From Escherichia phage MIZ6: a DNA stretch of 64,000 nucleotides. The number at the start of each line of letters is the position of its first letter. Position 1 is the first letter of the stretch. Of the stretch, positions 1-64,000 are shown piece after piece. Below the pieces are notes generated by a model. The model made no database searches. It was given only the letters and a program-made list of their open reading frames with translations, and was not told the origin of the DNA. Location of the stretch: sequence record OR192075.1. The stretch is one strand, 5' to 3'. The position numbers and the translations under genes are program-made.

Positions 1-121
1 CTTCGCTCATGAAAGAGCACTGTTTGCCTATGGTGTAGCGTACACGCTGTAATTTCAGTTTACGGAAGCCTTTAACGTTCAGGTCTTTAGCGATTTTCTT
101 TGCGGTTTCGATGTTAGCCAT
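1..121 (-). CDS. hypothetical protein, partial (C-terminus lies beyond window start)
   Basis: ATG at 121-119 behind AGGAGAATCAAACA RBS and promoter cassette; frame open to window edge. Confidence 0.5.
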   Translation of the reverse strand, partial: MANIETAKKIAKDLNVKGFRKLKLQRVRYTIGKQCSFMSE

Positions 122-161
122 TGTTTGATTCTCCTAAGTGGTATCTCGTCTTGATGGTTGT

Positions 162-191
162 ATTGTAGGGGATCTCCCGATCCCCTGTCAA
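162..191 (-). promoter_or_regulatory. sigma70-like early promoter (-35 TTGACA, -10 TACAAT) with GGGGATC-N4-GATCCCC palindrome in spacer
   Basis: hexamers read on minus strand, about 40 nt upstream of ATG at 121. Confidence 0.5.
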
Positions 192-205
192 CACTTTTTA
201 TAAAA

Positions 206-373
206 TTATTTGTTAATTTCTGGTGCGTTGCTCGGATAGTAACCTTCTTTAACACCAAGATATTTTGCAACCATTCCTACAATCTTCTGTGCTACTACAA
301 TGTCAAATTTCAGATAATCTTCGCCGTGGGTTTCAATGATATATGCTTCACATGCTGCTTTAGTCTCGAACAT
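206..373 (-). CDS. small hypothetical protein (55 aa), paralog of 4524..4691
   Basis: hand-translated ORF (MFETKAACEAYIIETHGEDYLKF...); RBS GGAGAATCAAA; below 60-aa track cutoff. Confidence 0.5.
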   Translation of the reverse strand: MFETKAACEAYIIETHGEDYLKFDIVVAQKIVGMVAKYLGVKEGYYPSNAPEINK

Positions 374-406
374 TTTGATTCTCCTATTTCGTTTCGTTAT
401 GTGTGT

Positions 407-435
407 ATTATAGGGGATCTCCCGATCCCCGTCAA
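407..435 (-). promoter_or_regulatory. sigma70-like early promoter (-35 TTGACG, 17-nt palindromic GATC spacer, -10 TATAAT)
   Basis: rc of attata at 407-412 and cgtcaa at 430-435. Confidence 0.5.
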
Positions 436-448
436 CAACTTTTTAAAA

Positions 449-922
449 TTATTTGCACCAAATTCGAATGATTTCGTCTCGTTCAAATTTTTGCCAGATT
501 ACTCGGTCGCCCGCTGCCATAATACTGACAAATCCAGTTATATTTCCGGTGTACTTGCTTTTAGTTTCTGCATCATATTCAAAGAATGGAGCTTTAAGAT
601 CGCTAAACTCATCTTTTCCCACAAACTTCATAACATGACGGTGTGCGTAATATTCGCTTCTTAGTGTTGTTGTGATAGTTCCGTCATCATTTGATTTCAG
701 ATGCAATTCGGCATCTTCATAAAGACTTGCATCTCGTTGTTTACTTTCGATACCATCATTATATGTTGATTTGGTTGCACTCCAACATTGATATGTCTTA
801 TCTACATTTTCGATCTTTTCCTGTGTCATGTCAAAAAGCGGCGCAACCTTTTTCTTAGCCGCGTGCGCAACGTTGGTCATAGACAGTGCCGCAACAACCG
901 CAATAGCAATAATTTTCTTCAT
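449..922 (-). CDS. secreted hypothetical protein with Sec signal peptide
   Basis: N-terminus MKKIIAIAVVAALSMTNVAHA|AKKK; RBS AGGAGATGA. Confidence 0.6.
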   Translation of the reverse strand: MKKIIAIAVVAALSMTNVAHAAKKKVAPLFDMTQEKIENVDKTYQCWSATKSTYNDGIESKQRDASLYEDAELHLKSNDDGTITTTLRSEYYAHRHVMKFVGKDEFSDLKAPFFEYDAETKSKYTGNITGFVSIMAAGDRVIWQKFERDEIIRIWCK

Positions 923-983
923 AATATCATCTCCTTTGGTTTATATGGCGGGAGTATCTTAGCAATACTCCCTTAATACTATA

Positions 984-1265
984 TTATTCGTGATTAGTTT
1001 CGATGTTGTGCATTTTGCACCAGTTCAGCCAATCGCCCAGATCTTGATAGTTGATGCTTTTATCTGCTGCCATCGTTTTTGTCTTGATACCCATATGTGC
1101 GTTATGAGTAAGCATTTTTACAGTGAACTCAATTTTATCGCCTTTAGCTTTAACATCAACCAGTTTGGTCCACTGGCTACCAGCGCCGCGAATGTTCATG
1201 CCAACGATGTTTCCGATGTATGCTTCTTTGTTTTTCAGGATTTCGGTTGCTTTGATGAATTTCAT
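984..1265 (-). CDS. hypothetical protein
   Basis: ORF behind promoter cassette and GGAGAATCAAA RBS. Confidence 0.55.
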   Translation of the reverse strand: MKFIKATEILKNKEAYIGNIVGMNIRGAGSQWTKLVDVKAKGDKIEFTVKMLTHNAHMGIKTKTMAADKSINYQDLGDWLNWCKMHNIETNHE

Positions 1266-1335
1266 TTTTGATTCTCCAGTTCGTTTCGGTATGGGTGTAT
1301 TATGCTATGTTCTTACTTTGGTGTCAACAACTTTT

Positions 1336-1605
1336 TTAGATATTTTCAGAAATAAATTTTAAAACTTGACGTAAATGTTTCTCATCTTTGATAGTCGCCG
1401 GAAGTTCTTCTTTTACTTCCTGTGCAAGATAGATATTTCCGTTCCAAGTGAAAGATCCGTCTTCGTTTACGCGATAGCTGAACATCCACTCGCAATCATT
1501 TTCGATTTCATATACACACAGAAGGGTGTAATCGTTAAAGCTATTGATTTCAAGGTCGAAGCCGTGACGTTTTGCAAAGTTGGTAGTGGTTTTAGTCAGT
1601 GCCAT
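1336..1605 (-). CDS. hypothetical protein
   Basis: ORF behind promoter cassette; same 5'UTR as gene ending at 121. Confidence 0.55.
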   Translation of the reverse strand: MALTKTTTNFAKRHGFDLEINSFNDYTLLCVYEIENDCEWMFSYRVNEDGSFTWNGNIYLAQEVKEELPATIKDEKHLRQVLKFISENI

Positions 1606-1695
1606 TGTTTGATTCTCCTAAGTGGTATCTCGTTTCGATGGGTGTATTATGCTATACACAGGATCTGGTGTCAACAACTTTTTTAAAAAATAGGC

Positions 1696-1722
1696 AATAA
1701 AAAAGCCGACACTATGGTCGGC
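1696..1722 (-). terminator. rho-independent terminator
   Basis: hairpin GCCGACACTATGGTCGGC followed by T-run on minus strand. Confidence 0.6.
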
Positions 1723-1727
1723 ACATT

Positions 1728-2045
1728 TTAAAAATTCTTGCTATATATGCAAGCCTCATAATCTAGAGGATGACCGCCAATCCTACCAGGCTTAATATTC
1801 CAACCGCATCGATATTTGCTGACCATGCTAACCGTTTCGGTTCTTAGAGCATTTCTTTGCAAATCATACCCCCTAAATTCTTGTCTATAAGGACAGTCCG
1901 CTTTGCAAGTTGGCGGTTCTACGTCATTTAGCGGGTCAGAAGCAGTTGGCTTTATTATCAATTCTTTGTTTGCAATAATCATAAGCACATCCCATTGAAG
2001 GCAATTTAACATCTTCGCAATAAGTGTTGAATCCGTCAAATACAA
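1728..2045 (-). CDS. hypothetical Cys-rich protein (start uncertain; TTG at 2045 or ATG at 2012/1982)
   Basis: ORF track; overlaps upstream gene. Confidence 0.35.
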   Translation of the reverse strand: MYLTDSTLIAKMLNCLQWDVLMIIANKELIIKPTASDPLNDVEPPTCKADCPYRQEFRGYDLQRNALRTETVSMVSKYRCGWNIKPGRIGGHPLDYEACIYSKNF

Positions 2046-2115
2046 TCACTTCGTATTTGACTCCATCGGCGATAGCTTTTACTTTATACCATCCATGCTT
2101 GTATAAAATCTTCAT
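1936..2115 (-). CDS. hypothetical protein (59 aa)
   Basis: ATG at 2115 with GAGGG RBS behind promoter cassette. Confidence 0.45.
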   Translation of the reverse strand: MKILYKHGWYKVKAIADGVKYEVIVFDGFNTYCEDVKLPSMGCAYDYCKQRIDNKANCF

Positions 2116-2200
2116 CTTTATTTCCCTCAATCTCGTTTCGATTGGTGTATTATGCTATAGGCGTGAACTGGTGTCAATGCCTTTTTTTAAAATTTTATGC

Positions 2201-2227
2201 AATAAAAAAGCCGACACTAAGGTCGGC
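2201..2227 (-). terminator. rho-independent terminator
   Basis: hairpin GCCGACACTAAGGTCGGC plus T-run on minus strand. Confidence 0.6.
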
Positions 2228-2235
2228 TAATAAAA

Positions 2236-2544
2236 TCATTTAGACAAATAATCATTCTGTGCAATCCGGTCGGCGTATGCTGGTGTTATGTCAATCGCCA
2301 GCACTTTAACGCGTGCTTTCTTGCGACCTGGGTTTTCTCGTAACCAGTGCTCATGACCGTGAACATTTTTATACTTTGATGCTGTTTCGAAAGTACGGAT
2401 CGGACCTGGGTAATCAGCGTAAAGGATCTCTAGATCTTCGGTGATGTAAAAATATACATCGTAATTGCTGTTCTCTAGCTTAAGCAGAGACTTTCGGAAC
2501 ATTGGGAGATTTTCGCGGGTAAATTCAAAGATATTATCTTTCAT
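2236..2544 (-). CDS. HxHW-family small protein (paralog 1 of 6)
   Basis: motifs YFYITEDLEI, HGHEHW, VLAIDI; RBS GAGGATAA. Confidence 0.6.
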   Translation of the reverse strand: MKDNIFEFTRENLPMFRKSLLKLENSNYDVYFYITEDLEILYADYPGPIRTFETASKYKNVHGHEHWLRENPGRKKARVKVLAIDITPAYADRIAQNDYLSK

Positions 2545-2565
2545 AGTATTATCCTCAATAGTTGG

Positions 2566-2589
2566 ATGAAAAGGGGCGTTAACGCCCCC
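2566..2589 (-). terminator. putative terminator hairpin
   Basis: GGGGCGTTAACGCCCC plus short T-run on minus strand. Confidence 0.45.
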
Positions 2590-2594
2590 ATATA

Positions 2595-2882
2595 TTAAAA
2601 CAGTCCTTCCTGTACACCGTAGTAGAGTTCGTCGCTGATAATTTCATTAATGCGACGGTGTGCATATTCCTGATTTGCGAAGTTGTCAGCAAGTTCTACT
2701 TTAGTTTCGCCGTCATGAGTCCATTTAGTGATAACTTTACCATCTGCAAATTTGAAGTTGAACTCTTTAGCTACTGCATCGCGTACCAGACGTGCAAACT
2801 TATTGTTGCGGATTGCATTGTCGGTTTCGTGTGCAGCGTGAGCAAATTTGTTAACTTTCAGAGTGATAGTGATGTATGCCAT
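2595..2882 (-). CDS. hypothetical protein, paralog family A (with 5887..6198)
   Basis: shared motif AIR..VR.A.AKEFN.K; promoter cassette upstream. Confidence 0.55.
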   Translation of the reverse strand: MAYITITLKVNKFAHAAHETDNAIRNNKFARLVRDAVAKEFNFKFADGKVITKWTHDGETKVELADNFANQEYAHRRINEIISDELYYGVQEGLF

Positions 2883-2963
2883 AATTTGATTCTCCTAGTT
2901 AGAAAGTGTATCTCGTTTCGATGGGTGTATTATGCTATACACCCGATCCGTTGTCAACACTTT

Positions 2964-3242
2964 TTATAAAATAATTTTTTGATATTTTTCTATGATGTTT
3001 GTGTAGGTCACATCAACCGCTAGCACCGTTGCTTCGAATCCACCGTTTAGCCAATGGCTATGGTCATGATCGTGAAAGAAACCAAGACCAGTACGAAGAC
3101 CTTCTTTATATTCGGCGCGTACATTTAGATCATCATCGATAAACAGATAAAACCATGAATTTTTACTAGGATTGATGATACAACCTTTCAGATTAGGGAG
3201 AATATCACGACTAAGAATAAACTTATCACCTACTTTTAGCAT
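2964..3242 (-). CDS. HxHW-family small protein (paralog 2)
   Basis: FYLFIDDDL, HDHDHSHW, VLAVDV; internal ATG at 3242 with RBS GTGAGGAAAA. Confidence 0.55.
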   Translation of the reverse strand: MLKVGDKFILSRDILPNLKGCIINPSKNSWFYLFIDDDLNVRAEYKEGLRTGLGFFHDHDHSHWLNGGFEATVLAVDVTYTNIIEKYQKIIL

Positions 3243-3256
3243 AATATTTTCCTCAC

Positions 3257-3565
3257 TTATAAAGTTTGACCGTTGTTTTTCGCGTAATGCTGAATGCGTG
3301 CTTGATCTGCTTCCGCTGGTGATAGATTCCATGCGATCACTACAACTTCTGACGCATCATGATCATTATCACTTACCCAATGATTATGATTCATACAATT
3401 GTTTGCTATCGCGTGAGAAAATGATCTCATTACCGGAGACGTATAATCATAGTAACGGATTTTCAGATTTTCATCAACGTACAAGTAGATCGTATACGGC
3501 TTATATTCAGTAACCAGTAACAGACAGTTACGCAATTCTGGGAAAATCTTTTTAGTTAATTTCAT
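3257..3565 (-). CDS. HxHW-family small protein (paralog 3, divergent)
   Basis: YLYVDENL, NHNHW, VVIAWN; ATG at 3565 with RBS GAGGATTATAAA. Confidence 0.5.
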   Translation of the reverse strand: MKLTKKIFPELRNCLLLVTEYKPYTIYLYVDENLKIRYYDYTSPVMRSFSHAIANNCMNHNHWVSDNDHDASEVVVIAWNLSPAEADQARIQHYAKNNGQTL

Positions 3566-3566
3566 T

Positions 3567-3797
3567 TTATAATCCTCGGTCGCGGCTATAGTACACGGTA
3601 CGCCATACAATTTCATGTTTCGTGTCGCTCCAGCACACGATCTCATTTACTCTTAAATCTTTGTTATCAACAAAAGATGAACATTGTGACGCTTCTTTCA
3701 TCATTTTATCTGCTGTTTTCTCATCAAATACAGCACAGATTTCTTTATACACTCGATAATCTTTGAATTGACTCTGGATACCCATAATTAACACCAT
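3567..3797 (-). CDS. hypothetical protein, paralog family B (with 3745..4008); start uncertain
   Basis: shared FK.YK.Y..I..V....F.EKMM..AS.C.SF motif. Confidence 0.45.
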   Translation of the reverse strand: MVLIMGIQSQFKDYRVYKEICAVFDEKTADKMMKEASQCSSFVDNKDLRVNEIVCWSDTKHEIVWRTVYYSRDRGL

Positions 3798-4008
3798 TCC
3801 AACCAATTGTTTTTGAGAAAACGTTTATCCACTGTTGAGTGTAGCATGTTTCTTTCCATGATACAATACGAGTAGAATAATGGTTTTTGTTTCCAGAAAA
3901 GGACGGGCATTTTGATGCATCTTCCATCATCTTTTCGGCGAACTCTGGTGCGTATACTCGCAGGATCTGTTGATATGCTTTGTATTCTTTAAATTTGCTC
4001 ATAATCAT
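3745..4008 (-). CDS. hypothetical protein, paralog family B
   Basis: ORF; similarity to 3567..3797 product. Confidence 0.5.
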   Translation of the reverse strand: MIMSKFKEYKAYQQILRVYAPEFAEKMMEDASKCPSFSGNKNHYSTRIVSWKETCYTQQWINVFSKTIGWNGVNYGYPESIQRLSSV

Positions 4009-4267
4009 TCACTACCTTATCAGCTTCTTTTGTTGTTTTTACATCAACTGCGATAACTCGTAAAGGTTCGTCATGGTTCCACCAGTGGTCATGAATATCA
4101 GCTTGTGATTTATCACCAAAGGAATCACGAATATCATTTTTACATTTATAGCTAATGTGACCTTCATAGTCAACATAAAGGTAATTATCGAAAATCGGCG
4201 TTTTTAAGATCATACCGAAAAATCTTTCTTTGTGTGTCTTATCCAGCGTTGCAGTAATTCGCATCAT
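3989..4267 (-). CDS. HxHW-family small protein (paralog 4)
   Basis: YLYVDYEGH, IHDHWW, VIAVDV; RBS AAGAGGAA. Confidence 0.55.
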   Translation of the reverse strand: MMRITATLDKTHKERFFGMILKTPIFDNYLYVDYEGHISYKCKNDIRDSFGDKSQADIHDHWWNHDEPLRVIAVDVKTTKEADKVVNDYEQI

Positions 4268-4279
4268 AATATATTCCTC

Positions 4280-4459
4280 TTAGAAAGGGATGGTCATTTC
4301 TTGAGCTTGTACGTTCTCGTTAGGATTAAACTTCATCCAGCCGATATTGTCTACCAGCATATGCACATTTTTATCATATCCTACGTGGGTAGTCAATACT
4401 GTATGTGCTTTACCTTCAATGATGAGTTCCATGTACTTCTGAACTTCGATAGCTTTCAT
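4280..4459 (-). CDS. small hypothetical protein (59 aa)
   Basis: hand-translated (MKAIEVQKYMELIIEGKAHTV...); promoter cassette and GGAGAATCAAA RBS; not in ORF track. Confidence 0.5.
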   Translation of the reverse strand: MKAIEVQKYMELIIEGKAHTVLTTHVGYDKNVHMLVDNIGWMKFNPNENVQAQEMTIPF

Positions 4460-4523
4460 TTTGATTCTCCGTTTGTTGTCTTGATGGGAGTATCTTACTA
4501 CTCCCTTTAATCATTGTCAACTA

Positions 4524-4691
4524 TTATTTGTTAATTTCTGGTGCGTTGCTCGGATAGTAACCTTCTTTAACACCAAGATATTTTGCAACCATTCCGGTGA
4601 TCTTCTGTGCTACTACGATATCGAATTTCAGGTAGTCTTCACCGTGGTTTGCTACAATGTATGCTTCGCATTCTGCTTTAGTCTGGAACAT
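4524..4691 (-). CDS. small hypothetical protein (55 aa), paralog of 206..373
   Basis: hand-translated (MFQTKAECEAYIVANHGEDYLKF...); about 90 percent identical to 206..373 product. Confidence 0.5.
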   Translation of the reverse strand: MFQTKAECEAYIVANHGEDYLKFDIVVAQKITGMVAKYLGVKEGYYPSNAPEINK

Positions 4692-4757
4692 TTTTGATTC
4701 TCCTATCTCGTTGGTATGTGTGCATTATAGGGGATCACCGATCCCCTGTCAACAACT

Positions 4758-5051
4758 TTATAATGCTTTATATGCGTATTTCATAAATTTGTCTGCCACT
4801 TCATTGGCATGTTCAGATTCTACGCCTGATTCGAGAACAATAGCTAGGTCGGTTTCGTCATTCCCGCCGTACCAATGATTTGATGTTCGATTTTTTTCAA
4901 TTGGAAATTGGTCACTTTTATCTGTGCGACAAAATACATCTAAATGCTCGTCGATGTAAAAGATCCAATCTTCATAAAGAATAACGGTATTAGCCAGATT
5001 TTTATTGCCTTCAACGAAAGGTTCGGCTACAAACAAATTAGTATGTTCCAT
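4758..5051 (-). CDS. HxHW-family small protein (paralog 5, degenerate: single His, NHW)
   Basis: FYIDEHLDV, NHWYGG, LAIVLE; ATG at 5051 with RBS GAGGAAAA. Confidence 0.5.
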   Translation of the reverse strand: MEHTNLFVAEPFVEGNKNLANTVILYEDWIFYIDEHLDVFCRTDKSDQFPIEKNRTSNHWYGGNDETDLAIVLESGVESEHANEVADKFMKYAYKAL

Positions 5052-5067
5052 AGTATTTTCCTCAAAA

Positions 5068-5259
5068 TTATACAGCTTCGTAAACTTCCCAATGTCCAAC
5101 ACCAGCACGCTTAACGAAAAGGTTTTCTTTTATGTTATTCATAAACGTCTGGATGGATTTAATGCGGTTTGAAGGTTTCCATTCTTCGTTGGTATTGCGT
5201 CGATACATCATAACATTACCAGTTCGCTTATATTCAGCAACCATTTTAAGACCACACAT
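5068..5259 (-). CDS. hypothetical protein
   Basis: ATG with RBS GAGGATAA. Confidence 0.5.
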   Translation of the reverse strand: MCGLKMVAEYKRTGNVMMYRRNTNEEWKPSNRIKSIQTFMNNIKENLFVKRAGVGHWEVYEAV

Positions 5260-5315
5260 AATATTATCCTCAATTTGTGGGAGAGTATTACCCTCCCGAT
5301 TATTGTTATACTACA

Positions 5316-5618
5316 TTACGCAAAATGGCGTGTCAATGCTTCTTTTGCTGTTCCGCTAAGATTCTCGATCTCTCCTGGCATAACATCAACCGCAAGAACT
5401 TCTACAACATCCTCTGATCCTAACCAGTGAGTATGACCTTTGTAGAACTTGATATCCCATTTATCGCTATCGCTAGCCCACCACACATCACCGTCGATAA
5501 AGTTGATGTAAAGCACACTACGCCACATTGAATTAATTACTTTCAATACTGCGCCTTTCATCTCTTCCACGGTGTGGTCTTCCATTTTGAAGACCTCACC
5601 TACCTGAACTTTTGCCAT
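5316..5618 (-). CDS. HxHW-family small protein (paralog 6)
   Basis: YINFIDGDV, GHTHW, VLAVDV; RBS GAGAGGTGA. Confidence 0.55.
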   Translation of the reverse strand: MAKVQVGEVFKMEDHTVEEMKGAVLKVINSMWRSVLYINFIDGDVWWASDSDKWDIKFYKGHTHWLGSEDVVEVLAVDVMPGEIENLSGTAKEALTRHFA

Positions 5619-5635
5619 TTAGTCACCTCTCTTTA

Positions 5636-5815
5636 TTACATAACAATCACGCCAGCCGTTGAAAGTTGATGTTTCAACTGAGCATTTTCTGCTACCGTCA
5701 AATCAATGATTTCTTGTGACGCTGCAATCATATAGCCATTGGTGATATTGTTTTGCATCAGTTCAATGGTTTCTTCGTTGTAGCGGATTTTAGCGATGAT
5801 TTCGTTGAAGTTCAT
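5636..5815 (-). CDS. small hypothetical protein (59 aa)
   Basis: internal ATG at 5815 directly behind GGAGAATCAATT RBS and promoter cassette. Confidence 0.5.
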   Translation of the reverse strand: MNFNEIIAKIRYNEETIELMQNNITNGYMIAASQEIIDLTVAENAQLKHQLSTAGVIVM

Positions 5816-5886
5816 AATTGATTCTCCTAGTTCGTTTCGGTATGTGTGTAGTATAGGGGATCGGTGATCCCCTGTCAACAACTTTT

Positions 5887-6198
5887 TTAAAGTTTTTCCA
5901 TGATAACGGTCATAATTACATCTTCTGCGCGAGCGGTCAGATTATCAGCGTCAGCATGTGGGCGGCTGGTTGTTACAGAGATAACACCGTTGCGCACTGG
6001 TTTGATGTTGATATCAAGATGATCCGCGAAACGTTCGCCAGTTACAGAATGAATTTTGGTGTTAAATTCTTTTGCCAGTGCCTTGCGAACTTCACGAATC
6101 AGGGTAGCGTTTTTCAGTTGGTTCTCCGCGCTCATGGTCTTCTGGGTGTTCATGGTTCCGTCGAAGTCAATCATTGGCAGCGTTACGATGTATTTCAT
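5887..6198 (-). CDS. hypothetical protein, paralog family A
   Basis: ATG at 6198 behind GGAGAATCAAAA RBS; similarity to 2595..2882. Confidence 0.55.
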   Translation of the reverse strand: MKYIVTLPMIDFDGTMNTQKTMSAENQLKNATLIREVRKALAKEFNTKIHSVTGERFADHLDINIKPVRNGVISVTTSRPHADADNLTARAEDVIMTVIMEKL

Positions 6199-6284
6199 TT
6201 TTGATTCTCCGTTTAAGAAAGTGTGTTTCGTTTTGATGTGTGTAGTATAGGGGATCACCGATCCCCTGTCAACAACTTTTTGAA

Positions 6285-6761
6285 TTATTTTTCTTGATGC
6301 TCGCGATCGTACTTTTCGAAATAAAATTCTACTGGCTGGTCGTGGATTGACAGCAAGCCAAAGCGTTTAGCCGCTCGCAATCCCATATTGCGCTGAATGT
6401 ACTTCTGGAAGTTCTCGCGTATACACTTACGCCAGTATTCTAAGCCCATACAGCTTTTATAAAGATTGCATTGCACACACGCCGGATTCATGTTATAAAG
6501 TATATCATGCTCCGGTTTATGCATTCCTACAACCTTATATTTCCATGATCCATCATCATTACGGGCAATTCGTCCATTTTCATCATAGACTACCTTTGAG
6601 CGTCGCAATACTGGTTTGATGTGGTCTGCGTGCCAGCGATCCCCTAGTTCCTCGCCACAATAGGCACAACGTCCACCATATTTCATTTTCAGGATCTGGC
6701 GTTGCTCTTTCTTTGACAATTTTTTAGGTTTAGGGGCTTTCGCCCCTTCATTATCACACAT
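6285..6761 (-). CDS. HNH endonuclease (putative homing endonuclease)
   Basis: CAYCGEEL...HADHIKP...CVQCNLYK HNH/zinc-finger motifs; start overlaps ligase stop. Confidence 0.7.
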   Translation of the reverse strand: MCDNEGAKAPKPKKLSKKEQRQILKMKYGGRCAYCGEELGDRWHADHIKPVLRRSKVVYDENGRIARNDDGSWKYKVVGMHKPEHDILYNMNPACVQCNLYKSCMGLEYWRKCIRENFQKYIQRNMGLRAAKRFGLLSIHDQPVEFYFEKYDREHQEK

Positions 6762-8250
6762 CGAATACCTCTTTTACTGTATTTGCAGTGGTCTTGTCGT
6801 AGCGAATACGTTTGATGATTGGGAGAAATAAAGAGAACTCCGGTTCATCTTCTTTACGTGATTTGCTGCGGATATACCCGTTGCATGTCATCTCAATAAC
6901 TTTTCCAATCAGGTTATGACGGTCAGCCCATAACATTTCTCGGTCGAGTTCATTTCGACGATCGAACGGAATTACACGTTCAGTACCATCATCACCTTTT
7001 TCGGTTGTAGTGTCGGTTAATCCCGATCCGGTGTTAGTCATCATTCGTCCGCACGCACTACGGACAGTAAAACCGCCTACCTTATTGGGGTCTTTACTAT
7101 GCGGATATACATCAACAATTTCCGCGTCGAAGTCAATCACTTCTTTAAATTTAACCTGATCTTTACTACGGCGATCTTCAAATACACCATGTAAATTTTT
7201 AAGGATAATACCTTCTAAGCCCATGTTGACATAACGATGATATACTTCGCGAGCTTCATCGATATTGTTAACTACAGTGTTTTCGATGATCTGAACACGA
7301 GGATCGTTAAGTTCTTCAACAATCTGTTTTAGTTCTTCGAATCGATCTTTATATTGCTTCGTTGCTTTCTCGTTTCCGTAATACACATCACGGTCGATAA
7401 CATCCCAGACAGTGTAAACAATACATTGGGCTTCTTCTTTTGGAATAGTTCCTTTAAGTGATTTGTTGAGGATACCATTTCCGGTCTGACGATCTGCAAC
7501 AACGGATTCTTTCACTGCTTCCGCTACTGGCGTTAATGGCATTTCCTCTTCTTCAAATATCCATGACAGAGTACCATCATAAACGCTTTCAACGAAGTTC
7601 TGCGCTGGTGTTTGCGAAAGGGTAGGCATATATACCAATTCGCCATCTAGAACAATTCCACGGCCTCGTAGACGCTCTAAAACCGCAAACAAATCATCAA
7701 GCCCTTGATAGGTATTACCTGAGCGGGTATAGATTGCTAATGTTTCCCCGTCAATATCAGCCATACCACGAGCGCCATCGCTTTTAAGTTGTGCATACGC
7801 CGGATACTTGATATTAGCAATAGTCTTATCAGAACATGACGATGCAAGGTGGCACGGCTGCTGGGGGATCAGTTTCTTCCATACCTTGTTTGCAGTAGTA
7901 GCGGAACAACCACATTCCAGATCACGATTCAGGACCATCATTGCAACTTTAGCATCATCTTCTGACAAGCAAGTCAGAGTATCGGTAACTAGCTGTAATG
8001 CTGCATTACCAGTTACTTGACGCGTGGCAAGTTTATTTTTAAAGACCTGTAATGCACCGGATAAAGACAATACAGACGAATAGCGAGACGGTTTATCGTA
8101 TTTCTTTACGCCAAACGTAACCTGTTTGCAATATGCCAGATAAAAGCATTCTTTCAGCGTTTCATTGCTCGCGGATTCTTTCAGAATCTTTTCTTTCAGC
8201 GATGTTTTGTCTGTTGCTGCAAGCTGATTAATGATATTAAGAATTGACAT
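6754..8250 (-). CDS. 30: ATP-dependent DNA ligase (T4 gp30-like)
   Basis: KxDG adenylation motif (QLKSDGARG); T4 gp30-like length and C-terminus; ATG at 8250 with RBS GAGGTGAAA. Confidence 0.9.
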   Translation of the reverse strand: MSILNIINQLAATDKTSLKEKILKESASNETLKECFYLAYCKQVTFGVKKYDKPSRYSSVLSLSGALQVFKNKLATRQVTGNAALQLVTDTLTCLSEDDAKVAMMVLNRDLECGCSATTANKVWKKLIPQQPCHLASSCSDKTIANIKYPAYAQLKSDGARGMADIDGETLAIYTRSGNTYQGLDDLFAVLERLRGRGIVLDGELVYMPTLSQTPAQNFVESVYDGTLSWIFEEEEMPLTPVAEAVKESVVADRQTGNGILNKSLKGTIPKEEAQCIVYTVWDVIDRDVYYGNEKATKQYKDRFEELKQIVEELNDPRVQIIENTVVNNIDEAREVYHRYVNMGLEGIILKNLHGVFEDRRSKDQVKFKEVIDFDAEIVDVYPHSKDPNKVGGFTVRSACGRMMTNTGSGLTDTTTEKGDDGTERVIPFDRRNELDREMLWADRHNLIGKVIEMTCNGYIRSKSRKEDEPEFSLFLPIIKRIRYDKTTANTVKEVFDV

Positions 8251-8716
8251 TTTCACCTCGTTTTGTTAAACGTTCACGAATATCATTGAGGATACTACAA
8301 AATTCCGATTCAGTCAATATAGTCTTTAACGGATCAGTTCCACCTATGCTATGACGTAATTTCTTATTTCCGGTAGAGAGTAATGCTTTACAAAATTCTG
8401 GGTTATTCCGTGCCATCGTAACAAATGCCAGATGTACCAGTCTGTAATAATGCTCACTCATTCGATGAATCGGGCGACCCTGAAAATATAACATGTGATT
8501 CTCAATCTTTTCAGTTCTTCCGGTTCTTTTTGCTTTGCCACCGTGCATCAAAAAGATTTCTCTTTGTCTCTGAGGGTTCTTAAATCTTAGCCCCTGTAAA
8601 AATCCTTCTGTGCTGTTAATATCGCAACCAAATAGACGGAATGGTCTTTTATTGAAATTACTCAATTCACCCGATGGATAAGGTCCACCCGCATAGATAT
8701 CAATTTCAGAAGTCAT
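8237..8716 (-). CDS. NADAR (YbiA/DUF1768-like) domain protein
   Basis: GELSNF ... FLQGLRF ... SEHYY motifs resembling E. coli YbiA. Confidence 0.6.
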   Translation of the reverse strand: MTSEIDIYAGGPYPSGELSNFNKRPFRLFGCDINSTEGFLQGLRFKNPQRQREIFLMHGGKAKRTGRTEKIENHMLYFQGRPIHRMSEHYYRLVHLAFVTMARNNPEFCKALLSTGNKKLRHSIGGTDPLKTILTESEFCSILNDIRERLTKRGENVNS

Positions 8717-8870
8717 TGAAACTAATCTCGCTAATCAGAGAGAACGGATCATAATCGTCATTAGGAATATCGATAGTAATCGAATGAGGGTTTACCCATA
8801 CACCAAACTGGTCTTCTTCGGTGAATACTTCGGTATGGATTTCGTGGATGTTTACATTCATAGTTTTCAT
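8706..8870 (-). CDS. small hypothetical protein (54 aa)
   Basis: hand-translated; RBS AAGGAAAT; stop overlaps NADAR start. Confidence 0.45.
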   Translation of the reverse strand: MKTMNVNIHEIHTEVFTEEDQFGVWVNPHSITIDIPNDDYDPFSLISEISFNDF

Positions 8871-8910
8871 AATAAAATTTCCTTAATAATCAATAACTTA
8901 CAAAATCATA

Positions 8911-8942
8911 TAGCCAAAATATAGGCGGGATTATTTCCCGCC
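8911..8942 (-). terminator. putative terminator
   Basis: hairpin GGCGGGATTATTTCCCGCC then T-rich tract on minus strand. Confidence 0.45.
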
Positions 8943-8953
8943 GTTTAAAATCA

Positions 8954-9277
8954 TTAACCGTAAACTACCACAATATTCTGTTTGTGCGTTACAGTCCATT
9001 TCAGGTCGATCTCTTCTTCCTTCTTAACGCCGTTAATAACGTCTGGATGAGGAACTTTATTCATCTTGCCATGTGGCAGTAAAACAGTTTTACCCAGCAA
9101 TTCTTTATCTACCGTTTCACCGATATCAATAATCTTACCTACCAGCGGAATCTCGCCCATAGTGCGCTTTTGCTCAATAATGATCCCCATAGAGCTTTTT
9201 ACTTCTGTCCCTGCGCTTTCTGCTTTAGCTTCAATAATCACATAGTCACCAAGTGCTTTAGGAGTTTTAACGGTCAT
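8954..9277 (-). CDS. 31: co-chaperonin GroES-like (T4 gp31-like)
   Basis: about 107 aa, GroES-like pattern; synteny between cd and 30; RBS AAGAGGTAA. Confidence 0.7.
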   Translation of the reverse strand: MTVKTPKALGDYVIIEAKAESAGTEVKSSMGIIIEQKRTMGEIPLVGKIIDIGETVDKELLGKTVLLPHGKMNKVPHPDVINGVKKEEEIDLKWTVTHKQNIVVVYG

Positions 9278-9318
9278 AATTTTATTACCTCTTCAAATCA
9301 ATACAGTTTAATGATGAA

Positions 9319-9633
9319 TTATTTATAAATTTCGACGATCTGCGCTGGAGTCAGCCCGTCTACATTAATCAGACTATCAAGCCCAAAACTACGGAAACCT
9401 TCAACTGCAATTTCATATACTGGCAAAGATGTTTCTGATTCTTTACGCGGTTTTTCAACATTAGGAACTAACCACTTTTCGTATGTTTCGAAAGGCATCA
9501 GTGCCGGATCTCGCGTGGCGATCATCTCACGGACAGTACCATCTTTCTTAGTAAACTGCAAAGAGTGAGTACCGACCGAAAACATTTTCTTTAGTGCTTC
9601 ACGAAGTGCGATATTATCAACTTGTTCAGTCAT
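9319..9633 (-). CDS. hypothetical protein
   Basis: ORF; ATG at 9633. Confidence 0.5.
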   Translation of the reverse strand: MTEQVDNIALREALKKMFSVGTHSLQFTKKDGTVREMIATRDPALMPFETYEKWLVPNVEKPRKESETSLPVYEIAVEGFRSFGLDSLINVDGLTPAQIVEIYK

Positions 9634-10132
9634 TATCAATACCCTTCAAATCAGTCAATAATGCTTTTGGAATACGCGTGATCGTAATATCTGCATTATT
9701 CAGAATATCAGCCCAATCACGCCCACCATTTCGATCATATGTGTCGCAATAGTATAGATGTTTAATTCCACTGTTTGCAATTGCTTTAGCGCAATCTGGA
9801 CACGGTGAAGCAGTACACCACATACTAGCGCCTTCAATCGATACACCGCTACGTGCAGCAAACAAAATAGCATTTAATTCAGCGTGGATTTCGTTTTTCT
9901 GTGACCATGCGCTATGTTCTGGTCGTTTTTCTGGGATCATTTTGCCGTCATCATCCAGCCAACCGTTTTTATGTGCATGACAGCTACAATTTACTTGCCC
10001 TGCTGGAGTTCCGTTAAATCCAGTAGAAATGATTCGCCCGTCTTTTTCAATTAGTGCGCCTACCTTCCACGAAACGCATTTAGAGTTCTTTGCGATTAGA
10101 TAGGCGATCTGCATGTAAGTTTGTGACAACAT
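9626..10132 (-). CDS. cd: dCMP deaminase
   Basis: HAELNAI and PCPDCA zinc-binding motifs; aligns to T4 Cd N-terminus (QIAYL...SKC.SWKVGA.IEK.GRIISTG.NG.PAG). Confidence 0.9.
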   Translation of the reverse strand: MLSQTYMQIAYLIAKNSKCVSWKVGALIEKDGRIISTGFNGTPAGQVNCSCHAHKNGWLDDDGKMIPEKRPEHSAWSQKNEIHAELNAILFAARSGVSIEGASMWCTASPCPDCAKAIANSGIKHLYYCDTYDRNGGRDWADILNNADITITRIPKALLTDLKGIDND

Positions 10133-10158
10133 AATATAATCCTCACATCACATATTAA

Positions 10159-10362
10159 TTAACCGTATACGCGAAAGTATTCTACTGATCCGTCGCTATA
10201 CTGTTTTACATTGAATGTATTCACACCATGATTATTTCTCATGATGACATATACACTGCGACGTTCATCGCTAAACGGCATAACTGGCGCTGGTTCAATA
10301 TCAACACTAAAACCACGTTTAGCAAGTGCTTCGCCTAATTGCTTGAGTTTATCGGTAAACAT
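10159..10362 (-). CDS. hypothetical protein
   Basis: ORF; ATG overlaps pseT stop. Confidence 0.5.
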   Translation of the reverse strand: MFTDKLKQLGEALAKRGFSVDIEPAPVMPFSDERRSVYVIMRNNHGVNTFNVKQYSDGSVEYFRVYG

Positions 10363-11240
10363 TAAAAGTCTCCGTAGTTAACCTGAAAACATTCTACACC
10401 AATTGAGCGGTACATGTCAACCACTTGATCACGGTCATCTACTGCCAACACAACATGATAACGCGGTGCAATTTCAGAGAAGAAAATCTCTTTCTTCACT
10501 TCATGATCAGGACGACGATCATTAGTTTCACGTTGAAAATGATCGCTAGGTTCAATACCCTGTTCACGCAGCCATTGCAGAGTATCTTCTTCGCAAACAT
10601 CCTCACGCCCTGAGCATGTAATGATACGATAACCATTATCACGATACAGTTTAAGCATTTCGATCACTTGCGGACGCGGTTTATCTTCTTTGACCTTTGT
10701 CCAGTCAAACGGATGACGACCGCCCTTATCCGCTAATGTTCCATCAATATCAAAGATCACTGCCTTCGGCAGCATGGTATTCGGTTTGTATACTTCTTGA
10801 CCCATATATTCCTGCATCAGATAAAATTGGTTGCGCAAATTAGAAAGTGGAATTGCTTTCTCGCCGCGATAGAAATTACGTTTCTTTAGTGTCTCAAATG
10901 ATTCATTGAACACTTGTTCAGTATACACCGCGTTAAATTCTTTTGCAAGTTCTTTGTAGAATACACGATGTTTTTCTTTCAGGTTGGTATCGGAGATAAT
11001 GATACTCAATCCGCGTGATAGAGTCTCACGAGCAATCATTCTCTGAATAGACTCTACCAGCTTTTCTTTTTCCTTAGTATACTTGTATTTCAAATGTGAG
11101 TCAACACCAAACAACATAAGACGAAGATCATCACGATTCACATTACGATAATTACTAAACCGTTTACACGTTTCCATAGCCCATGTAGTTTTACCGGACC
11201 CAGAACAACCAACGGTTAAAATCACTTCACATTTCGGCAT
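10362..11240 (-). CDS. pseT: polynucleotide 5'-kinase/3'-phosphatase
   Basis: P-loop GCSGSGKTTWA near N-terminus; HAD motif DIDGTL; T4 Pnk-like length; ATG at 11240 with RBS AAGGAGAAATA. Confidence 0.9.
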   Translation of the reverse strand: MPKCEVILTVGCSGSGKTTWAMETCKRFSNYRNVNRDDLRLMLFGVDSHLKYKYTKEKEKLVESIQRMIARETLSRGLSIIISDTNLKEKHRVFYKELAKEFNAVYTEQVFNESFETLKKRNFYRGEKAIPLSNLRNQFYLMQEYMGQEVYKPNTMLPKAVIFDIDGTLADKGGRHPFDWTKVKEDKPRPQVIEMLKLYRDNGYRIITCSGREDVCEEDTLQWLREQGIEPSDHFQRETNDRRPDHEVKKEIFFSEIAPRYHVVLAVDDRDQVVDMYRSIGVECFQVNYGDF

Positions 11241-11692
11241 TATTTCTCCTTCGGTTTGCACCGTTCCTCATTAAGTTCTTTTCGATAATAACACATGATC
11301 AACTTACTTTCAAGTGTATATCTCTTAATATCCGCAAGCCAGACTCTGAATTTTTGGGAGTCCTCCCACGACATAGAAACTCTAGGTTTACCGTCTATTG
11401 TATCCACTTTCAGGTCAATGTCAACTTTTTCTATTGGTGCTGGTAGTTGAGGATGTAATTTCGGTTCCTGTGAATAATGGTCCATTGTACACGAAGAAAG
11501 AGCAAATACAATAGGTACAACGAAGACATGGATTATTGCGGTCTGAAAATTCTTATGTGCTTTCTTAAACATCCAGTGTATCACGAAAATTGAAAACACC
11601 ATCAGGATAATAATGCTTGCACATATCCCCAGATAATCAACCAGATTAAAATTGCTTATCTGCTCTTGCGTAGGCAATATTTCTATGCTCAT
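11240..11692 (-). CDS. membrane protein with internal lipobox (putative o-spanin-like, T4 PseT.2 position)
   Basis: two hydrophobic segments; lipobox ALSSC; translationally coupled to upstream TM/coiled-coil gene; RBS AAGGAGG. Confidence 0.4.
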   Translation of the reverse strand: MSIEILPTQEQISNFNLVDYLGICASIIILMVFSIFVIHWMFKKAHKNFQTAIIHVFVVPIVFALSSCTMDHYSQEPKLHPQLPAPIEKVDIDLKVDTIDGKPRVSMSWEDSQKFRVWLADIKRYTLESKLIMCYYRKELNEERCKPKEK

Positions 11693-12012
11693 TTAGTAGC
11701 CTCCTTTAATTCTTCGGTAAACTCCTTAAATGAATCATTAAGCTGTTTCTCTACCAACTTGGGTTTTTGTGCTACTACATAGCCTCGTGTAGCGTCTTTC
11801 ATTGCTTTGTTTTGTTCTTCTGCAAACTTAGTTCTTATTCCGTACATATCCTTTTGTAGTGAGTCTACGACCTTCATCTTTTCATCTGTCTTTTTCTTAT
11901 ACTCTGTAAATTCCTGATTCAGTCGATCTACCTCCTTTTTATTTTCCCACCACATATTGCCACCTACCCCCAGCAACACAGATATGATAACAATGTATAT
12001 CAGCTTTGACAT
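11689..12012 (-). CDS. putative i-spanin-like protein (T4 PseT.3 position)
   Basis: N-terminal TM (LIYIVIISVLLGVGG) then charged coiled-coil; synteny with T4 spanins between rnlA and pseT. Confidence 0.45.
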   Translation of the reverse strand: MSKLIYIVIISVLLGVGGNMWWENKKEVDRLNQEFTEYKKKTDEKMKVVDSLQKDMYGIRTKFAEEQNKAMKDATRGYVVAQKPKLVEKQLNDSFKEFTEELKEATK

Positions 12013-12023
12013 ATTACCCCCAA

Positions 12024-12050
12024 CGACAAAAGGCGGGGAACTAGCCCCGC
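12024..12050 (-). terminator. rho-independent terminator after rnlA
   Basis: hairpin GCGGGGCTAGTTCCCCGC plus T-run on minus strand. Confidence 0.55.
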
Positions 12051-12056
12051 TTATTA

Positions 12057-13226
12057 TTACCAATCAATCTTATCAGCCGGAATCAGTTTCTTATAATTCC
12101 GTAGATAGTAAGTTTTCATTGAATCCAGAATACGGTCATAATCAAGACCATCAAATGCAATCATCAGACACATGAAAATATATGCTTGTGCATCACCATG
12201 TTTACGTGATTCGATAGTCGCATTGGATGCATATGTCTTTCTGTCTTCTCCCGCGTGTGCGTTATAAAATTCTGTTGCTGTCGTGAAGGCATTGCGAAGA
12301 ATAGACCTGAATGCCTCCTCGAATAGCTCGATTCGTTCCAGTGCTTCCGGTTCGCCTTCATATGCAGCACGCAAATCATCGGTTTCGCTTTCTACGACAT
12401 AGTAGATCAGATTATTAGGAAACATCGATGTGTTTTTAATGTTATGCACACCAATATACCATTCACTCTTCACTTTGAACATTTGACCGTCTTTAGTGCG
12501 TGCAACAATTCCTTCGATACCTTCTGCGGTCCGAACTTCATCAAGAATATTGCTAAAACGCGCTGAATCAACCTGTAACGCATTTACCAGATGAGGACGT
12601 AGGATTGCGTCAGCAAATAGCATTTGATGCGGTACGTACTCTCCTGTGACGTTATGGCGTACATTCAGAAGTGTTAGCGACGGTTCAGAATATTCTACAA
12701 CAATTCGGTTGCTGGGTGCTGTATATTCAAAGTTGAAAGTATAATCAGACCCAATATCAGCAATCTTAGCGCGTAGATCCGCATACTTCTCTGAATACAG
12801 AAGACCGTTTGCTCTCTCTGCCTGGCTTGAGTACAAGGCCGCTTTAGACTTCAACTGAACATAGCCGTTATCAATGTAGGTGCTTACTAGACTACCGTCC
12901 ATTTTGTCCATGACCATTTCCACATCTTCCGGCTTAAAGCGAGCGCGATCATTCTCGCCTAAATTAAAAAACTTCTCCATAGGACGAGATGCAATGCGGA
13001 CCGGACGACCTTTATCGTCAATTTCAAACATGATCCCGCGACACTCTAACGCATCTGGTTTATTCCACATTTCCGGTTTGCTCAAGTACAGATAACTAAA
13101 AATGCGCATACGGGTTTGCATCGCCGTAATTTCATCTTTGTAATAGAACGTATCAGATCCGTCACATAGTGCCATCAGATTTTTGAACAATGCTAAAACT
13201 TTTTTGTTGTTTTCTTTTGTTGACAT
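12057..13226 (-). CDS. rnlA: RNA ligase 1
   Basis: aligns to T4 Rnl1 (ALECRGIMFE...RIASRPMEKFFNL.EN; KxDG as DKMDGSL). Confidence 0.9.
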   Translation of the reverse strand: MSTKENNKKVLALFKNLMALCDGSDTFYYKDEITAMQTRMRIFSYLYLSKPEMWNKPDALECRGIMFEIDDKGRPVRIASRPMEKFFNLGENDRARFKPEDVEMVMDKMDGSLVSTYIDNGYVQLKSKAALYSSQAERANGLLYSEKYADLRAKIADIGSDYTFNFEYTAPSNRIVVEYSEPSLTLLNVRHNVTGEYVPHQMLFADAILRPHLVNALQVDSARFSNILDEVRTAEGIEGIVARTKDGQMFKVKSEWYIGVHNIKNTSMFPNNLIYYVVESETDDLRAAYEGEPEALERIELFEEAFRSILRNAFTTATEFYNAHAGEDRKTYASNATIESRKHGDAQAYIFMCLMIAFDGLDYDRILDSMKTYYLRNYKKLIPADKIDW

Positions 13227-13623
13227 AATTTGTGTTCCATTCTGGTTTAAATTTGGTGATCAAAACAGGTTCTTCGATATCGGCAGTGCTTATAATATCC
13301 TTACCCGTTGGATTCTCGATGTACAACTCAAAGCACTGTCGGTAATAGAATGTTACTGTCTTACCTTCCTCTAGCGCCTTATGAATATTCTTACTCTTGC
13401 GAGTATCCGCTGTTGGTGTTTGTCTGTTAATGCTAGTCCGGTAATAATTGATCCGCTTTCTGAGATTGACAGTCTGACCAATGTATACCAGTTCATCATC
13501 AACAACAATAGCGTAAAGAACATTTAAACGGTTCTTCTGAGGCGGCAGAATCACATCACCATCTTTACACTCTAAACATGAATATTTAACGAATCCATAG
13601 TTTTCTATTAGCTCATTAATCAT
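13162..13623 (-). CDS. denA: GIY-YIG nuclease, endonuclease II-like
   Basis: VLYAIVVDDELVYIGQT.NLRKRINYYRT GIY-YIG core; position between nrdB and rnlA as in T4. Confidence 0.6.
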   Translation of the reverse strand: MINELIENYGFVKYSCLECKDGDVILPPQKNRLNVLYAIVVDDELVYIGQTVNLRKRINYYRTSINRQTPTADTRKSKNIHKALEEGKTVTFYYRQCFELYIENPTGKDIISTADIEEPVLITKFKPEWNTNYVNKRKQQKSFSIVQKSDGTM

Positions 13624-13639
13624 TATCCTTTCCTCACGT

Positions 13640-13666
13640 CACAACAAAGGCGGGATTTCTCCCGCC
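13640..13666 (-). terminator. rho-independent terminator
   Basis: hairpin GGCGGGAGAAATCCCGCC plus TTTGTTGT on minus strand. Confidence 0.5.
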
Positions 13667-13673
13667 CACCTTA

Positions 13674-14072
13674 TTAACTTTCCAGAATATCGCGAGCTTC
13701 GTTACGCTCCTTGATGATTTTCAGGACAAATTCCAGTTTTTCTTTGTTCAGTGTTCCGTTTTCCATTGCTTCTTTGACGGTAAACACTCCGCCACCTTGC
13801 CCGTATACAGTGACAGTGATTTCACCTAACATCGTGGTATGAAAACCGCCAATTTTCGGTGATTCGAAAGAAACAATTACCTCGCGAACAGTATTACCGT
13901 CGTTGATTTCTGAGAGGGTAATGTCGTTTTTGTAGGCGGTTGCTTTAACCATACGGATCAGCATAGTCTGATCTGGGGAGATGGTCATTTTGTCCATTGC
14001 ATGTTGCAATGCAGCGTAACCGAAAACTTTAACGAAGTCCAGAACATCTTTGCGAGTTTGAAATTTAATCAT
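13674..14072 (-). CDS. hypothetical protein
   Basis: ORF with RBS AAGGAGTACC and promoter cassette. Confidence 0.55.
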   Translation of the reverse strand: MIKFQTRKDVLDFVKVFGYAALQHAMDKMTISPDQTMLIRMVKATAYKNDITLSEINDGNTVREVIVSFESPKIGGFHTTMLGEITVTVYGQGGGVFTVKEAMENGTLNKEKLEFVLKIIKERNEARDILES

Positions 14073-14142
14073 CTTGGTACTCCTTAGTTGTTTTGGTGTG
14101 GGAGTATCTTACTACTCCCGTGATATGCTGTCAACTGCTTTT

Positions 14143-14292
14143 TTATGCAACCGCAAACATCAACATTTGAACATTCTTGGCTGTCTGGCTTTCAAAGTTC
14201 TGACATTCTTTGATAATGTCCTCTACTTTCTCGCCGGAGATCTCCGCGTAAGTTTCGATTGCCATTTTCAGTACCGCGTCAAAGTTGTTCAT
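14143..14292 (-). CDS. small hypothetical protein (49 aa)
   Basis: hand-translated; GGAGAATCAAA RBS and promoter cassette; not in track. Confidence 0.45.
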   Translation of the reverse strand: MNNFDAVLKMAIETYAEISGEKVEDIIKECQNFESQTAKNVQMLMFAVA

Positions 14293-14361
14293 TTGATTCT
14301 CCTTAAAGTGTATTTCGTTTCGATGGGGGGGTATATTACTACCCCCGTTTCATGCTGTCAA

Positions 14362-14580
14362 CTACTTTTTAATGACAAGTTCGAATTTTGCTACCTTGCG
14401 TCCTCGTTTATTGAAAGCAACCCACGGACGGTTTTCAATGTAGAACAATTCTTCACCAATAATGAATACTGGCTGATTGTAAAGGCGACCCATCAGGTCA
14501 CGCTGGCGAATGGTAGTAGATTCGTATACTTCGCCTACTACAAAGTGTTTGCTGATAGAGTCGGTGCAAGTAAATTTCAT
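14362..14580 (-). CDS. hypothetical protein
   Basis: ORF; promoter cassette. Confidence 0.5.
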   Translation of the reverse strand: MKFTCTDSISKHFVVGEVYESTTIRQRDLMGRLYNQPVFIIGEELFYIENRPWVAFNKRGRKVAKFELVIKK

Positions 14581-14648
14581 TTTGATTCTCCTTTGTTTTC
14601 TTGATGGGAGTATCTTACTACCCCCCGTTATTCAGTGTCAACTACTTT

Positions 14649-14867
14649 TTACTTGTTGTATTCATTCCACCACTGGGTGAGCTTATCAATTATTTTTGTG
14701 TTTCTATCCAACTTCTCCCACCGTTTTCTATGGTTTATCAACCGGAATAGGTAAGGTGTACTTGTTAAGTGAACTCGGTCAATGTAGTGATTGATGTACT
14801 GCTTTTCGATTCTAAGTTTCATCTTTTTACGATGAAAATATGCAATGACTTGTTCTTCTGTTTCCAT
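14649..14867 (-). CDS. hypothetical protein
   Basis: ORF; RBS GGAGGAA; promoter cassette. Confidence 0.5.
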   Translation of the reverse strand: METEEQVIAYFHRKKMKLRIEKQYINHYIDRVHLTSTPYLFRLINHRKRWEKLDRNTKIIDKLTQWWNEYNK

Positions 14868-14927
14868 ATGTTCCTCCGTTTCGATGGGTGCATTATGCTA
14901 TACCCCGATCCGATTGTCAACACCCAA

Positions 14928-14956
14928 TAACAAAAAAGTCGCCACTATGGGCGACT
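14928..14956 (-). terminator. rho-independent terminator
   Basis: hairpin AGTCGCCCATAGTGGCGACT plus T-run on minus strand. Confidence 0.55.
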
Positions 14957-14967
14957 TTGAACAAACA

Positions 14968-15444
14968 TTAATCATGACCGTGATTTGCAATATCCGCTCG
15001 CGTCTTATCTTTGTGATTTCCTACGTCAAAGACACGATAACCATTTTCACGCAAAACTTTAATCACTTCTGGGTTATCCTCAAAGACTCCGACAACTTCA
15101 TCTTTATCAAAGGATTTAATTACCTCTAATTTGATGTGATAGTCTTTACGGGAATCGGTACGGCCTCTCATAAAGATTTTATCAAAACACACCCCGTTAG
15201 AAATTAACCAATCAATTGTTTCCATGTAAGCATGTGAACTTCGTCCGGTGAGGATGTAAATCAAATGCCCGTTGTCGGAAAGAGCATTAATAACACGAAT
15301 TACATCGTAAATGGGGGAATCTCCCCCACATGCCTTGTTATATTCGATCCATGACTCGACTTTATCAAGATTTTCGGTTGGCATCTTTGCTAGTCGATGC
15401 GTTGGATCTGTGATCGTAAAATCTAAATCGACAAAATATATCAT
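14968..15444 (-). CDS. HAD-superfamily phosphatase-like protein
   Basis: N-terminal DLDFT (DxD) motif; start coupled to nrdB stop. Confidence 0.45.
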   Translation of the reverse strand: MIYFVDLDFTITDPTHRLAKMPTENLDKVESWIEYNKACGGDSPIYDVIRVINALSDNGHLIYILTGRSSHAYMETIDWLISNGVCFDKIFMRGRTDSRKDYHIKLEVIKSFDKDEVVGVFEDNPEVIKVLRENGYRVFDVGNHKDKTRADIANHGHD

Positions 15445-16604
15445 AGATATTTCCCGAATCGGTTGTAGTCGTCGTCTGTTAAATCGGTATTAACCTGAGA
15501 TACCAGATACATGATCTCTACTTCCTGCGCTGCATTCTGTACTTCGTCAGAGTTCAACCATTTACGCATCCACGGTAACGGATGACGACGAACACTAAAC
15601 GGGCTTTTCAGTCCGGCAGCACGCATACGGGAATCTGCCAGGTATTCTATATAGGTTTTCAGAATTTCCGGTGACAGGTTAGGAATTGCCCCCATTGCGA
15701 ATAGGTGGTCTACCCATTCTTTTTCTTGCTCGACAACATCCAGAAAGATTTTCGTTGCTTCGCCTTCAAGTTCTTCCGCAATCTGTTTCCACTCATCACC
15801 ATCAACCCCCGTTTGCCATTGACGAATAATGTATTGTGTGCCTTTTAAGTGAAGTTGTTCATCACGCGCAATAAATTTCATGATCTTCGCGTTACCTTCC
15901 AGTAAACCACGTTCGGCAAAGCTGAAAGTACATGCAAAGGACACATAAAAACGGATTGCCTCCAGTGCATTAACGCAATGCATACACAGATAGAGTGATT
16001 CCATCAGATTGCGTTTAGTTTCTTCCACGTACGAAATGCTATCAGAATATGCATCAAGGTCAAATTCATTTTCAGAAGAACGACTAAAACTTTCTTTAGC
16101 GTCCTCGTATTCACGGATTTTCACCAGAACATCATCATAATATTTCCCGATAGATTCCGCTCGCTTCATGATAGCAGGGTTATCGATGATCTGGTCGAAC
16201 TCACTAGCCGGATCAATGAAACAGTTACGCATAATGTGTGTATAGCTTCGGCTATGAATCGTTTCGCTGAATGTCCATGTTTGCAACCATGTATCGAGAG
16301 TTGGATCAGATACAATTGGACCAAATGCTGCGGACGGTGCGCGACCTTGAATAGAATCAAGTAATGTCTGATACTTCAAGTTTTCAGTAAAGAAACGCTT
16401 TTCAACGTCACCCATATTAAGATATTGAATGCGGTCGGTTGCAAGTGAAATTTCTTCTGGACGCCAGAAAAATGACAATTGCTTTTCGATCAGTTCTTCA
16501 AATACTTGATGACGCTGAATATCATAGCGAGCTATACCCAACCCACTACCCAGAAACATCGGTTCGTTCATAATATCAACATGTTCGCGGTTAAATACGC
16601 TCAT
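15441..16604 (-). CDS. nrdB: ribonucleotide reductase beta subunit
   Basis: T4 NrdB-like length (387 aa), ferritin-like diiron-site motifs; adjacent to nrdA. Confidence 0.9.
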   Translation of the reverse strand: MSVFNREHVDIMNEPMFLGSGLGIARYDIQRHQVFEELIEKQLSFFWRPEEISLATDRIQYLNMGDVEKRFFTENLKYQTLLDSIQGRAPSAAFGPIVSDPTLDTWLQTWTFSETIHSRSYTHIMRNCFIDPASEFDQIIDNPAIMKRAESIGKYYDDVLVKIREYEDAKESFSRSSENEFDLDAYSDSISYVEETKRNLMESLYLCMHCVNALEAIRFYVSFACTFSFAERGLLEGNAKIMKFIARDEQLHLKGTQYIIRQWQTGVDGDEWKQIAEELEGEATKIFLDVVEQEKEWVDHLFAMGAIPNLSPEILKTYIEYLADSRMRAAGLKSPFSVRRHPLPWMRKWLNSDEVQNAAQEVEIMYLVSQVNTDLTDDDYNRFGKYL

Positions 16605-16619
16605 TAATTCACCTCACTA

Positions 16620-16787
16620 TCACTTTTTAACACAAAAGAACTTAGTATTTCTGTTTATTTCGCTATCCTGCTGCAATTCCTGCACAGCTTCAAAACAATT
16701 TTGATATGATGAAAACTCTACGCTGGTAACAGTTCCTTTATTATATACGCCTACGCTAACGGAAAGCAATAACCATAATGTAGTCAT
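16620..16787 (-). CDS. small hydrophobic-N-terminus peptide (55 aa), paralog of 16787..16960
   Basis: hand-translated MTTLWLLLSVSVGVYNKG...; RBS AAGGTGA. Confidence 0.45.
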   Translation of the reverse strand: MTTLWLLLSVSVGVYNKGTVTSVEFSSYQNCFEAVQELQQDSEINRNTKFFCVKK

Positions 16788-16960
16788 TAGTTCACCTTTT
16801 GTTTTTCAACGCAATATAGATTCATAAAGCGTTTATTGTCTTCGCTGATAATCTCGCGAGCTTTAACGCAATCCTGCTTTGTTGCAAACTCAATGCTTGA
16901 CATATTTCCGTAATTATACATTGAATTGCTTATTGCAATCAATAACCATACAGTAGCCAT
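16787..16960 (-). CDS. small hydrophobic-N-terminus peptide (57 aa), paralog of 16620..16787
   Basis: hand-translated MATVWLLIAISNSMYNYG...; RBS GAGG. Confidence 0.45.
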   Translation of the reverse strand: MATVWLLIAISNSMYNYGNMSSIEFATKQDCVKAREIISEDNKRFMNLYCVEKQKVN

Positions 16961-17127
16961 TATCCGACAACCTCAAAACATTTATCATCAGGAAGAATCG
17001 CCCATTCTACACCGTATTCATCCTCGACGTAGTAGCAAGTCCCATCATGTCGAGCATCATATTCATCACCAACAACAAAGCTATCAGCTAGTTCAAAATC
17101 TACAGCAACACATTTTAATTTGGTCAT
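16960..17127 (-). CDS. small acidic hypothetical protein (55 aa)
   Basis: ATG at 17127 with RBS GTGAGGATT. Confidence 0.5.
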   Translation of the reverse strand: MTKLKCVAVDFELADSFVVGDEYDARHDGTCYYVEDEYGVEWAILPDDKCFEVVG

Positions 17128-17158
17128 AATAAAATCCTCACTTGTTTTTGATGGTTGT

Positions 17159-17187
17159 ATTATAGCGGGGATTTCTCCCCGCGTCAA
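17159..17187 (-). promoter_or_regulatory. sigma70-like promoter (TTGACG, 17-nt palindromic spacer GCGGGGATTTCTCCCCG, TATAAT)
   Basis: hexamers on minus strand just downstream of nrdA stop. Confidence 0.5.
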
Positions 17188-17195
17188 CACTTATT

Positions 17196-19439
17196 TTACA
17201 GCTTGCAAGATGAGCACTCGCTAGAGTCTTCCGTACCATCTGCACCGTCGCGAACGTTCGCATAATACAGGGTTTTCAGACCGTAATATTGAGCAAACAA
17301 CATATCATCTAAAACATCAGCAATATCGACTTTACCCGTCTTATAAGTGCTTGGATCGTAGGATGTGTTGGAACTAATCGCCTGATCTACAAACTTCTGC
17401 ATGATCGCTGCCAGTGTCAGATAAGGCTTGTTACCTTTCTTGATCAGTGTCCAAAGCAGGTCAATAACATCAGCATTATTCTCTACGTTCGGAATAACCT
17501 GATTAAATTGCCCTTCTTTCGATCCTTTAACCGATACAATACCGCGAGGCGGTTCAATACCGTTTGTGCTGTTAGATACCTGAGAAGACGACTCACAAGG
17601 CATCAGAGCCGAAAGCGTACTGTTACGAATGCCATATTTTTTCAGGTCTTCGCGCAGTTCTTCCCAATCCATCTCATATACCGGATCAACCAGTTCATCT
17701 ACTGTCTTTTTGTACCAGTCGATAGGCAGTTCACCGCGACCATAACGTGTTTCGTGCATCAGTTCGCAAGCACCCTTCTCTTTAGCCAGTTGCACACTAG
17801 CCTTAATCAGAGCATATTGCAAGCGTTCAAACGTTTTATGCGTAAACTCGTTAGCGTCTTCATATGTGAAGAAATTATCCGCGAGATACGATGCAAAGTT
17901 AGTCACCCCAACACCCAGAGAGCGACGTTTTTTGGCTGTCAGAGCTTGCTCTACAGGATAATCCTGGTAATCTAACAGGTTGTCAAGTGCACGCACCATA
18001 ACCATAGCAATGCGTTCTACTTCTTCCATATTTTCGATATCAAAGTTTCCTAAAACATATGCTGCCAAAGTACATAGGCTGATCTCTGAATCATCACGAC
18101 CCATCGGTTTTGTAGGCAGAGCAATTTCACAACACAGGTTGGATTGTTTAATCGGTGCTACATTACGAATAAACGCCCCGTGATTGTTCATGTTGTCTGT
18201 GAACGTTGGGTAGATTCGACCAGTGTTAAAACGTTCAATTGCCACCGCTAAAAACAGGTCTTCGGCTTTAACACGAGTTTTACGAACACTCGGATCTTTT
18301 TCCAGTTTTTCGTAAAGCTGGCGGAAACCTTCCTCATCTCGGAAGTATAGATCCCACAACAAGCCACCTGCAACATCTGGACTAAACAGAGTAATGTAAT
18401 CCCGTTTAAGGAATCGCTCTACCATCAGGTTATTAATCTGTACGCCGTAATCAAGATGACGAATGCGGTTATCTTCCACCCCCTTATTGTTCTTTAACAC
18501 AATCAGACTTTCAAACTCTAAATGCCACATTGGGTAATAGAGAGTCGCCGCCCCGCCACGAATACCGCCTTGTGAGCATGACTTAACGGCAGTCTGAAAA
18601 TGTTTCCAGAATGGGATAACGCCAGTATGACGAACTTCACCATGCCCGATCTTAGATCCTTCCGCGCGAATCATGCCAGCGTTGATACCGATACCAGCAC
18701 GCTTGCTAATATACTTGATGATTGCATTTGCTGTTTCGTTGATGCCCTGCAATGAGTCATCACTTTCAATCACCACACACGAACTAAATTGGCGTGTTGG
18801 GGTACGCACACCTGCCATAATCGGAGTAGGCAGAGAGATTTGCTTATTCGCAACAGCATTATAAAAATCAATCACATGTTCAAGTCGATTTTCGGTCTCT
18901 TCTTGATGCAAGCACATACCGATCAGCATATACGCAAATTGCGGTGTTTCGATGATTTTCTTAGTGCTGCGATCCTGAACAAGATATTTCTCTTTTAACT
19001 GCATCGCACCAGCATAGGTCATTTTAAAATCAAGTTTATGGTCGATGAATTTCTCCAGATATTCCACTTCTTCACGGGAATACTTTTGCAGAATTTCGCG
19101 ATCATATTTTCCGATTGCAATATTACGCTCAATATGGCTATAAAAATCAATAGGTTGGAATTGACCGTATACTGATTTACGAAGCGCGAACATTGCAAGG
19201 TTACTTGCTACATATTGATAATCGGGTGTTTCTACCGTGATGTTATCTGCGGCGACCTTAATCAATACTTTCTGGATATCATTGGTAGACATACCTTCTG
19301 TCAGAAGTGGTTCAACCATATCAAACAATTCATATGGATCAACGTTATGACCTTCGGCTGCCGCTTCCAGAATTTTCATTACTTTTTCTTTTTCAAACGG
19401 AACAGTCAGACCGGAAGACTTAACAACATTTTTAATCAT
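17196..19439 (-). CDS. nrdA: ribonucleotide reductase alpha subunit
   Basis: 747 aa, class Ia NrdA-like with C-terminal Cys pair (SSECSSCKL). Confidence 0.92.
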   Translation of the reverse strand: MIKNVVKSSGLTVPFEKEKVMKILEAAAEGHNVDPYELFDMVEPLLTEGMSTNDIQKVLIKVAADNITVETPDYQYVASNLAMFALRKSVYGQFQPIDFYSHIERNIAIGKYDREILQKYSREEVEYLEKFIDHKLDFKMTYAGAMQLKEKYLVQDRSTKKIIETPQFAYMLIGMCLHQEETENRLEHVIDFYNAVANKQISLPTPIMAGVRTPTRQFSSCVVIESDDSLQGINETANAIIKYISKRAGIGINAGMIRAEGSKIGHGEVRHTGVIPFWKHFQTAVKSCSQGGIRGGAATLYYPMWHLEFESLIVLKNNKGVEDNRIRHLDYGVQINNLMVERFLKRDYITLFSPDVAGGLLWDLYFRDEEGFRQLYEKLEKDPSVRKTRVKAEDLFLAVAIERFNTGRIYPTFTDNMNNHGAFIRNVAPIKQSNLCCEIALPTKPMGRDDSEISLCTLAAYVLGNFDIENMEEVERIAMVMVRALDNLLDYQDYPVEQALTAKKRRSLGVGVTNFASYLADNFFTYEDANEFTHKTFERLQYALIKASVQLAKEKGACELMHETRYGRGELPIDWYKKTVDELVDPVYEMDWEELREDLKKYGIRNSTLSALMPCESSSQVSNSTNGIEPPRGIVSVKGSKEGQFNQVIPNVENNADVIDLLWTLIKKGNKPYLTLAAIMQKFVDQAISSNTSYDPSTYKTGKVDIADVLDDMLFAQYYGLKTLYYANVRDGADGTEDSSECSSCKL

Positions 19440-19507
19440 ATTACCTCACTTCATATTTTAGCAGGAACAAGTTTATCCTCCATATTGGGGGCTTTCGCCC
19501 CCTTTGT

Positions 19508-20740
19508 TTATACTGCCATTTGAGCGGTGATCGCTGGATGGCTTTGATAGTTGTGAATTTTAAAGTCTTTCGGAGTCTTTGTCAATACCTCATCTAAAGA
19601 TTTAAATTCCGGCAACTCAATTGTTGGTTTATCAAACGGAACACGGCTTAACTGTTCCATAACTTGATCAAAGTGGTTTTTGTAAATGTGAGTATCTCCA
19701 CCAGAGAAAATCAGTTCTCCTACCTCAAGATCACACATTTTCGCTATGATGTGAGTTAACAGCGCATAGCTGGCAACATTAAAGGGCAAGCCCAAAAAGC
19801 TGTCTACGCTTCGCTGAAACCACATACAAGACAGTTTACCTTCATTGACGTAGAATTGCACGAAAGGATGACATACACCCAATACAGCATTATGTGTTCC
19901 TTGTACGTTCCATGAGTCAATGATGATACGTCGATCCGTTGGATTGTTTTTAATTTGTTCAATCACGTTTTGTAACTGGTCTTCCCAAATCTTCGGGCGA
20001 TAGACATATTCTTCATCGTCTTTAGTGCTCGATGTGTCTACGTCCATACTAGCAAAGATCGTGGTATCTGGTGCTAAAATATCCCCACCCAGATAATCAC
20101 TATCAAGTAGATAACCGAAATAACCATCATCTACCCATTCCTGGAATCCCCACAAGCAATATGCATCATTAACAAAATTAGATTGAGTCTTCCAGTGATC
20201 TGCTACTAAGAATTGATTATATTCAGAATCAAACTCTTCATAACGCATACCACGCCAGATAGCACATAAACGGTCTTCTGTGTCGTTGGTTGGCGTAAAG
20301 TCTTCTACCCACGGGTGTTTAAATGTATGTGTATATTTGCTCTTAACGCGCTTAATTTTGATTTCACCGTGTGGATGAATCGGTTTGCGTCGCCATGCCA
20401 TACCATACATATTGCCGACATTATAACCATTGAATCGCAAAGGATTCTTTTCTTTCATATCAAGACAGTTGCCGCGCCAAATGTCGAAGGCTTCTTCGTC
20501 AAACTTTCCGCGTGTAATTTCCTGTAAGCGACGGCGGTCAAGTGATCCCTCCATAAACCATAGCAATTCGCCAATTACAGAGGCTGTAGCCATCTTTTTA
20601 GTGGTCAGTAACGGAAACCCCTTGCTTAAGTCAATTCGCATCTCTGCGCCGAATTTAGAGAGCGTACCTACCCCCGTTCGGTCTTCACGAGGCCAACCGT
20701 TATCAAGAACATCACGCAATAGTTTCAAATATTCTTTCAT
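19508..20740 (-). CDS. td: thymidylate synthase with large internal insertion
   Basis: ThyA motifs (DRTGVGT, catalytic CH in VCHPF, LGLPFNVASYALL) plus an extra ~125 residues after YGMAWRR. Confidence 0.85.
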   Translation of the reverse strand: MKEYLKLLRDVLDNGWPREDRTGVGTLSKFGAEMRIDLSKGFPLLTTKKMATASVIGELLWFMEGSLDRRRLQEITRGKFDEEAFDIWRGNCLDMKEKNPLRFNGYNVGNMYGMAWRRKPIHPHGEIKIKRVKSKYTHTFKHPWVEDFTPTNDTEDRLCAIWRGMRYEEFDSEYNQFLVADHWKTQSNFVNDAYCLWGFQEWVDDGYFGYLLDSDYLGGDILAPDTTIFASMDVDTSSTKDDEEYVYRPKIWEDQLQNVIEQIKNNPTDRRIIIDSWNVQGTHNAVLGVCHPFVQFYVNEGKLSCMWFQRSVDSFLGLPFNVASYALLTHIIAKMCDLEVGELIFSGGDTHIYKNHFDQVMEQLSRVPFDKPTIELPEFKSLDEVLTKTPKDFKIHNYQSHPAITAQMAV

Positions 20741-20981
20741 CCCACATCACCTTTTTCTTGTTGATTGCTTTCTTACGCAGTTTTGCTACTGTCTCGTCAA
20801 TATCGATAAAGACAACGCCACGGTCGAATACAGTAGCAGGTCTTGAGATATCGCTATTTTCTTGCACAGGAAGCCATGATGCGCTCGCTTCATCATAGAG
20901 ATATTGTAAACCGTAATAATCTACGGCTACTGCGTAGTTTTCACTGGTAGCCGTCCATAATTGAATAATACCGACTTTCAT
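20712..20981 (-). CDS. hypothetical protein
   Basis: ATG at 20981 overlapping upstream stop as TAATG. Confidence 0.45.
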   Translation of the reverse strand: MKVGIIQLWTATSENYAVAVDYYGLQYLYDEASASWLPVQENSDISRPATVFDRGVVFIDIDETVAKLRKKAINKKKVMWDERIFETIA

Positions 20982-21073
20982 TATTGTTCCCGTCCGCAAT
21001 GTAAGCACCGACTACCAGCAAACATTAAAGATTCACCACAATGTTTGCACTCATAATCTGTCAGAATTTTCAT
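20981..21073 (-). CDS. zinc-ribbon miniprotein (30 aa)
   Basis: hand-translated MKILTDYECKHCGESLMFAGSRCLHCGREQ; RBS GAAGG; TAATG coupling. Confidence 0.4.
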   Translation of the reverse strand: MKILTDYECKHCGESLMFAGSRCLHCGREQ

Positions 21074-21074
21074 G

Positions 21075-21644
21075 TTACGCCTTCTTACGTTCTAAAATTT
21101 GTTCGCTGATCAGGTAATTATCAAGGAAGTAATTATGTTCTTCTTTGGTTACAAAGTCAAAATATAATTCCTGAATCATTTCCTTAGAGATACCAACATC
21201 ATATTCAAATGGATCGTTGATCCCTGAACGTTGAACATACGTTAACACAATACGGTCCGCAAAGTCAACCGCTTTTTCAATCAGGGAAGGTCCGCCGATA
21301 ACACTTACCAAACCTTGCGTTTTCTCTAGGGCTTTTAACAGATCCTTCAATTCAATTCCAGTATACACATCAGGTTGGTCGCCATTTTTAGCTTTCGGTT
21401 CTGGCTTGCTGGTATCGGTGCTAATAACCACATTCAAACGTCCCCAAAGTGCTTTAGGCAGACTTTCAAAGGTATTACGTCCCATTACTACCGCAGCAAA
21501 ATCAACCTCGCCAATAGTGCGGATTTTAAAGTTTTCCATATCTTTTTTGATTGGACGCCCCCACGGTAAACCGCCTTTAAAACCAAAAGCCCAATTTTCA
21601 TCCGACATTTTAGTGTCACCAATCGCAAATACACATTGAATCAT
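21075..21644 (-). CDS. frd: dihydrofolate reductase
   Basis: aligns to T4 Frd (GLPWGR, VMGRNTF, VIGGP); RBS AGGAGA. Confidence 0.88.
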   Translation of the reverse strand: MIQCVFAIGDTKMSDENWAFGFKGGLPWGRPIKKDMENFKIRTIGEVDFAAVVMGRNTFESLPKALWGRLNVVISTDTSKPEPKAKNGDQPDVYTGIELKDLLKALEKTQGLVSVIGGPSLIEKAVDFADRIVLTYVQRSGINDPFEYDVGISKEMIQELYFDFVTKEEHNYFLDNYLISEQILERKKA

Positions 21645-21659
21645 AATATAAATCTCCTA

Positions 21660-21989
21660 TCAAATCAGTTTAAAGAAGTTTTCGTTTACATTTTCTTCTG
21701 TGATTGCTGTCTTAAATTCTTGACCGTTATCCGGTGTGATGAAATAACGGTCAGAATAATCACGAAAACGTTTTAAGTGAGATACCCCAACATTAACACC
21801 ATTTTCCCAAAAACGAAAGGTAATCATTTTTGGTTCATATCGATAGTCGCTGGTTAACACAGTACCATCACCGCGACGGGCTTCATAAACCGTAATACAT
21901 TCACGATTAGCGGCTTTAAGGCATTCTTCAATAGTGCCGCACGAGATAATACTTACTTTTTCATCTACGATTTGTTCTACAGTCCACAT
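21660..21989 (-). CDS. hypothetical protein
   Basis: ORF; RBS GAGAGGATTA; promoter cassette. Confidence 0.55.
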   Translation of the reverse strand: MWTVEQIVDEKVSIISCGTIEECLKAANRECITVYEARRGDGTVLTSDYRYEPKMITFRFWENGVNVGVSHLKRFRDYSDRYFITPDNGQEFKTAITEENVNENFFKLI

Positions 21990-22044
21990 AATATAATCCT
22001 CTCTTTGTTTTGATGTTTGTATTATACACTATTGCGTTGCGCTG

Positions 22045-22374
22045 TCAACCTTTTTGTTCCATGAAAAGCGGTGCTGTTTCTTCTTTCAGTTTAATAACTA
22101 GCGCGGAAACTTCATCAAGAAAATCTTTTTCCATATGAGCAAGCATTGATTTAGAATCTTTGATGACTTTCAAAGAATATTCACTTAGATTTCCTTGTCC
22201 TAACAATAATGCAGGATACACACTATGTGGGATCTCGATTTCATGATATTCGCTCATATTATAATATTTGTGAATTTTTAAATCTATATTTCTTCGTTGT
22301 ACGTCCACATCAGCAATGACATACAGAAGTTCGATTTTATCACTTTTCTGGGAAAGGGTAGCATTCAAAAACAT
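22045..22374 (-). CDS. hypothetical protein
   Basis: ORF; promoter cassette. Confidence 0.55.
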   Translation of the reverse strand: MFLNATLSQKSDKIELLYVIADVDVQRRNIDLKIHKYYNMSEYHEIEIPHSVYPALLLGQGNLSEYSLKVIKDSKSMLAHMEKDFLDEVSALVIKLKEETAPLFMEQKG

Positions 22375-22454
22375 TGTTAATCCTCCGTTGTTTCGATGAG
22401 TTCATTATACATTACCTCGCCAACATGTCAATACATTTTCATAAAATTTTAGGC

Positions 22455-22483
22455 AATAAAAAAGCCTCCCCGAAGGAAGGCTT
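22455..22483 (-). terminator. rho-independent terminator after gene 32
   Basis: imperfect hairpin AAGCCTTCC..GGGAGGCTT plus TTTTTATT on minus strand. Confidence 0.5.
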
Positions 22484-22492
22484 TAAAATTCA

Positions 22493-23461
22493 TTACATCC
22501 CTAACAGAGCGTCAAGATCATCCAGATCAGAAGCGGAGGAAGTACCGCCACCCAGGTCCAGAGATGCCATCAGGTCATCAGCGGAAGAATCTAACGCCGT
22601 GCTAGCTGCGTTAATACCAACTACAGTGCTAGCTGCGGTAGTACCAGCGTCGAATGCATTCATCTGTGCGTCAAAATCATCAAGCTGGCTGTTAATCGCT
22701 GCCGCAGCACTGGAAGCCGCAGCACCAGCTACCATAGAAACGCCCATAGTTTTCTTAAATTTGGTTTCCAGTTCATCGAACGGTTTAAACTGGCTAGGCG
22801 CTACAATCTCACTCAGATCAACCATGTTTTCCATCAGATATTTCTGATATGCTTCGTCTTCAATTTTCGGAAGCTGTGATTGCTGCATGAAACGAGAATC
22901 ATCATAGTTCTGGTGTTTATCAACCTTCTTAGCTTTCAGGAGGAAGTTAGCACCGGAGAACACACAAGTTACATCTACCGGAACTTCGCCCATGTCGGTA
23001 TTCACGTTCACCATTGCAACGATCTTATCATAAATTTTCTGACCGAAGCGGAATTTGAATACCTTACCTTCATTTTCTGGTGCTTGAGGATCTTTCAGTA
23101 CCAGAATGTTTGCGTAGTAAGACGCTTTACGCTTAATCAGTTGCCATTCGGTTTTATCGGTATTGTATAGGTCTTTTTCGTTAATATATTTGCACACAGG
23201 GCAAGAATCAAAATCACCGTGGGTGCTGGAGCAGTTTTCCCAATACCATTTACCATTAACTTTGAAGGAATGGTTTACCAGTTTCACAATCGGCAGACCG
23301 TCTTCTGTCTTAGACGGCAGGAAGCGAATCAGGGCTTCACCGTTACCTGCTGCATCAGTCTTAATCTTCCACTCTTTCGGATCTTCTTTGGAGAAACCGT
23401 TGCCACCTTTCAGTGCGGCCAGTTGAGCTTGCAGTTTGGAAGAATCTTGGCGTTTAAACAT
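22493..23461 (-). CDS. 32: single-stranded DNA-binding protein (T4 gp32-like)
   Basis: near-colinear match to T4 gp32 (LPSK, CSSTHGD.DSCPVC zinc site, acidic C-terminus). Confidence 0.93.
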
Positions 23462-23497
23462 ATTCACTATTCCTTCTTTTGATTAATTTACTAGACT

Positions 23498-23525
23498 ATT
23501 ATACAGATTTAAATTTACTTGTCAA
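23498..23525 (-). promoter_or_regulatory. sigma70-like promoter upstream of gene 32 (TTGACA, 16 nt, TATAAT)
   Basis: hexamers on minus strand; -35 overlaps stop of gene 59. Confidence 0.5.
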
Positions 23526-24202
23526 CTATTTGTTTCGGCTTTTAATTGAGATATTTCTTTACACTCTTTAACTACTTTAACAAATAATGCTCTTGCTTTT
23601 GCGGCGTCAATAACAAGTAGTTTCTTGTACGCCTTCATTTTAACACTATAAGTTTGCCAAATCAAGTCTTTGGCTACCTTGTCGTGTTCGTCGATTATAT
23701 TTAGAAAGCTATCTAACAACATAAAAGACTCAAACGATATAATCCGATTTTGCAGTAGTTTAAAGATACCGCTAGTTTCGGTTGCGGGATTGTATGTGAT
23801 TAGCTCTTTAAGAGTAACCCCGCGTTTCTCGGAGAAGTATACCAGACTTTTAATGTCATCGTCAAATCGTGTTGCTGCATCGGTTATCTTTCCTATGTAT
23901 TCCATATAAAAGCCGTATGCGTCAACATCAGTGATTTCACCTACCCATGCATCGGTATTGGCTACCAGATTGCTTAGGAATAGGAAGTATAGTTCTCTTA
24001 GATTGTACTTTTCCGCTAATTTTGCGAAATAATACTTATCTCTGCGTTTATTGAATGCGGCATCAGACAACCGCATCCTCCAATTGTATTTTACACAATC
24101 ATAACGCCCGTTCATATGAGCTTTCATCATGCAATATAACATATACACAGATTTAGCATTAATTCGCATATCTGGATCTGGAGGAAGACGGTTTCTGATC
24201 AT
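23522..24202 (-). CDS. 59: helicase loader (T4 gp59-like)
   Basis: aligns to T4 gp59 (KSVY.LY.M.K.HMNG.YD..KYNW.MR.SDAA..KRRDKY). Confidence 0.9.
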   Translation of the reverse strand: MIRNRLPPDPDMRINAKSVYMLYCMMKAHMNGRYDCVKYNWRMRLSDAAFNKRRDKYYFAKLAEKYNLRELYFLFLSNLVANTDAWVGEITDVDAYGFYMEYIGKITDAATRFDDDIKSLVYFSEKRGVTLKELITYNPATETSGIFKLLQNRIISFESFMLLDSFLNIIDEHDKVAKDLIWQTYSVKMKAYKKLLVIDAAKARALFVKVVKECKEISQLKAETNS

Positions 24203-24211
24203 ACATACCCC

Positions 24212-24481
24212 TTAAATATCGAGAGTGTTGGTCGGTTCGTCGATCACTCCCTTCCTGAGCGTTCTATTTACTATACATTCTTGTGTGATCTTGTCAATAA
24301 TGGACACCGGAATATACTTCTGATAGTGACCATATTCGATAGAGTTTTCCTCTACAAACTGCGTTGTCGCTTCAAGATAAGTCAACCCCTCTTCAACAAC
24401 CAGTTTTTCGATTGCAAGACCGTTTGCTGTTTTATTCGCGGCTTTTACCGCATGTTCATTAAGCATTGAACACCCGATCAT
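24212..24481 (-). CDS. hypothetical protein (gp33-like by position only)
   Basis: synteny between 59 and dsbA-like; no motif confirmation. Confidence 0.35.
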   Translation of the reverse strand: MIGCSMLNEHAVKAANKTANGLAIEKLVVEEGLTYLEATTQFVEENSIEYGHYQKYIPVSIIDKITQECIVNRTLRKGVIDEPTNTLDI

Positions 24482-24734
24482 AGAGTTCTACTGCTTCATC
24501 GCGTTCTGCTTCGAAGGTTTCGCGCTGTTGTTGGTGATACAGTTTAAACAGAATGCCCCACATTTTACCATCTACGCCTAATTCTTCTTTAGCACGCTGC
24601 TTGATCTCTTTGATCTTATCGCCGTATGCTTCTTGAATGGTTTTCTGATCGCTGGCTTCTTTAATCAGTTGTGCCAGGGTATTTCCGTGCACTGCTTCGT
24701 CAAATACTACTTTTTCTTTTTTCTGTTCAGTCAT
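24459..24734 (-). CDS. hypothetical protein (DsbA-like dsDNA-binding protein by position)
   Basis: 91 aa, RBS AGAGGGTTAA; synteny. Confidence 0.4.
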   Translation of the reverse strand: MTEQKKEKVVFDEAVHGNTLAQLIKEASDQKTIQEAYGDKIKEIKQRAKEELGVDGKMWGILFKLYHQQQRETFEAERDEAVELYDRVFNA

Positions 24735-24738
24735 AATA

Positions 24739-25335
24739 TTAACCCTCTTTCGTCATTAATTGAAAACCACGTTCAGCTTTTGAGATTTCGCTAGGACTTA
24801 AATCGTCACCAACATATTCTAGCATCATTTCTCGGATAATGTCAAGTGCTTTTTCATCACCTGATTTTAACTCGAACTCAAGTTCATAGTGAGCATCTCC
24901 AATTCCTTCGCCTAAACGTCGATAATAGAAAGTGTCTTTGCACATTTCCACTATACCACAACCCATATCTAGAGTCAATGACTTGCGATGTGTCATTATT
25001 TGCATTAGAGGAATGACATGTTCTGAGTTCACCCCTAGACTATCAACAAAATGGGCGAACTCATCCCATTTTGAAAACGTCATTTCCTCACGGTTGAACA
25101 GTCCAGATTCACCATCGACAATTTTGACCATGACTAATGTTCTATAAACGTCAAGTCGTGCATAAATTCCTTTTCGACGTAGTGCATGGTCTTCGGTATC
25201 ATAATAAAATTCGTGTTTTAATATGTTATCTCGGTCGACGAGATTGTACCCGTCATACATTGCCACCCACACATCACAGATTGTTTCCACGCCTTCATGT
25301 GAATGAGCATAGTATTTTAATTCAAGCTCTCTCAT
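24739..25335 (-). CDS. CYTH-like triphosphate tunnel metalloenzyme domain protein
   Basis: N-terminal E-x-E-x-K (ELELK) and C-terminal E-x-E-x-E (ELEFE) signature; Arg cluster LRRKG. Confidence 0.4.
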   Translation of the reverse strand: MRELELKYYAHSHEGVETICDVWVAMYDGYNLVDRDNILKHEFYYDTEDHALRRKGIYARLDVYRTLVMVKIVDGESGLFNREEMTFSKWDEFAHFVDSLGVNSEHVIPLMQIMTHRKSLTLDMGCGIVEMCKDTFYYRRLGEGIGDAHYELEFELKSGDEKALDIIREMMLEYVGDDLSPSEISKAERGFQLMTKEG

Positions 25336-25345
25336 ATGTCAACCC

Positions 25346-26293
25346 TTAGAACTCACCAATTTTCTGCAACATTTTAACTAACGCATTTGTTACAAAATAG
25401 TTATAAATTTTACCGCGTGGTGCTGGTTTAGATTTTTCCCATGCTAACAAAATTTCATATTCGATGTTATCGGGAATAAATTCAAAATCAATAAGTTCGC
25501 GGTTTTCGTCAAAGCGTCGTGCTTCTTCCTCTGTCATCAAAGACTTTGGATCTTCGGCATCGAAAATTTGCTCTAACCATTTGGTTGCAATTGGTTTAGC
25601 TCGTTCCCCTTCCAGTCGTGAGATAATGAAATCGCTACGGCACTTGATAGAAGCTACACCGTCTTTTGCGTCACCCTTAACACATTTTACCATAAGGTCT
25701 TTGTAAGGGCTACCGTATTTGCATTTCTTCCATGCTTTCTGTACTGGTGCCCACTGTTTCACGTTTTTGTATTTGTGCAACTGTGTGTAGTCACCATCGC
25801 CGGAGTTGATTAGCACCTGGCGACCTTCTACAGAAAACTTTTTAGTTAATACAGCGATTATATCATCCGCTTCAACTTTGTCAACCTTAATAACGTGATA
25901 AGGCATGTTCTCTTTAAACTCTTCGGTGATCTTATTGATCGCAGCAAAGATCATCTCCCAATCACGCGGATCTGCGTCTCGTTTTTCCTTACGGTTGCGT
26001 TTATAGTAAGGGGCGATATCACGTCGCCAGTAACCTTTACTTGAATCAAAGGCAAGTACCGTAATTGGGTATTGCTCTTTGAATTTTGTCATATTATAAC
26101 GCATGGTGTCAAGGATAAGATGACGGATCATGCCTTCATTAATAGGATCTTCCGGTTTAAAGGTATGCGAGATAGTAGCAATCATAAGCTGCGACATATC
26201 AATCAAATGCACACCTTCCGGCAGTTTATCTTCTGGATCATCGAAGAAATCATTAAGTGTAGCGGTAGTTTTTGTAAACGGGTTATACGTCAT
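25346..26293 (-). CDS. rnh: RNase H / 5'-3' flap exonuclease (T4 Rnh-like)
   Basis: near-colinear match to T4 RNase H (MIRHLILD, GYWRRD, KVDKVEADDIIAVL, DGDYTQLHKY.NVKQW, RGKIYNYF). Confidence 0.93.
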   Translation of the reverse strand: MTYNPFTKTTATLNDFFDDPEDKLPEGVHLIDMSQLMIATISHTFKPEDPINEGMIRHLILDTMRYNMTKFKEQYPITVLAFDSSKGYWRRDIAPYYKRNRKEKRDADPRDWEMIFAAINKITEEFKENMPYHVIKVDKVEADDIIAVLTKKFSVEGRQVLINSGDGDYTQLHKYKNVKQWAPVQKAWKKCKYGSPYKDLMVKCVKGDAKDGVASIKCRSDFIISRLEGERAKPIATKWLEQIFDAEDPKSLMTEEEARRFDENRELIDFEFIPDNIEYEILLAWEKSKPAPRGKIYNYFVTNALVKMLQKIGEF

Positions 26294-26295
26294 AA

Positions 26296-26481
26296 TTAAG
26301 TTCTCTCCACTCTCACAACAACATATTCACCAAACGAGTTAGATACTTCACGGTCATACCCGTACTTTTCCATAACTCGCAGAATTGCATTGTTTAATTC
26401 GGCACGGAAATAATTATAATCCTTATCAGGGATTCTGTCAACTACCCATTTTGCACCTTCTGACAAATCAACTTTAACCAT
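26296..26481 (-). CDS. hypothetical protein
   Basis: ORF with RBS AAGAGGATGA. Confidence 0.5.
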   Translation of the reverse strand: MVKVDLSEGAKWVVDRIPDKDYNYFRAELNNAILRVMEKYGYDREVSNSFGEYVVVRVERT

Positions 26482-26519
26482 AATATATCATCCTCTTTTG
26501 TTTCTATCAAGCCTTATTT

Positions 26520-26527
26520 TATAAATA
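26520..26527 (+). promoter_or_regulatory. T4-type late promoter -10 element TATAAATA upstream of gene 34
   Basis: exact TATAAATA about 28 nt upstream of ATG 26556. Confidence 0.5.
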
Positions 26528-26555
26528 TGAACATACTATAAAAGGAGACCCAATA

Positions 26556-29500
26556 ATGGCAGATTTTTCTCAACATTTCAAGGCCACATTTGGCTTTGAC
26601 GCTGGTAATGAAAAGGTCGTCAATGTAGCATACGCAGATAAAAACACATCAACGGATGCGGTCAACGTTGAATTTTTCAATTACCATAATGGTATTACTC
26701 AGTATGACACAACTCGCGGTTATGATCAATACGGAACTACAATCTATCAAAACCGTCCGTATTATGCAAAAGAAGATATCACAAAGCCAGCAGGTGATTT
26801 TGACCCGACTAAATGGCAAGCACTGCGCACCGATCCACGTTGGGATTATATTGCAGCAACTTCCGGTGATACTCCTTTAAAGTCTGGTGATTATATCGCA
26901 GCAGATGGTCAATTTGCAAACTTGACTTTCTCTATGCCAACTAAACCAGCAGAGGGAGACACTATAACAGTAAAAGATATCGGTGGCAAGTGTGGTGTTA
27001 ACGAATTATCGTTCTTGAGTTCAGGACATGAGTTTTACCATAACGGTAATGTGTATAACCGAAAATGGTATTGCACTACCCCGTATGCAATGAACTATTT
27101 CATCTTTGTTCGGAATCGTTGGCATGTTTATCAGACGGGAACAGAGCCGCGCGGTGTGTACGCACAGCCAGCGATTGATGCTATTCAAATGCAGAATGGT
27201 GACCAGGTATTTCGTCGTAGTTCGTTGGGTAATATTACCTTAGTGCTTCCTAAGTTTGCCAACAATGGCGACATGATCCAGACTACAGACCTTGACGGAT
27301 TAACCGCAACCAACCACGTTACGGTTAAAGTTCATGAGCACGCAGAAGAACAATCAATTGGCACGTCCGGTCTAAAAGAGATTATCGGTAAGCGTAGCGG
27401 TCATGGTGTATTCATCTTTGACAAGACGGAAAACTTATGGCGTTTGTGGGATGGTGATCAGTCTGTTCGTCTTAAACCGATCATCGATGACACTCGCTTG
27501 CAACCTAATAGCTATGTTGCTGTATTTGGTGATCGTGATGTTACTCTGACGCTGCCGACCAATGTCGAGCCGGGTGATCGTATTCAAGTTTCTATGCAGT
27601 ATATGCACGGAAACCAGAATTGCCGTATTATCACCCCCACAGAGGATACAAAAATCCTTATGCAGAAAAACATGGTTCAGTTTCCTAAGCGTAGCGAGTA
27701 CCCATTCAACGGGACCGACACATGGAAGGAAGTGTCTGAATTGTCGTTCAATGCGGCTAGTGATTATGTACCTTATCTGGAGTTCTCTTATTCAGAAGGT
27801 GATGATGGTAAGAAACATTGGCTGGTAGCACACTCTCATCCGATCGTCGAACGAGTAGACCCTACTCGTAAAGAGCGTGTTGGTGTAATTGCACTGGCTA
27901 CCCAGGATGAAACAAACAAAAACCATGAAGATAATCCTAGCGACGAAGTTGCGGTGACTCCAAAGGTTCTGGCTAATAAAACAGCCAACGAAACTCGACG
28001 CGGTATTGCTCGCATTGCAACTCAAGCGGAAACGCATCAAGATACTGGTTCCAACTTCCTGGATGATGTTATCGTTACGCCTAAAAAGTTAAATGACTGT
28101 GTTGCTACCGAAGCCCGTCGTGGTGTGATGGAAATTGCAACCCAGCACGAAACCAATGAAGGTTTAGACGATACCCGCGCTATTACTCCTAAGAAATTAG
28201 AAGAACGTCGCGCTTCCGAAGATCTCGCTGGTATTGCTGAAATTGTTCAGGTTGGCGGTAGTGCTGCCGCTCGACGTGGCGAAGCTGGTACAGGGATCTA
28301 TAACATCAACGACCATGCTAAAATTGTTACGCCAAAAAACATCAACGAGGTCAAGGCGACCGAAACTTCCCGTGGTGTTGGCTATCTGGCAACTGACGCG
28401 GAAGTGCAAGGGGCTACAGAATCAACCCCGCAAGATGCTTTACTAATCACGACTCGCACGCTAACGAAACGTACTGCTACCGAATCGCGCACTGGTATCG
28501 CTGAAATTGCAACTCAGGAAGAAACAAACTTAGGTCAAAGTGATAACCATATCATCACGCCTAAAAAGCTGCATACTCGCCGCGCAACGGAAACTTTACA
28601 TGGTTTAGCAGAAATTGCAACTCAGCCGGAATTTGACGCAGGTCTTGACGATGCTCGCATTTCTACTCCATTGAAGATTAAAACCTTCTTTGAGAATGCA
28701 CAGCGTTTGAAAGTAGATCCGACTCAGGGGCTTAACCTTACTGGTGATTTGTGGCAAGGTATCATGATCAGCGGTCTGGATGCAACCGAAGACACAAAAG
28801 GTGTCGCTAAAGTTGCTACTACTCAGCTTACGGATGCTGGTCAAGATGATACTACAATCATCACGCCTAAAAAGCTGCAAGGCAAAAAAGCCACCGAAGG
28901 TAAAGAAGGTATTATCCGCGTTGGTACTCAAGCCGAAACCGTGGCTGGTACACTGGCTAATGTAGCAATTTCTCCGAAGAACTTCAAATATGTTGTTCAG
29001 ACAGAGGATACATGGAAAGCAACCGAAGCTCGTCGTGGTTTCTTGAAAGTTGCTACTCAGGAAAACTGTTTTGTTGGTGACAATCTGCAAGGTTCTACTC
29101 AAGAACTAGGAAACTACCAGCATGACGGAATTGCTGTTACTCCGAAAGGATTAAACTACGCACTTGCTAATTTCTTACCTAAGATGGCAACCGCTCAGAA
29201 TAGTTTGAAATTGGGTAACGTAGAGGCCGCTAAATGGGCGCGTAGAGACATTGACCAGACCATAGAGAGCAATTACACGTTTAATAAAAACGTTAACGTG
29301 AAGGGCGATTTAGGGTGCTTAAAATCTGGTTCCTTTGAAACTCTTTCTGTGACTAAGAACTCTACTGATGTTCCGAGTAATGGTCATCTGGTGTTGGGTA
29401 AGCGTGGAGTTGACGGTCACACCGGAATTACTCTGCATGGTACAACCGCATCGGAAGGCATGAAAAACTCGTGGTCTATTATCGTTGGTGGTACTGGAAC

Positions 29501-30296
29501 AGCGCAAGTTGTTGATAGTGATGCTATCGCTTTCGGTCAAATCAATGATGGTGGAGTCGTCGAGCATTACGCCTTTGCTGTGGAACACAATGGCGACGCG
29601 ACAGCATATAGAGACTTTATTGCAGGTCGTAACCTGTATGCGAAACAAGGCGGTTTATACATTGTTGACCAGTCTAATCCGGCAATGACTCGTTCCCCAG
29701 ATGGTATGCTGAATATCGGTCACGGTGGAAGTGTTAACATCAAGGCAGGTCATCAAACGTTAACTACCGAGATCGCCGGACAGAAATATCAGATCGTACA
29801 CGCAGGAAACGCTGACGAAGTTCTTAACCGTCAGTTTGTTAAGAATGCTGGCGATACAATGGTCGGCAAGCTGACTATGGATAATGCGCCTATTGTTTCT
29901 GTTAAGCATGAAGCTAGCGCGGCAACCGCTCCGGCAATCGGCAACATCGGTTTCTGGAATATGCGAGTTACTACCCAGAACATCAAAGAAACTTATCCAG
30001 AGAAGAAAAACGGTACTCTGATGCAATGGGGTACTGACGCGGACGGGCTTACCCAGCTTTGGTCCCCTGATGGTACTCATAAACATTATATCCGTTCCGG
30101 TACTGGTGGTCAATGGACCGCATGGGGTGAAATTTACACCAAACAGAATAAGCCTACCGCTCAGGAAATCGGGGCAGTAGTTGCAGAAGGTGGTTTAATG
30201 AACTCTATGACGGTTCGTGATTGGATCAAAGTTGGTAATGTTAAAATCATCGCCAATAATCTGACTCGTACCGTAGACTTTATCTGGGAAGACTAA
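26556..30296 (+). CDS. 34: long tail fibre proximal subunit (T4 gp34-like)
   Basis: 1246 aa; N-terminus and repeated ATQ/ITPKKL motifs match T4 gp34. Confidence 0.9.
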   Translation: MADFSQHFKATFGFDAGNEKVVNVAYADKNTSTDAVNVEFFNYHNGITQYDTTRGYDQYGTTIYQNRPYYAKEDITKPAGDFDPTKWQALRTDPRWDYIAATSGDTPLKSGDYIAADGQFANLTFSMPTKPAEGDTITVKDIGGKCGVNELSFLSSGHEFYHNGNVYNRKWYCTTPYAMNYFIFVRNRWHVYQTGTEPRGVYAQPAIDAIQMQNGDQVFRRSSLGNITLVLPKFANNGDMIQTTDLDGLTATNHVTVKVHEHAEEQSIGTSGLKEIIGKRSGHGVFIFDKTENLWRLWDGDQSVRLKPIIDDTRLQPNSYVAVFGDRDVTLTLPTNVEPGDRIQVSMQYMHGNQNCRIITPTEDTKILMQKNMVQFPKRSEYPFNGTDTWKEVSELSFNAASDYVPYLEFSYSEGDDGKKHWLVAHSHPIVERVDPTRKERVGVIALATQDETNKNHEDNPSDEVAVTPKVLANKTANETRRGIARIATQAETHQDTGSNFLDDVIVTPKKLNDCVATEARRGVMEIATQHETNEGLDDTRAITPKKLEERRASEDLAGIAEIVQVGGSAAARRGEAGTGIYNINDHAKIVTPKNINEVKATETSRGVGYLATDAEVQGATESTPQDALLITTRTLTKRTATESRTGIAEIATQEETNLGQSDNHIITPKKLHTRRATETLHGLAEIATQPEFDAGLDDARISTPLKIKTFFENAQRLKVDPTQGLNLTGDLWQGIMISGLDATEDTKGVAKVATTQLTDAGQDDTTIITPKKLQGKKATEGKEGIIRVGTQAETVAGTLANVAISPKNFKYVVQTEDTWKATEARRGFLKVATQENCFVGDNLQGSTQELGNYQHDGIAVTPKGLNYALANFLPKMATAQNSLKLGNVEAAKWARRDIDQTIESNYTFNKNVNVKGDLGCLKSGSFETLSVTKNSTDVPSNGHLVLGKRGVDGHTGITLHGTTASEGMKNSWSIIVGGTGTAQVVDSDAIAFGQINDGGVVEHYAFAVEHNGDATAYRDFIAGRNLYAKQGGLYIVDQSNPAMTRSPDGMLNIGHGGSVNIKAGHQTLTTEIAGQKYQIVHAGNADEVLNRQFVKNAGDTMVGKLTMDNAPIVSVKHEASAATAPAIGNIGFWNMRVTTQNIKETYPEKKNGTLMQWGTDADGLTQLWSPDGTHKHYIRSGTGGQWTAWGEIYTKQNKPTAQEIGAVVAEGGLMNSMTVRDWIKVGNVKIIANNLTRTVDFIWED

Positions 30297-30301
30297 TTAA
30301 A

Positions 30302-30317
30302 GGGGGCGAAAGCCCCC
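30302..30317 (+). other. intergenic stem-loop between genes 34 and 35 (no T-tract)
   Basis: GGGGGCGAAAGCCCCC palindrome immediately before RBS of gene 35. Confidence 0.4.
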
Positions 30318-30329
30318 TATGGGGTTATT

Positions 30330-31469
30330 ATGACACAAGATATAGAATTACGCAACACTGGAATTAGGTTTGCGCATTTCGACGAAGACTCTGCGACATT
30401 TACCAGCATTTCAGAAAATAACTCTGTGATGTATAAGCTGGAAGTGCGCGGATCTAATGCGGATTCTACCAAACCAGCAAGAATTAGATTTAATGGAGTG
30501 GAGATCGTTGGCACTGGCTATGAAAATGGCCTAAATTTTAAAGTTCTTACTCCAACTGGACAACTACACGAAGAAAAGGTATTCTATGGTCGCGGTGCTG
30601 TTTTGGCAATGCGTGATTATCTTTCTTTGCTGAAAGGTGACTATATCATTGCGATGGCAACGCATGGAGAATTGTTTGCAGATCCGATAAGTGATGTTGT
30701 ATTTTCTAAGATGGGATCTGTATCATTCCCGAATCACATTTTGCTACAGCAAATGCCTCGCGTATCCTATGCAGCAATTTATTCTACTAAAATGGGTAAA
30801 ATTGTGTGCGAAGGGATGCAAGCGACCCACGGGGAAGGACAAGATTCATCTATACAAATTGAGAAGGTTTATGATACTATAGATGATCTTGCTATAACAG
30901 GAACACCACAACGATTTTTAGATTATCCGGTTGAGTATGTTAGCGAAGATGCCGAACATTTCGAGCTAATACAATGGCCTCGTGATGAGACCAGCGCACC
31001 ACTTGAGGATTTTAACATAAAGGCAGGTGACAAACTATCAATATCCTTTGAATTGTTCCGTGATAGTGCCGCAGCCGCAGCCAACGTAACAGCGCGTTTC
31101 TATCACAACTACTTCACCGATGGACAATATCAAACTGGTGTTCGATACAATGCCAGCAAAAAAGACCAATGGGAAAAGTTTGAAGCCGTCTATACCGTAC
31201 CGGAAGGTGTCGATAGTGTAGTAACTGGTTGTATCAGATATCCAACCAACTCCAATGAAGGTATTGTTAAAATTAGAAACATACTAATAACGCCGATCAG
31301 TGGAGTGGTCAAAACTACTGGTCCTACTTCATTTGGTGTTAATGGTGTTAGAACAACTCATATTCAGGATAACGGTGATTTTACTAACCCTGTAATGAGT
31401 CTTCTTAAGCTGCCTAGAGACAATAAACATATCACATCCAACAACTTTAAAGAGTTCGATGTTGATTAA
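30330..31469 (+). CDS. 35: long tail fibre hinge protein (T4 gp35-like)
   Basis: 379 aa (T4 gp35 is 372 aa); position between 34 and 36. Confidence 0.75.
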   Translation: MTQDIELRNTGIRFAHFDEDSATFTSISENNSVMYKLEVRGSNADSTKPARIRFNGVEIVGTGYENGLNFKVLTPTGQLHEEKVFYGRGAVLAMRDYLSLLKGDYIIAMATHGELFADPISDVVFSKMGSVSFPNHILLQQMPRVSYAAIYSTKMGKIVCEGMQATHGEGQDSSIQIEKVYDTIDDLAITGTPQRFLDYPVEYVSEDAEHFELIQWPRDETSAPLEDFNIKAGDKLSISFELFRDSAAAAANVTARFYHNYFTDGQYQTGVRYNASKKDQWEKFEAVYTVPEGVDSVVTGCIRYPTNSNEGIVKIRNILITPISGVVKTTGPTSFGVNGVRTTHIQDNGDFTNPVMSLLKLPRDNKHITSNNFKEFDVD

Positions 31470-31481
31470 CATTTTTAACAA

Positions 31482-31510
31482 GCCGATCCATGTGGTCGGC
31501 TTTATTTTTA
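31482..31510 (+). terminator. rho-independent terminator after gene 35
   Basis: hairpin GCCGATCCATGTGGTCGGC followed by TTTATTTTTA. Confidence 0.65.
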
Positions 31511-31515
31511 TACAG

Positions 31516-31534
31516 TTGGTTAAAATGTAACCAA
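31516..31534. promoter_or_regulatory. perfect palindrome TTGGTTA-N5-TAACCAA (possible operator)
   Basis: seen in 34/35 to 36 intergenic region. Confidence 0.3.
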
Positions 31535-31631
31535 AACGAAGAAAGATCTTTAGAATAATAGAAAATTTGTTTCGGTTAAAAATTAGTCAGTGCCTCCGGC
31601 ACGTCGCGAAGCGATATTTTTGTTAACATTC

Positions 31632-31639
31632 TATAAATA
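31632..31639 (+). promoter_or_regulatory. T4-type late promoter -10 element TATAAATA upstream of gene 36
   Basis: exact TATAAATA about 33 nt upstream of ATG 31673. Confidence 0.5.
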
Positions 31640-31672
31640 CTCGGAACTATAACTAATTTTTGAGGTTACTTT

Positions 31673-33163
31673 ATGGCAGATTTGAAATATGGATCTACTG
31701 TAGGTGGATCTCCCATTTGGACGCAAGGAAACTTGACGATCCAGCCAGCGGGGGATCAGCTTTTCTACAAAGGTCATAAAATCTATACCGCTTTTGATAG
31801 ACCTTCGGCTACCGATTTTGATGCTGTTAGTGCATCCGAAGGTGGCACATTTCAAAAGCAAGTTCATTTCGAGGAAGGTTTAAGCGTAGGTAGCGCATCG
31901 GCTGGAGAAACCAAAAAGAATGGTATCTTTAAAGGTCAGAGTGACGCTGCTAATTTTGACGGCGTAAGCTGGGGTTTGCATTCATGGAAGTCAATCGGCT
32001 TTGTTAATGCCCGTGATGGCGTTATTATGGCGTATATTGACACCACAACGGGCGAATTTAAGTCTAAAGGGACTATCGAAGGGACAACCATTAAAGACAC
32101 AGGTCAACGCGTCTATAGCCCTGTTAATAAACCAACGAATAATGATTTAGATTTGGTGTCTCGTCGCGGTGATACCCTCACAGGAACATATAATTTAAAC
32201 ACCGTCACTGTTAAACTATCGGTTGATTCGAAATTAATTGCAAGGGAACGTGATTTAATTAATTTTGATGCGACTAAGATCTATTATGGTAACGTTCTTG
32301 ATACGTTGGTCTTCCGAAGTAAAGATGAGCCTACCATTTTTGTTAATGGCAAAGAAGGTCGTTTTTATCACACCAACAATAAACCAACTAAAGCCGATGT
32401 TGGACTAGGCAATGTCACCAATGATGCACAGGTTAAACGTGCTGGTGATATTATGGAAGGTAACTTGCAAGCGCCTAGAATGTTGGCGACAAACGATCCT
32501 GCTGGTCCGAATGAATTGGTTCGTTTGAGCTACTTTGAGAGAAAATCAATGGTAGCAAATCCAACCATCATAGGAAACGTTGATTGGAACACTCTTATTA
32601 ATCGCGGTATCTATCGTGTGGAAAATGCTGGGTCGGGTACTAATAAACCGTCTGATAGCTATTATAACGGCGTTTTGATGGTATATCGCCCAGAAGATGC
32701 GGTCGGTACTCGTCGAATTGTTCAGGTGTATTATCCTGAATCTATTGACCATCCGATGTGCTGGCGTTCTTGTTCTAATGAATCATGGACTGCATGGAAC
32801 TATGTAGATCACCGTAAATTAGCCGATATTCGCTATGTTAACGTAACTGGCGATACCATGACAGGACCGTTAACTGTTCCGGCTGCAAACGGTGTTAGAA
32901 CGGCTAAAACTAACTATAACGGGGATAACTGTTATGCGGCGTTAAGCGGTGCTGATGGTACTGCTATGATTCACCGCATTAGTGATATTAAAGGGACCGA
33001 AAAGCTGGGGATCACCCACGACTCAAAGGTCGTGTTTTTCCGTTCTAGAAACAATACTCAAACCGTGGACCGCTATCAGCTTTATCATGAAGGTAATAAA
33101 CCTACTCCGGCTGATGTTGGAGCGGTTCCACTTAATGCGGTGATTGATTTTGGTACTTTCTAA
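31673..33163 (+). CDS. 36: long tail fibre distal connector (T4 gp36-like, enlarged)
   Basis: N-terminus MADLKYGSTVGGSPIWTQGN matches T4 gp36; 496 aa versus 221 aa in T4. Confidence 0.8.
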   Translation: MADLKYGSTVGGSPIWTQGNLTIQPAGDQLFYKGHKIYTAFDRPSATDFDAVSASEGGTFQKQVHFEEGLSVGSASAGETKKNGIFKGQSDAANFDGVSWGLHSWKSIGFVNARDGVIMAYIDTTTGEFKSKGTIEGTTIKDTGQRVYSPVNKPTNNDLDLVSRRGDTLTGTYNLNTVTVKLSVDSKLIARERDLINFDATKIYYGNVLDTLVFRSKDEPTIFVNGKEGRFYHTNNKPTKADVGLGNVTNDAQVKRAGDIMEGNLQAPRMLATNDPAGPNELVRLSYFERKSMVANPTIIGNVDWNTLINRGIYRVENAGSGTNKPSDSYYNGVLMVYRPEDAVGTRRIVQVYYPESIDHPMCWRSCSNESWTAWNYVDHRKLADIRYVNVTGDTMTGPLTVPAANGVRTAKTNYNGDNCYAALSGADGTAMIHRISDIKGTEKLGITHDSKVVFFRSRNNTQTVDRYQLYHEGNKPTPADVGAVPLNAVIDFGTF

Positions 33164-33168
33164 TTTTA

Positions 33169-33192
33169 GCGGGGATTATCTCCCCGCTTTTC
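33169..33192 (+). terminator. putative terminator after gene 36
   Basis: hairpin GCGGGGATTATCTCCCCGC plus TTTTC. Confidence 0.5.
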
Positions 33193-33233
33193 TAAATAAT
33201 ATTATTCTAATAACCGTTTAAGGATTTTATAAA

Positions 33234-35990
33234 ATGGCAGATTTAAGCAGAATCCAATTTAAACGCACTAGCACTAAAGGTCGTAAACCTGATGCTAGTG
33301 CGATGAATCCGGGGGAATTGGCAATCAACCTTGCGGATCAATATCTTCTTACTAAAAATGATTCCGGTGCTATTATCAATTTAAGTTGTCCTCCGGTGTA
33401 TGACCGACAAGTTAGATTCGCTGGTAAGGTTGACGGTGACAACTATATTTTAGGTAAAACTGCTAACTATATGGATGATTCAACCGCTCGCGACCTTAAC
33501 AAATTTGGTGCGTTTCGAACGAATAATGCTGATGGATGGTCTAACTTGATTCTGAACATTCCTCATTCTAGCGGTAAAGCACACGGTCGCGGGTTTGAAT
33601 TTCAATATGGTTCTAGTTCCTCTCAGGTTAAAACCTATGGCTTTGATCAGGATGGTAACAAGAGATTCAGTTACCGCATGTATCATGAAGGCGATAAACC
33701 TACACCATCGGAATTGAACGTTTACAGCAAACAAGAAGTAGATAGAATGTTTGTTAAAAACGTTAAAATGTCTACTCCTCCCGATGTAAGTCGAGGATAT
33801 TTCAAAATTGCTACCGCCATGATCCCCCAGCAAGGAAAAATGGCATTTATTCGTATCTATGGTGGTAATGGATATAACGTTAACTCTATGGATCAAGTTG
33901 ACTTTGTAGAAATCGTGATTCGTGGTGGGAATGGAAATCCTAAAGGTGTTAGTATTGCAGCATATCGACGAAATGCTTTAAATCAGCTTGAAGTATTTGC
34001 TATTAATACATCTGGTGATAACTATGATATCTATGTAAAATATGGTCGATACACCGATAACGTTATTGTAGAATTTGGAAAAACGGTCGATGTTAATTTA
34101 ACTGTTCATGATGTTCCGGCTTTTTCGGAAGCAAAACCTGCTGGTACTACCTTTGAAGGTCGTGTTATTACGATGTTCAACACCGAAAACAAAGCCGGAA
34201 CGTTGATGTTTGATAATAACTCACAAGCAACCTATGATATTGTGAGCCTTAGCAATGCACCTGATAATAGCCGAAATTATCTGCGTAAATTCCGTAGCAA
34301 AGCGAATGAAACAATATGGCATGAAACTGTTCAAGGTGATGTGTATCGTCTGGCTACTGGTTCCACCGACCAAAAAGAAGTATTAAAAATTGTTGGTAGT
34401 GATGGTTTATTTGTCAATAGACTTCATCTGCAAGGCAATAACGCGATTCGTATGTGGCGTCCTACTGGTTGTAGTAACTATTTTGAATATATGGATCAGC
34501 GAGACGGGGCTAATAAACGTCAAGGCTGGTTTGGTTTTGGTTCTACAGAAACCAACGATTTTCAATGGTATAGTGACGAAGGTAAAAACTTTGTTAAGCT
34601 AGAAGCAAGTGGTCAAGTATCTTTAAGCGCAGGTGCAACCAAAATTGTATACACTAATGGTCAATATGTAGCTGCCAATTCTGATGCATACCGTATGATC
34701 TTTGGTAATTATGGTGCATTCTGGCGTAATGACGGCACTAAAGTTTATCTTCTTTCTACTGCCGAAAATGATCGTTTTGGTGGATGGAATAGCTATCGTC
34801 CATTCATTTATGATTTAACTTCCGGTAACGTTCAATTAGGCGGTGATGGTAACGAAGATGCATTAACGTTAGAATGTGCTTCTCGTGCCGCTCGCTTTAG
34901 TAATGACGTTTACATTAAGAAAGGGCTTTTGACTTTCGACGCTGGGCGATTAAATTCCCGCGATTACTTCCGGTTTAACCATTGGGGCGATAGCAATAAC
35001 GGTCGCGATAACATCCTACAGATTGAAGACAGTCAGGGCGCACATTTTATCACTGAACGTGCTATGGGTACTGGTAACATAACAACACGTTTTAGAGGCT
35101 TTGTACGTGTAGAATCTGGTGAAATTGCATTTGATGCTAACCGTGGTTCTTCTTCGCAATTTAGTCTCCATACATGGGGTAATGAATCACGAAAACAAGT
35201 TTTTGAATGTAAGGATGCAACAAGTTATCATTGGTATACCGAACGTACTGCGGGTGGCACTGGTCCGGTTAAGTTCTCTGTTGCAGGTTCTTTCTATAGC
35301 GGAAGCGATGTTAACGTAGGCGGTAGTCTGAATTTTGGTAATGCTATTCAACGCGGCGCTAGCGTCATTACTATAGATTCTGGTTCTGCGGGTGCTGGTT
35401 CTTTTGCATCTCAACATGATGATAACGTCAAAGCACCTATTTTCCAACGTTTAGACCGTGGTGATGCGTCTATATATGTTCCTTTGATTAAGCAACGTTA
35501 TGTTCAAGGTGCAGTAACATTCTCGTTGGGTATGCTTCTTAACGAAGGTTCATGGCGAGTTCATGTTAAAGGTTCTGGTGTTGAATCTAATACTACCTTC
35601 TATAAAAACGGCGATTTCCAAGCTGGACGCAATGGTAACTTTAACGACGTTTACATTCGCTCTGACTCTCGCCTGAAAATCAACAAGGAAGAGTATAAAG
35701 AGAATGCTACCGATAAAGTAAATAATCTTAAGGTATATTCCTACGATAAGGTTAAATCTTTAACCGACCGTACTGTAATCGCTCATGAAGTTGGTATTAT
35801 TGCTCAGGATCTTGAAAAAGAATTGCCGGAAGCAGTAACAACTTCTAACATCGGCGACCCAGATAACCCAGAAGAGATCTTAACAATTTCTAACTCTGCT
35901 GTCAACGCTCTTTTAATTAAGGCGTTTCAGGAAATGAGCGAAGAATTGAAAGCCGTTAAAGCTGAACTAGCGGAACTTAAAAAGAATTAA
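33234..35990 (+). CDS. 37: long tail fibre distal subunit (T4 gp37-like) with C-terminal intramolecular chaperone domain
   Basis: N-terminus and AGAGSFASQ..YVP.IKQRYVQG block match T4 gp37; C-terminal SDSRLK autocleavage-type motif and coiled-coil tail. Confidence 0.88.
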   Translation: MADLSRIQFKRTSTKGRKPDASAMNPGELAINLADQYLLTKNDSGAIINLSCPPVYDRQVRFAGKVDGDNYILGKTANYMDDSTARDLNKFGAFRTNNADGWSNLILNIPHSSGKAHGRGFEFQYGSSSSQVKTYGFDQDGNKRFSYRMYHEGDKPTPSELNVYSKQEVDRMFVKNVKMSTPPDVSRGYFKIATAMIPQQGKMAFIRIYGGNGYNVNSMDQVDFVEIVIRGGNGNPKGVSIAAYRRNALNQLEVFAINTSGDNYDIYVKYGRYTDNVIVEFGKTVDVNLTVHDVPAFSEAKPAGTTFEGRVITMFNTENKAGTLMFDNNSQATYDIVSLSNAPDNSRNYLRKFRSKANETIWHETVQGDVYRLATGSTDQKEVLKIVGSDGLFVNRLHLQGNNAIRMWRPTGCSNYFEYMDQRDGANKRQGWFGFGSTETNDFQWYSDEGKNFVKLEASGQVSLSAGATKIVYTNGQYVAANSDAYRMIFGNYGAFWRNDGTKVYLLSTAENDRFGGWNSYRPFIYDLTSGNVQLGGDGNEDALTLECASRAARFSNDVYIKKGLLTFDAGRLNSRDYFRFNHWGDSNNGRDNILQIEDSQGAHFITERAMGTGNITTRFRGFVRVESGEIAFDANRGSSSQFSLHTWGNESRKQVFECKDATSYHWYTERTAGGTGPVKFSVAGSFYSGSDVNVGGSLNFGNAIQRGASVITIDSGSAGAGSFASQHDDNVKAPIFQRLDRGDASIYVPLIKQRYVQGAVTFSLGMLLNEGSWRVHVKGSGVESNTTFYKNGDFQAGRNGNFNDVYIRSDSRLKINKEEYKENATDKVNNLKVYSYDKVKSLTDRTVIAHEVGIIAQDLEKELPEAVTTSNIGDPDNPEEILTISNSAVNALLIKAFQEMSEELKAVKAELAELKKN

Positions 35991-36030
35991 GGAAACTCCC
36001 AGGGAAGGGAACTACTAAGGAGAAACGGCT

Positions 36031-36270
36031 ATGGTCTATAATATCGTCATTGGCGCTTTGTCTAATTTCGGAATGAAATTATTGTCAAAGTTAATTAGTG
36101 AAAAGATGCTCACTAAAATTTTCTTCTATTGCGCTCGTCGTCTTGCGGCTTATACCAATACGCCAATTGATGATCGTTTTGTGGAAGAACTTTATAAGGA
36201 GTTTAATAAAGATCAGTCAGAAGATAGTAACGAGCAAGATAAATCTAGTGATAGTCAACTACCTAAATAA
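36031..36270 (+). CDS. hypothetical protein with hydrophobic N-terminus
   Basis: strong RBS AAGGAGAAA; sits where T4 has gp38. Confidence 0.55.
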   Translation: MVYNIVIGALSNFGMKLLSKLISEKMLTKIFFYCARRLAAYTNTPIDDRFVEELYKEFNKDQSEDSNEQDKSSDSQLPK

Positions 36271-36303
36271 GAGTACACTGTCATAGTTATCTTAGGGCAT
36301 TAT

Positions 36304-36960
36304 ATGCAAGTTTCTGAAAAAGGGAAAGACTTTGCTATCTCAAATGTCCTGCGCGCTATTTTCACAACTAAAAGCACGGAGTTGCTCGTACTTCGTGTTT
36401 TTGCTGCCGTCGTGTTGTCCATATTGGCATTTGTCGTTTATAGTAAAAACGAGTTATTTGCGCTTTATAAAGAGACTCGTTATGAGACTTATGCTCACAT
36501 TCTCCAGGTAGAGAAAGACCGCAATTTTGATAATGCAGCACAGGAGCAGTTACAGATAGTTCATGTGTCGGCTGATGCCGATTTTTCTGCTGTTTTTAGT
36601 TTTCGTCCGAAAAACCTAAACTATTTTGTTGATTTGGTGGCATATGAAGGAAAGCTACCACACACAATCGATGAAAAAAATTTAGGCGGATTCCCTATCA
36701 ATAAAACGAGTGAAGAATATCGTAGGCATCTTTTAGGTAAATCATATTTTACCGATAAAGATTTCCAGTATATTCCATCAAGAGAAAAGAAATTAGAGAA
36801 TATCGATATAGGTTTCATGTATTCTTGTCCTATATTCAATCTCGATAATGTCTATTCTGGTAGTATCGCCATTTCATGGAAGAATAAACCGGATATTGAC
36901 ATTGAGAATTTAGATACTCTTTGCAATCAATCTGCCAGAATCCTCGGAAGGATTAGATAA
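36304..36960 (+). CDS. t: holin (T4 t-like)
   Basis: 218 aa, colinear with T4 T holin (QLQIVH.S.EADFSAV.SFRPKNLNYFVD..AYEGKLP, ARILGR). Confidence 0.9.
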   Translation: MQVSEKGKDFAISNVLRAIFTTKSTELLVLRVFAAVVLSILAFVVYSKNELFALYKETRYETYAHILQVEKDRNFDNAAQEQLQIVHVSADADFSAVFSFRPKNLNYFVDLVAYEGKLPHTIDEKNLGGFPINKTSEEYRRHLLGKSYFTDKDFQYIPSREKKLENIDIGFMYSCPIFNLDNVYSGSIAISWKNKPDIDIENLDTLCNQSARILGRIR

Positions 36961-36966
36961 CTTAAA

Positions 36967-36998
36967 GGGGAAGCCTTTCGGCCTCCCCTTCTTTTTAT
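36967..36998 (+). terminator. rho-independent terminator, probably bidirectional
   Basis: hairpin GGGGAAGCC-TTTC-GGCCTCCCC followed by TTCTTTTTATT. Confidence 0.6.
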
Positions 36999-37243
36999 TG
37001 GCGCATAGACGCGCCTGAATCGCATTTTGACGCTGTATGATGAAAACAGGTAGCGTACCAGTCATCGGCTTGTTTGTCTTCGTCAGAAAACGCGTAATTT
37101 CGTTGTACGCCGTTTTCTACTTTGACCAGTGCGATAGCTGTTTCTGGAAGATCAATCAATCGGACAAAATCACCATCTTCCCACTCTACACGAGCAATAT
37201 CATAGCCCATCTCAAAGTATACAATCGCTTGTTCTAATTTCAT
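36995..37243 (-). CDS. DUF2829-like small protein (Tad2-like candidate)
   Basis: LEQAIVYFEMGYDIARVEW ... SDEDKQADDWY pattern resembles DUF2829. Confidence 0.4.
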   Translation of the reverse strand: MKLEQAIVYFEMGYDIARVEWEDGDFVRLIDLPETAIALVKVENGVQRNYAFSDEDKQADDWYATCFHHTASKCDSGASMRQ

Positions 37244-37563
37244 TCTGGAAACTTCCCGTAAACATTCTCTGCCAGCTTACGTGCGTCTTTTACAATATCT
37301 TTCATGTAATGACTATAATTTTTAGCTAGATCAATGATGCAATCAACAAAGAAGTAATAGCGTCGCAGTGCTACCATCTCAACATCTTCAAGATGACCAT
37401 TTTCTCCAATCTCTGAAATATGTTTAAATTCCTTTCGGATCGCGTCCATCGCGACATTAACTTCTTTTATAATATCTTTCGTATTATATGCACCTCGACT
37501 AATCAAAATTTTGGTTATGTCCTCTGCTTTTTCGTGAAAGTTGTCAATTTCAAACTCGATCAT
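37240..37563 (-). CDS. hypothetical protein, tandem paralog of 37678..38010
   Basis: ATG at 37563 with RBS GAGAGGTGATT; shared C-terminal motif AR..EN.(Y/F).KF. Confidence 0.5.
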   Translation of the reverse strand: MIEFEIDNFHEKAEDITKILISRGAYNTKDIIKEVNVAMDAIRKEFKHISEIGENGHLEDVEMVALRRYYFFVDCIIDLAKNYSHYMKDIVKDARKLAENVYGKFPE

Positions 37564-37677
37564 AATCACCTCTCATAATTTCACGCTGTTGTGTCAACAT
37601 TTTTTCGTGGTTTGCTAATTCTATACCTTGTAATAGCATAACCAGTGCAATTTTCAATGATTCATCATCTTTCATAA

Positions 37678-38010
37678 TCAAAATTTATCGAAAATATTCT
37701 CTGTCATAATTCTTGCTTCGTCGATTATTTTCGTCATGTTCATGGTGTAGTTATGATCATTTAGTGCTTTAATGACAACGAGCAAGGAATCTAAAAACAC
37801 TCGATACCGGGTATATTCTACGCTATTTGTGAATACCGATGTTTTCTCTACTTTATCGATCAGATAGCCTAAAACCGATAGCGCCTCGTTTACTTCCCTT
37901 GTTACTTTATCGGCGCTAAACAACACCGGATAAAGACGCGGTGTGATTAACCGCGCTGCCTCTTTCAATTCGGTCGCTTTCCAGGATTCATATTTGTCAT
38001 AGTTAAACAT
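37678..38010 (-). CDS. hypothetical protein, tandem paralog of 37240..37563
   Basis: ORF; similar length and C-terminus. Confidence 0.5.
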   Translation of the reverse strand: MFNYDKYESWKATELKEAARLITPRLYPVLFSADKVTREVNEALSVLGYLIDKVEKTSVFTNSVEYTRYRVFLDSLLVVIKALNDHNYTMNMTKIIDEARIMTENIFDKF

Positions 38011-38022
38011 TGTATAATCTCC

Positions 38023-38355
38023 TTACAGATGAAAACCTGTTACGATCACCGCATCGATCGTACCGCTAGGAATAAACGGTTCGCCCTCTTTTATTTCAAC
38101 TTTGAATTGATGCCATTTCGCTAATACTTCTTCCGGTACACCCAGCGATTCGGCGTCTGCTTTAGTTTCATCCATAATCCAACTAGGCTGCATGAGAGCA
38201 TAGTTTACATAGTCCATTTCTGGGGTCATGTCATCAATGTTAATATATTTGCAGTTGACGCGTTTCAGAATTTCAAATTCTTTATTGTCAACCTGTACCA
38301 TGTATAATTCAGTAGTTTCTGGAATCAGTTCCCAAACAATCAGTACATTTTTCAT
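38023..38355 (-). CDS. hypothetical protein
   Basis: RBS GTGAGGTGA. Confidence 0.55.
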   Translation of the reverse strand: MKNVLIVWELIPETTELYMVQVDNKEFEILKRVNCKYINIDDMTPEMDYVNYALMQPSWIMDETKADAESLGVPEEVLAKWHQFKVEIKEGEPFIPSGTIDAVIVTGFHL

Positions 38356-38363
38356 AGTTCACC

Positions 38364-38732
38364 TCACTTAACAAAGATTTTCTTTAATGCTTTCAGGATC
38401 GTTGCTTCCGGCGCTTCTTCCGGTGGAGGAAGCAATTCTACCACTTCCTCTTCCAACTCGATATAGTCTACCAGATATTCTACATAGAATGCAAGTGCTT
38501 CCATGAAATTAGATGCTACATCCGATTCACCACACGCACCTACATGCATTGTATAAACACCACTGCGATCAAGTTTGTGGATGCTTCCCAGATAGTTCCG
38601 GTTATACCAGACTTCCCACACTTTCAGCTTTCCAGTTTTTGTTGCTGTTTTATAATCGGTTTCGTAATGATGCAATTGACGTTGCAAATCATTGATAATA
38701 ACACATTTTTCGTAATTGTTTTGAATTTCCAT
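38364..38732 (-). CDS. hypothetical protein
   Basis: RBS GTGAGGATTA. Confidence 0.55.
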   Translation of the reverse strand: MEIQNNYEKCVIINDLQRQLHHYETDYKTATKTGKLKVWEVWYNRNYLGSIHKLDRSGVYTMHVGACGESDVASNFMEALAFYVEYLVDYIELEEEVVELLPPPEEAPEATILKALKKIFVK

Positions 38733-38742
38733 GATGTAATCC

Positions 38743-38934
38743 TCACTTATCGTTAAGAAGTTCTAAAACTTTCTGTCGTACTTTGTCAATATTGGTTGAT
38801 TCAAAAACTGTACGGTATCCCCAGCTTTGACCGTATGAGCGCGAGCAATCCCCATAACCCCATTGTTCAACCTGATAATATTCAAGGAATGGGTGCTGCC
38901 GAACTATGATACCATCGCGATTAAAAATTACCAT
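38743..38934 (-). CDS. hypothetical protein
   Basis: RBS GTGAGGATTA. Confidence 0.5.
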   Translation of the reverse strand: MVIFNRDGIIVRQHPFLEYYQVEQWGYGDCSRSYGQSWGYRTVFESTNIDKVRQKVLELLNDK

Positions 38935-38957
38935 AATATAATCCTCACGTCAACAAC

Positions 38958-39236
38958 TTATTTTCGGTTGTACTTCTGCCACTTTCGGTAATACTGCTTG
39001 TAATATTGTTTAATGTTTGGTGGTTCGTCACTATACATGTTATCAACCATCATGTCAATAAGACCTTCCGGTGTTTGATAGTTACCCGCTCGAATGAGTT
39101 CCTTAATCAAAAGATCTTGTGTCGCTTTATACTTGACAATAACAACTGTCTTTTCTGCCTTTCCAATTCCGATCCGGTCGTTAGCTCTCATAGCATCCCA
39201 CCAATCTTTTTTAAACTTCATGTTGTTAAATTTCAT
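38958..39236 (-). CDS. hypothetical basic protein
   Basis: RBS AAGAAGGG. Confidence 0.5.
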   Translation of the reverse strand: MKFNNMKFKKDWWDAMRANDRIGIGKAEKTVVIVKYKATQDLLIKELIRAGNYQTPEGLIDMMVDNMYSDEPPNIKQYYKQYYRKWQKYNRK

Positions 39237-39239
39237 AAT

Positions 39240-40040
39240 TTAACCCTTCTTATATTCGCAAACATATTGAGTACCATAATCATAGCTAATGCGACCTTTC
39301 TCGATGACTTCAAAGCGGATTTCATCGTTTTCCCCTACCCACATTTTGTACTCGTTGAAGTATCCTGCTACATCCGGTTTGCTCATACCAACAACCATAT
39401 TTTTATATTGTTTGCTGCGTGTCAGATTTGATTTAAACACTTCGCGCTCATCAACATATACGAAAGAAGACAATTCACCTTCGGTCATGGTCATTTTCAG
39501 CTTGCCGCCCTTGTTGCCATAAGTAGAGTTGCCATACAATGGATCTTTGCGGCTGTCTGTTTCAATACCATCAATGATTTTCCATGTAAATTTTGCAATG
39601 CACTGATAAGTGATAGATCCAGAGATTTTCTCTTCTTTCTTCTGTTCTTCCACCACTTTTTCTTCCTGTTTCGGTTGTTCTTCTTCAACCTTCGCAGAAG
39701 TCTCTGAATCGCTTTCTGACTCGGTTTCTTCTTTAGGTAATACATTCATCAAGTTTTGGATTTGAGCGTTGTATACAGCCTCCAGTGGCTGGATCTGTCC
39801 GATATTGATCATTGTATCACGAACAGTTTTATTCCAGTTGCGTTGCTCTTGTTTCAGAGACGGATCAATCTTAACAGCCTTAACATACACCTCATGAAGT
39901 TTCGAATCCAGTGCGGAGATTGACTCATTAGCACAAATAAACTTCTCTGATTTGGTAGTGGCTTTAGCGCAATCAAAGGACGCAGCATTAGCACCGAAAG
40001 CAGTAGCGGAAAGAACGATCGCAGCGATAATGTTTTTCAT
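39240..40040 (-). CDS. secreted protein with LprI/DUF1311-like N-terminal domain
   Basis: signal peptide MKNIIAAIVLSATAFGANA; DCAKATT..EKFICANE..ALD..L...Y Cys pattern; acidic linker. Confidence 0.5.
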   Translation of the reverse strand: MKNIIAAIVLSATAFGANAASFDCAKATTKSEKFICANESISALDSKLHEVYVKAVKIDPSLKQEQRNWNKTVRDTMINIGQIQPLEAVYNAQIQNLMNVLPKEETESESDSETSAKVEEEQPKQEEKVVEEQKKEEKISGSITYQCIAKFTWKIIDGIETDSRKDPLYGNSTYGNKGGKLKMTMTEGELSSFVYVDEREVFKSNLTRSKQYKNMVVGMSKPDVAGYFNEYKMWVGENDEIRFEVIEKGRISYDYGTQYVCEYKKG

Positions 40041-40114
40041 AATATATTCCTCAATGTTTTGTCTTGATGGGAGTATCTTACTACTCCCTTAATCCGGTGT
40101 CAACTACTTTTAAA

Positions 40115-40414
40115 TTATTTTCGCCATTCACCGGAAACAATAAAGTTTGTAAAGTGATCGTGGTCCGTGATAACGTCATTAAGTACCATATGTGGATACA
40201 CTTTAGTGATAATTTTACTAAGTACCATATGCGGATATGCTTTAGTGTAATCACGTTTACGATCAGTCATCCAGCCAACGAAAGTTGGTGCAAAGTACGG
40301 TACACCGTCAGACGATGCCATATTAAACCCTTTATCAACCATAAATGCAGCCGCCCTAAGATTTTTAATTGAAGTAGTGCGACTAATTTCAAAAACTTTA
40401 TCGGTAAAATTCAT
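40115..40414 (-). CDS. hypothetical protein containing internal tandem repeat (KAYPHMVL / KVYPHMVL)
   Basis: ATG at 40414 with G-rich RBS; 39-bp DNA tandem repeat inside. Confidence 0.5.
   Translation of the reverse strand: MNFTDKVFEISRTTSIKNLRAAAFMVDKGFNMASSDGVPYFAPTFVGWMTDRKRDYTKAYPHMVLSKIITKVYPHMVLNDVITDHDHFTNFIVSGEWRK
40181..40255. repeat. about 39-bp direct tandem repeat, 2 copies
   Basis: aagtaccatatg(t/c)ggata(c/t)(a/g)ctttagtg... repeated back to back. Confidence 0.6.
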
Positions 40415-40415
40415 T

Positions 40416-40625
40416 TTAAGCCCCCGCTCGTGCATTAATACGCATTTTCTGCATAGCCATGATCTGGTTTACTGCTTCTTCTTTACGTTCTTGCGTGATA
40501 ACGTGACCAGATTCCGCAAACTCTCCCGCAACTTCTTCTACGATCTCGCGAACTTGAGAACGTCCAAAGATGCGGTTTCCTTCGTAGCTCATAAACTCGG
40601 TTACTACTTGCTCGATAGATTTCAT
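40416..40625 (-). CDS. hypothetical protein
   Basis: promoter cassette and GGAGAATCA RBS. Confidence 0.55.
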   Translation of the reverse strand: MKSIEQVVTEFMSYEGNRIFGRSQVREIVEEVAGEFAESGHVITQERKEEAVNQIMAMQKMRINARAGA

Positions 40626-40691
40626 GTGATTCTCCTTTCGTTTCGGTGTGGGAGTATGTTAATACTCCCATTTCTTTACGTCAACCAGTTT

Positions 40692-40934
40692 TTAGAAATT
40701 TTTCGCTTCTTCTTCGGTCATCATCACCGCGCATTCGTGCATAACTTTGAAAACCGGGTCAATCATATCGAATGCTTCGCTGGACAGTTTACGAGAAGCG
40801 ATTTTGATTGCTTCAACGTCTTCTACTACAGGAACAAAAACAGTTTTCAGTTCGTCGAGCACGGCAGCTTCTTTTTCATTCAGGAAGATCCCAGCGTCGT
40901 ACAGTGCAACTTCGATAACATTAACTTTAACCAT
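40692..40934 (-). CDS. hypothetical acidic protein
   Basis: RBS GGAGGAAATAAA; promoter cassette. Confidence 0.55.
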   Translation of the reverse strand: MVKVNVIEVALYDAGIFLNEKEAAVLDELKTVFVPVVEDVEAIKIASRKLSSEAFDMIDPVFKVMHECAVMMTEEEAKNF

Positions 40935-40973
40935 TTTATTTCCTCCAGTTCGTTTCGGTATGGGAGTATAATA

Positions 40974-41198
40974 CTACCGATGACCTTTGGCGTCAACTGC
41001 TTTTTTATTATTTTCGTGAAAATTTTTCGTCGCCTCATGTGCTTTTCGCTGGGCTTCTTGTTGTGCTTGCTGGCGTGCTGCCTCTTGTGAAGCCATAACG
41101 GAAGCATTTGCAGCAGTTACAGCCGCTACCATCGCTGCGGTATTAGCATTTACAGTACATGCACTAGCCAGCAAAGCAATTGCAATCATTTTCTTCAT
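40974..41198 (-). CDS. small secreted protein or lipoprotein
   Basis: signal peptide MKKMIAIALLASAC; RBS AAAGGGGAAA. Confidence 0.5.
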   Translation of the reverse strand: MKKMIAIALLASACTVNANTAAMVAAVTAANASVMASQEAARQQAQQEAQRKAHEATKNFHENNKKAVDAKGHR

Positions 41199-41365
41199 AG
41201 TTTCCCCTTTAGGTTATCTTCGACCTTCACCCATTCCGCGTATTCTTGCGCGGCTACTTTCGGATTTAGTCCGTCTTCGTACATTGCTTCAAGTAATTCT
41301 TCGTCGGTGGGCTTATACCCTAGATAAGCCTCCACCTGATTTTTCCAAATTTTATACCAGTTCAT
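41195..41365 (-). CDS. small hypothetical protein (56 aa)
   Basis: ATG at 41365 with RBS GGTGA. Confidence 0.45.
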   Translation of the reverse strand: MNWYKIWKNQVEAYLGYKPTDEELLEAMYEDGLNPKVAAQEYAEWVKVEDNLKGKL

Positions 41366-41369
41366 ATTA

Positions 41370-41642
41370 TCACCAGTCAAGAGCGCGTGTCTCTGCGTCT
41401 TCCCATGCTTGATCCATAACAGCCTTGAAAACATATTCTAAAGTATCATCTTTAGAGAATCCGAAGACCTTAGACGGAATATCTTCAATTGCTACTCCCG
41501 CGACTTCTGCATTACGCGCTTGGCAATAATGCAACTCTAAGTTATCGAGATAGCGACCGCCTAATTTCTCCATATCATCCCAGCATTTCCAGTAACCTAC
41601 TTTATTTGCAATCGCTAACACCTTGCTGTTTTCGTTGTTCAT
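41370..41642 (-). CDS. hypothetical protein
   Basis: ATG at 41642 directly behind GGAGAATCAAAG RBS and promoter cassette. Confidence 0.55.
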   Translation of the reverse strand: MNNENSKVLAIANKVGYWKCWDDMEKLGGRYLDNLELHYCQARNAEVAGVAIEDIPSKVFGFSKDDTLEYVFKAVMDQAWEDAETRALDW

Positions 41643-41711
41643 CTTTGATTCTCCTTTTGTTTGGTATGTGTGTATTATGCAATGATGGATTTGTGAAGTC
41701 AACAACTTTTT

Positions 41712-41742
41712 AAAATAAAAAAGCCGACCACACGGATCGGCT
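41712..41742 (-). terminator. rho-independent terminator
   Basis: hairpin AGCCGATCCGTGTGGTCGGCT plus TTTTTTATTTT on minus strand. Confidence 0.6.
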
Positions 41743-41752
41743 TAATAATCAG

Positions 41753-42145
41753 TTACTTACTAAATTTCTTTTTGGCTTCGTCTACCGCATGAGATGCCAG
41801 TACCGCAGCCGCATGTGCACTTTTATCTGTGTTGCAGAGAACACCCAGATAAACATCACGCCAAAGTTTAATCATCTCGTAGATCATATCAATATCATTT
41901 TCTTGTTTGTTGGCGATGCTATTCGTCGTTATCTGGTAAGGTAACGGCTTAATCTGTACTGGTTCCGCCATCGGGCTAAACGGTTTCGGATCAGTCATCG
42001 GATTAATTGATGGCGATGTTTTCCATACGTCATTATTCCACGGTTTAACGGTTGTACCGTATATTTTATAAGGATTTTTGTCTGGATCAACCATCCATGC
42101 ATGATGGATACCTAAACCATTTGAAGTGATGCGTCGTTCAGTCAT
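41753..42145 (-). CDS. hypothetical protein
   Basis: RBS GAGGGGG. Confidence 0.55.
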   Translation of the reverse strand: MTERRITSNGLGIHHAWMVDPDKNPYKIYGTTVKPWNNDVWKTSPSINPMTDPKPFSPMAEPVQIKPLPYQITTNSIANKQENDIDMIYEMIKLWRDVYLGVLCNTDKSAHAAAVLASHAVDEAKKKFSK

Positions 42146-42344
42146 GTTTTACCCCCTCTGATAATTCTTTCATCAAGCTGTCGATCTTTGCTCTGTGTTC
42201 TGGCGTGTTTGTCATCTCTGCTAATTTGCTCAGAGATTCACTGGTGATCCGGTTGGATTCTTCCAGTGTTTCAACGACAATTGGCACAATCTTTTTATTG
42301 TTGTACAGAAATGCAATATAACCGCCTTCTGGATATTCTTTCAT
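42138..42344 (-). CDS. hypothetical protein
   Basis: ATG at 42344 with RBS AAGAAGGG. Confidence 0.5.
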   Translation of the reverse strand: MKEYPEGGYIAFLYNNKKIVPIVVETLEESNRITSESLSKLAEMTNTPEHRAKIDSLMKELSEGVKHD

Positions 42345-42346
42345 AA

Positions 42347-43711
42347 TCAACCCTTCTTAAGTTCTTTAAGATCTTTCTTATATTCCTTCATTGCGGTCGT
42401 CTTTGTCCAATACTCATATTCACTATGATGTTTCTCGGCATCTTTGACCAGTCGATCATACTCTTCTTGAGTAACGCTATACAATGGCATAGAAACTAGC
42501 TTATCGGCGTATGGACGCAGTTTTTCATGTCCATTGATGGATTGCATTACATCGGCCTTTTTCTTTCCCTGTAGCTCGATTTCGCCATTAATTACGAGAT
42601 CGATAAATTCGGCTTTAGCCATTGCATAATTGTATGCTTCCAGCGTTTCCGCTTGCATCAATTCAATGCGTTTATCGACATACCCTAATCGGATTTCGAC
42701 GAATCGACGGATCAGATCGCTCGCTTTCTCGAATACTTCTACTAAACCACGTTCATTAACCACTACGATATTCTGGGCTACTAACTGTGTTAGTTTAAAA
42801 TCCTTCATGATTTGCTCATGTCGAGCGGATTCATCTTCGCTTTTGAAATAATCGCGTTTCAGTGTTACTTCAAATCTGAATCCATCCTTAGAGCAACGGT
42901 CATTATATGAGACAATCAGATCTTTTTCTTCCAGTGCATCCAGTACCGCTACATATTCTTCACGGTCGAACTTATAAGGGACTTCTGATATTGTCAGCTT
43001 AGTCTTGCCGTTTAGTTCATATGTACCCTCAAGAATCACACCATCGCGATCATCTCGCGGGATAACTTTACCCGTGAATTTCGGGAATTGAACACTAGGT
43101 TCTTTATCCAGTTTTCCGGCAAGTGCTAGCTCTGTGCATTCAATGAGGCTTTCCAGTGAATGCGGTAAAATGTCAGTTTTATACCCTGTAGCAATACCAC
43201 TAATACCATTAGCCAATACCATTGGCACAACTGGCAAGTAGAACGCTGGCGGGATGTGTTCCAGATCTTCGTGCTTAGGTGCGCAATTCATATCTTTATA
43301 GATTTTAAAGAAGTTTTCATGCACGCGAGCAAAGATATAACGTGCCGCACCTGCTTTCTGGACTAAACGCGATCCGAAGTTACCTTGACCGTCAAGCAGT
43401 GGAGTATTATTGCTCCATGTATTCGCCATAAGTGATCCGGCTTCTACGGCATTAGTTTCCCCGTGGTGATAACCCAACTCGGCAACACCAGATCCAATAT
43501 CTGCCATCTTACGGAATTTCTTACGGTCGCCTTTACTCTTTTGCAAAGCACATTCCATAACAAAGCGTTGCACTGGTTTAAGCCCATCCACTAATTGAGG
43601 AATCCCGCGTTCCTCGGCAGAATAGATCGCATATTCCTTAGCTTCATTATGTACAATGCTTTCAAGGCTGCGGTAAGTAAATGTGTTTACAATTTGACTA
43701 ATTTTATCCAT
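42347..43711 (-). CDS. 52: DNA topoisomerase II medium subunit (T4 gp52-like, GyrA-like)
   Basis: GLKPVQRFV active-site region; colinear with T4 gp52; ATG at 43711 with RBS GAGGTGAAG. Confidence 0.9.
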   Translation of the reverse strand: MDKISQIVNTFTYRSLESIVHNEAKEYAIYSAEERGIPQLVDGLKPVQRFVMECALQKSKGDRKKFRKMADIGSGVAELGYHHGETNAVEAGSLMANTWSNNTPLLDGQGNFGSRLVQKAGAARYIFARVHENFFKIYKDMNCAPKHEDLEHIPPAFYLPVVPMVLANGISGIATGYKTDILPHSLESLIECTELALAGKLDKEPSVQFPKFTGKVIPRDDRDGVILEGTYELNGKTKLTISEVPYKFDREEYVAVLDALEEKDLIVSYNDRCSKDGFRFEVTLKRDYFKSEDESARHEQIMKDFKLTQLVAQNIVVVNERGLVEVFEKASDLIRRFVEIRLGYVDKRIELMQAETLEAYNYAMAKAEFIDLVINGEIELQGKKKADVMQSINGHEKLRPYADKLVSMPLYSVTQEEYDRLVKDAEKHHSEYEYWTKTTAMKEYKKDLKELKKG

Positions 43712-43718
43712 CTTCACC

Positions 43719-44081
43719 TCATACACGCTTACAAATCACATTCTTTACTTTATCAGATTTATCAGCCCAATCCAATAGCCATTTTAACGGAAGGATTGAC
43801 ACAATAAACGGGGCAGCAATCAAAGCAAACATGATACACCTGATAATCAGGAAAACGCAAGTGACAAAACTAGCGATAGTGATCCCGACAAAACAAAATA
43901 CCATAGAAAACAGAGTAATGATATAGAAAGGCCAGAATACCCACTCCCGCATCTTAACGCCTTTGTATTCTCTGAATTGCTTAAAATCTACAAACAACTC
44001 TCGGATAGACGCGTACAGGACCGAAAAATCATCTTTCATTGCTCTGAATGAGCAATCTTCTATTTTAGAATGACCTAGCAT
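43719..44081 (-). CDS. membrane protein (2 predicted TM helices)
   Basis: hydrophobic segments WVFWPFYIITLFSMVFCFVGITIASFV and FALIAAPFIVSILPL. Confidence 0.5.
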   Translation of the reverse strand: MLGHSKIEDCSFRAMKDDFSVLYASIRELFVDFKQFREYKGVKMREWVFWPFYIITLFSMVFCFVGITIASFVTCVFLIIRCIMFALIAAPFIVSILPLKWLLDWADKSDKVKNVICKRV

Positions 44082-44083
44082 TA

Positions 44084-44377
44084 TTAACCGCCTTTCATCA
44101 TTGATACTGGAATTGTTTTCTGATTTGTGTATAACTGGCCTACTTCAATTTTTTCTTGAATCACCACGACGTTACAATATCCACTGTCTTTAAGTTTTCT
44201 GATAATAACTCGCTTTTGTTCGTCGGTGATAGGATTGACTGTTCTCACCAATTCACCGCAAATAATAGCACCATCTTTACAATTACCAGTAACTTTCATG
44301 CTACGACCGTGAACAACAACCACATCACCGTAAATCACATTTTCGTCGTCGTATTTGGTAATAACCGTGACCGTCAT
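44084..44377 (-). CDS. hypothetical protein
   Basis: RBS AGAGGGAA. Confidence 0.5.
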   Translation of the reverse strand: MTVTVITKYDDENVIYGDVVVVHGRSMKVTGNCKDGAIICGELVRTVNPITDEQKRVIIRKLKDSGYCNVVVIQEKIEVGQLYTNQKTIPVSMMKGG

Positions 44378-44389
44378 AATGTATTCCCT

Positions 44390-44415
44390 CTAAGAAAGGC
44401 CGCGCAAAGCGGCCT
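44390..44415 (-). terminator. putative terminator
   Basis: hairpin AGGCCGC-TTTGC-GCGGCCT plus TTTCTTAG on minus strand. Confidence 0.45.
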
Positions 44416-44422
44416 ATGTTGA

Positions 44423-44749
44423 TTATTGTTCTACAGTATAGCCGTTGTTTTCAAGCCATGCAATAACAATCTTTTCGCCAATTTCATCGAGCATTTCATC
44501 AGCGCCATATTCTTTAATGAAAGTCGATGGATCATTATTGCTTACTACGTGCTGGATCACAACATGTTCAGGAATTGCGTCTAGCAGTTCGCTATGATCA
44601 TACTCATTAACGATATCTTCAACACTAACATTATTAACCAAATCAACATCATCCATAGTCACAGTAACGCGACCGGACGGACGCAATGAATATTGGCTAC
44701 TTTCAACTTCAACATGTGCACTTTCGCAAGTAACTTTCATATCAACCAT
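44423..44749 (-). CDS. hypothetical acidic protein
   Basis: RBS CAGAGGAATTAATT. Confidence 0.5.
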   Translation of the reverse strand: MVDMKVTCESAHVEVESSQYSLRPSGRVTVTMDDVDLVNNVSVEDIVNEYDHSELLDAIPEHVVIQHVVSNNDPSTFIKEYGADEMLDEIGEKIVIAWLENNGYTVEQ

Positions 44750-44763
44750 AATTAATTCCTCTG

Positions 44764-45756
44764 TTAGTAATGGCTAAAACCTTCGGTTACATCTTCAACC
44801 ACATAGTAACGATGACAGCGCATTTTGGCATTCGCATAATCTTTCGGGATACTTACAACGTGACGCGGATCAACTTTACATTTAATGATTCGGCCTCGTC
44901 CACCGCCATAGTGCGGAATATAGTGTTTCGCTGCAACGTGGAGTCCATTAGAGCAAGTGCGATCATCATCTGGGTCCACGTCTTTACGCTTCATTTTAAC
45001 CGTGCGCCCTGGGCTATTATCAAACGTATGCGTAAAGAAATCTTTATAATCAACATCAACACGTTTCCATGCATAGAAACAACCATCTTCCCCGATCTCA
45101 ATGTCGTTGTGCTCTAAGAAGTCAAATAGACGATCTACCGCCTTACGGCTAGGGTTTTTCTTGCACTTCTCAAAGAAGTTCAGATAGTGCGTATATGGCT
45201 TATTCTCTTTAATCGACTCCACAACTCGACGAGTCAGATTATTATCAAGAACAATATTATGATAATACACAATACCATTTTCGATACGGAAAGCGCCGTG
45301 ATAATATACTTCAACCGCTTTCTTAATGTCAATCAGCGTAATAGCTTTGATGAAATCATTATGTTTAATCGCTTCCAGTGCTTCATTAAAGTTAACATGC
45401 GACGGATCAGCAGTATAAACAATGTCACCACATGTAATAGTAATAAACTTAGTTGAGGCTATTGCTACGATTTTTGAGGAAGTAGTCACGGGCTTTTTTG
45501 CGCGTTCACCTCCTTTTCCTTTACTGGTTTTACGGCGTGCTTTACGTTTTTCTAGTGCCTTGCGACCTTCCGCTACTGCGTCTTTCTGAATCAGTAATAC
45601 ACGGGAAGCAGTACGACGAGATACCCCAAATGCTGCCGCAAGTGCTTCGCGGGTAGTAAACTTACCTTCGCCCCACTGTTTAGCCAGTTTGATTTGTTTT
45701 TCAGAATCCAGGCATTGAACGTTACGGTCAGAGACGGTGATTTTTGCTTTAGTCAT
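44764..45756 (-). CDS. rIIB: rIIB protein with N-terminal HTH extension
   Basis: colinear with T4 rIIB (SRKAVDRLFDFL, YAWKRV, CSNGLHV, PRHVVSIP.DYANAKMRCH.YYVVEDVTE). Confidence 0.88.
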   Translation of the reverse strand: MTKAKITVSDRNVQCLDSEKQIKLAKQWGEGKFTTREALAAAFGVSRRTASRVLLIQKDAVAEGRKALEKRKARRKTSKGKGGERAKKPVTTSSKIVAIASTKFITITCGDIVYTADPSHVNFNEALEAIKHNDFIKAITLIDIKKAVEVYYHGAFRIENGIVYYHNIVLDNNLTRRVVESIKENKPYTHYLNFFEKCKKNPSRKAVDRLFDFLEHNDIEIGEDGCFYAWKRVDVDYKDFFTHTFDNSPGRTVKMKRKDVDPDDDRTCSNGLHVAAKHYIPHYGGGRGRIIKCKVDPRHVVSIPKDYANAKMRCHRYYVVEDVTEGFSHY

Positions 45757-45818
45757 AGTATTCATTCCTCTATTAGTTGGGCGACTATCGCCGCCCGATT
45801 CACATCATTATACCAGAA

Positions 45819-45950
45819 TTATTTTGCTTCTACAACCTTGCGGATTGTGCGGTCTGATACATTATAGATTCGTGCCAGTTCGCCTTTAGTCAAGCCGCGA
45901 GCGTATTGTTTACGGATGGTTTCTTTCTGGATAGCGGTCAGTTTAGTCAT
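45819..45950 (-). CDS. small helix-turn-helix protein (43 aa) resembling the rIIB N-terminal HTH
   Basis: hand-translated MTKLTAIQKETIRKQYARGLTKGELARIYNVSDRTIRKVVEAK; RBS GAGGTGA. Confidence 0.5.
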   Translation of the reverse strand: MTKLTAIQKETIRKQYARGLTKGELARIYNVSDRTIRKVVEAK

Positions 45951-45961
45951 AATATCACCTC

Positions 45962-48070
45962 TTAAAATTTAACATTCTTAACCAGTTTCATAAAGTCTTG
46001 TGCGCGTTTGTCGTTATGCAGAATACGATACCAGTTATCTACAATATCATACAGTAACGGGCTATTCTCTTTAAACTTAGCACAAACTGCTTTAATTCGT
46101 TCGTTTGCTGCCGTGAATTTTTCATCACAGATCTTTTTAGTTTCTTCGTCCATAATCCAACGAGTACGAAGGAGTAACTTGGAAACCTCTTTATTATAAT
46201 GACGACCGTACAGTCTGTCAATAAATTCTGGAACACAGCGTTCTAATTCATCGTCATGATACAACATAGTGATCACACCCAGATATTCGCCATACCCCAG
46301 ATGATTGGTCTTAACCTTCTTAGCCAGACCAGCCAGCTTACCGCGAACAAATTCTAGCGCACATTCCAATTGTTCGTCAACGAGATATTTTTGTGTCTCG
46401 TTTCGAGTAATAATATACTTTGTTACCCCGAAGTAGTCAAGCGCCGTGTGTAATGTATTTTCATTATAGATCGATTGACGGCTACGGCTTTCGAATGCAT
46501 CACCTACGCGGAACATGTGCAAGCCTGATAACTCGCGAATCTCTGCCGCTTTCATGTGATGGCTGGTTTTATGCCAACTGTCACCAATCTTTTCCATGAT
46601 ATACACGTTAGGCAGCTTGGGAGTAGCTTCACGTTGTGTACGCTCGGTCTTCTCCGGCTTAACTGCTTTAGCACGCAGATCATCGGCCTCTGATACCTTA
46701 ATCACGGTCATTTCAGATTCATCATAATACTGTTTGATGTACTCGAAAGTCTCCATATGTTTTTCGTTGCGCTGACGGAACACCAGTACCTTTTTATTAA
46801 TGCCGTATTCCTGGACCATGCCGTTAAGAGTCAGTGCACGCAGTTTCGGTTTATCGGTATCATCAATAAGACACGTAATATCTTCTTTATGCATCCATAC
46901 AAAATGCGTAATATTGTATTGACTGCTAACGAAAGCAGGTCGCAATTTGCTGATTGTGTGTCGATGATGATACAGAGTATACACCTGACCTTCTACGTCA
47001 TTAGGCGAATCTTTACCCGCATTCACAAACTTATTATAGATTGCTACCGGATCATCCCACTGTCCGATCTTACCCATCTTGCTAATAATATTGCGTTGCG
47101 TCGATGAATACTCGCTCATAAATTGCGCAAGTTTACGCTCTGTTTTAATGTTGGCGATCTTCTCTTTAACCTTTTCCAACATCATTTCATTGATTTCTGC
47201 AATGCGTTTTTCGATGTTCGCTTTAGTCTCAATTGACAAGTGAACTTCTTCACGCGATGGCATCAGGTCCAAATCACCCAACTCAAAATTAATGTAAATG
47301 GTCTGGTGCTGGCGGTTTACAGCTTCTAACCATGTTCCGCGAACATATTCATACGGGATCGGATACTGGATCTTACCCATGATTGCATATACTACATAGG
47401 AATCGTTATCACGCCCATTACAAACATAATAATTATCAAAGCTAGGGAAATAATTAATTTCGATTGCATTGATATTAGGTTTGTGTTCACCAAAATGACG
47501 CAGTACAAACTGTGCTTCTCGATGCCATGTCTGAATGTCTTTTTCTTTCACCGGAATAGTGATTTTCAGACCATTGTCTTCATAGGTCGGTTCGTCGAAA
47601 ATCTGCACCATTTTCGGCATAGAGTTTTGCACAAATGCCGTAAAGCCATAAGCGCGACCATTGTAGTAGTTTACGATTGTAAAGGTGTCGGTGTAGCTAT
47701 AAGCAGATTTCGCACCCAAACCAAAAGATCCGATATAATCATTAGTTTGGTCTTTTGTTGATTCAAAGTAAACCGTAAACAGTTGTTCTAATTCTTTCTT
47801 AGACGGAATACCAGTACCATAATCACGCACAGAAAAATACGGTTCGATTGCAGTTGGTAAATGAATATCAAACGGACGATCTAAGGTTCCGGCTTCTTTG
47901 TGAGTGTCGGTAGCATTGCACGAATACTCACGGACACAAGCACGTTCACAATATTGATAAGTGTTCTTAGAAAGCACCATAAAAGCCTTGCTACTTGCTT
48001 TCAGTGAAAAATCAACCGCACCGCTCAAGTCACTGCCAAATACTTCTTCATTATCAATATGCATTTTCAT
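45962..48070 (-). CDS. rIIA: rIIA protein
   Basis: colinear with T4 rIIA N-terminal ATPase-like region (DYGTG, NDYIGSFGLGAKSAYSYTDTFTI). Confidence 0.9.
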   Translation of the reverse strand: MKMHIDNEEVFGSDLSGAVDFSLKASSKAFMVLSKNTYQYCERACVREYSCNATDTHKEAGTLDRPFDIHLPTAIEPYFSVRDYGTGIPSKKELEQLFTVYFESTKDQTNDYIGSFGLGAKSAYSYTDTFTIVNYYNGRAYGFTAFVQNSMPKMVQIFDEPTYEDNGLKITIPVKEKDIQTWHREAQFVLRHFGEHKPNINAIEINYFPSFDNYYVCNGRDNDSYVVYAIMGKIQYPIPYEYVRGTWLEAVNRQHQTIYINFELGDLDLMPSREEVHLSIETKANIEKRIAEINEMMLEKVKEKIANIKTERKLAQFMSEYSSTQRNIISKMGKIGQWDDPVAIYNKFVNAGKDSPNDVEGQVYTLYHHRHTISKLRPAFVSSQYNITHFVWMHKEDITCLIDDTDKPKLRALTLNGMVQEYGINKKVLVFRQRNEKHMETFEYIKQYYDESEMTVIKVSEADDLRAKAVKPEKTERTQREATPKLPNVYIMEKIGDSWHKTSHHMKAAEIRELSGLHMFRVGDAFESRSRQSIYNENTLHTALDYFGVTKYIITRNETQKYLVDEQLECALEFVRGKLAGLAKKVKTNHLGYGEYLGVITMLYHDDELERCVPEFIDRLYGRHYNKEVSKLLLRTRWIMDEETKKICDEKFTAANERIKAVCAKFKENSPLLYDIVDNWYRILHNDKRAQDFMKLVKNVKF

Positions 48071-48084
48071 AATATAATCCTCAC

Positions 48085-48342
48085 TTAATTAAAATCTTCT
48101 TTGTCCATCTCTGCGTAGATTACATCCCACGCCCATAAATCAATAAACGCATTATATGTCACGGTGCAATCGTTGTCAATCACTTCTTTCGCATATTTCT
48201 TGATGTTTTCGTAGGAAACTTGCGGGTCAATTTTGTGTTTACGAAGGTGCGCATATTCATATCTCAGACATTTCATAAATAGGTCCATCGATTTCTTTTC
48301 TCGATGACACTTGGCGATCATAAAATCAAAACTTCGACTCAT
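48085..48342 (-). CDS. hypothetical protein
   Basis: RBS AAGGAGTAG. Confidence 0.5.
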   Translation of the reverse strand: MSRSFDFMIAKCHREKKSMDLFMKCLRYEYAHLRKHKIDPQVSYENIKKYAKEVIDNDCTVTYNAFIDLWAWDVIYAEMDKEDFN

Positions 48343-48353
48343 TTTTCTACTCC

Positions 48354-48548
48354 TTATACATTTTCAATTACCCATTGCAGATGGGCTTCTGCGTCAACCA
48401 GTTCAGCGCGGCTTTTCTCTAAGCACTTGCTGTATTCTTTACGTTCCCACTCGGCAATTTCGTTTTTCAGGACTTCTTCATAGTAAGCAATTACGCCTTT
48501 CAGGTCTGAAACTTTACGGCTTGCCAATTCGATGTAATGGTTACGCAT
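48354..48548 (-). CDS. hypothetical protein
   Basis: GGAGAATCAAA RBS. Confidence 0.5.
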   Translation of the reverse strand: MRNHYIELASRKVSDLKGVIAYYEEVLKNEIAEWERKEYSKCLEKSRAELVDAEAHLQWVIENV

Positions 48549-48735
48549 TTTGATTCTCCTTTGTTACTAGATAACGAATTTGGTCTTGCATTGCGATCAG
48601 TTCCCAGCGTGCTACTTTCATCATGGAAACTGACTCTTTGAACATAATATTAGCTTTTTCCTTCTCCCCTGTCAAGTAGATTTCTGCAATTTTTTCACAA
48701 AATTTTTGAGTTTCTTCATTCTTAAACGGTTTCAT
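48541..48735 (-). CDS. hypothetical protein
   Basis: ATG at 48735 with RBS AAAGGTTGA; promoter cassette. Confidence 0.5.
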   Translation of the reverse strand: MKPFKNEETQKFCEKIAEIYLTGEKEKANIMFKESVSMMKVARWELIAMQDQIRYLVTKENQNA

Positions 48736-48801
48736 ATAAGTCAACCTTTTGTTTTCGATGGGGACATTATGATATATCCCCGATCCAGTGTCAACAGATT
48801 T

Positions 48802-49101
48802 TTAATCTTTTTTCAGTGCATCCATTACTCGCTCTGCGATCAGTTCTCGTAAGCACTGATAACCATGATATTTGATGGCAATGTCACGCAGATCATTAAC
48901 CAGTTCCCGTACTTCATGGTCTTTCAGATCGTCTCTGTATTTCGATTTAACCGTGTCTTTAGGTGGATTGCGGATAACCTGAAAACCTTGTTCTGCAATC
49001 ACTGCGGCTTCGCGCTGGCGTTCATGTTGTACTGTATTTTTGATCAGGTCTGCTTCCATGAACTTTGCCATACTCATCATCATGTTATTCTTTTTGCTCA
49101 T
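48802..49101 (-). CDS. hypothetical protein
   Basis: ATG at 49101 with RBS GAGGATTTAATA; own promoter. Confidence 0.5.
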   Translation of the reverse strand: MSKKNNMMMSMAKFMEADLIKNTVQHERQREAAVIAEQGFQVIRNPPKDTVKSKYRDDLKDHEVRELVNDLRDIAIKYHGYQCLRELIAERVMDALKKD

Positions 49102-49135
49102 TATTAAATCCTCATAAAAGAAAAGGGAGACTCCC

Positions 49136-49163
49136 ATTATAGAGAATCTCCCTTGTATGTCAA
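49136..49163 (-). promoter_or_regulatory. sigma70-like promoter (TTGACA, 16 nt, TATAAT) overlapping a terminator-like hairpin
   Basis: hexamers on minus strand between topoisomerase stop and next ATG. Confidence 0.5.
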
Positions 49164-49166
49164 GTG

Positions 49167-50990
49167 TTATGATTGCATCCAAATTTTGCGCTGATCTGCA
49201 TCTTCACTATAGAGCAAATCGAATAGCTCTTTATAGTTTTCCGGTAACGTGATGATCTCCATGACAGGATCGTTGATCACGCGATGATAGTCTGATTCTG
49301 TGAGCGATGCTAAACCTTTGATATATCGAATGTTGTAACCTTTGATATTATCTCGGTCGTTCTCGAAATCTTCTAGGTCATAATACCATCGAACATCATC
49401 ACCTTTCTTTGGTTCAGCAATGATAATAGGTGTTTTGATAAACCGGATTCGTCCATCTTCGAACAATTCAGGCCAACGTGCAAAGAAAGAGATCAGACTA
49501 GGTTTAATAGACCCGATCCCGTCAGTATCAGCGTCTGTCATAATCGCAATATTTTTGTATTGCATAACTTCCAATGCATCAACACCAAATTGCAAGCCAG
49601 TGATCGCCATGATGTTAAAAATTTCGGCGTTCTTAACGATCTTTGCCTCCGGTTGTTCCCACGTTGTAAGAGTTTTGCCTCGCAACGGGAAACCTCCATG
49701 TAAATCTTGATCGCGTACAGAGATCAGATAGTTGATCGCGGAATCACCTTCCGTCAAAAACAGGGTAGTTTCTGCGTCAGTTCCAATAAGGTTAGCTTTA
49801 ACGTGTTTTGCCACCTTAGCCCGTTTCGCTGCCTTTGCTGCCTTAGTCGCTGCCGCTTTATCTGCTGCCTCTTTGCGTGCCAGGACTACAGCAATAATAG
49901 GCATGATAATGTTTTCTTTCTTAGCAATGACTTTAGCCAGCTTTTTAAAATCAAGATCAATATGACGCTTGATATCACCAGTTGGATTAGTCAATCGTTC
50001 TTTTGTCTGTGAATCAAAACGAAGGTTAGGCAATTCACGAACAATAAGAATACAGGTCAATCCAGACTTAACCGCAGCTTTAGTAACATCAACCTTATAT
50101 TCTTTCTTGATTCGTTTTACAATCTCTTCACAAAGATCATCTGTCACATAATCAACGTGTGTTCCCCCGTTTTTGGTAAACAGACCATTAGCAAAGGATA
50201 CTGATTTAAAACCTTCTCCCTCGACCGCAGGAACTAGGGCAAGTGAAAAGTTTTTATCTTCAATGACAAACGGATCATCATTGTATAGTTTAGCATAATC
50301 CTTGAACTTGCTGGTTATCTTTTTGCCATTAAACTTAAACGTGATCTTAGGAAAGATTACACTCAATGAATACATTCGATCGCAAATCACATCTGAAATT
50401 TCTTGTGACATGATCATACCTTCAAAATGATCGAAATCGGGGCAGAACGTAACCTTAGTTCCTTTCAGTTTTGACGGCTTAGATGACCAGCTAATATTTT
50501 CTGCACCATTGGTACATTGAACGGTCAGTTCATTCTCTCCGTCACACGTCACACCAGTAAACCAGGACGAGAAAAATGATGTGAGCGCGCTTCCGATCCC
50601 ATTCATACCCATAGTAACACGATTTGTATCATCAAAGTTAGACCCTGCTTTAGCTCGTGTCCATGCAGCAACTGGTTGTGGAATCTGTTTCCCTTCTGGC
50701 GTCGTAACAATATGTTGCGGAATACCGCGACCATTATCTGTTACTGACACAATGTTATCTTTTATATCCACACTAATAACATTAGCGTACTCAAAATTAG
50801 TGCGGATCGCCTCGTCTACAGAATTGTCGATAATTTCATCAATAATTTTAACTAGACCGGGAACGTATGAAACTTTGGTCCATTTTCCAAATAGGAAACG
50901 ATTGTGTGATTCATAAGTCGTTGACCCGATGTACATTGAAGGCCTCTTAAGACAGTGAGCGCGATCATCCAACAGCAAAAATTCAGACAT
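49167..50990 (-). CDS. 39: DNA topoisomerase II large subunit (GyrB-like; T4 gp39 plus gp60 equivalent in one ORF)
   Basis: colinear with T4 gp39 (PSMYIGS, DNGRGIP, LTEGDSA); 607 aa continuous. Confidence 0.9.
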   Translation of the reverse strand: MSEFLLLDDRAHCLKRPSMYIGSTTYESHNRFLFGKWTKVSYVPGLVKIIDEIIDNSVDEAIRTNFEYANVISVDIKDNIVSVTDNGRGIPQHIVTTPEGKQIPQPVAAWTRAKAGSNFDDTNRVTMGMNGIGSALTSFFSSWFTGVTCDGENELTVQCTNGAENISWSSKPSKLKGTKVTFCPDFDHFEGMIMSQEISDVICDRMYSLSVIFPKITFKFNGKKITSKFKDYAKLYNDDPFVIEDKNFSLALVPAVEGEGFKSVSFANGLFTKNGGTHVDYVTDDLCEEIVKRIKKEYKVDVTKAAVKSGLTCILIVRELPNLRFDSQTKERLTNPTGDIKRHIDLDFKKLAKVIAKKENIIMPIIAVVLARKEAADKAAATKAAKAAKRAKVAKHVKANLIGTDAETTLFLTEGDSAINYLISVRDQDLHGGFPLRGKTLTTWEQPEAKIVKNAEIFNIMAITGLQFGVDALEVMQYKNIAIMTDADTDGIGSIKPSLISFFARWPELFEDGRIRFIKTPIIIAEPKKGDDVRWYYDLEDFENDRDNIKGYNIRYIKGLASLTESDYHRVINDPVMEIITLPENYKELFDLLYSEDADQRKIWMQS

Positions 50991-50996
50991 ATTATA

Positions 50997-51740
50997 TCAT
51001 TCTCCGTCAGTTCGTTTCAGGTATTCCAATGCCGCATATAATCTTTGAGGATCGTCTTTGAACATCCCTAATCCGGCATTACATTTTCCACAAAGAACAC
51101 CTCTTATCTTACCAGTCTTATGATTATGGTCAAGATGTTTCCACTTTTGGCGTTTTCTCACGCCGCATCGTTCATTTATGAATTTTACACCGCATATCTC
51201 GCAATTGTCAACTCTTCCTAAAATTTCTAACGCTTCTCTTTTTGATATTTTTATACCATTTTCGGCATGATGATATGGCCTATCTAGTTCTCGCTCTCGC
51301 TTCTCAAACAATCGACACTCATCAGAACAATACTTTTGAGATACGTTTATTGCAACAAATGGTTTACCACATTTAGCGCATTCTCGTTCAATCTTTATGT
51401 TTTGTGCCTGGTCCAACGATGCGCAACGAGAACAGCAAAATTTATGATAGCCTTTAGAGTATGTATGATAATTTACAGGATTTGGGCATCTTGCACATTT
51501 AACTATTCCTGTTATTCCGTGGCGCAATCTATAAACAGCCTCGTTATATGGTTGTTGATTTCTGAGACCTCCATTACAGAACTTAAACTCATTCCTTATA
51601 ATCTGAAATTCCGCAGGATACAATTTTTCCATTTCAGGAATTTTATTTTCTTTAAAAAGATTTGAGTTTAGTCTATTTCCGCTTTTCGCCTCCAGAACAT
51701 CAACAATAAACTTTTTGATGTTCACTTTTTCTCTCTCCAA
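50997..51740 (-). CDS. HNH homing endonuclease-like protein (start uncertain, TTG or internal ATG)
   Basis: multiple CxxC pairs and DHNHKTGKIRGVLCGKCN HNH motif; beside topoisomerase gene as mobA is in T4. Confidence 0.6.
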   Translation of the reverse strand: MEREKVNIKKFIVDVLEAKSGNRLNSNLFKENKIPEMEKLYPAEFQIIRNEFKFCNGGLRNQQPYNEAVYRLRHGITGIVKCARCPNPVNYHTYSKGYHKFCCSRCASLDQAQNIKIERECAKCGKPFVAINVSQKYCSDECRLFEKRERELDRPYHHAENGIKISKREALEILGRVDNCEICGVKFINERCGVRKRQKWKHLDHNHKTGKIRGVLCGKCNAGLGMFKDDPQRLYAALEYLKRTDGE

Positions 51741-51832
51741 TTCATAACATAACCATAACTTACTGCAACCGCCACAAAGACGGCTGCAACAATCATATTA
51801 AAAATTGAGTGATTGTCAAGTATATGACTCAT
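51722..51832 (-). CDS. putative 36-aa transmembrane peptide
   Basis: hand-translated MSHILDNHSIFNMIVAAVFVAVAVSYGYVMNWREKK; ATGA coupling to upstream stop; no clear RBS. Confidence 0.3.
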   Translation of the reverse strand: MSHILDNHSIFNMIVAAVFVAVAVSYGYVMNWREKK

Positions 51833-52002
51833 GACACGCGCACATTTTTATCGTAATACCCGCCATTAATCCCGCGCGGGGCAGTTAATCCCTGTTTGCA
51901 TTCTTTACCACATTCAGGGCATTCTGCCTTTTCACGCTCGGAAATTTTGCGGATTTTCTGAAATTGACCGTGTTCTTCACAAGAATAATCATATAATGGC
52001 AT
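51829..52002 (-). CDS. zinc-ribbon protein (FmdB-like)
   Basis: YDYSCEEHGQF...CPECGKEC; ATG at 52002 with RBS AAAGGGGATAATA. Confidence 0.5.
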   Translation of the reverse strand: MPLYDYSCEEHGQFQKIRKISEREKAECPECGKECKQGLTAPRGINGGYYDKNVRVS

Positions 52003-52003
52003 A

Positions 52004-52672
52004 TTATCCCCTTTGTTTCTTAACTGAATTTGGATCTGGATTTTCTGGCAAGTCTTCCAGACCCATAGCATAACGTTGTGCATAGATTAGCATAAGAATA
52101 TCGCGAGCGCAATCATGAATTGCATCATGTGCGATAAAACCATCTAGCGTACCCATTGGTAACGGACACTCACACATCCCGCGATGCATCAATGTACGCT
52201 CAATGGCGGTGCGAACATCTCGGATGTTCCAGAATCGCACAGGTTCAAGATTGAACGTCTCTCGTGTATTGTGTGCACGGCGGATCATATCAACTAGTAA
52301 CGGAATATCAAACGCATTACCGCGTGACCACATTACGGATTTAACCGGATCTACTCCTACGGCTTCACAGAATGCGTTAAAACGCGCTAAACCTTCTTTA
52401 GTTGATACTTCCGTACCATTTGTGATTAATTGCTTTCTCATGCCTTCTGAGGCGGTATTCTTCCACCATTCAACCACACCATGATCAAACACCCTTACAC
52501 CTTTCTGGGAAGGAATATCAAATTTTACCAGAAAGGAATTGTCAACCAGTTCTTTAAATGTAGGTGGATTGTGCGGATCTTCTTTAAATCCGATTGCCGC
52601 CATATTGATAACCGCCCCATCAGGCGGATAACCTAAACTTTCAAAGTCAATCATTAAATCCACTGGAAGCAT
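52004..52672 (-). CDS. dexA: exonuclease A (T4 DexA-like)
   Basis: colinear with T4 DexA (IDFE, KFD..SQKG...F....EWWKN, TLDGF.AHD.IHDCA.DI.ML.YA.RYAMGLED); ATG at 52672 with RBS GGAGGA. Confidence 0.88.
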   Translation of the reverse strand: MLPVDLMIDFESLGYPPDGAVINMAAIGFKEDPHNPPTFKELVDNSFLVKFDIPSQKGVRVFDHGVVEWWKNTASEGMRKQLITNGTEVSTKEGLARFNAFCEAVGVDPVKSVMWSRGNAFDIPLLVDMIRRAHNTRETFNLEPVRFWNIRDVRTAIERTLMHRGMCECPLPMGTLDGFIAHDAIHDCARDILMLIYAQRYAMGLEDLPENPDPNSVKKQRG

Positions 52673-52673
52673 T

Positions 52674-52916
52674 TTAAATATCCTCCGCGATATGCCGGAA
52701 CAACTCCAGATCGTTTTTATCCAGAATGAAACCGCTACAATCAATAATCCCGTTACCGTAATTATCGGTTAACAGTCGTTCCGTTGCCATGTATGCGCGT
52801 ACTTTGTTGTTAAAATTCATTACATGTTGTGCATAGTCACAATGAATCTTTTGACGGTTCCACGCGACAATTGATTGTAGATGTATTACATTAGCCACAT
52901 TATTAATAACAACCAT
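52674..52916 (-). CDS. hypothetical protein
   Basis: ORF adjacent to dexA start. Confidence 0.45.
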   Translation of the reverse strand: MVVINNVANVIHLQSIVAWNRQKIHCDYAQHVMNFNNKVRAYMATERLLTDNYGNGIIDCSGFILDKNDLELFRHIAEDI

Positions 52917-52917
52917 A

Positions 52918-53085
52918 TCAAAACCCTCGCTTAGTGAAATATTCGATCATTTTATTGATACATTCAGCTTCACTGTCGCCGGATACGTTCCATCCATAAT
53001 GACCCCAACTAAAACACATGGTAACAGTTCCATTGTGACGGCGTACCGTCACATCATCAAATTCTGGGATACTTCGCATAATCAT
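52918..53085 (-). CDS. small hypothetical protein (55 aa)
   Basis: hand-translated; RBS GAGGAAATTATT. Confidence 0.45.
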   Translation of the reverse strand: MIMRSIPEFDDVTVRRHNGTVTMCFSWGHYGWNVSGDSEAECINKMIEYFTKRGF

Positions 53086-53095
53086 AATAATTTCC

Positions 53096-54487
53096 TCAAA
53101 TATAGTCTACTCGATACCGCGCACGGGTAACACCCACATATAATAACTGCATTGCCAATTCAAAGTCAACATTGTCTGTACACATGCAAGGAGTATACAG
53201 GAACACGCGGTCTACGCTGATCCCTTGTGACTTATGAATGGTGCAAGCTGGTAATGCTTTTACATTCAAGAACATACGCTTCATCGTCCAGAATGAATCC
53301 CAATCTGGTTTAAATTTTGGATTCTCTTTCTTCATTTCGCGATATTGTCCGGCGACCGTATTCAGATAGATAGAGAAAATGTTCTTCTGACGTTGTTCTG
53401 TCAGAATGTTGATTTCTACTAAATCTGGTTTATCTGTAGTGATTCCGACTGCATCTAAACCTACTTTCTGATTTAGGATTTCTTTGTCTTCGTCATCATC
53501 GACGCTTTCCACTTTCAGAGTATATCCTAAAACTGGTTGCGGATCTACCCCCGTGCAACGTAATGTAAATTCACGCGGGATGACCTCTTTAACTCGGATC
53601 ATCTCACCATTGTTAAAAATAACATTGGGAATCTTCTTCCCGCGTTCATCTCGCAGATATTCGATCAATGGTTCCTGAGTAACCAGAATTTCATCTACAA
53701 TCACTGGTTCATCGGTGTTATAAACGCGCTTACGTACAATTTCATTGAGTTTTTCGACGCTCTTGTTAGTGTAGGCCAGAATACGGTTTTCTAGAAGGTC
53801 TTCCGGCGTTTTAACGGTTTCGAAATAATGTTTCATAAACTCCGGCAGAGTTGAGCTATGGAATACACCCTCGTTACCGCACTGTTTTTCGAATACCCAT
53901 TTACCGTTACGGACAGCGGTCGCCACATCAATGATCGGTGCATTAGATCGTTTAATTTCTGTCAACTCCACGTTTTGAAAATTTTCATCCGTGAAGAAAG
54001 GAGAAATTGACGTTGCACCGCTCGGATCAACTGGTCGTAACTGGTGCGGATCGCCAACTGCAATAACAACAATTCGACCGTTGATACTCTTCATGAGAAT
54101 ATCAAATAGTTTCTTATCGACCATACTCGCTTCATCAACAATGATGATCTGAACATCATCTAGTTTAGGAGTATCTTTTTGTTCAAATACTTGAGTATCT
54201 TCATAGTTGGTCGGGTTAAGACGCAATAAAGCATGTAAAGTAAATGCTTGACGACCTACCGCCTTACTCAAAACTTTTTTAGCCTGATGGGTAGGCGTTG
54301 CCAAAACCACACCAGTTACACCACGGCGGACCATTTCCTGAACAATGAATTTCATCATTGCGGTTTTACCAGTACCCGCCGCACCACGGACAGTTGTATG
54401 CTTCTTTTGTTCAATGCGTTTCATTAGAACATCAAAAGCATGTTTTTGTCCGTCTGTTAACATATCGAAAGTTAATACTCTGCTCAT
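53096..54487 (-). CDS. dda: DNA helicase Dda (SF1)
   Basis: colinear with T4 Dda (GAAGTGKT Walker A, NAPIIDVATAVRNGKW, YVGVTRAR). Confidence 0.92.
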   Translation of the reverse strand: MSRVLTFDMLTDGQKHAFDVLMKRIEQKKHTTVRGAAGTGKTAMMKFIVQEMVRRGVTGVVLATPTHQAKKVLSKAVGRQAFTLHALLRLNPTNYEDTQVFEQKDTPKLDDVQIIIVDEASMVDKKLFDILMKSINGRIVVIAVGDPHQLRPVDPSGATSISPFFTDENFQNVELTEIKRSNAPIIDVATAVRNGKWVFEKQCGNEGVFHSSTLPEFMKHYFETVKTPEDLLENRILAYTNKSVEKLNEIVRKRVYNTDEPVIVDEILVTQEPLIEYLRDERGKKIPNVIFNNGEMIRVKEVIPREFTLRCTGVDPQPVLGYTLKVESVDDDEDKEILNQKVGLDAVGITTDKPDLVEINILTEQRQKNIFSIYLNTVAGQYREMKKENPKFKPDWDSFWTMKRMFLNVKALPACTIHKSQGISVDRVFLYTPCMCTDNVDFELAMQLLYVGVTRARYRVDYI

Positions 54488-54801
54488 TATCCTAAAATCC
54501 TCACCTTGCGAACACAGATAGTATTGAGTTCTCGCCGTACCCGTTCTTTTTCATATTCAGGAATTTTATATTCGATACCATCCCGAACAATTTCAGAAGA
54601 CCGGATTATACCAAATTTTCTTTTAGGCACAACCTTGTATTTCGGTTCACCTGCCAATAGACTCTCACAATAATCTATCTGATCACACATTGACGCTAAC
54701 GCAGCATCATGTGTTTCGCAAGTTAGGACGCGACCCTTCGCGTCCACTGAGTATTGAAAGAATCCGTCTTTATCACGATAACATACAGCAAATACATGCA
54801 T
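54487..54801 (-). CDS. hypothetical protein
   Basis: ORF coupled to dda. Confidence 0.5.
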   Translation of the reverse strand: MHVFAVCYRDKDGFFQYSVDAKGRVLTCETHDAALASMCDQIDYCESLLAGEPKYKVVPKRKFGIIRSSEIVRDGIEYKIPEYEKERVRRELNTICVRKVRILG

Positions 54802-55556
54802 TATAAACCTACCTTAGCTTTCATCAATTCAATCCACGACGCATCAATCGGAAGCCCGTATTTCACGCGTTCTTTTTGTGCTGGCGTTAAGTTCTCATAC
54901 TTAGAAAGAGATTCAATCAAAACGCTGGTATATTTTAGCACGATTTCGGCATTGTTTGCAATAGCCTTAAGTTTTTCTTCTTTCTTGTTGATTTCGCTAA
55001 GTGCTTGCTTGAGATCTGCAATTTTCTGATAACGTTCTTCCATACGGAAGAGAGTATTTTTAATCGCTCGCTCTGCTGCCTCTGCTTTCTCCGGTTCGTT
55101 GTGCTTTTTGTGGCGCTCGATTGCTAATTTCTTTTCTTCAATTGCCATTTCCTGATTTTTGATGCGATTCTCGTTAAGTTCGATCCACTCGATGTACTTC
55201 GCACGTAGGGCAATTTCATCATCAGAAAGTTTACCGTTAGTTCCTAGTTCCTGGATCTCTTTAAGAGATTCGATAGTGTGATTGCCACGGAAAGAATTAT
55301 ATTTCAGTTTAACCGGAATTACATTGCCATCAACATATCCCAGATTGCAATCAATGCGCTCTAAGGAGAGTCCGTCATCACCTTCACCGAAAGCCTCACC
55401 TGAATAGGCGCAATGAGTCTGACGGTAAATGTTACGCACTGTGACTAAGCTCATAGAGAAGTCTTTGTTGCGACGTGAAGCGCCAGCCATGATAGAGTTC
55501 AGACGGAAAACAACCAGTGCCAATTCTTCGTTAGATTTAAAAGCAAACAGTTTCAT
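54801..55556 (-). CDS. hypothetical protein: degenerate HNH_3-like N-terminal motif plus C-terminal coiled coil
   Basis: HCAYSGE...LSLERID...GYVDGNV pattern; Lys/Glu-rich heptad-like tail. Confidence 0.35.
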   Translation of the reverse strand: MKLFAFKSNEELALVVFRLNSIMAGASRRNKDFSMSLVTVRNIYRQTHCAYSGEAFGEGDDGLSLERIDCNLGYVDGNVIPVKLKYNSFRGNHTIESLKEIQELGTNGKLSDDEIALRAKYIEWIELNENRIKNQEMAIEEKKLAIERHKKHNEPEKAEAAERAIKNTLFRMEERYQKIADLKQALSEINKKEEKLKAIANNAEIVLKYTSVLIESLSKYENLTPAQKERVKYGLPIDASWIELMKAKVGL

Positions 55557-55618
55557 AATTGATTCTCCTTAGTTGGTATGTGTGTATTATTGTCTATCTT
55601 GGTTTGTGATGTCAACAC

Positions 55619-56122
55619 TTAAATTAAAGAAAATTTGTAAATCTCTATCAGATCGCCGTTACACGCGTAAACTTCCTCGATCTCATCAAGGATCATGGTC
55701 GTTCCTGTCTTGTATATGCACTCGCGCTCGTCTGCCAACATAGCATACAAAGACAGTCGAGTAGTCGGATTGTCATACTCTTTAGACACCACTCGGTCAA
55801 TAGCATGTTCGTAATAATTCATGCAAGGCTTGGTTGGTTTTATCGCAATAATCTTTCCTGTTGCATAAACATCGGTTGCAAAGTCCTCTGCTGTTGATTG
55901 CAGCGGTGTAAAGCTCATAGGACGCTCTACAACGAAAGAATCACCTACAATTAAGGTATCCAACTTACGGCCTTCTCTTTTGCTCACACCGCGATACAAG
56001 GCTTCATGATGCACTAACCGTTCAGTCTTTTCGATCAATCCATTAAGGATCGACATATCGATATTTTCTTTAGAGTTCATCACTTCATCAATGATGTTAA
56101 GTTCTTCTGGTGTAAATTGCAT
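55619..56122 (-). CDS. putative ADP-ribosyltransferase (Alt/ModA/ModB-like)
   Basis: R (LYRG) ... S-x-T (MSFTPLQST) ... E-x-E (DERE) order and spacing; position near 56 and dda as T4 modA/modB. Confidence 0.45.
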   Translation of the reverse strand: MQFTPEELNIIDEVMNSKENIDMSILNGLIEKTERLVHHEALYRGVSKREGRKLDTLIVGDSFVVERPMSFTPLQSTAEDFATDVYATGKIIAIKPTKPCMNYYEHAIDRVVSKEYDNPTTRLSLYAMLADERECIYKTGTTMILDEIEEVYACNGDLIEIYKFSLI

Positions 56123-56123
56123 A

Positions 56124-56155
56124 ATAAAAAAGCCTCCAATCTTTCGACGGGAGGC
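56124..56155 (-). terminator. rho-independent terminator after gene 56; its 3' stem contains the GGAGG RBS of the next gene
   Basis: hairpin GCCTCCCGTCGAAAGATTGGAGGC followed by TTTTTTATT then ATG at 56122. Confidence 0.55.
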
Positions 56156-56191
56156 ATAATAAAACCATTATAGAGTAGTGTCAACTAATTT

Positions 56192-56710
56192 TTAGTAGCC
56201 GCGTTCTTGACGGGCGAAGTTTTCAGCATTTTTCAGATAGTACAGCTTGAAGATATCCTTAGCGGTTAAACCTAAGCCCAGCATTTTAATCAGCACAAAA
56301 TGCCAGATATCGATCAATTCCATCGCAATTTCGGTTTTATCGTCATCTGACAGATCAGCAAATTTACGCGCTCGTGCTTCGCCGTGGTTCTTCTTCCACA
56401 CTTTAGTAATTGCGCTTGCATCTTTGCCATTTGACATGCCACCCAGGGCAACATAAAGTTCTCGTGTCTCGTCGTCGATTGCGTCATCCCACAACTTCAT
56501 CCAGTCAAGGATCTCCCCGCAAGTTTCCAGCTTATCAGGATGCGGCACCCACTCAAATTTATCAGCTAGTGCGACCTGTAAGCCTTTTTGCATATCTAAC
56601 ATTACTTGCAGCGGGTCTTTGCCGCTAGTGATTGCCTCGGAATACGCAATACCAGCTTTAGACATAGTTTCGTCGCTAACCAGACCAGCACAAGAATTAA
56701 ATTCTGACAT
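56192..56710 (-). CDS. 56: dCTPase/dUTPase (T4 gp56-like)
   Basis: colinear with T4 gp56 (KDPLQVMLDMQ, HPDKLET, ELIDIWHFVL, FKLYYLKN.ENFARQ.RGY). Confidence 0.92.
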   Translation of the reverse strand: MSEFNSCAGLVSDETMSKAGIAYSEAITSGKDPLQVMLDMQKGLQVALADKFEWVPHPDKLETCGEILDWMKLWDDAIDDETRELYVALGGMSNGKDASAITKVWKKNHGEARARKFADLSDDDKTEIAMELIDIWHFVLIKMLGLGLTAKDIFKLYYLKNAENFARQERGY

Positions 56711-56724
56711 ATTCACCTCATTAA

Positions 56725-57753
56725 TTAAAATTTACAATATTTCATAAACCGCATTTTAGCCATCAGACCTTGTACGGTGTTCTCTTTGATATATTCCATG
56801 ATCTGGTCGCGTGTAGCGCCCTCGTCCTGAATCATGGCGTTAACGTCTTTAGAATGCCACGGGCAACGGTCCCACAATACAATCTTTTCCCCTGCATTGA
56901 TAAACTTTTCCAGTCGGTGCATTGTATCGGCAGACCGTGGTTCCGCATCAAGTACAAACACTCGCTGGTCTGGGAAAGGTATTTCATCTAATCCCAAAGT
57001 ACCGCCAGTAATTGCACACCCGTTATCAATAAACAATGAATCGATCGGACCTTCTAAGAAATACACTGGTTTACTCGGATCGGCGCGTTCAAGACCATAG
57101 ACCTTACTCGCTAACTCATGAGTTTTAATCGTCATATATTTGGTCTTTCCGTAATCCTTTCTCAATGCTCGCCCCTGAATGGATTCTATCTTGTTCTCGC
57201 GGTTAAAGATAGGAATCACTAAACGCGGTTCAGGTTGTGGATTCTTGAAAGTATCAGCCTTAATGTGATTTGCTACCTTTTGCCATTCTCTCGTGAAATA
57301 CAGAAGATCCCATTTATCGTGGGGAATGCAACGATCACTGACATACTTTATTATAGGATGATTAGCCGGGAGAGTATCTAACCTCTCACAGAAAGGCAAT
57401 GTTTGCACTTTCTTAATCTCCGGCTTTTCTACCTTTTTCAGTGGCTTGAACGTGGTGTTCTTGTGGTCGCCTTGTTCCTTCCGTCGTTCAATAAGCCATT
57501 CCCTGAATAGGTCCGGCTTATATTGTTTGAGAAATTCACCTAACGGCTGATTGTAGTTACAGTTGAAACAACCGCATCGCAAACTATCCTTATAGGTATA
57601 GATACGGAATCGCGCTTGAGTATGATTTTTCTTTGAGTCACCGCAGATCGGACAACTACAGACCAGCGTAAATGAGCTAGTATGCAACCGTTTAAAATTT
57701 CGTTCGCCGTATATGGCTTTTTCCGCTATTTCATAATCTGCGTAGTAAATCAT
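56725..57753 (-). CDS. 61: DNA primase (T4 gp61-like)
   Basis: 342 aa as T4 gp61; N-terminal CxxC...CxxC zinc ribbon; TOPRIM-like acidic motifs. Confidence 0.88.
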   Translation of the reverse strand: MIYYADYEIAEKAIYGERNFKRLHTSSFTLVCSCPICGDSKKNHTQARFRIYTYKDSLRCGCFNCNYNQPLGEFLKQYKPDLFREWLIERRKEQGDHKNTTFKPLKKVEKPEIKKVQTLPFCERLDTLPANHPIIKYVSDRCIPHDKWDLLYFTREWQKVANHIKADTFKNPQPEPRLVIPIFNRENKIESIQGRALRKDYGKTKYMTIKTHELASKVYGLERADPSKPVYFLEGPIDSLFIDNGCAITGGTLGLDEIPFPDQRVFVLDAEPRSADTMHRLEKFINAGEKIVLWDRCPWHSKDVNAMIQDEGATRDQIMEYIKENTVQGLMAKMRFMKYCKF

Positions 57754-57762
57754 AATAACCTC

Positions 57763-57966
57763 TTATAGCTCAAATTTCATGAAAGTTCCTACACTTTCAT
57801 TTTCATTCTCTCCGTTCTCATCTAAGCCAAATTTGTAGACACTACCATCTGGCGCTGTGTAAGAGAATACACGAAAACGGCCTACCGGATCAAGTTCTGT
57901 AAATTCATATTCTTTTCCGGCTTCAAACAGTGCATATGTGCTCTTAAGACATTTCATCGTAATCAT
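57763..57966 (-). CDS. hypothetical protein
   Basis: ORF. Confidence 0.5.
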   Translation of the reverse strand: MITMKCLKSTYALFEAGKEYEFTELDPVGRFRVFSYTAPDGSVYKFGLDENGENENESVGTFMKFEL

Positions 57967-58106
57967 TTAAGCGCCACCGACAACAGAATTAGAACTACAC
58001 CAACATACATTGTGATCTCGGATAACTTTTCTGTTTTTGTTTTGTGTCCAGATAATCCGAAAACAACAACACCGATAATAGCGGACAGCAAGCCAACGAT
58101 AAACAT
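57963..58106 (-). CDS. small membrane protein (47 aa)
   Basis: hand-translated MFIVGLLSAIIGVVVFGLSG...; ATGA coupling to downstream gene. Confidence 0.4.
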   Translation of the reverse strand: MFIVGLLSAIIGVVVFGLSGHKTKTEKLSEITMYVGVVLILLSVALK

Positions 58107-58113
58107 GATGATA

Positions 58114-58290
58114 CTAAGCACCGTCTTTCTCCTTTTTGCGTTTTTCTTTACCCGCTACACTAGGTCCACGATTGGTAATAGATCCGCTCGTTTCACCTGC
58201 TGCGATCTTCTCAGGATTGCCGCCAGCATCACCAGCGGTCATATCTTCTTTGAGTTTATTTTCTTCAACAAACTGTTTAAATCCAATCAT
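58114..58290 (-). CDS. small hydrophilic protein (58 aa)
   Basis: hand-translated MIGFKQFVEENKLKEDM...; ATGA coupling with upstream gene. Confidence 0.4.
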   Translation of the reverse strand: MIGFKQFVEENKLKEDMTAGDAGGNPEKIAAGETSGSITNRGPSVAGKEKRKKEKDGA

Positions 58291-58664
58291 AGAATAATCT
58301 CTTTCAGTAAGTCAACAATCTGGTCTTTCGTCAGTTTATCCTGATTCTCTACAATCTTGATAACACAAGCGTTAACATCTTTTCGAGTCACGCGGGAGAT
58401 CGTTTTAATCCGGTTAAATGGTTCGTAGAAATATACTGCTTCATTATAGAGAGCGGATACTTTACGACGCATTTGATCTTTATCTGACAAGAAAACAAGT
58501 GCTGTTTTATGACCTTCTACACCCGCCACGTTATATAGTTCAGCAACACCCCAGCGACCTTCCGGTTCAATCATTCCGGCGTGTTTACCGTCGATAAAAA
58601 TCAGAATATCTCCGTTGAATGCGGTTTTGAATGCTACATCTTCCGGCGTAATCATATTTTTCAT
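58287..58664 (-). CDS. hypothetical protein
   Basis: ORF. Confidence 0.5.
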   Translation of the reverse strand: MKNMITPEDVAFKTAFNGDILIFIDGKHAGMIEPEGRWGVAELYNVAGVEGHKTALVFLSDKDQMRRKVSALYNEAVYFYEPFNRIKTISRVTRKDVNACVIKIVENQDKLTKDQIVDLLKEIIL

Positions 58665-58694
58665 GATATAGTCTCCTTAGAGTTTCATTATAAA

Positions 58695-59330
58695 TTAATC
58701 TAATGTAGAAAGCAAATGTTTTGTTTCTTTCAGTTGTCGTTCAAGATTTTTGCGTTTCTCTTTAAGTTGCATTTTAGCATTATTTCGCTCTCTTGTAACC
58801 TCTTTATCAATGCTCTTATTCCAGTTATCAATATCAGAATAAGTTGGCATACCCAATTCTAGACCTAATGCGGTTGGATGCAGGGTAACAGTCCATAAAC
58901 CGCTAATCTTCTTAAACAGGTCGGGGTGTAGTGTACTATCTACATCTTCCGGTGTCAACTCTTTTTCTTCTTTCAGTGGTGGGATCTCGTCATATGGTTC
59001 CAGTGCATTTACTTTAATATCAGATACCTCATCAAAGAATCCGCGTACATCCGCAGGAAATACACAAGCAATTTCCCAACCGTGATCACGCAGAGAAGTA
59101 ATATTTTTCACTCCCCCACCATGTGTGATGATTGATGTGACATTGCCATCAAGGTCCACCGAATTTACGAGAAATGGCTTATCGTCTGTCAGATCATTAT
59201 AAAACTGTGCTTCGGCTGTAGTCATCTCCAGAAACAGATCTCGGATCGGACGACCATCAGGTGCGTTACCTTCCTTGAGAGTATAAAAGCGACTTACGAT
59301 CCATTTTGGCGGTAAAGAATTAGCGATCAT
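58695..59330 (-). CDS. hypothetical protein
   Basis: ORF. Confidence 0.5.
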   Translation of the reverse strand: MIANSLPPKWIVSRFYTLKEGNAPDGRPIRDLFLEMTTAEAQFYNDLTDDKPFLVNSVDLDGNVTSIITHGGGVKNITSLRDHGWEIACVFPADVRGFFDEVSDIKVNALEPYDEIPPLKEEKELTPEDVDSTLHPDLFKKISGLWTVTLHPTALGLELGMPTYSDIDNWNKSIDKEVTRERNNAKMQLKEKRKNLERQLKETKHLLSTLD

Positions 59331-59380
59331 GTTATATCTCCTATCAAATCATTCACCAGCGCCCCGCAGGGCGCATTTTA

Positions 59381-60793
59381 TTAGAAAGTCATGTTATTTG
59401 CTAGCTCGTCGAGTTTTTCTCGTTTCTCGGCTTGCTGTGCGCTTTGTGGTTTAACTTGTGCATTCTCCTGATCTGCGATCTGGTTTGGTACTTCATACCA
59501 ACGCTGATTTCCTTTTTTCACACCAACGTTAAACCGTGAATAATAGTTCTTGTCACCGTAACGAGACTTGATCTGCTTCATGAGTTGAACGCCCATTTTA
59601 GCCAGGTCTTCGGTTTCGATAACACCCAACATAAAATCGGCTGTAGCCGGAAGACCTGCTGATTCAGCGGTATCACTCATGTTAAGGTCGGAAGCATCCC
59701 AACCCGCGCGGGTAGTCTGTGCCGCAGTCCAACCAACAACATCCCACTTAACAAAAAATCCTCGCAGTTCTTCCGCAATCGCCTTAACTAGTGTGTAACT
59801 ATTTTCAGAGTATACACGCAAGCGAGACGATGCGCAAATCCCCAGATAGTCAACAATCACAACATCAGGTTTAAACTGTTTCTTGAGTCGCAATTCATTC
59901 ATTAACGCCTCAAAGTGATTGGAGTTTGCGCCACCAGTCGGATACTGCTTGATCATCAATTTTCCAACCGGACGATCTCCGATCTTCTTATTCTTAACAC
60001 GCTTCATACGTGCGGAATATTCCGCAAAAGAAACATTACCATTATCCAATTCATCTAATGTAATGTCAAGCAAGTTTGCGTCGATACGTTTGGCTACGAC
60101 ATGCTCTGCCATCTCCATTGAGATATACAATACATCATAACCACATTCCATATAATCCGCAGCAAGAGAACACAAGCCAAGCGATTTACCAACGTTTACA
60201 CCAGCAAGCAACACATTTAGCGTTTTTCTTTCCGCCCCTCCTTTCGTGATTTTATTCAACATCGGCAGCTTAAACGGGATCTTATTCGCCTTAGTCTGAT
60301 ATAGCAAGAATCGTTTTTCAAAGTCATTAAACCAGTCATGACCTACATCAGAATCAAACGTAATGGATAGTGCTTCCTGCATAATTTCAGGAATAGCGCC
60401 CTCACTAGGCAATTTCTTATTCTGTTTCTCTTTTGGTAGTTGTGCGTTCGCCTGAATCTCTAGCGCCCGTGACATTGCATTATACATGGCACGGTCACGA
60501 ATAAATTTTTCGGTTTCCTTCATTAACCAATCAAGGTCTTCCGGTGTATTCTCCAGCGAATCGAGAAGAGTTTTAGCCCCTTCATATGTTGTCTGATTGC
60601 CTCTCTCCTTGTCCAAAGCAATCTGTAATGCAGTTGGCGTAGGAATATTGGAATATTCGTCTACGTGCTTTTTAATCAGCTTATAAATCAGTTTTTCTTC
60701 GTCTTCGGTGAAGTAGTCCGCTTTAAGGTGAGGCCATACATTCGTAAAGAATGCGCCATTGTAAATCAACTGTGAAAAGATAGTTTTAATCAT
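59381..60793 (-). CDS. 41: replicative DNA helicase (T4 gp41-like, DnaB family)
   Basis: 470 aa; Walker A GVNVGKS; position between uvsX and 61. Confidence 0.9.
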   Translation of the reverse strand: MIKTIFSQLIYNGAFFTNVWPHLKADYFTEDEEKLIYKLIKKHVDEYSNIPTPTALQIALDKERGNQTTYEGAKTLLDSLENTPEDLDWLMKETEKFIRDRAMYNAMSRALEIQANAQLPKEKQNKKLPSEGAIPEIMQEALSITFDSDVGHDWFNDFEKRFLLYQTKANKIPFKLPMLNKITKGGAERKTLNVLLAGVNVGKSLGLCSLAADYMECGYDVLYISMEMAEHVVAKRIDANLLDITLDELDNGNVSFAEYSARMKRVKNKKIGDRPVGKLMIKQYPTGGANSNHFEALMNELRLKKQFKPDVVIVDYLGICASSRLRVYSENSYTLVKAIAEELRGFFVKWDVVGWTAAQTTRAGWDASDLNMSDTAESAGLPATADFMLGVIETEDLAKMGVQLMKQIKSRYGDKNYYSRFNVGVKKGNQRWYEVPNQIADQENAQVKPQSAQQAEKREKLDELANNMTF

Positions 60794-61107
60794 ACATAGC
60801 CCCCAACTACACGCATAACAAAGGTCTTGAGTTTATACCAGAAAGTTTCTTTTTTCAACTTTTCTTCTGCTTCTTTGATCTGCGCGGTTAACGCCTTAAT
60901 GACGTGTGGATATACCACATCACGATCTGACGGCGTGGAGTAGTCGACCACAATACCTTTAGTGTCTGGATCGTATTCAACATTATGAATATAGACAATA
61001 TGATGTTCTCCCTCTTCATCAACAATTATCAGTTCCTGGATAACTGTCTTCATTGCTTCTTGAATCAAGCCGTGTGCTTCTTCTAAACTTGTTGGCTTCT
61101 TATCCAT
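60790..61107 (-). CDS. hypothetical protein (gp40-like by position), hydrophobic C-terminus
   Basis: synteny between 41 and uvsX; C-terminal FWYKLKTFVMRVVGGYV. Confidence 0.35.
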   Translation of the reverse strand: MDKKPTSLEEAHGLIQEAMKTVIQELIIVDEEGEHHIVYIHNVEYDPDTKGIVVDYSTPSDRDVVYPHVIKALTAQIKEAEEKLKKETFWYKLKTFVMRVVGGYV

Positions 61108-61125
61108 AATATAATCCTCTCTAGA

Positions 61126-61150
61126 TATGAAAAAGGGGCACGTAGCCCCT
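61126..61150 (-). terminator. rho-independent terminator after uvsX
   Basis: hairpin AGGGGCTACGTGCCCCT plus TTTTTCAT on minus strand. Confidence 0.6.
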
Positions 61151-61162
61151 TTACTACCATTG

Positions 61163-62233
61163 TTATGCTAACATATCTTCGATTTCTTTGTCAACTGCTT
61201 CGTCGCTGATCACTTGCCCCAGCTTATAATGATCGTTGATTGCTTCGTTAAACTTATCGTTTGTCAGAAGTGGTTTCCAGAACTCAATGCTATTGGTTTC
61301 TTTAGCACGGAACTTGCGTTCTTCGGTTTCCATCTCTCCGGTCTCGGTATTTAGGATTGAACGAGAATACCAGCCGTTTGACGGTTTCACTACCCAGCCT
61401 AACTCTACAGCCAATTCCAGCAAGCCGGAATAAGGATCGATGCCACCGCTAAATGTTACGCTAATCGGGAACTTCGATTTTTCTTTAACGGTTCGCGATT
61501 TTTCCGCATTCAGGATAAAATCATAACCAGTAATTTCGGTTCCTTCTTTCTGCTGACGACGACCAATAATGAAAACTTCATTGGCTGAATACATCGCGCC
61601 CGTACCGCCGGACATAACGGTTTTACTAAACATTTCTTGCGTTTCGTAAGTGTGGTTAATAGCGATGCACGGGATATCATTCATAGTCAGATACGGCGTA
61701 ACCATACGGAACAAGCCTTTAAGTGCTTTAGCTCGCGTCATATCCTGTGCGGATTTCTCATTAATCGCGTCTTCAACTTCTTTTTTACTTGCTAAGTTAC
61801 CGATTGAGTCAATAAAGATGATCACTTTATCTTCACGGGTAATTTGCTCAAGCTGGTTCATGATTTCAAATTTAAGTTCTTCGATGTTCTTGATCGGAAC
61901 ATGCACCACGCGATCAGGATCTACACCCATAGATTCAAGATAAGCGGATGTAATACCGAACTCAGAATCAAAGAACAAACACGCCGCATCAGGATTCTGT
62001 TTCATGTATGCACTAACGCAAGTTAATCCCATGTTTGATTTAAAGTGCTTAGACGGACCAGCAAAGAAAATCAGACCAGATTGAAAGCCTTTTTTAAGAT
62101 CACCTGAAAACGCAATATTCAGCATCGGGATCTTAGTGCGAGTATTTGTTTTTTCGTTAAAGAAGCTGGATTTAGACAGTACCGCAGTAGTTTTCAGGGT
62201 AGAGTTCTTTTTCAGTTTTTCCAGTACAGACAT
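61163..62233 (-). CDS. uvsX: recombinase UvsX (RecA-like)
   Basis: near-colinear with T4 UvsX (GPSKHFKSN Walker A, PCIAINHTYETQEMFSKTVM.GGTG). Confidence 0.94.
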   Translation of the reverse strand: MSVLEKLKKNSTLKTTAVLSKSSFFNEKTNTRTKIPMLNIAFSGDLKKGFQSGLIFFAGPSKHFKSNMGLTCVSAYMKQNPDAACLFFDSEFGITSAYLESMGVDPDRVVHVPIKNIEELKFEIMNQLEQITREDKVIIFIDSIGNLASKKEVEDAINEKSAQDMTRAKALKGLFRMVTPYLTMNDIPCIAINHTYETQEMFSKTVMSGGTGAMYSANEVFIIGRRQQKEGTEITGYDFILNAEKSRTVKEKSKFPISVTFSGGIDPYSGLLELAVELGWVVKPSNGWYSRSILNTETGEMETEERKFRAKETNSIEFWKPLLTNDKFNEAINDHYKLGQVISDEAVDKEIEDMLA

Positions 62234-62244
62234 TATTAATACCT

Positions 62245-62472
62245 CTATTCAGTTAATCCGTAATACTTTAATTGCTTCATTGTTATTCGATCTTTGTAGT
62301 GCTCTTGAATTAACTTTTTCATCGCATCAACATCGATCGTCACAAATACTTCGTTGCTGTGATTTCCGTGAACTTTCTTGAAATGCTCTATGCCTTCCTC
62401 ACGTTCACGTTTAATCTTTTCAATGTCTCTCATAATATATTTCTCACGTTGGCGGGTATCGTCACCCAACAC
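62245..62472 (-). CDS. small hypothetical protein (probably starts at ATG 62433)
   Basis: RBS GTGAGAAAT before internal ATG. Confidence 0.45.
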   Translation of the reverse strand: MLGDDTRQREKYIMRDIEKIKREREEGIEHFKKVHGNHSNEVFVTIDVDAMKKLIQEHYKDRITMKQLKYYGLTE

Positions 62473-62494
62473 CCGCCATTATACACACTTTATC

Positions 62495-64000
62495 TTAAAT
62501 GTCAAACAGGTCCGTAAGCGATGCCACCTTTTCATATTGCAGCTTTGCAGCCGTGGTAATGTTCTCCAGTGGTTTGACGAAAGTCTTATTAAACAACAAA
62601 GGCCAGTCTAACCACTTCAACACTTCTGATTCAATTTCTGGCGGAATACGAGTACCAGACAACCAACCAAAACAGATTTCTCCAAACGGATTTCGATCTT
62701 TAAGCGGTACAATCATAACCTTCTCGCCTTCACGAATCGGATCTAGTCCGAATTTTCGAGCATTACGATTATAACACAATACACTCTTAACCGCATACGG
62801 ACAACCCTTAATCGGATACCCGTTTGAATCGCTGTATTTCTGTAGGTTGTTTGCCGATGATACCGCAGCAACCTCAAGATAGTCAAGTTTTCTAAACTCT
62901 TGCTCAAAAATACCGTAGTATTCCTGCAATGACTCTTCCCCTTCCTGCAACATACGGCGAATACATTCTTTCAGTGATTTCTGACATGCTTTAGGGGTAG
63001 AGCTACGTTGCGTTTCCAATCCCATGATTTTTAGCTTAGGTTCAGCAAAGCGCGTTCCTTCCATATCCCAAACATTAAGAGCATAACGCTTTTTACCAGT
63101 CCAGAATCCACCGATACCCGCAGATTTCAACGGAGGACCAGCAATTGCCTCACGGTCCATAAACATCAAGTGCTCATAGTTATTCATGTACTCGCATAAC
63201 TCGCGATATCCCTTGTCGATAATAGGTTCCATTCGATGTTTACCGAAATTATCAAGGAAGTCAACAAGTTTTTCGGTATCGTCGAAACGGTCTTCCCCGC
63301 CAACCTTATCAATAACATTGTTAACCAGCACATAAACGGAGTCAGTATCACAATAACGAACATATGCAAAATCGGTTGTTCCGCAAAGCTCGTTTAAGTA
63401 TTCGTTAATCTTACGCTCAATCCACTGAATTGCAAGCTGACCAAACAAGGTGATCGCACTAGCGTTACGGAGATCATAAAAACGGAATTTAGGATTCCCC
63501 AACGCACCATAAAGGGAGTTGATCAAAACTTTACGAGAAAGCTGGTTTGTATTGCACAAGATCGACTCGTCTTTACATTCTTCCAGCAATTTCTCTAAGG
63601 CATCTTTACTTAATTCAGAAAGCATCGATTTAAACGCTTCATCAAAGTCGTGACGCACTTCAACGCTATAGCTAATGGTTCCCCCATAAACATGATTTTC
63701 ATCGTGTAGAATCGCTTTACATAGTTCAGCATTGCGATCACATGCCAACATCATGTTTTTGTACTGCTTGCGCTGGTCGAATACCTTTTTAATCTCAATC
63801 GGTACGATACCATGAATATCTTTTCGATACATCCACCCGTTAGGCGAGCAAGAATACTCATCACTCGGACGTGGTGCAGTTTTATTGATATACTCGTGCA
63901 TCGGTGCAGCATCAAAAGATCCAGCGATTGTTTCAGGCGAAATATTAACCTGTCGAATAATAGATGGATACAGACTTGTCAAGTCAAAGCTCATCATCCA
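62495..64000 (-). CDS. 43: DNA polymerase family B (T4 gp43-like), C-terminal part; 5' end beyond window
   Basis: motif A DLTSLYPSII; frame open to window end. Confidence 0.9.
   Translation of the reverse strand, partial: WMMSFDLTSLYPSIIRQVNISPETIAGSFDAAPMHEYINKTAPRPSDEYSCSPNGWMYRKDIHGIVPIEIKKVFDQRKQYKNMMLACDRNAELCKAILHDENHVYGGTISYSVEVRHDFDEAFKSMLSELSKDALEKLLEECKDESILCNTNQLSRKVLINSLYGALGNPKFRFYDLRNASAITLFGQLAIQWIERKINEYLNELCGTTDFAYVRYCDTDSVYVLVNNVIDKVGGEDRFDDTEKLVDFLDNFGKHRMEPIIDKGYRELCEYMNNYEHLMFMDREAIAGPPLKSAGIGGFWTGKKRYALNVWDMEGTRFAEPKLKIMGLETQRSSTPKACQKSLKECIRRMLQEGEESLQEYYGIFEQEFRKLDYLEVAAVSSANNLQKYSDSNGYPIKGCPYAVKSVLCYNRNARKFGLDPIREGEKVMIVPLKDRNPFGEICFGWLSGTRIPPEIESEVLKWLDWPLLFNKTFVKPLENITTAAKLQYEKVASLTDLFDI

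Follow-up and report, generated by a model that had tools for sequence, protein, structure and literature searches.

Three small genes behind a promoter-early stem-loop between nrdA and nrdB in a Krischvirus phage

Background

The promoter-early stem-loop (PeSL) was defined by Arbiol et al. (2010) together with the cassettes of phages RB49 and phi1, and the promoter and terminator activity of PeSLs other than the one described here was shown experimentally with lacZ reporters (PMC2839356). Its signature was given by Comeau et al. (2014) as TTGACA-N17-TATAAT plus G(n)-loop-C(n) (PMC4122927). According to both papers the stem is located mostly between the -35 and -10 hexamers, the element lies between an upstream stop codon and a Shine-Dalgarno (SD) sequence with its ATG, and PeSLs are proposed as recombination sites that shuffle ORFan cassettes (PMC2839356, PMC4122927). 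The PeSL found between nrdA and the first of the genes treated here is not named in the main text of the RB49/phi1 PeSL paper.

The second system for comparison is the nrdA-nrdB interval of phage T4, which comprises mobE (an HNH homing endonuclease) and nrdB.1, with a group I intron carrying I-TevIII inside nrdB itself. Ribonucleotide reductase (RNR) loci are known hot spots for mobile insertions, and T4 needs a separate promoter just upstream of nrdB (PMC2988022).

Results and Discussion

Organization of the nrdA-nrdB interval

The window, by which is meant the whole 64 kb stretch of DNA analysed, belongs to Krischvirus, the RB49-like T4-type coliphages. Every gene of its nrdA-nrdB region is carried on the minus strand, and the features are listed in transcription order in Table 1. 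The nrdB-nrdA stretch is 100% identical to that of Escherichia phages MIZ2 and MIZ3, the window being the MIZ2/MIZ3 allele, and 96-98% identical to RB49 (about 97%), phi1, KFS-EC and about 50 other records.

Table 1. Features of the nrdA-nrdB region of the window, in transcription order
Feature	Coordinates	Strand	Remarks
td	20740..19508	-	First in transcription order of the listed region
nrdA, RNR large subunit	17196..19439	-	Upstream of ORF-A
PeSL promoter, TTGACG-N17-TATAAT with G/C stem-loop in spacer	17159..17187	-	
ORF-A, 55 aa, acidic	16960..17127	-	RB49p233 / phi1 ORF233
ORF-B, 57 aa, MATVWLLIAISNS...	16787..16960	-	RB49p232 / phi1 ORF232
ORF-C, 55 aa, MTTLWLLLSVSVG...	16620..16787	-	RB49p231 / phi1 ORF231
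nrdB, RNR small subunit	15441..16604	-	Start 15 nt past the ORF-C stop; SD GAGGTG
HAD-type PNKP-like 3'-phosphatase	14968..15444	-	PF25109, E 2.9e-13; overlaps the nrdB stop

The original prediction of three small ORFs between nrdA and nrdB was confirmed in coordinates and peptide sequences; it had given no strand, and the three are on the minus strand. The 55-aa ORF that was said to follow the other two is indeed acidic (ORF-A, with a pI of 4.05 and a net charge of about -10), but it is the first of the three in transcription order. The 1-nt overlaps reported for the other two were found at both junctions, ORF-A/ORF-B and ORF-B/ORF-C, each as a TAATG stop/start (positions 16960 and 16787). 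An SD (GAGG) is present 9 nt upstream of the ATG of ORF-A, and ORF-C has its own (AAGGTG) 5 nt upstream of its start. The sole SD candidate of ORF-B is a distant GAGG, 10 nt away, so that coupling to ORF-A is probably needed for its translation. A GTG start would give a longer ORF-A of 76 aa, which is unlikely as a product of the PeSL transcript because its start falls within the promoter.

As in T4, the interval contains variable, non-essential insertions that are co-transcribed with nrdB or stand ahead of it, with stop/start overlaps (PMC2988022), and some Krischvirus relatives (PTE-Eco09, AV108 and G37-3) have a homing endonuclease there. In contrast to T4, the window has no endonuclease in the interval, and ORF-A, ORF-B and ORF-C are unrelated in sequence to the T4 mobE, nrdB.1, nrdA.1 and nrdA.2. 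A homing endonuclease or intron was looked for in the interval of the window and rejected: there was no HNH or GIY-YIG Pfam match, and the Rfam scan of positions 15000-20000 gave no hit, only a sub-threshold chance match to 5.8S rRNA. As for T4 itself, the original prediction was right in placing an endonuclease (mobE) in this interval and wrong in placing the intron there.

The PeSL upstream of ORF-A

The promoter upstream of ORF-A (GTGTTGACGCGGGGAGAAATCCCCGCTATAAT, 29 nt) agrees with the sigma70 hexamers at 11/12 positions and has a spacer of 17 nt. Most of this spacer is formed by a GGGGA/TCCCC stem and a GAAA loop; the stem reaches 7 bp (GCGGGGA/TCCCCGC) when the last G of the -35 hexamer is counted, and RNAfold gives -19 kcal/mol for a 40-nt promoter context. 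The TAA stop of nrdA is found 9 nt before the -35 hexamer, and the GAGG and ATG of ORF-A are downstream. Judged by its sequence, this is the known PeSL element. It shares with the PeSL cassettes of RB49 and phi1 the near-consensus sigma70 promoter, the N17 spacer, the G(n)-loop-C(n) hairpin between -35 and -10, the position directly past an upstream stop and before SD and ATG, and the location ahead of small ORFan-type genes. It differs from them in being located in a conserved nucleotide-metabolism block and not in a hyperplastic region, and in that it would also feed a core gene, nrdB. By analogy with the PeSLs studied with reporters it would have both promoter and attenuator activity. The promoter with a palindromic spacer of the original prediction is therefore present, but it would drive the whole A-B-C(-nrdB) unit and not the acidic ORF alone.

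In the window as a whole 13 TTGAC..TATAAT sites were identified, where chance would give 0.68; all of them are on the minus strand, and two more promoters with a G/C hairpin in the spacer are located at 407-435 and 4724-4752. The 29-nt PeSL is identical in 8/8 relatives examined and also in a metagenomic locus, L028.

Families, selection and annotation of the three genes

ORF-A matches phrog_16302 along its whole length (residues 1-55 of 55, E 9e-42), and ORF-B and ORF-C have full-length matches to phrog_5579 (E 1.6e-23 and 1.5e-23, respectively). The paralogy proposed for the 57- and 55-aa ORFs holds: on their BLASTP alignment (36% identity, 71% positives, E 6e-15) ORF-B and ORF-C are paralogs. 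Among 7-9 Krischvirus genomes the variation in the three ORFs is mostly at third codon positions, with pN/pS of 0.16 for ORF-A, 0.07 for ORF-B and 0.24 for ORF-C; as read from these substitutions, purifying selection acts on the three. Conservation in related phages was checked with tblastn and the ORFs were found in more than 50 phage records: ORF-A in 58 (at least 80% identity), ORF-B in 52 (at least 95%) and ORF-C in 54 (at least 85%).

The RB49 and phi1 counterparts (RB49p231-233 and phi1 ORF231-233) are the same genes, with the same position, order and overlaps and 98-100% amino acid identity, and no material difference from the window was found; they are annotated as hypothetical protein. 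The genes, their PHROG families and the PeSL element are already public and not novel. Pfam, NCBIfam and PADLOC scans of the three ORFs gave nothing above noise. In the PDB sequence search the profile of ORF-B and ORF-C reached only noise (E>0.4) and ORF-A had no match, and the word-indexed protein searches with ORF-B and ORF-A returned Krischvirus relatives only.

The B/C family and the predicted folds

A profile of ORF-B and ORF-C (the B/C family, phrog_5579) was searched against 1.84 billion representative proteins and retrieved 58 clusters at E<=1e-3, whose length is 50-70 aa with few exceptions; three long repetitive matches, apparently spurious, were left out. In the alignment of 56 sequences C31 and C50 are invariant (56/56), as the original prediction had it for a conserved Cys, and W5, L7 and F25 reach at least 90% conservation. 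All members except one (55/56) have exactly two cysteines. ORF-B and ORF-C match the family profile with E about 1e-21 to 1e-26, partly by construction as the alignment includes both. Pfam gave no match for any of the 56 members, and the word-indexed search with the family alignment returned only unnamed metagenomic proteins. As paralogs the two genes are old and in tandem; they belong to a widespread phage family, in which tandem or near-tandem pairs also arose independently in two other lineages (L026 and L036).

The AlphaFold2 model of ORF-B, obtained with the family alignment (pLDDT 89.1, pTM 0.71), contains strand 4-11, strand 20-25, helix 28-41 and strand 46-53. The products of ORF-B and ORF-C are predicted to be a soluble, compact beta-beta-alpha-beta domain, where the hydrophobic N-terminus is, in the model, the first strand. 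Since both faces of strands 1 and 3 are hydrophobic, these proteins probably act as dimers, or may have a bound partner. The invariant pair of cysteines speaks for a chemical function (redox or metal) and against pure binding. The structural match of the model to the periplasmic domain of MzrA (PDB 4pwu) includes the strand of residues 4-11. Membership in the MzrA family was rejected, with neither a sequence-profile match nor an N-terminal TM anchor found. A thioredoxin, glutaredoxin or NrdH-type reductant was also rejected (no CxxC; cysteines 19 residues apart; a beta-beta-alpha-beta model; no Pfam or NCBIfam match among members). The fold search of BFVD matched only uncharacterised phage proteins.

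The product of ORF-A is predicted to be a soluble acidic SH3-like barrel, its AlphaFold2 model being a five-stranded SH3-like beta-barrel (pLDDT 86.6, from a shallow alignment of 7 near-identical sequences). Homologs of ORF-A outside Krischvirus were not detectable by protein search or tblastn. Gp54 of phage Bas11 (PDB 9axb; PMC11578894) differs in having six strands instead of the five of the ORF-A model and has no detectable sequence similarity to it; nothing suggests CapRel triggering by ORF-A. The word peptides, used in the original prediction for these products, is right as to size and understates what are predicted to be folded domains.

Proposed expression and role of the cassette

The locus as a whole is best read as a PeSL-driven early accessory cassette of coupled genes for small soluble proteins that are non-essential protein binders, a reading that is considered fairly probable. 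It starts from what is observed at the locus, namely the sequence anatomy, the conservation, the dispensability and the PeSL-flanked exchange. The hairpin of the PeSL would attenuate read-through from nrdA, as expected from the PeSLs assayed experimentally, and its promoter would restart transcription by the host RNA polymerase about 25 nt upstream of ORF-A. A single early mRNA would contain ORF-A, ORF-B, ORF-C, nrdB and probably the HAD phosphatase gene, which is probably the last of the transcription unit, and the TAATG overlaps would couple translation from ORF-A to ORF-B and from ORF-B to ORF-C. The products, modelled as small, soluble, folded proteins and not as membrane peptides, would most likely bind a host or phage protein stoichiometrically and modulate it early in infection. 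Possible roles of such binders are host takeover, counter-defence or the tuning of nucleotide metabolism.

Genomic context of the B/C family and the RNR genes

Profile-verified members of the B/C family were identified in Drexlerviridae (JeanPiccard, Henu7 and tonijn), in Autographiviridae (SDFMU_EhYP, where the copy is unannotated, and a contig with the family gene between ligase and primase/helicase), in SenTO17 (Guernseyvirinae), in an Erwinia jumbo phage, in a Vibrio phage and in several metagenomic contigs. In the verified contexts they are always among small early, replication or nucleotide-metabolism genes. The Henu7 member comes immediately after the gene of a PNKP-type phosphatase, gp30, which is 39% identical to the phosphatase downstream of nrdB in the window.

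Class I RNR genes are located at about 1.5 kb or less from the family gene in two unrelated metagenomic lineages. In the first (L017/L018) the order is family gene, 131-aa ORF and RNR genes, beside thyX and NT5C; in the second (L024/L025) it is nrdA, HNH, nrdB, 83-aa ORF, 241-aa ORF and family gene, as identified in L024. Krischvirus and its relative L028 have the family gene or genes between nrdA and nrdB; in about 12-15 other lineages the flanks that are available contain no RNR gene. A tblastn search with the RNR-adjacent members (P0033 and P0084) gave no match to a known phage lineage, and their neighbours had no informative Pfam match. One of these neighbours matches a PHROG labelled thymidylate synthase. 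A scan with a degenerate DNA pattern identified 7 loci in viral contigs (3 of them false), 4 in metagenome contigs and 3 in genome contigs, none of the latter convincing; these loci are too few for a proper census of RNR adjacency, and their small number suggests that prophage copies of the B/C subgroup of the window are rare. Taken from these gene neighbourhoods, the link between the family and RNR is suggestive only.

The first alternative to an accessory cassette of protein binders is that ORF-B and ORF-C encode accessory factors of class I RNR, be it a mini-redoxin, a Cys-bridged metal or Fe-S dimer, or a partner in cofactor assembly or regulation for the NrdA/NrdB of phage or host, with the Cys pair doing the chemistry. 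The recurrence of family genes within about 1.5 kb of RNR genes in separate lineages (Krischvirus/L028, L017/L018 and L024) is in its favour, and so are the two invariant cysteines, the only ones in 55/56 members. Cys31 is placed in the first turn of the predicted helix of the ORF-B model, and the reactive thiols of redoxins typically sit in the first turn of a helix. However, most lineages of the family (Drexlerviridae, the Autographiviridae-like contigs, the jumbo phage and others) have no RNR gene nearby, CxxC is absent, and there is no similarity to the Trx, Grx, NrdH, NrdI or YfaE families. Phage AV108 keeps nrdA and nrdB without ORF-B and ORF-C. A rough base-rate estimate indicates only a modest enrichment, about 3 of 15-20 lineages, and the adjacency could be explained by RNR loci being hot spots for homing endonucleases and cassette insertion (PMC2988022). 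An accessory factor of RNR is thus considered unlikely. A related proposal for the whole family is an unrecognised phage two-cysteine mini-protein that acts on class I RNR or on a neighbouring nucleotide-metabolism enzyme, of phage or host, through a minimal redox relay or in the form of a Cys-bridged metal or Fe-S dimer. It would explain both the invariant Cys pair and the recurrence beside RNR genes in unrelated phages, and it is given a low probability.

Gain, loss and exchange at the site

The accessory cassette proposed above varies among relatives. In KMB43 a gene for a C5-cytosine DNA methyltransferase is present between two identical copies of the PeSL, directly past nrdA. In L028, which is metagenomic and Krischvirus-like (NrdA about 85% identical), the same PeSL precedes just one gene of the B/C family, and ORF-A is missing. 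With the methyltransferase bracketed by PeSL copies in one case and the same PeSL carrying a different cargo in the other, the element behaves as a recombination site at which related phages gain and lose cassettes.

ORF-B is absent in G37-3 and FL20, where the first 21 nt of ORF-B are fused to ORF-C. The removal is a recombination in TATGGTTATTG, common to the 5' ends of the two paralogs, and ORF-C is kept despite the deletion. In AV108 both ORF-B and ORF-C are absent and a homing-endonuclease gene is found before nrdB; an endonuclease gene was also identified in the interval of PTE-Eco09 and G37-3, in the latter of the HNH-AP2 type. At least 5 records have a disrupted ORF-A. Frameshifts were found in AV108, FL20 and the pair FL04 and kaaroe (codon 11, T4 to T5 in both), and a nonsense codon in G37-3. 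Some of the frameshifts, in short homopolymers, could be sequencing errors; the pattern recurs. A linked function of ORF-A and ORF-B, both lost in G37-3 and FL20, was rejected, as ORF-A is also disrupted with ORF-B intact in FL04 and kaaroe. Since there are natural isolates without ORF-A, without ORF-B or without both ORF-B and ORF-C, the three genes are, on the evidence of these genomes, dispensable for plaque-forming isolates, yet conserved where they are kept. This is the usual profile of accessory early genes.

The repeated loss or disruption of the ORFs in natural isolates would also be expected if they were decaying, selfish or neutral passengers of PeSL-mediated shuffling, the PeSL promoter for nrdB being what matters. 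The PeSL is 100% conserved everywhere it was examined, even where ORFs are lost, and the separate promoter that T4 needs just upstream of nrdB (PMC2988022) points in the same direction. Mere passengers are difficult to reconcile with pN/pS values of 0.07-0.24 and a third-position bias, with a B/C family conserved, invariant residues included, across very different phage families, with confident predicted folds, or with the tandem pairs that also arose in other phages. This second alternative is regarded as quite improbable, and the accessory cassette of small protein binders is preferred to it.

The hydrophobic N-terminus

The hydrophobic N-terminus described in the original prediction is real, but the membrane, signal or toxic peptide that it implied did not stand. 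The median length of the uncharged hydrophobic run at the N-terminus of the B/C family is 13 residues. For the best 19-residue window the insertion energy was estimated at about +6.9 kcal/mol, and the Kyte-Doolittle mean is 0.97, below the usual threshold of 1.6; 48/56 members, ORF-B and ORF-C included, have no K or R ahead of the hydrophobic core. A TM helix was rejected with the segment too short (about 19 residues or more being needed) and its insertion unfavourable; a Sec signal peptide was rejected with the positively charged n-region absent in those 48 members.

What can be said for membrane-inserted or exported products, whether for superinfection exclusion, lysis control or toxicity, and either signal-anchored or periplasmic and disulfide-bonded, is that the hydrophobic N-terminus is followed by a small-x-small motif (S-x-G) resembling a signal-peptidase site and that extracytoplasmic disulfide proteins typically carry an invariant Cys pair. 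Besides the short run, its energy and hydropathy and the missing charges, this alternative has against it that W5 and L7 belong to the best-conserved positions of the family, unlike in signal peptides, and that residues 4-11 are modelled with high confidence as a core beta-strand, part of the match to the soluble domain of MzrA. In a variant, the acidic ORF-A would be an antitoxin; however, ORF-A is frameshifted with ORF-B and ORF-C intact in FL04 and kaaroe, and it is absent wherever the B/C family occurs outside Krischvirus. Membrane or exported peptides are therefore seen as very doubtful. A type II toxin-antitoxin pair, with ORF-A as antitoxin and ORF-B/ORF-C as toxin, was rejected, as there is no obligate co-occurrence and the PADLOC scan was empty.

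Conclusions

The locus is largely ordinary, and the finding as it stands is of little consequence because annotation and literature already cover the genes, their families and the promoter element. What is added here is descriptive: the breadth, invariant Cys pair and predicted fold of the B/C family; the evidence that speaks against a location in the membrane; the catalogue of natural rearrangements at the site; and a weak RNR-neighbourhood signal for the B/C family.

The locus provides a clear-cut natural case of cassette exchange through a PeSL at a junction of core genes. The same 29-nt site presents in relatives a methyltransferase between duplicated PeSLs, a paralog-mediated deletion of ORF-B and a replacement by a homing endonuclease. 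The broad B/C family, with its invariant Cys pair, its presence in very different phage families and its location next to RNR genes in some lineages, is a lead worth following. If the RNR link were functional, the family would be a new small player in phage nucleotide metabolism.

Homing endonucleases at nrdB and a possible endonuclease elsewhere

In some Krischvirus isolates a homing-endonuclease gene lies upstream of nrdB, placed after ORF-C (the last of the three small genes between nrdA and nrdB) or after the scar left by its deletion, and the counterpart of these insertions in T4 is mobE. Elsewhere in the window, a 153-aa ORF with a borderline match to the GIY-YIG nuclease domain overlaps the start of a 389-aa ORF and is possibly a seg-like free-standing endonuclease.

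PeSL elements and the td gene

The insertion in phage KMB43, between nrdA and ORF-A (the first of the small genes), comprises a gene for a C5-cytosine DNA methyltransferase of 283 aa with one copy of the 29-nt PeSL (promoter-early stem-loop) on each side, both copies being identical. This is a textbook example of a PeSL-flanked cassette, and the same insertion seems to be present in Delraymugoa and Aragogtheria. The td 3' end contains another early promoter, TTGACA-N17-TAAAAT, and a GGGGGC-GAAA-GCCCCC hairpin follows between td and nrdA; together they probably make up a further PeSL, belonging to the subclass whose stem-loop comes after the -10 box. The Pfam ThyA match of the thymidylate synthase is split into two pieces, the C-terminal one aligning protein residues 254-410 with profile positions 110-266, which indicates an insertion of about 140 aa in the middle of the enzyme; the gene has identical length in RB49.

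Neighbours of the B/C family

The B/C family (phrog_5579) includes ORF-B and ORF-C. Independent tandem or near-tandem pairs of its genes were identified in two other phage contigs, therefore duplication within this family is recurrent. A clear but unannotated member was identified in the Autographiviridae phage SDFMU_EhYP, inside a 1.1-kb 'empty' gap with an AAA ATPase gene on one side and a DNA polymerase gene on the other. Class I RNR genes adjoin family members in unrelated metagenomic phages, where one nrdA contains an intein, one is interrupted by an I-HmuI-like endonuclease and in one case an HNH gene separates nrdA from nrdB. In phage Henu7 an unannotated family gene begins at the stop codon of the phosphatase gene, whose product (gp30) shares 39% identity with the Krischvirus HAD/PNKP-type phosphatase. 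The phosphatase is a second recurring neighbour of the B/C family, alongside RNR.

Features in the window, other phages and metagenomic contigs
Feature	Source	Coordinates	Strand	Window equivalent	Match
Homing-endonuclease gene	G37-3 (L011)	1679-2218		~16605-16619	HNH_3 + AP2
Homing-endonuclease gene	PTE-Eco09 (L003)	1668-2315		~16605-16619	
Homing-endonuclease gene	AV108 (L045)	939-1566		~16605-16619	
153-aa ORF	window	13162-13623	-		GIY-YIG, borderline, E 1.5e-4
389-aa ORF	window	12057-13226			
Methyltransferase gene	KMB43 (L002)	2219-3145		~17159-17187	PF00145
td, thymidylate synthase, 410 aa	window	19508-20740	-		
Early promoter	window	19557-19585	-		
Hairpin	window	19487-19502	-		
B/C-family pair	L026	2046-2437			
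B/C-family pair	L036	8987-9638			
B/C-family member	Enterobacter phage SDFMU_EhYP (L007)	2632-2811			profile E 4e-21
B/C-family gene adjoining RNR	L017/L018	4001-4192			
B/C-family gene adjoining RNR	L024/L025				
B/C-family gene adjoining RNR	L028/L029				
Phosphatase gene	Henu7 (L006)	2471-3153			
Phosphatase gene	window	14968-15444	-

What the first reader, a model, noticed from the sequence alone, without database searches (positions are those of the whole stretch)
19508..20740. Thymidylate synthase carrying a very large internal insertion
The ORF is 410 aa with all ThyA catalytic motifs, but about 125 extra residues (roughly nt 20000..20390, after YGMAWRR) sit at the site where some ThyA proteins carry a small-domain insert; the next ThyA block is KIWEDQLQNVIEQIKNNP. 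The reading frame is continuous and there is no intein-like boundary. Adjacent frd supports a true dTMP synthase.
Basis: partly seen in the sequence, partly recalled or inferred. Interest (0 to 1): 0.55.

Follow-up and report, generated by a model that had tools for sequence, protein, structure and literature searches.

The report
Endonuclease relic inside phage thymidylate synthase
The phage's thymidylate synthase carries, in frame in a surface loop, a folded 126-residue leftover of a homing-endonuclease-like (IPA-HNH) domain, the worn-down end of a widespread and apparently undescribed class of phage ThyA genes invaded at one site without any intron or intein.

Summary
The minus-strand ORF 19508..20740 encodes a 410-aa ThyA with the dUMP-binding and catalytic residues conserved. 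The loop between YGxxWR and DQ is 136 residues long, against 5 in T4, 10 in E. coli and 18 in human. The window is a Krischvirus (RB49-like) genome, and all 58 Krischvirus records carry the insert.

The insert is not an intein, an intron or an artefact. It is a trimmed homologue of the N-terminal putative-HNH domain of IPA-HNH homing endonuclease genes (Barth et al. 2023; ICP1 gp209). Longer ThyA inserts at the same site match PHROG "HNH endonuclease" families at E = 4e-32. At least 90 diverse ThyA proteins (373-613 aa) carry the module there.

Its distribution is patchy. One ThyA pair is 90% identical in the core, with and without a roughly 250-aa cassette.

The Krischvirus copy has lost the flanking sub-domains and nearly all signature residues of the family. 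It is acidic (net charge -13). It is still confidently predicted to fold (pLDDT about 94) and remains under weak purifying selection (dN/dS 0.14-0.43, against 0.01-0.05 for the core).

Best reading: a decayed relic of a mobile element, translated as part of an active enzyme. No nuclease activity has been shown for any member of the family.

The parts
19508..20740 (-). td gene: 410-aa thymidylate synthase (ThyA) containing the insert; stop codon at 19508-19510
   Evidence: ORF list; Pfam PF00303 284 bits; PDB ThyA matches at E = 1e-68; 97-100% identical to td of RB49-like phages
20390..20740 (-). ThyA N-terminal core segment, residues 1-117, ending in the YGMAWR motif
   Evidence: Aligns to E. 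coli ThyA 1-99; R21, E58 and Y112 conserved
19982..20389 (-). In-frame insert, residues 118-253 (136-aa loop; net +126 aa relative to E. coli)
   Evidence: Alignment with PDB-verified TS sequences; AF2 pLDDT 82-98 across the insert; insert-only model pLDDT 93.7; dN/dS 0.14-0.43
20351..20386 (-). N-terminal strand of the predicted two-stranded beta-ribbon stalk, residues 119-130 (KPIHPHGEIKIK)
   Evidence: DSSP on AF2 models; the P..PHG boundary motif is conserved in all long ThyAs
20048..20278 (-). Core homologous to the IPA-HNH N-terminal (putative HNH) domain, residues 155-231: helix RLCAIWRGM..., ...HWKTQSNFVNDAYCLWGFQEWVD..., hairpin LLDSDY...APDTTIF
   Evidence: hhalign of the short-insert clade against the free-standing family: 96.7%, E = 3.5e-10; tblastn to jumbo-phage ThyA inserts at E = 2e-12; signature residues lost
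19982..20008 (-). C-terminal strand of the stalk, residues 245-253 (EYVYRPKIW + E), leading back into ThyA at DQL
   Evidence: DSSP on AF2 models; the Y(V/Y)RP(K/I)I(W/Y) boundary motif is conserved in long ThyAs
19511..19981 (-). ThyA C-terminal core segment, residues 254-410, with catalytic C290 and the dUMP-binding residues
   Evidence: Aligns to E. coli ThyA 110-264; catalytic residues mapped
21075..21644 (-). frd, dihydrofolate reductase (genomic context)
   Evidence: Pfam DHFR_1, E = 1.2e-20; annotated Frd in phage Phi1
17196..19439 (-). nrdA, ribonucleotide reductase large subunit (genomic context)
   Evidence: ORF list; annotated NrdA in Phi1, JK32 and phiS

Best explanation
The td gene encodes a working thymidylate synthase. 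The surface loop between YGxxWR and DQ (E. coli residues 100-109) carries the decayed remnant of a homing-endonuclease-like module of the IPA-HNH family. The remnant is translated in frame and is not spliced out.

Inferred history: a complete module (N-terminal beta region, putative-HNH core with the LDKD...YSPDTC.F...N signature, and a C-terminal NUMOD/HTH-like tail) entered a phage ThyA gene at this permissive loop. The loop lies between two highly conserved coding motifs, which would suit a homing site. The module has since been gained, lost and exchanged among phage ThyA genes.

In the lineage leading to Krischvirus both flanking sub-domains were deleted. The polar signature residues were replaced and the domain became acidic, so it can probably neither cut nor bind DNA any longer. 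What remains is a compact folded domain held away from the enzyme on a two-stranded beta-ribbon. It persists because precise excision is improbable and an unfolded or badly truncated insert would damage an important enzyme, which would explain the weak purifying selection.

Shown here: the homology, the common insertion site, the patchy distribution, the decay gradient, the predicted fold and the selection pattern. Inferred: that the module was mobile by homing, that the long forms may still be active, and that the enzyme is active with the insert in place.
For: Identity of the insert:
- Longer inserts at the same ThyA site (UE-S1 517 aa, Vibrio D181 477 aa) match PHROG 'HNH endonuclease' families 2081, 953 and 374 at E = 4e-32, 7e-25 and 8e-21.
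- The window insert is 34% identical to these inserts (E = 2e-12).
- The short-insert clade profile matches the free-standing family directly: hhalign 96.7%, E = 3.5e-10.
- The free-standing family includes ICP1 GP209, a founding IPA-HNH gene (PMC10448857). gp209 scores 146.6 bits against the family profile and 36.8 bits (E = 2e-13) against a profile built only from ThyA inserts.

A class with one common site:
- 90 of 123 retrieved ThyA-like proteins of at least 370 aa carry the module between E. coli positions of about 100 and 108. Boundary motifs are conserved.

Mobility:
- Insert-bearers are not monophyletic: Fitch parsimony needs at least 38 changes across 266 sequences.
- For 40 of 91 insert-bearers, the nearest core neighbour lacks the insert.
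- P0107 (552 aa) and P0139 (299 aa) are 90% identical in the core. They lie in collinear phage contigs, where an 850-nt cassette replaces 92 nt.
- Some inserts are more similar than their host cores, and insert identity is nearly uncorrelated with core identity (rho = 0.12).

Decay in the window:
- Family signature residues are 96-100% conserved in free-standing proteins, 70-92% in long inserts and 12-36% in short inserts. The window has lost R, Y, K, Y, S, C and N but keeps the hydrophobic core.
- Net charge is -13, against a family median of +9.
- The N- and C-terminal sub-domains are absent.

Translated and folded:
- pLDDT 95.3 and pTM 0.93 for the full-length model; 93.7 for the insert alone.
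- dN/dS is 0.14-0.43 in the insert and 0.01-0.05 in the core.
- The insert is fixed in 58 of 58 Krischvirus records.
- ThyA catalytic residues are intact.
Against: - The family has Lys where canonical HNH enzymes have the catalytic His (LDKD). There is no Pfam HNH hit and no significant Foldseek PDB hit.
- The core tree is a crude NJ tree on a sample biased towards the query. Patchiness could partly reflect recombination of whole td segments rather than homing.
- Within Krischvirus there is no presence/absence polymorphism, so nothing shows mobility of this particular copy.
- The short form has been retained down to about 61% core identity (P0049), with 28 invariant insert columns across the clade. 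That could mean the relic has acquired a function rather than being a mere passenger.
- Enzyme activity of the insert-bearing TS is inferred, not measured.
Confidence: 0.72

Rival explanations
1. Exapted accessory domain. The insert derives from an endonuclease-like module but now has a function within thymidylate synthase, for example docking into the phage dNTP-synthesising complex, regulating the enzyme, or countering a host factor. On this view it is kept by positive selection for that role. This is compatible with the origin proposed above and differs only on present function.
For: The short form is stably retained across a clade down to about 61% core identity (P0005, P0088, P0089, P0049), with 28 invariant columns including DAYCLWG.QE.VD and APDT.IF. 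dN/dS is below 1. The high pTM (0.93) suggests a fixed orientation relative to the core. The strong acidity (-13) is a derived and distinctive property.
Against: The conserved residues are mostly hydrophobic or structural, while the polar signature residues are lost. Nonsynonymous change is about ten times faster than in the core, and a 4-aa indel occurs within the genus. T4 and most phage ThyAs work without any such domain. No partner or activity can be proposed from the sequence.
Confidence: 0.2
2. An ancient ThyA-specific domain inherited vertically and lost many times. On this view the module was never mobile, and the free-standing IPA-HNH proteins are merely distant relatives of it or derived from it.
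For: The insertion site and boundary motifs are the same in all 90 cases. For most pairs insert identity is below core identity.
Against: It requires dozens of precise losses: at least 38 changes by Fitch parsimony, and 90%-identical cores with and without the insert. Insert identity is nearly uncorrelated with core identity, and 112 pairs have inserts more similar than their cores. The free-standing family is far larger (2,721 places in 1,624 phage records) and shows classic homing-endonuclease genomic behaviour according to PMC10448857.
Confidence: 0.1
3. The insert is removed before the mature enzyme forms. It would be either a mini-intein (protein splicing) or an intron that happens to be open in frame (RNA splicing), as with the T4 td group I intron.
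For: T4 td famously carries a group I intron, and about 130-150 aa is a typical mini-intein size. The ShiLan element (PMC11855218) shows that in-frame-readable insertions can hide other elements.
Against: No Rfam family matched at E <= 1 across 19300-21100. No intein or Hint Pfam hit was found. The boundaries are ...PHG and YRPKIW|EDQ, with no N-terminal Cys/Ser and no C-terminal His-Asn plus Cys/Ser/Thr. The homology to IPA-HNH is in the ThyA reading frame. No alternative-frame ORF longer than 41 aa lies in the insert on the coding strand. Codon-level purifying selection is present. AF2 predicts the insert as an integral domain whose stalk strands continue the ThyA chain.
Confidence: 0.02

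Closest known systems
IPA-HNH homing endonuclease genes (ICP1-like phage AP2-associated HNH; Barth et al. 2023, PMC10448857), e.g. ICP1 gp59, gp115-116 and gp209
   Same: The insert core is homologous to their N-terminal putative-HNH domain. They share the motif architecture LY..W..M..R / W..F..F / LDKD...YSPDTC.F...N. Like other homing endonuclease genes, they associate with conserved nucleotide-metabolism and replication genes.
   Different: IPA-HNH genes are free-standing ORFs with a C-terminal AP2 domain. Here the domain is embedded in frame inside ThyA and has no AP2 domain. In the window it has also lost the signature residues and the flanking sub-domains.
ShiLan domain and related 'hidden HNH' insertions in actinophage DNA methylases (Arsenault, Gosselin and Gogarten 2025, PMC11855218)
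   Same: An insertion in a conserved phage gene that reads through in frame, shows no intein or intron features, has a disjunct distribution suggesting homing, and is predicted to loop out of the host protein.
   Different: In ShiLan the HNH is encoded in a different reading frame, and the in-frame translation is poorly structured with no recognisable domain. Here the endonuclease-like domain is itself in the host frame and is predicted to fold with high confidence as part of the host protein. The host gene also differs: an essential-pathway enzyme (ThyA) rather than a dispensable methylase.
T4 td group I intron encoding I-TevI (also I-BmoI in Bacillus thyA)
   Same: The same host gene family (td/thyA), invaded by a homing-endonuclease-bearing element in T4-type phages.
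   Different: Those are self-splicing RNA introns with GIY-YIG endonucleases at a different position in the gene. Here there is no intron signal, the family is HNH-like, and the sequence stays in the protein.
Inteins carrying in-frame HNH endonuclease domains
   Same: An endonuclease domain translated in frame within a host protein, at a conserved site.
   Different: Inteins have Hint splicing domains and the boundaries Cys/Ser ... His-Asn-Cys/Ser/Thr, and they excise themselves. None of these features is present here.
Genes in pieces created by free-standing endonuclease insertion (Aeromonas phage Aeh1 nrdA split by mobE; established literature, from my own knowledge)
   Same: An HNH-type element inserted inside a nucleotide-metabolism gene of a T4-type phage without any splicing, with the host enzyme retaining function.
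   Different: In that case the host gene is broken into two ORFs whose products reassemble. Here the reading frame is continuous and a single polypeptide is made.
Lineage-specific inserts in the variable region of ThyA (L. casei 50-aa small-domain insert; 8-12-aa eukaryotic inserts)
   Same: Extra residues tolerated on the ThyA surface around the YGxxWR motif. The human insert occupies the same loop.
   Different: Those inserts are short, are not homologous to any independent protein family and are not patchily distributed. The L. casei insert is at a different position, upstream of YGxxWR.

Membership tests
Thymidylate synthase ThyA (PF00303, EC 2.1.1.45) | Sequence match to the family model above the curated threshold, across the whole fold | tested here: met
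   284 bits against a cut-off of 24.3; the two stretches together cover the model. PDB ThyA matches at E = 1e-68.
Thymidylate synthase ThyA (PF00303, EC 2.1.1.45) | Catalytic Cys (E. coli C146) and the dUMP/folate-site residues R21, E58, Y94, R126', R127', R166, S167, D169, N177, H207, Y209 | tested here: met
   All are conserved: R21, E58, Y112, R270, R271, C290, R310, S311, D313, N321, H351, Y353.
Thymidylate synthase ThyA (PF00303, EC 2.1.1.45) | dTMP synthase activity and obligate homodimer | not testable with these tools
   Needs an enzyme assay or thyA complementation. Only a monomer was modelled.
IPA-HNH domain family (Barth et al. 2023) | Significant profile-level homology to the N-terminal domain of the founding members and their relatives | tested here: met
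   hhalign 96.7%, E = 3.5e-10. ICP1 gp209 scores 36.8 bits, E = 2e-13, against the ThyA-insert-only profile. Long inserts match PHROG 2081 at 4e-32.
IPA-HNH domain family (Barth et al. 2023) | Family signature residues (R, Y, LDKD, YS..C.F, N; at least 96% conserved in free-standing members) | tested here: not met
   The window has E, gap, LDSD, LA..T.F and D at these positions. Short inserts as a group retain them in only 12-36% of cases.
IPA-HNH domain family (Barth et al. 2023) | C-terminal AP2 DNA-binding domain and free-standing gene organisation | tested here: not met
   There is no AP2 hit in the window protein or in any ThyA insert. The domain is embedded in td.
Canonical HNH / His-Me finger nucleases | Beta-beta-alpha-metal fold | tested here: inconclusive
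Canonical HNH / His-Me finger nucleases | Catalytic His on the first strand and a metal-ligand Asn/His on the helix; Pfam HNH model match | tested here: not met
   No Pfam HNH hit for the window insert, the long inserts or 77 free-standing members. The family has K (LDKD) and the window has S at the position that corresponds, by my reading of the motif, to the catalytic His. The conserved N is D in the window.
Intein | Hint-domain blocks; N-terminal Cys/Ser; C-terminal His-Asn followed by Cys/Ser/Thr | tested here: not met
   No Pfam intein or Hint hit. The insert begins ...RKPIHPHG and ends ...YRPKIWE before DQL.
Group I or group II intron | Match to an intron covariance model; no codon-level constraint | tested here: not met
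   No Rfam match at E <= 1. dN/dS is well below 1 and the frame is open for 136 codons.
Active homing element (mobile endonuclease gene) | Presence/absence polymorphism at one site among close relatives | tested here: inconclusive
   Met for the class as a whole (P0107/P0139 at 90% core identity; 40 of 91 nearest neighbours lack the insert). Not met for the window's own lineage, where the insert is fixed in 58 of 58 Krischvirus records.
Active homing element (mobile endonuclease gene) | Site-specific cleavage of the insert-less allele and gene conversion | not testable with these tools
   Requires in vitro cleavage assays and mixed-infection crosses.

The most novel reading that the evidence does not exclude
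The full-length versions of this module, in jumbo phages and many uncultured phages, may be active homing elements using a strategy distinct from introns, inteins and free-standing endonuclease genes. On this reading the endonuclease is simply expressed as an extra folded domain of the host enzyme, inserted in a permissive surface loop between two conserved coding motifs, so no splicing of any kind is needed. The ThyA-endonuclease chimera would cut insert-less thyA alleles in co-infecting phages. The Krischvirus td in this window would then be the fossil end-state of that life cycle.
Probability: 0.35. Interest if true: 0.85.

Novelty: new variant of a known kind. Interest (0 to 1): 0.62.

Why it matters
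Homing endonuclease genes are thought to survive inside essential genes only by hiding in self-splicing introns or inteins, or by sitting between genes. Here an endonuclease-like domain sits in frame in a core metabolic enzyme with no splicing apparatus. It is found at one site in at least 90 diverse phage ThyA lineages, and every stage from full-length module to trimmed relic is represented. If the long forms are active, this would be a fourth way for such elements to persist. It would also offer a natural series for studying how a selfish insertion is tolerated, decays and possibly becomes domesticated as a new protein domain.

It also has practical value. It marks a ThyA surface loop that tolerates inserts of 120-275 residues, which is useful for protein engineering. 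It explains recurrent misannotation of these genes as "HNH endonuclease" or "hypothetical protein". For the window itself the biology is modest: an RB49-type td with a probably inert passenger domain.

Tried and rejected
- Group I intron open in frame: the Rfam E-value scan of 19300-21100 found nothing.
- Intein or mini-intein: no Hint or intein Pfam hits and no splice-junction residues.
- Hidden endonuclease in another frame, as in ShiLan: a six-frame HMM scan of the whole window hit only the td frame. Alternative ORFs in the insert are at most 41 aa on the coding strand.
- Sequencing artefact: rejected, because 58 independent genomes carry the insert.
- Direct Pfam, NCBIfam and PDB-sequence identification of the insert core: nothing found. 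Only the AP2 tail of the free-standing relatives hits plant AP2/ERF structures.
- Foldseek against the PDB with the insert model: no significant hit. The afdb50 library was unavailable.
- Free-standing paralogue of the module in this window as a donor: none found.
- A split ThyA-like gene in L011 as evidence of a 'genes in pieces' arrangement: set aside, because a run of N lies in the gap.
- P0106 as a bacterial host of the insert: the contig is phage-like (T4 Rnl1 and Rnl2, DHFR) and was binned into a MAG.
- The original RB49 genome paper (PMC135041) is not held in the library. Literature searches found no description of the ThyA insert. A ThyA/ThyX evolution paper does not mention insertions. 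The actinophage 'thymidylate synthase' inteins are assigned to InterPro IPR003669, which to my knowledge is ThyX, not ThyA.
Full report
**1. The observation.** The window encodes, on the minus strand at 19508..20740, a 410-aa ORF that matches Pfam Thymidylat_synt at 284 bits, but in two stretches. Against solved structures, residues 1-82 and 254-410 align to E. coli ThyA 1-82 and 110-264.

In their alignment, the loop between the conserved YGxxWR and DQ motifs is 5 residues in T4, 10 in E. coli, 10 in L. casei, 18 in human and 136 in the window. The insert is therefore residues 118-253 (nt 19982..20389), a net gain of 126 residues over E. coli.

The loop concerned is the one that holds the short eukaryotic insert.

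The dUMP-binding and catalytic residues are conserved. The two folate-site tryptophans, W80 and W83, were not reliably aligned; in the alignment W88 is the invariant tryptophan of the IW motif. The gene lies in the T4-type order gp32 ... frd - small ORF - td - nrdA.

**2. Provenance.** The protein is 97-100% identical to td of RB49-like phages (genus Krischvirus). All 58 such records carry the insert, at 91-100% identity within it, and some have a 4-residue deletion. It is therefore real, fixed in the genus and long deposited, but annotated only as "thymidylate synthase" or "hypothetical protein".

**3. What the insert is not.**
- An Rfam E-value scan of 19300-21100 found no RNA family.
- There is no intein or Hint hit, and no Cys/Ser ... 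His-Asn-Cys/Ser/Thr junction.
- No other reading frame in the insert holds a sizeable ORF or a family match.
- GC content does not stand out from the flanking sequence.

**4. What the insert is.** A tblastn search with the insert alone found, outside Krischvirus, the thymidylate synthases of about 358-kb jumbo phages (UE-S1, KP13-7, phiKp_21; 517 aa; 34% identity, E = 2e-12). It also found a 477-aa ThyA of 187-kb Vibrio phages that is misannotated as "HNH endonuclease". These carry longer inserts at the same position.

The longer inserts match PHROG families annotated "HNH endonuclease" at E = 4e-32, 7e-25 and 8e-21. The Krischvirus insert on its own only reaches E = 0.2.

A profile search of 5.8 billion proteins returned more insert-bearing ThyAs. 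It also returned many free-standing phage proteins of 190-315 aa with this layout:
- an N-terminal beta-rich region;
- a conserved core (LY..W..M..RCY ... VC..W..F.NF ... QLDKD ... YSPDTC.F ... N);
- a C-terminal AP2 domain in 14 of the 77 aligned sequences; 2 of 77 hit Pfam's I-HmuI NUMOD-like domain.

A profile of the short Krischvirus-clade inserts matches a profile of the free-standing proteins directly (hhalign 96.7%, E = 3.5e-10).

This free-standing family is the "IPA-HNH" class of putative homing endonuclease genes described by Barth et al. 2023 (PMC10448857). A family member hits ICP1 "GP209". gp209 scores 146.6 bits against the family profile and 36.8 bits (E = 2e-13) against a profile made only from ThyA inserts. 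The family occurs at 2,721 places in 1,624 phage records.

**5. Structure.** AlphaFold2 with a 134-sequence alignment gives mean pLDDT 95.3 and pTM 0.93 for the whole protein, with the insert at 82-98. The insert alone gives 93.7. It forms a long two-stranded beta-ribbon (residues 119-130 and 245-253) that carries a small helical domain plus a beta-hairpin.

**6. A class, not a curiosity.** An exhaustive phmmer search of 1.84 billion cluster representatives, combined with the earlier hits, yielded 123 ThyA-like proteins of at least 370 aa. Ninety of them carry the module between E. coli-equivalent positions of about 100 and 108. Most of the remaining 33 are N-terminal fusions, probably DHFR-TS. 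Insert sizes run from about 110 to 276 residues. The boundaries are stereotyped: WR..P..PHG before the insert and Y(V/Y)RP(K/I)I(Y/W).DQL after it. Every context examined is a phage contig.

**7. Evidence for gain and loss.**
- On an NJ tree of cores with the insert removed, insert-bearers are scattered; Fitch parsimony needs at least 38 changes across 266 sequences.
- For 40 of the 91 insert-bearers, the nearest core neighbour in the sample lacks the insert.
- The clearest pair is P0107 (552 aa) and P0139 (299 aa), at 90% core identity, with only the loop replaced. Their phage contigs are collinear at 77-81% DNA identity, and an 850-nt cassette replaces 92 nt.
- Insert identity is almost uncorrelated with core identity (rho = 0.12), and in 112 pairs the inserts are more alike than the enzyme cores.

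These patterns are what a mobile element would produce. The tree is crude and the sample is biased towards the query, so I treat mobility as well supported for the class but not proven.

**8. The window's copy is a relic.**
- Relative to the long inserts it lacks the N-terminal beta region and the C-terminal HTH-like tail.
- Family signature residues are 96-100% conserved in free-standing proteins, 70-92% in long ThyA inserts and 12-36% in short ones. The window has replaced R, Y, K, Y, S, C and N while keeping the hydrophobic core W, W, F, L, T and F.
- Its net charge is -13, against a family median of +9.
- Within Krischvirus, dN/dS is 0.14-0.43 for the insert and 0.01-0.05 for the core (the counts are small).
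- The window holds no free-standing paralogue of the module.
- The short architecture is shared by relatives down to about 61% core identity, with 28 invariant columns. The trimming is therefore old and the remnant is stably kept.

**9. Mechanistic reading.** The td product is most likely an active ThyA with an extra, folded, acidic domain displayed on a stalk. The domain descends from an IPA-HNH-type module that entered this loop. The loop is permissive and is flanked by two conserved coding motifs, which would suit a homing site. The domain is now probably inert as a nuclease or DNA binder. It is retained because precise deletion is unlikely and misfolding would be costly. An acquired function cannot be excluded (rival 1). 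Whether the full-length modules elsewhere are active homing elements that need no splicing is the open and interesting question.

**10. Comparison and novelty.** The closest described cases are these:
- the free-standing IPA-HNH genes, which are homologous but not embedded;
- the ShiLan "hidden HNH" insertions in actinophage methylases, which also read through in frame, but with the HNH in another frame and the in-frame product disordered (PMC11855218);
- the T4 td intron with I-TevI, which has the same host gene but relies on RNA splicing;
- HNH-bearing inteins;
- genes split by endonuclease insertion.

I found no paper describing the ThyA insert. The search covers open-access literature only, and the RB49 genome paper was not available. 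I therefore rate the finding as a new variant of a known kind. It is modest for this window's own biology and more interesting for the class it reveals.

Noticed in passing
L011:3450-5152 (ENA ERZ15609937 NODE_1756): A divergent ThyA-like gene appears split at the same site. A 128-aa N-terminal ORF is followed, after a 164-nt gap, by P0020, which is the IPA-HNH-like module fused to the C-terminal ThyA-like half. A run of 10 N lies in the gap, so the split may be a scaffolding artefact. If it is real, it would be a 'genes in pieces' form of the same invasion.
   Followed up: partly
Proteins P0285, P0344, P0308, P0329 (also the insert-less P0282, P0313, P0341): Several long ThyAs have a second extra segment of about 40-55 residues between E. 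coli ThyA positions of about 156 and 157. This is independent of the main insertion site, and its nature is unknown.
   Followed up: no
L001:3638-5071 (Vibrio phage D181); td in records of phages Whisky, Cognac, Brandy, pEJ01, phiKp_21: Public annotation errors caused by the insert. A 477-aa ThyA is labelled 'HNH endonuclease', and several insert-bearing td genes are labelled 'hypothetical protein'.
   Followed up: yes
window 20712..21008 (-): A 98-aa ORF between frd and td overlaps the td start by 29 nt. It is annotated as a conserved hypothetical protein in Krischvirus records and has no Pfam hit.
   Followed up: partly
window 22493..23467 (-): A 324-aa ORF in the position of T4 gene 32 (single-stranded DNA-binding protein), with an unusually Ala/Ser/Asp-rich C-terminal tail. 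It was identified only by position and my own reading of the sequence, not by any search.
   Followed up: no
Protein P0102 (613 aa, JGI metagenome): Besides the module at the usual site, this ThyA has an N-terminal extension of about 100 residues with no Pfam hit. This could reflect a miscalled start or an additional fusion.
   Followed up: no
Free-standing family (alignment A7) and ICP1 gp209 (L013:1414-2046): The whole IPA-HNH family conserves Leu-Asp-Lys-Asp where canonical HNH enzymes have the catalytic His. Either the chemistry is unusual or these 'homing endonucleases' are DNA-binding proteins without nuclease activity. I found no experimental test.
   Followed up: partly

What the first reader, a model, noticed from the sequence alone, without database searches (positions are those of the whole stretch)
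24739..25335. CYTH-like triphosphate tunnel metalloenzyme inserted between dsbA-like and rnh
T4 has no gene at this position. The 198-aa product begins with E-x-E-x-K (ELELK) and ends with E-x-E-x-E (ELEFE), the hallmark of CYTH domains (class IV adenylate cyclase, triphosphatases). A phage CYTH enzyme could hydrolyse or synthesise nucleotide messengers.
Basis: partly seen in the sequence, partly recalled or inferred. Interest (0 to 1): 0.55.

Follow-up and report, generated by a model that had tools for sequence, protein, structure and literature searches.

The report
Phage YgiF-like triphosphate tunnel hydrolase
A 198-residue gene between dsbA and rnh in this RB49-like coliphage encodes a complete CYTH (triphosphate tunnel) phosphohydrolase most like E. 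coli YgiF; the domain call is correct but already in public records, and its substrate and role in infection are untested.

Summary
The ORF is real: 24739-25335, minus strand, 198 aa. It lies between dsbA and rnh, which are directly adjacent in T4. The window is a Krischvirus (RB49-like) genome, 100% identical here to phages MIZ2 and MIZ3.

Published discriminators argue against a class IV adenylate cyclase: there is no HF motif, the strand motif is ExE rather than ExA, and the Arg is retained. I therefore read it as a two-metal triphosphate hydrolase. Its substrate is unknown.

- The gene is present in all 58 Krischvirus records and in uncultured relatives, always in this slot.
- It probably has early sigma-70 promoters upstream.
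- Codons 1-150 form a mosaic divergence island in a 95-100% identical backbone, still under purifying selection.

The CYTH/YgiF similarity was already recorded in the RB49 GenBank note and in Nolan 2006. It is a new member of a known kind, of modest interest.

The parts
24739..25335 (-). CYTH/TTM gene, 198 aa (orthologue of RB49p245)
25315..25329 (-). Codons 3-7, ExExK (E3, E5, K7). Equivalent to YgiF E4/E6/K8: metal site 2 and triphosphate binding
   Evidence: Invariant in A1 and A2; role taken from PMC4641920
25150..25164 (-). Codons 58-62, Y-A-R-L-D, the strand that is xxRxR in other TTMs. R60 is the catalytic Arg, D62 replaces the second Arg, and Y58 sits at the ThTPase Trp position
   Evidence: MAFFT alignment A2; hairpin register in the AF2 secondary structure; loop lengths of P0043 and P0046. 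The HMMER alignment gives a register shifted by two residues
24865..24885 (-). Codons 151-157, E-L-E-F-E-L-K on the last tunnel strand. E153 = YgiF E160 (metal 1); E155 = YgiF E162 (metal 2)
   Evidence: Invariant; alignment to 5a60; roles from PMC4641920
24769..24783 (-). Codons 185-189, S-K-A-E-R of the C-terminal plug helix (K186, R189)
   Evidence: Invariant in A2 and aligned with SKAARG of YgiF
24886..25335 (-). Divergence island: codons 1-150. DNA identity to typical Krischvirus genomes is 76-90%, and about 50-60% to phage Skers, inside a 95-100% identical backbone
   Evidence: Sliding identity; dS 0.35-0.50 and dN/dS 0.25-0.36, against dS 0.05-0.18 and dN/dS 0.03-0.13 in rnh and dsbA; one of few low-identity segments against RB49 over 45 kb
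24739..24885 (-). Backbone-like 3' part of the gene (codons 151-198), 92-100% DNA identity in all Krischvirus genomes compared. Its last codons carry the GAGGG Shine-Dalgarno of dsbA
25343..25347 (-). AAGGG Shine-Dalgarno-like element 7 nt upstream of the ATG, overlapping the rnh stop codon (tight operon packing)
   Evidence: Read directly from the sequence
25857..25884 (-). Perfect 12/12 sigma-70 promoter-like site (TTGACA-16-TATAAT with TG) inside rnh, 520 nt upstream. Probable early promoter for the gene
   Evidence: Inferred function; not tested
26413..26441 (-). Perfect 12/12 sigma-70 promoter-like site upstream of rnh. Probable early promoter of the rnh-CYTH-dsbA-33-59 block
   Evidence: An equivalent perfect site at 23498-23525 is annotated as an early promoter in RB49
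24816..24845 (-). 11/12 promoter-like site (TTGACA-18-TAGAAT with TG) inside the 3' part of the gene, facing dsbA
   Evidence: A site of the same form is found in the 3' part of the homologous gene in relative L009
24459..24734 (-). dsbA (downstream neighbour, 4-nt spacer)
   Evidence: Pfam Phage_DsbA E 5e-22
25346..26293 (-). rnh, T4-type RNase H / 5'-3' exonuclease (upstream neighbour, 10-nt spacer)
   Evidence: Pfam RNaseH_C E 3e-37 and 5_3_exonuc_N E 6e-18

Best explanation
The gene encodes a stand-alone, catalytically competent triphosphate tunnel metalloenzyme (CYTH superfamily). It corresponds to the tunnel domain of E. coli YgiF without the CHAD domain.

Inferred mechanism, by homology with YgiF, AtTTM3 and SaTTM:
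- The triphosphate of the substrate is clamped in an eight-stranded beta-barrel by K7, R60, K71, R82, R117 and the plug-helix residues K186 and R189.
- Metal 1 is held by E153 plus the substrate.
- Metal 2 is held by E3, E5 and E155. It activates a water molecule that attacks the terminal phosphate, releasing orthophosphate and a diphosphate product.

It is a hydrolase, not a class IV adenylate cyclase. It is probably transcribed early by host RNA polymerase as part of the rnh-CYTH-dsbA-33-59 block. It is a core gene of Krischvirus and of uncultured relatives.

The substrate is not determined. My ranking is: inorganic triphosphate or short polyphosphate, as for YgiF (about 35-40%); an organic triphosphate such as an NTP, dNTP or nucleotide-derived signal (about 30%); a 5'-triphosphate RNA or primer end (about 10-15%).

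The fast, mosaic evolution of codons 1-150, with a frozen catalytic core, suggests a function at the phage-host interface rather than housekeeping. That last step is inference.

For: Sequence: Pfam CYTH E 7.6e-5; 13 of 19 relatives match, best 5.8e-8. The family profile against PDB returns only YgiF, full length, E 0.004. An exhaustive profile search of 1.84 billion representatives gives about 200-aa CYTH proteins and about 500-aa proteins of the size expected for CYTH-CHAD as the next relatives.

Catalytic residues: E3, E5, K7, R82, E84, R117, E153, E155, S185, K186 and R189 are invariant, and R60 and K71 nearly so, in an alignment that includes cellular CYTH proteins and YgiF. Their roles come from PMC4641920 and PMC8233210.

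Hydrolase rather than cyclase: only two residues precede ExExK, so there is no HF motif. The strand motif is ExE, not ExA. The Arg is retained (criteria).

Selection: dN/dS is 0.14-0.36.

Distribution: the gene is present in all 58 Krischvirus records that carry the flanking genes. It occupies the same slot in three divergent metagenomic relatives.

Expression: there are perfect sigma-70 consensus sites upstream on the coding strand, and one such site in this block is an annotated early promoter in RB49.

Fast evolution: CYTH identity is 32-58% where the neighbouring genes are 65-99% identical. The divergence island has sharp borders.
Against: - No biochemical data exist for any member of this clade, and I found no paper on the function of any phage CYTH.
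- The Pfam score of this protein is 0.2 bits below the gathering threshold. NCBIfam gives no hit.
- The second Arg of the RxR strand is replaced by Asp in the close family (Asn in the distant relative P0045). A HMMER alignment would instead put Tyr58 on the catalytic Arg position. If that register were right, activity could be impaired.
- The structure is a prediction.
- For the PPPi option specifically, E. coli extracts already have abundant PPPase activity from inorganic pyrophosphatase, and YgiF's own physiological role is doubtful (PMC3440374). A bare PPPase therefore gives a phage no obvious benefit.
- Early expression is inferred only from consensus matches.
Confidence: 0.78

Rival explanations
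1. Organic-triphosphate hydrolase used for counter-defence or nucleotide-pool control. The enzyme would remove the gamma-phosphate from a nucleotide or nucleotide-derived molecule, such as a non-canonical (d)NTP, an alarmone like pppGpp, or a triphosphate-bearing immune signal, rather than from PPPi.
For: The close family has an invariant Tyr58 at the position where thiamine triphosphatase uses Trp53 to stack the organic moiety and where inorganic TTMs have small residues. The second Arg is replaced by Asp, which alters the phosphate-binding wall. Consensus early promoters suggest early expression. The gene evolves much faster than its neighbours and shows mosaic alleles like the tail-fibre tip, a pattern common in host-interface genes. 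PPPi hydrolysis is already abundant in the host. Iyer and colleagues proposed NTP-pool roles for CYTH in jumbo phages (PMC7824862).
Against: The closest structure, YgiF, hydrolysed no ATP, GTP or ITP in vitro. The aromatic position is Val or Ile in the more distant clade members P0044 and P0045. There is no PADLOC or anti-defence family hit. dN/dS is below 1, so there is no direct sign of positive selection. No candidate signal is known.
Confidence: 0.3
2. Polynucleotide 5'-triphosphatase. It would convert ppp-RNA to pp-RNA or p-RNA, either to speed RppH/RNase E-dependent decay of host transcripts or to process the pppApC primers that the adjacent RNase H removes.
Confidence: 0.12
3. Class IV (CyaB-type) adenylate or nucleotide cyclase, as annotated in some GenBank records. 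It would make cAMP or another cNMP to manipulate the host.
Against: All three published AC-IV determinants fail. There is no HF motif, because only Met-Arg precede ExExK. The strand motif is ExE (E153, E155) rather than ExA. The first Arg is retained (R60) rather than replaced by a small residue. The nearest relative, YgiF, has no cyclase activity.
Confidence: 0.03
4. Dispensable or decaying passenger gene, or a non-catalytic binder, with no enzymatic role.
For: The island has relaxed constraint relative to its neighbours (dN/dS 0.25-0.36 against 0.03-0.13). One record (G2494) has the gene split into two ORFs. T4 lacks the gene.
Against: The gene is intact in 57 of 58 records. All catalytic residues are invariant down to 32% identity. 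dN/dS is well below 1. The same slot is kept in relatives whose neighbouring proteins are 65-80% identical.
Confidence: 0.04

Closest known systems
E. coli YgiF (PDB 5a60/5a61), inorganic triphosphatase, CYTH-CHAD
   Different: The phage protein is the tunnel domain only, 198 aa, with no CHAD domain. The second Arg of RxR (YgiF R58) is Asp62, and YgiF Gly54 is Tyr58. Identity is only 22-24%. It is expressed from a lytic phage operon. Its substrate is untested.
Single-domain bacterial and archaeal TTMs (NeuTTM, CthTTM, SaTTM, BH2851)
Mammalian thiamine triphosphatase (PDB 3bhd, 5a64)
   Different: ThTPase keeps the second Arg (R57), where the phage protein has Asp. The aromatic residue is not conserved in the more distant phage clade members. 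Identity is 13-18%.
Class IV adenylate cyclase CyaB (PDB 2fjt, 3n0z)
   Different: The phage protein lacks the HF extension, has ExE rather than ExA, and retains the Arg. A cyclase reaction is therefore not expected.
Cet1-type and viral RNA 5'-triphosphatases (yeast Cet1, mimivirus, poxvirus D1, baculovirus LEF-4)
   Same: Virus-encoded TTM-fold enzymes that hydrolyse the gamma-phosphate through the same acidic-patch and metal chemistry.
Other phage CYTH proteins (Aeromonas phages Aeh1 ORF004c, 65.2 and D3; jumbo-phage CYTH)
   Same: CYTH domains recur in T4-like and jumbo phages and are uncharacterised.
   Different: They are not orthologues. Their Foldseek TM scores to this model are 0.35-0.53, and they are not found by tblastn with clade members. 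This clade is restricted to the dsbA-rnh slot of Krischvirus-like phages.

Membership tests
CYTH / triphosphate tunnel metalloenzyme superfamily (Pfam PF01928) | N-terminal ExExK motif on strand 1 | tested here: met
   E3-L-E5-L-K7 is invariant in 19 close and 15 distant sequences
CYTH / triphosphate tunnel metalloenzyme superfamily (Pfam PF01928) | Eight-stranded antiparallel beta-barrel tunnel closed by a C-terminal plug helix | tested here: met
CYTH / triphosphate tunnel metalloenzyme superfamily (Pfam PF01928) | Score at or above the Pfam gathering threshold | tested here: inconclusive
   23.0 bits against a cut-off of 23.2 for this protein. 13 of 19 relatives match at E<=0.01, best 5.8e-8. 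P0043 scores 23.4. Most database homologues carry a precomputed PF01928 hit
CYTH / triphosphate tunnel metalloenzyme superfamily (Pfam PF01928) | ExE on the last tunnel strand (metal 1 and metal 2 glutamates) | tested here: met
   E151-L-E153-F-E155. E153 and E155 align with YgiF E160 and E162 and are invariant
CYTH / triphosphate tunnel metalloenzyme superfamily (Pfam PF01928) | Invariant catalytic Arg of the RxR strand (YgiF R56, AtTTM3 R52) | tested here: met
   R60 aligns with YgiF R56 in MAFFT alignment A2. This is consistent with the hairpin register in the model and with the loop lengths of P0043 and P0046. Caveat: the ungapped HMMER alignment shifts the register by two residues
CYTH / triphosphate tunnel metalloenzyme superfamily (Pfam PF01928) | Second Arg of the RxR strand (YgiF R58, ThTPase R57) | tested here: not met
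   Asp62 is invariant in the close family, and Asn in P0045. The equivalent R54A mutation in AtTTM3 had little effect on catalysis, so this does not argue against activity
CYTH / triphosphate tunnel metalloenzyme superfamily (Pfam PF01928) | Divalent-metal-dependent hydrolysis of a triphosphate substrate | not testable with these tools
   Needs purified protein
YgiF-type CYTH-CHAD proteins (cluster 1 of PMC8233210) | C-terminal CHAD domain following the tunnel domain | tested here: not met
   The protein ends at residue 198, straight after the plug helix. There is no CHAD hit in Pfam, and dsbA starts 4 nt downstream
YgiF-type CYTH-CHAD proteins (cluster 1 of PMC8233210) | Specificity for inorganic triphosphate | not testable with these tools
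   YgiF data are in PMC3440374. There are no data for the phage protein
Class IV adenylate cyclase (CyaB, AC-IV) | HFxxxxExExK N-terminal extension for base stacking | tested here: not met
   Only M1 and R2 precede E3. Criterion
Class IV adenylate cyclase (CyaB, AC-IV) | Second Glu of ExE replaced by Ala (ExA) | tested here: not met
   E155 is present and invariant. Criterion
Class IV adenylate cyclase (CyaB, AC-IV) | First Arg of RxR replaced by a small residue (Val, Cys or Leu) | tested here: not met
   R60 is retained under the favoured register. Under the alternative register the residue would be Tyr, which is not small
Thiamine triphosphatase (cluster 8 of PMC8233210) | W/Y-x-R-x-R motif | tested here: inconclusive
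Cet1-like RNA triphosphatase (Pfam PF02940) | Profile match to mRNA_triPase, or closest fold match among TTMs | tested here: not met

The most novel reading that the evidence does not exclude
The most novel reading is that this enzyme is an early, fast-diversifying counter-defence or host-takeover factor with a conserved TTM active site. It would either destroy a triphosphate-bearing nucleotide, such as an immune signal, alarmone or toxic non-canonical (d)NTP, or act as the gamma-phosphatase that turns ppp-RNA into pp-RNA to trigger mass decay of host transcripts. The mosaic N-terminal alleles would then reflect an arms race with host factors that sense or inhibit it.
Probability: 0.15. Interest if true: 0.7.

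Novelty: new member of a known kind. Interest (0 to 1): 0.3.

Why it matters
No phage CYTH/TTM enzyme has a known substrate or role. This one is experimentally tractable: it is small, confidently modelled, has a complete active site, and is present in every sequenced Krischvirus, a genus used in E. coli phage collections. It sits in a fixed slot among replication and late-transcription genes, yet it evolves several times faster than they do. Finding its substrate would show what triphosphate chemistry a T4-like phage needs that T4 itself lacks. It could also reveal a new nucleotide-level point of phage-host conflict. In practical terms, the 'adenylate cyclase' annotations of this gene in GenBank are probably wrong.

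Tried and rejected
- NCBIfam and PADLOC scans gave nothing.
- A single-sequence search of PDB gave only marginal hits. The TriTu immunity protein at E 0.25 and UDP-glucose pyrophosphorylase at E 0.68 were dismissed as noise once the family profile and the fold search both converged on YgiF.
- The Pfam BOFC_N hit (E 0.037) was dismissed as noise.
- I considered a recent capture of host ygiF and rejected it: identity is only 22-24%, and GC content is uniform at 38-40%.
- I considered positive selection as the cause of the divergence island. It is not supported. dS is itself raised 3-10 fold and dN/dS is 0.25-0.36, so the island looks like old alleles exchanged by recombination, with relaxed but still purifying constraint.
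- I considered that a nearby homing endonuclease drives the mosaic. Skers and G2494 both carry the HNH gene between 59 and 32 but have very different CYTH alleles, so there is no link.
- tblastn with the divergent members P0044 and P0045 found no further phage genera.
- Five literature searches found no functional study of a phage CYTH.
- The HMMER and MAFFT alignments disagree on the register of the RxR strand. I favour MAFFT for the reasons given in the full report, but I could not inspect model coordinates.

Full report
**Observation.** The ORF is exactly as described: 24739-25335 on the minus strand, ATG to TAA, 198 aa. Residues 3-7 read ELELK and residues 151-155 read ELEFE. The second motif is on the last barrel strand, 44 residues before the C-terminus, not at the end of the protein. 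All neighbours lie on the same strand and were identified by Pfam and PHROGs:
- gp32 (22493-23467)
- gp59 (23522-24202)
- gp33 (24212-24481)
- dsbA (24459-24734)
- the ORF
- rnh (25346-26293)
- a 61-aa ORF (26296-26481)
- gene 34, on the opposite strand

The spacers are 10 nt (rnh to ORF) and 4 nt (ORF to dsbA). AAGGG lies 7 nt before the ATG, and the dsbA Shine-Dalgarno sits inside the last codons of the ORF. In T4, dsbA and rnh are 8 nt apart with nothing between them. The window is a Krischvirus (RB49-like) genome, 100% identical over this region to phages MIZ2 and MIZ3.

**Is it a CYTH protein?** Yes.
- Pfam CYTH scores E 7.6e-5 at 23.0 bits, just under the 23.2-bit gathering score. 13 of 19 relatives match, best 5.8e-8, and most database homologues carry a precomputed PF01928 hit.
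- A profile of 19 homologues finds a single PDB sequence, E. coli YgiF, aligned end to end (E 0.004).
- An AlphaFold2 model built on that alignment is confident (pLDDT 90.1, pTM 0.83).
- Foldseek against PDB puts YgiF first (E 4e-12, TM 0.75). It is followed by Bacillus 'putative cyclases', thiamine triphosphatase, SaTTM, CyaB, Mediator Med18/20 and RNA triphosphatases.
- An exhaustive HMMER search of 1.84 billion representatives shows the clade is small, with only six representatives below 1e-10. Beyond it lie ordinary CYTH proteins of about 200 aa and proteins of about 500 aa, the size expected for CYTH-CHAD.

**Active site.** An alignment joins the phage clade, cellular CYTH proteins and YgiF. 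In it, E3, E5, K7, Y44, R82, E84, R117, E153, E155, S185, K186, R189 and G190 are invariant, and R60, K71, E130, D134 and E151 are nearly so.

According to the YgiF and AtTTM3 structures and mutants (PMC4641920) and the SaTTM study (PMC8233210):
- E3, E5 and E155 correspond to the metal-2 site that activates the attacking water.
- E153 corresponds to the universally conserved metal-1 glutamate.
- R60 corresponds to the Arg whose mutation abolishes catalysis.
- K186 and R189 lie on the plug helix.

One canonical residue differs. The second Arg of the RxR strand is Asp62, invariant in the close family and Asn in P0045. Tyr58 also occupies the position that is small in inorganic TTMs and Trp in thiamine triphosphatase.

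The register of this strand is the one uncertain point. HMMER's ungapped alignment would put Tyr58 on the catalytic Arg. MAFFT, the 63-66 hairpin loop in the model, and the ungapped match between P0043 (IYARVD-NKG-ELMLK) and the canonical P0046 (ASYRIR-DGK-EVTLK) all place R60 there. I adopt that reading.

**Hydrolase or cyclase?** Vogt et al. give three discriminators for class IV cyclases: an HFxxxxExExK extension, ExA instead of ExE, and a small residue instead of the first Arg. All three fail here. The nearest relative, YgiF, has no cyclase activity and is PPPi-specific in vitro (PMC3440374). The 'adenylate cyclase' label carried by several GenBank records is therefore probably wrong. 'Inorganic triphosphatase' (Makalu phages) is a reasonable but untested guess.

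**Distribution and context.**
- All 58 phage records that contain the flanking genes contain the gene, and all are Krischvirus. One record (G2494) has it split into two ORFs.
- tblastn with divergent members finds no other phage genus.
- The metagenomic relatives P0043, P0044 and P0045 are 46%, 34% and 32% identical. All three lie directly upstream of dsbA-33. P0043 is also downstream of rnh.
- The next hit, P0046, is a cellular archaeal gene.

The gene is therefore an old, vertically kept occupant of this slot in a branch of T4-like phages, not a recent insertion.

**Expression.** Four perfect 12/12 TTGACA-N16/17-TATAAT sites lie on the coding strand in 4.4 kb, two of them upstream of the gene (26441..26413 and 25884..25857). 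One of the four (23525..23498) coincides with an annotated RB49 early promoter. Early transcription by host RNA polymerase is the likely mode. This is inferred, not shown.

- Against seven Krischvirus genomes the region is 95-100% identical. Codons 1-150 of this gene are the main exception, apart from a ~60-nt patch in rnh and a homing-endonuclease indel listed under 'noticed in passing'. They drop to 76-90%, and to about 50-60% in phage Skers, with sharp borders at the start codon and at the ExExE strand.
- The last 48 codons are backbone-like, and almost invariant in protein sequence even in the alleles that are 57% identical overall.
- In the island, dS is 0.35-0.50 (saturated against Skers) and dN/dS is 0.25-0.36. 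In rnh and dsbA, dS is 0.05-0.18 and dN/dS is 0.03-0.13. The island is therefore a set of old alleles shuffled by recombination, under purifying but relaxed selection.
- In relatives whose dsbA, gp33 and rnh proteins are 65-80% identical, CYTH is only 32-46% identical. In Skers the neighbours are 94-99% identical and CYTH is 58%.
- Over 45 kb compared with RB49, the other low-identity stretches are mainly indels or unalignable stretches, including the distal tail fibre and a homing-endonuclease region.
- GC content is uniform.

This pattern is typical of genes at the phage-host interface, but it is not proof of such a role.

**Mechanism and substrate.** By homology, the protein is most likely a two-metal hydrolase that removes the terminal phosphate of a triphosphate held in the tunnel. 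The substrate cannot be deduced.
- For PPPi or short polyphosphate: the clear primacy of YgiF among structural relatives.
- Against PPPi: the host's abundant PPPase activity.
- For an organic triphosphate: the Tyr58/Asp62 changes, early expression and fast evolution. Against it: YgiF's inertness on NTPs, and Val or Ile in place of Tyr in the distant clade members.
- For an RNA or primer 5'-triphosphatase role: only gene position and the existence of viral TTM RNA triphosphatases, which are much more distant.

**Novelty.** The RB49 GenBank record already notes 'similar to P45267, P30871, HI1598, ygiF' for this gene. Nolan et al. 2006 list 'RB49ORF244c CYTH domain, E 0.0026' (PMC1524935); this is most probably the same gene under a different numbering, which I did not verify. 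Iyer et al. mention CYTH triphosphatases scattered in jumbo phages (PMC7824862). I found no functional work. The finding is a correct identification of a new, uncharacterised member of a known enzyme superfamily.

What this analysis adds:
- the rejection of the cyclase reading;
- the residue-level map;
- the RxR-to-RxD variant;
- the conserved slot in divergent relatives;
- the divergence island.

Interest is modest unless the substrate turns out to be a conflict-related nucleotide.

Noticed in passing
window 22404-26441, minus strand; also L008, L009, L010: Sigma-70 consensus promoters are unusually dense on the coding strand of the 32-59-33-dsbA-CYTH-rnh block. There are four perfect 12/12 sites (26441..26413, 25884..25857, 23525..23498, 22431..22404) and several 11/12 sites; in total 24 were found against 12.5+-3.7 expected. 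The same enrichment appears in divergent relatives (19 against 8.7, 12 against 5.0, 13 against 3.6). One 11/12 site (25342..25314) has its -35 in the rnh/CYTH spacer, and its -10 TAAAAT is encoded by the ExExK codons; it recurs in L008 and L009.
   Followed up: partly
window 25443-25503 (rnh codons ~263-284): A second, smaller divergence island lies inside rnh. Identity is 58-76% to Skers, RB49, GEC-3S and Phi1, but about 98% to JSE, JK32 and G2494. This indicates a separate recombination patch.
   Followed up: no
window ~23520-23534 (junction of genes 59 and 32); L001 5802-6398; L007 4298-4894: Phages Skers and G2494 carry an HNH homing endonuclease gene between 59 and 32 that is absent from this window. 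T4 has the GIY-YIG endonuclease SegG in the same slot. The position is a recurrent homing site.
   Followed up: partly
L007 2501-3096 (phage vB_EcoM_G2494): In this one record the CYTH gene is split into two ORFs of 66 and 130 aa. The cause is either a frameshift or a sequencing error. A 130-aa fragment cluster (P0037) also exists in metagenomes.
   Followed up: no
window 26296-26481, minus strand: A conserved 61-aa ORF of unknown function (phrog_3594, E 3e-31) lies between rnh and the divergently transcribed gene 34. It contains a perfect early-promoter-like site. T4 has no gene annotated at this position.
   Followed up: no
GenBank records OR352938 (AV108), MK573636 (PHB13), OR525698 (KMB43); MN894885 and MN709127 (Makalu): Public annotation of the orthologues is inconsistent: 'adenylate cyclase', 'inorganic triphosphatase' or 'hypothetical protein'. 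The cyclase label fails the published AC-IV criteria.
   Followed up: yes
window 1-1500, 2451-2600, 15901-16200, 21951-22500, 33351-35800, 38901-41300: These are the other segments with less than 85% identity, or no alignment, to RB49 in a 45-kb comparison with a median of 98%. They include the distal tail-fibre region and an endonuclease-gene indel next to gene 32. The 15901-16200 patch was not examined.
   Followed up: no
L011 / L012 (archaeal contigs, gene at 8001-8606 / 7259-7864): The nearest cellular relative of the phage clade (P0046, E 3e-13) is an archaeal stand-alone CYTH. It is encoded immediately after a PRK/uridine-kinase-family gene and lies near an RNA ligase and a NUDIX gene. 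This split arrangement resembles the fused kinase-TTM of plant TTM1/2.
   Followed up: no
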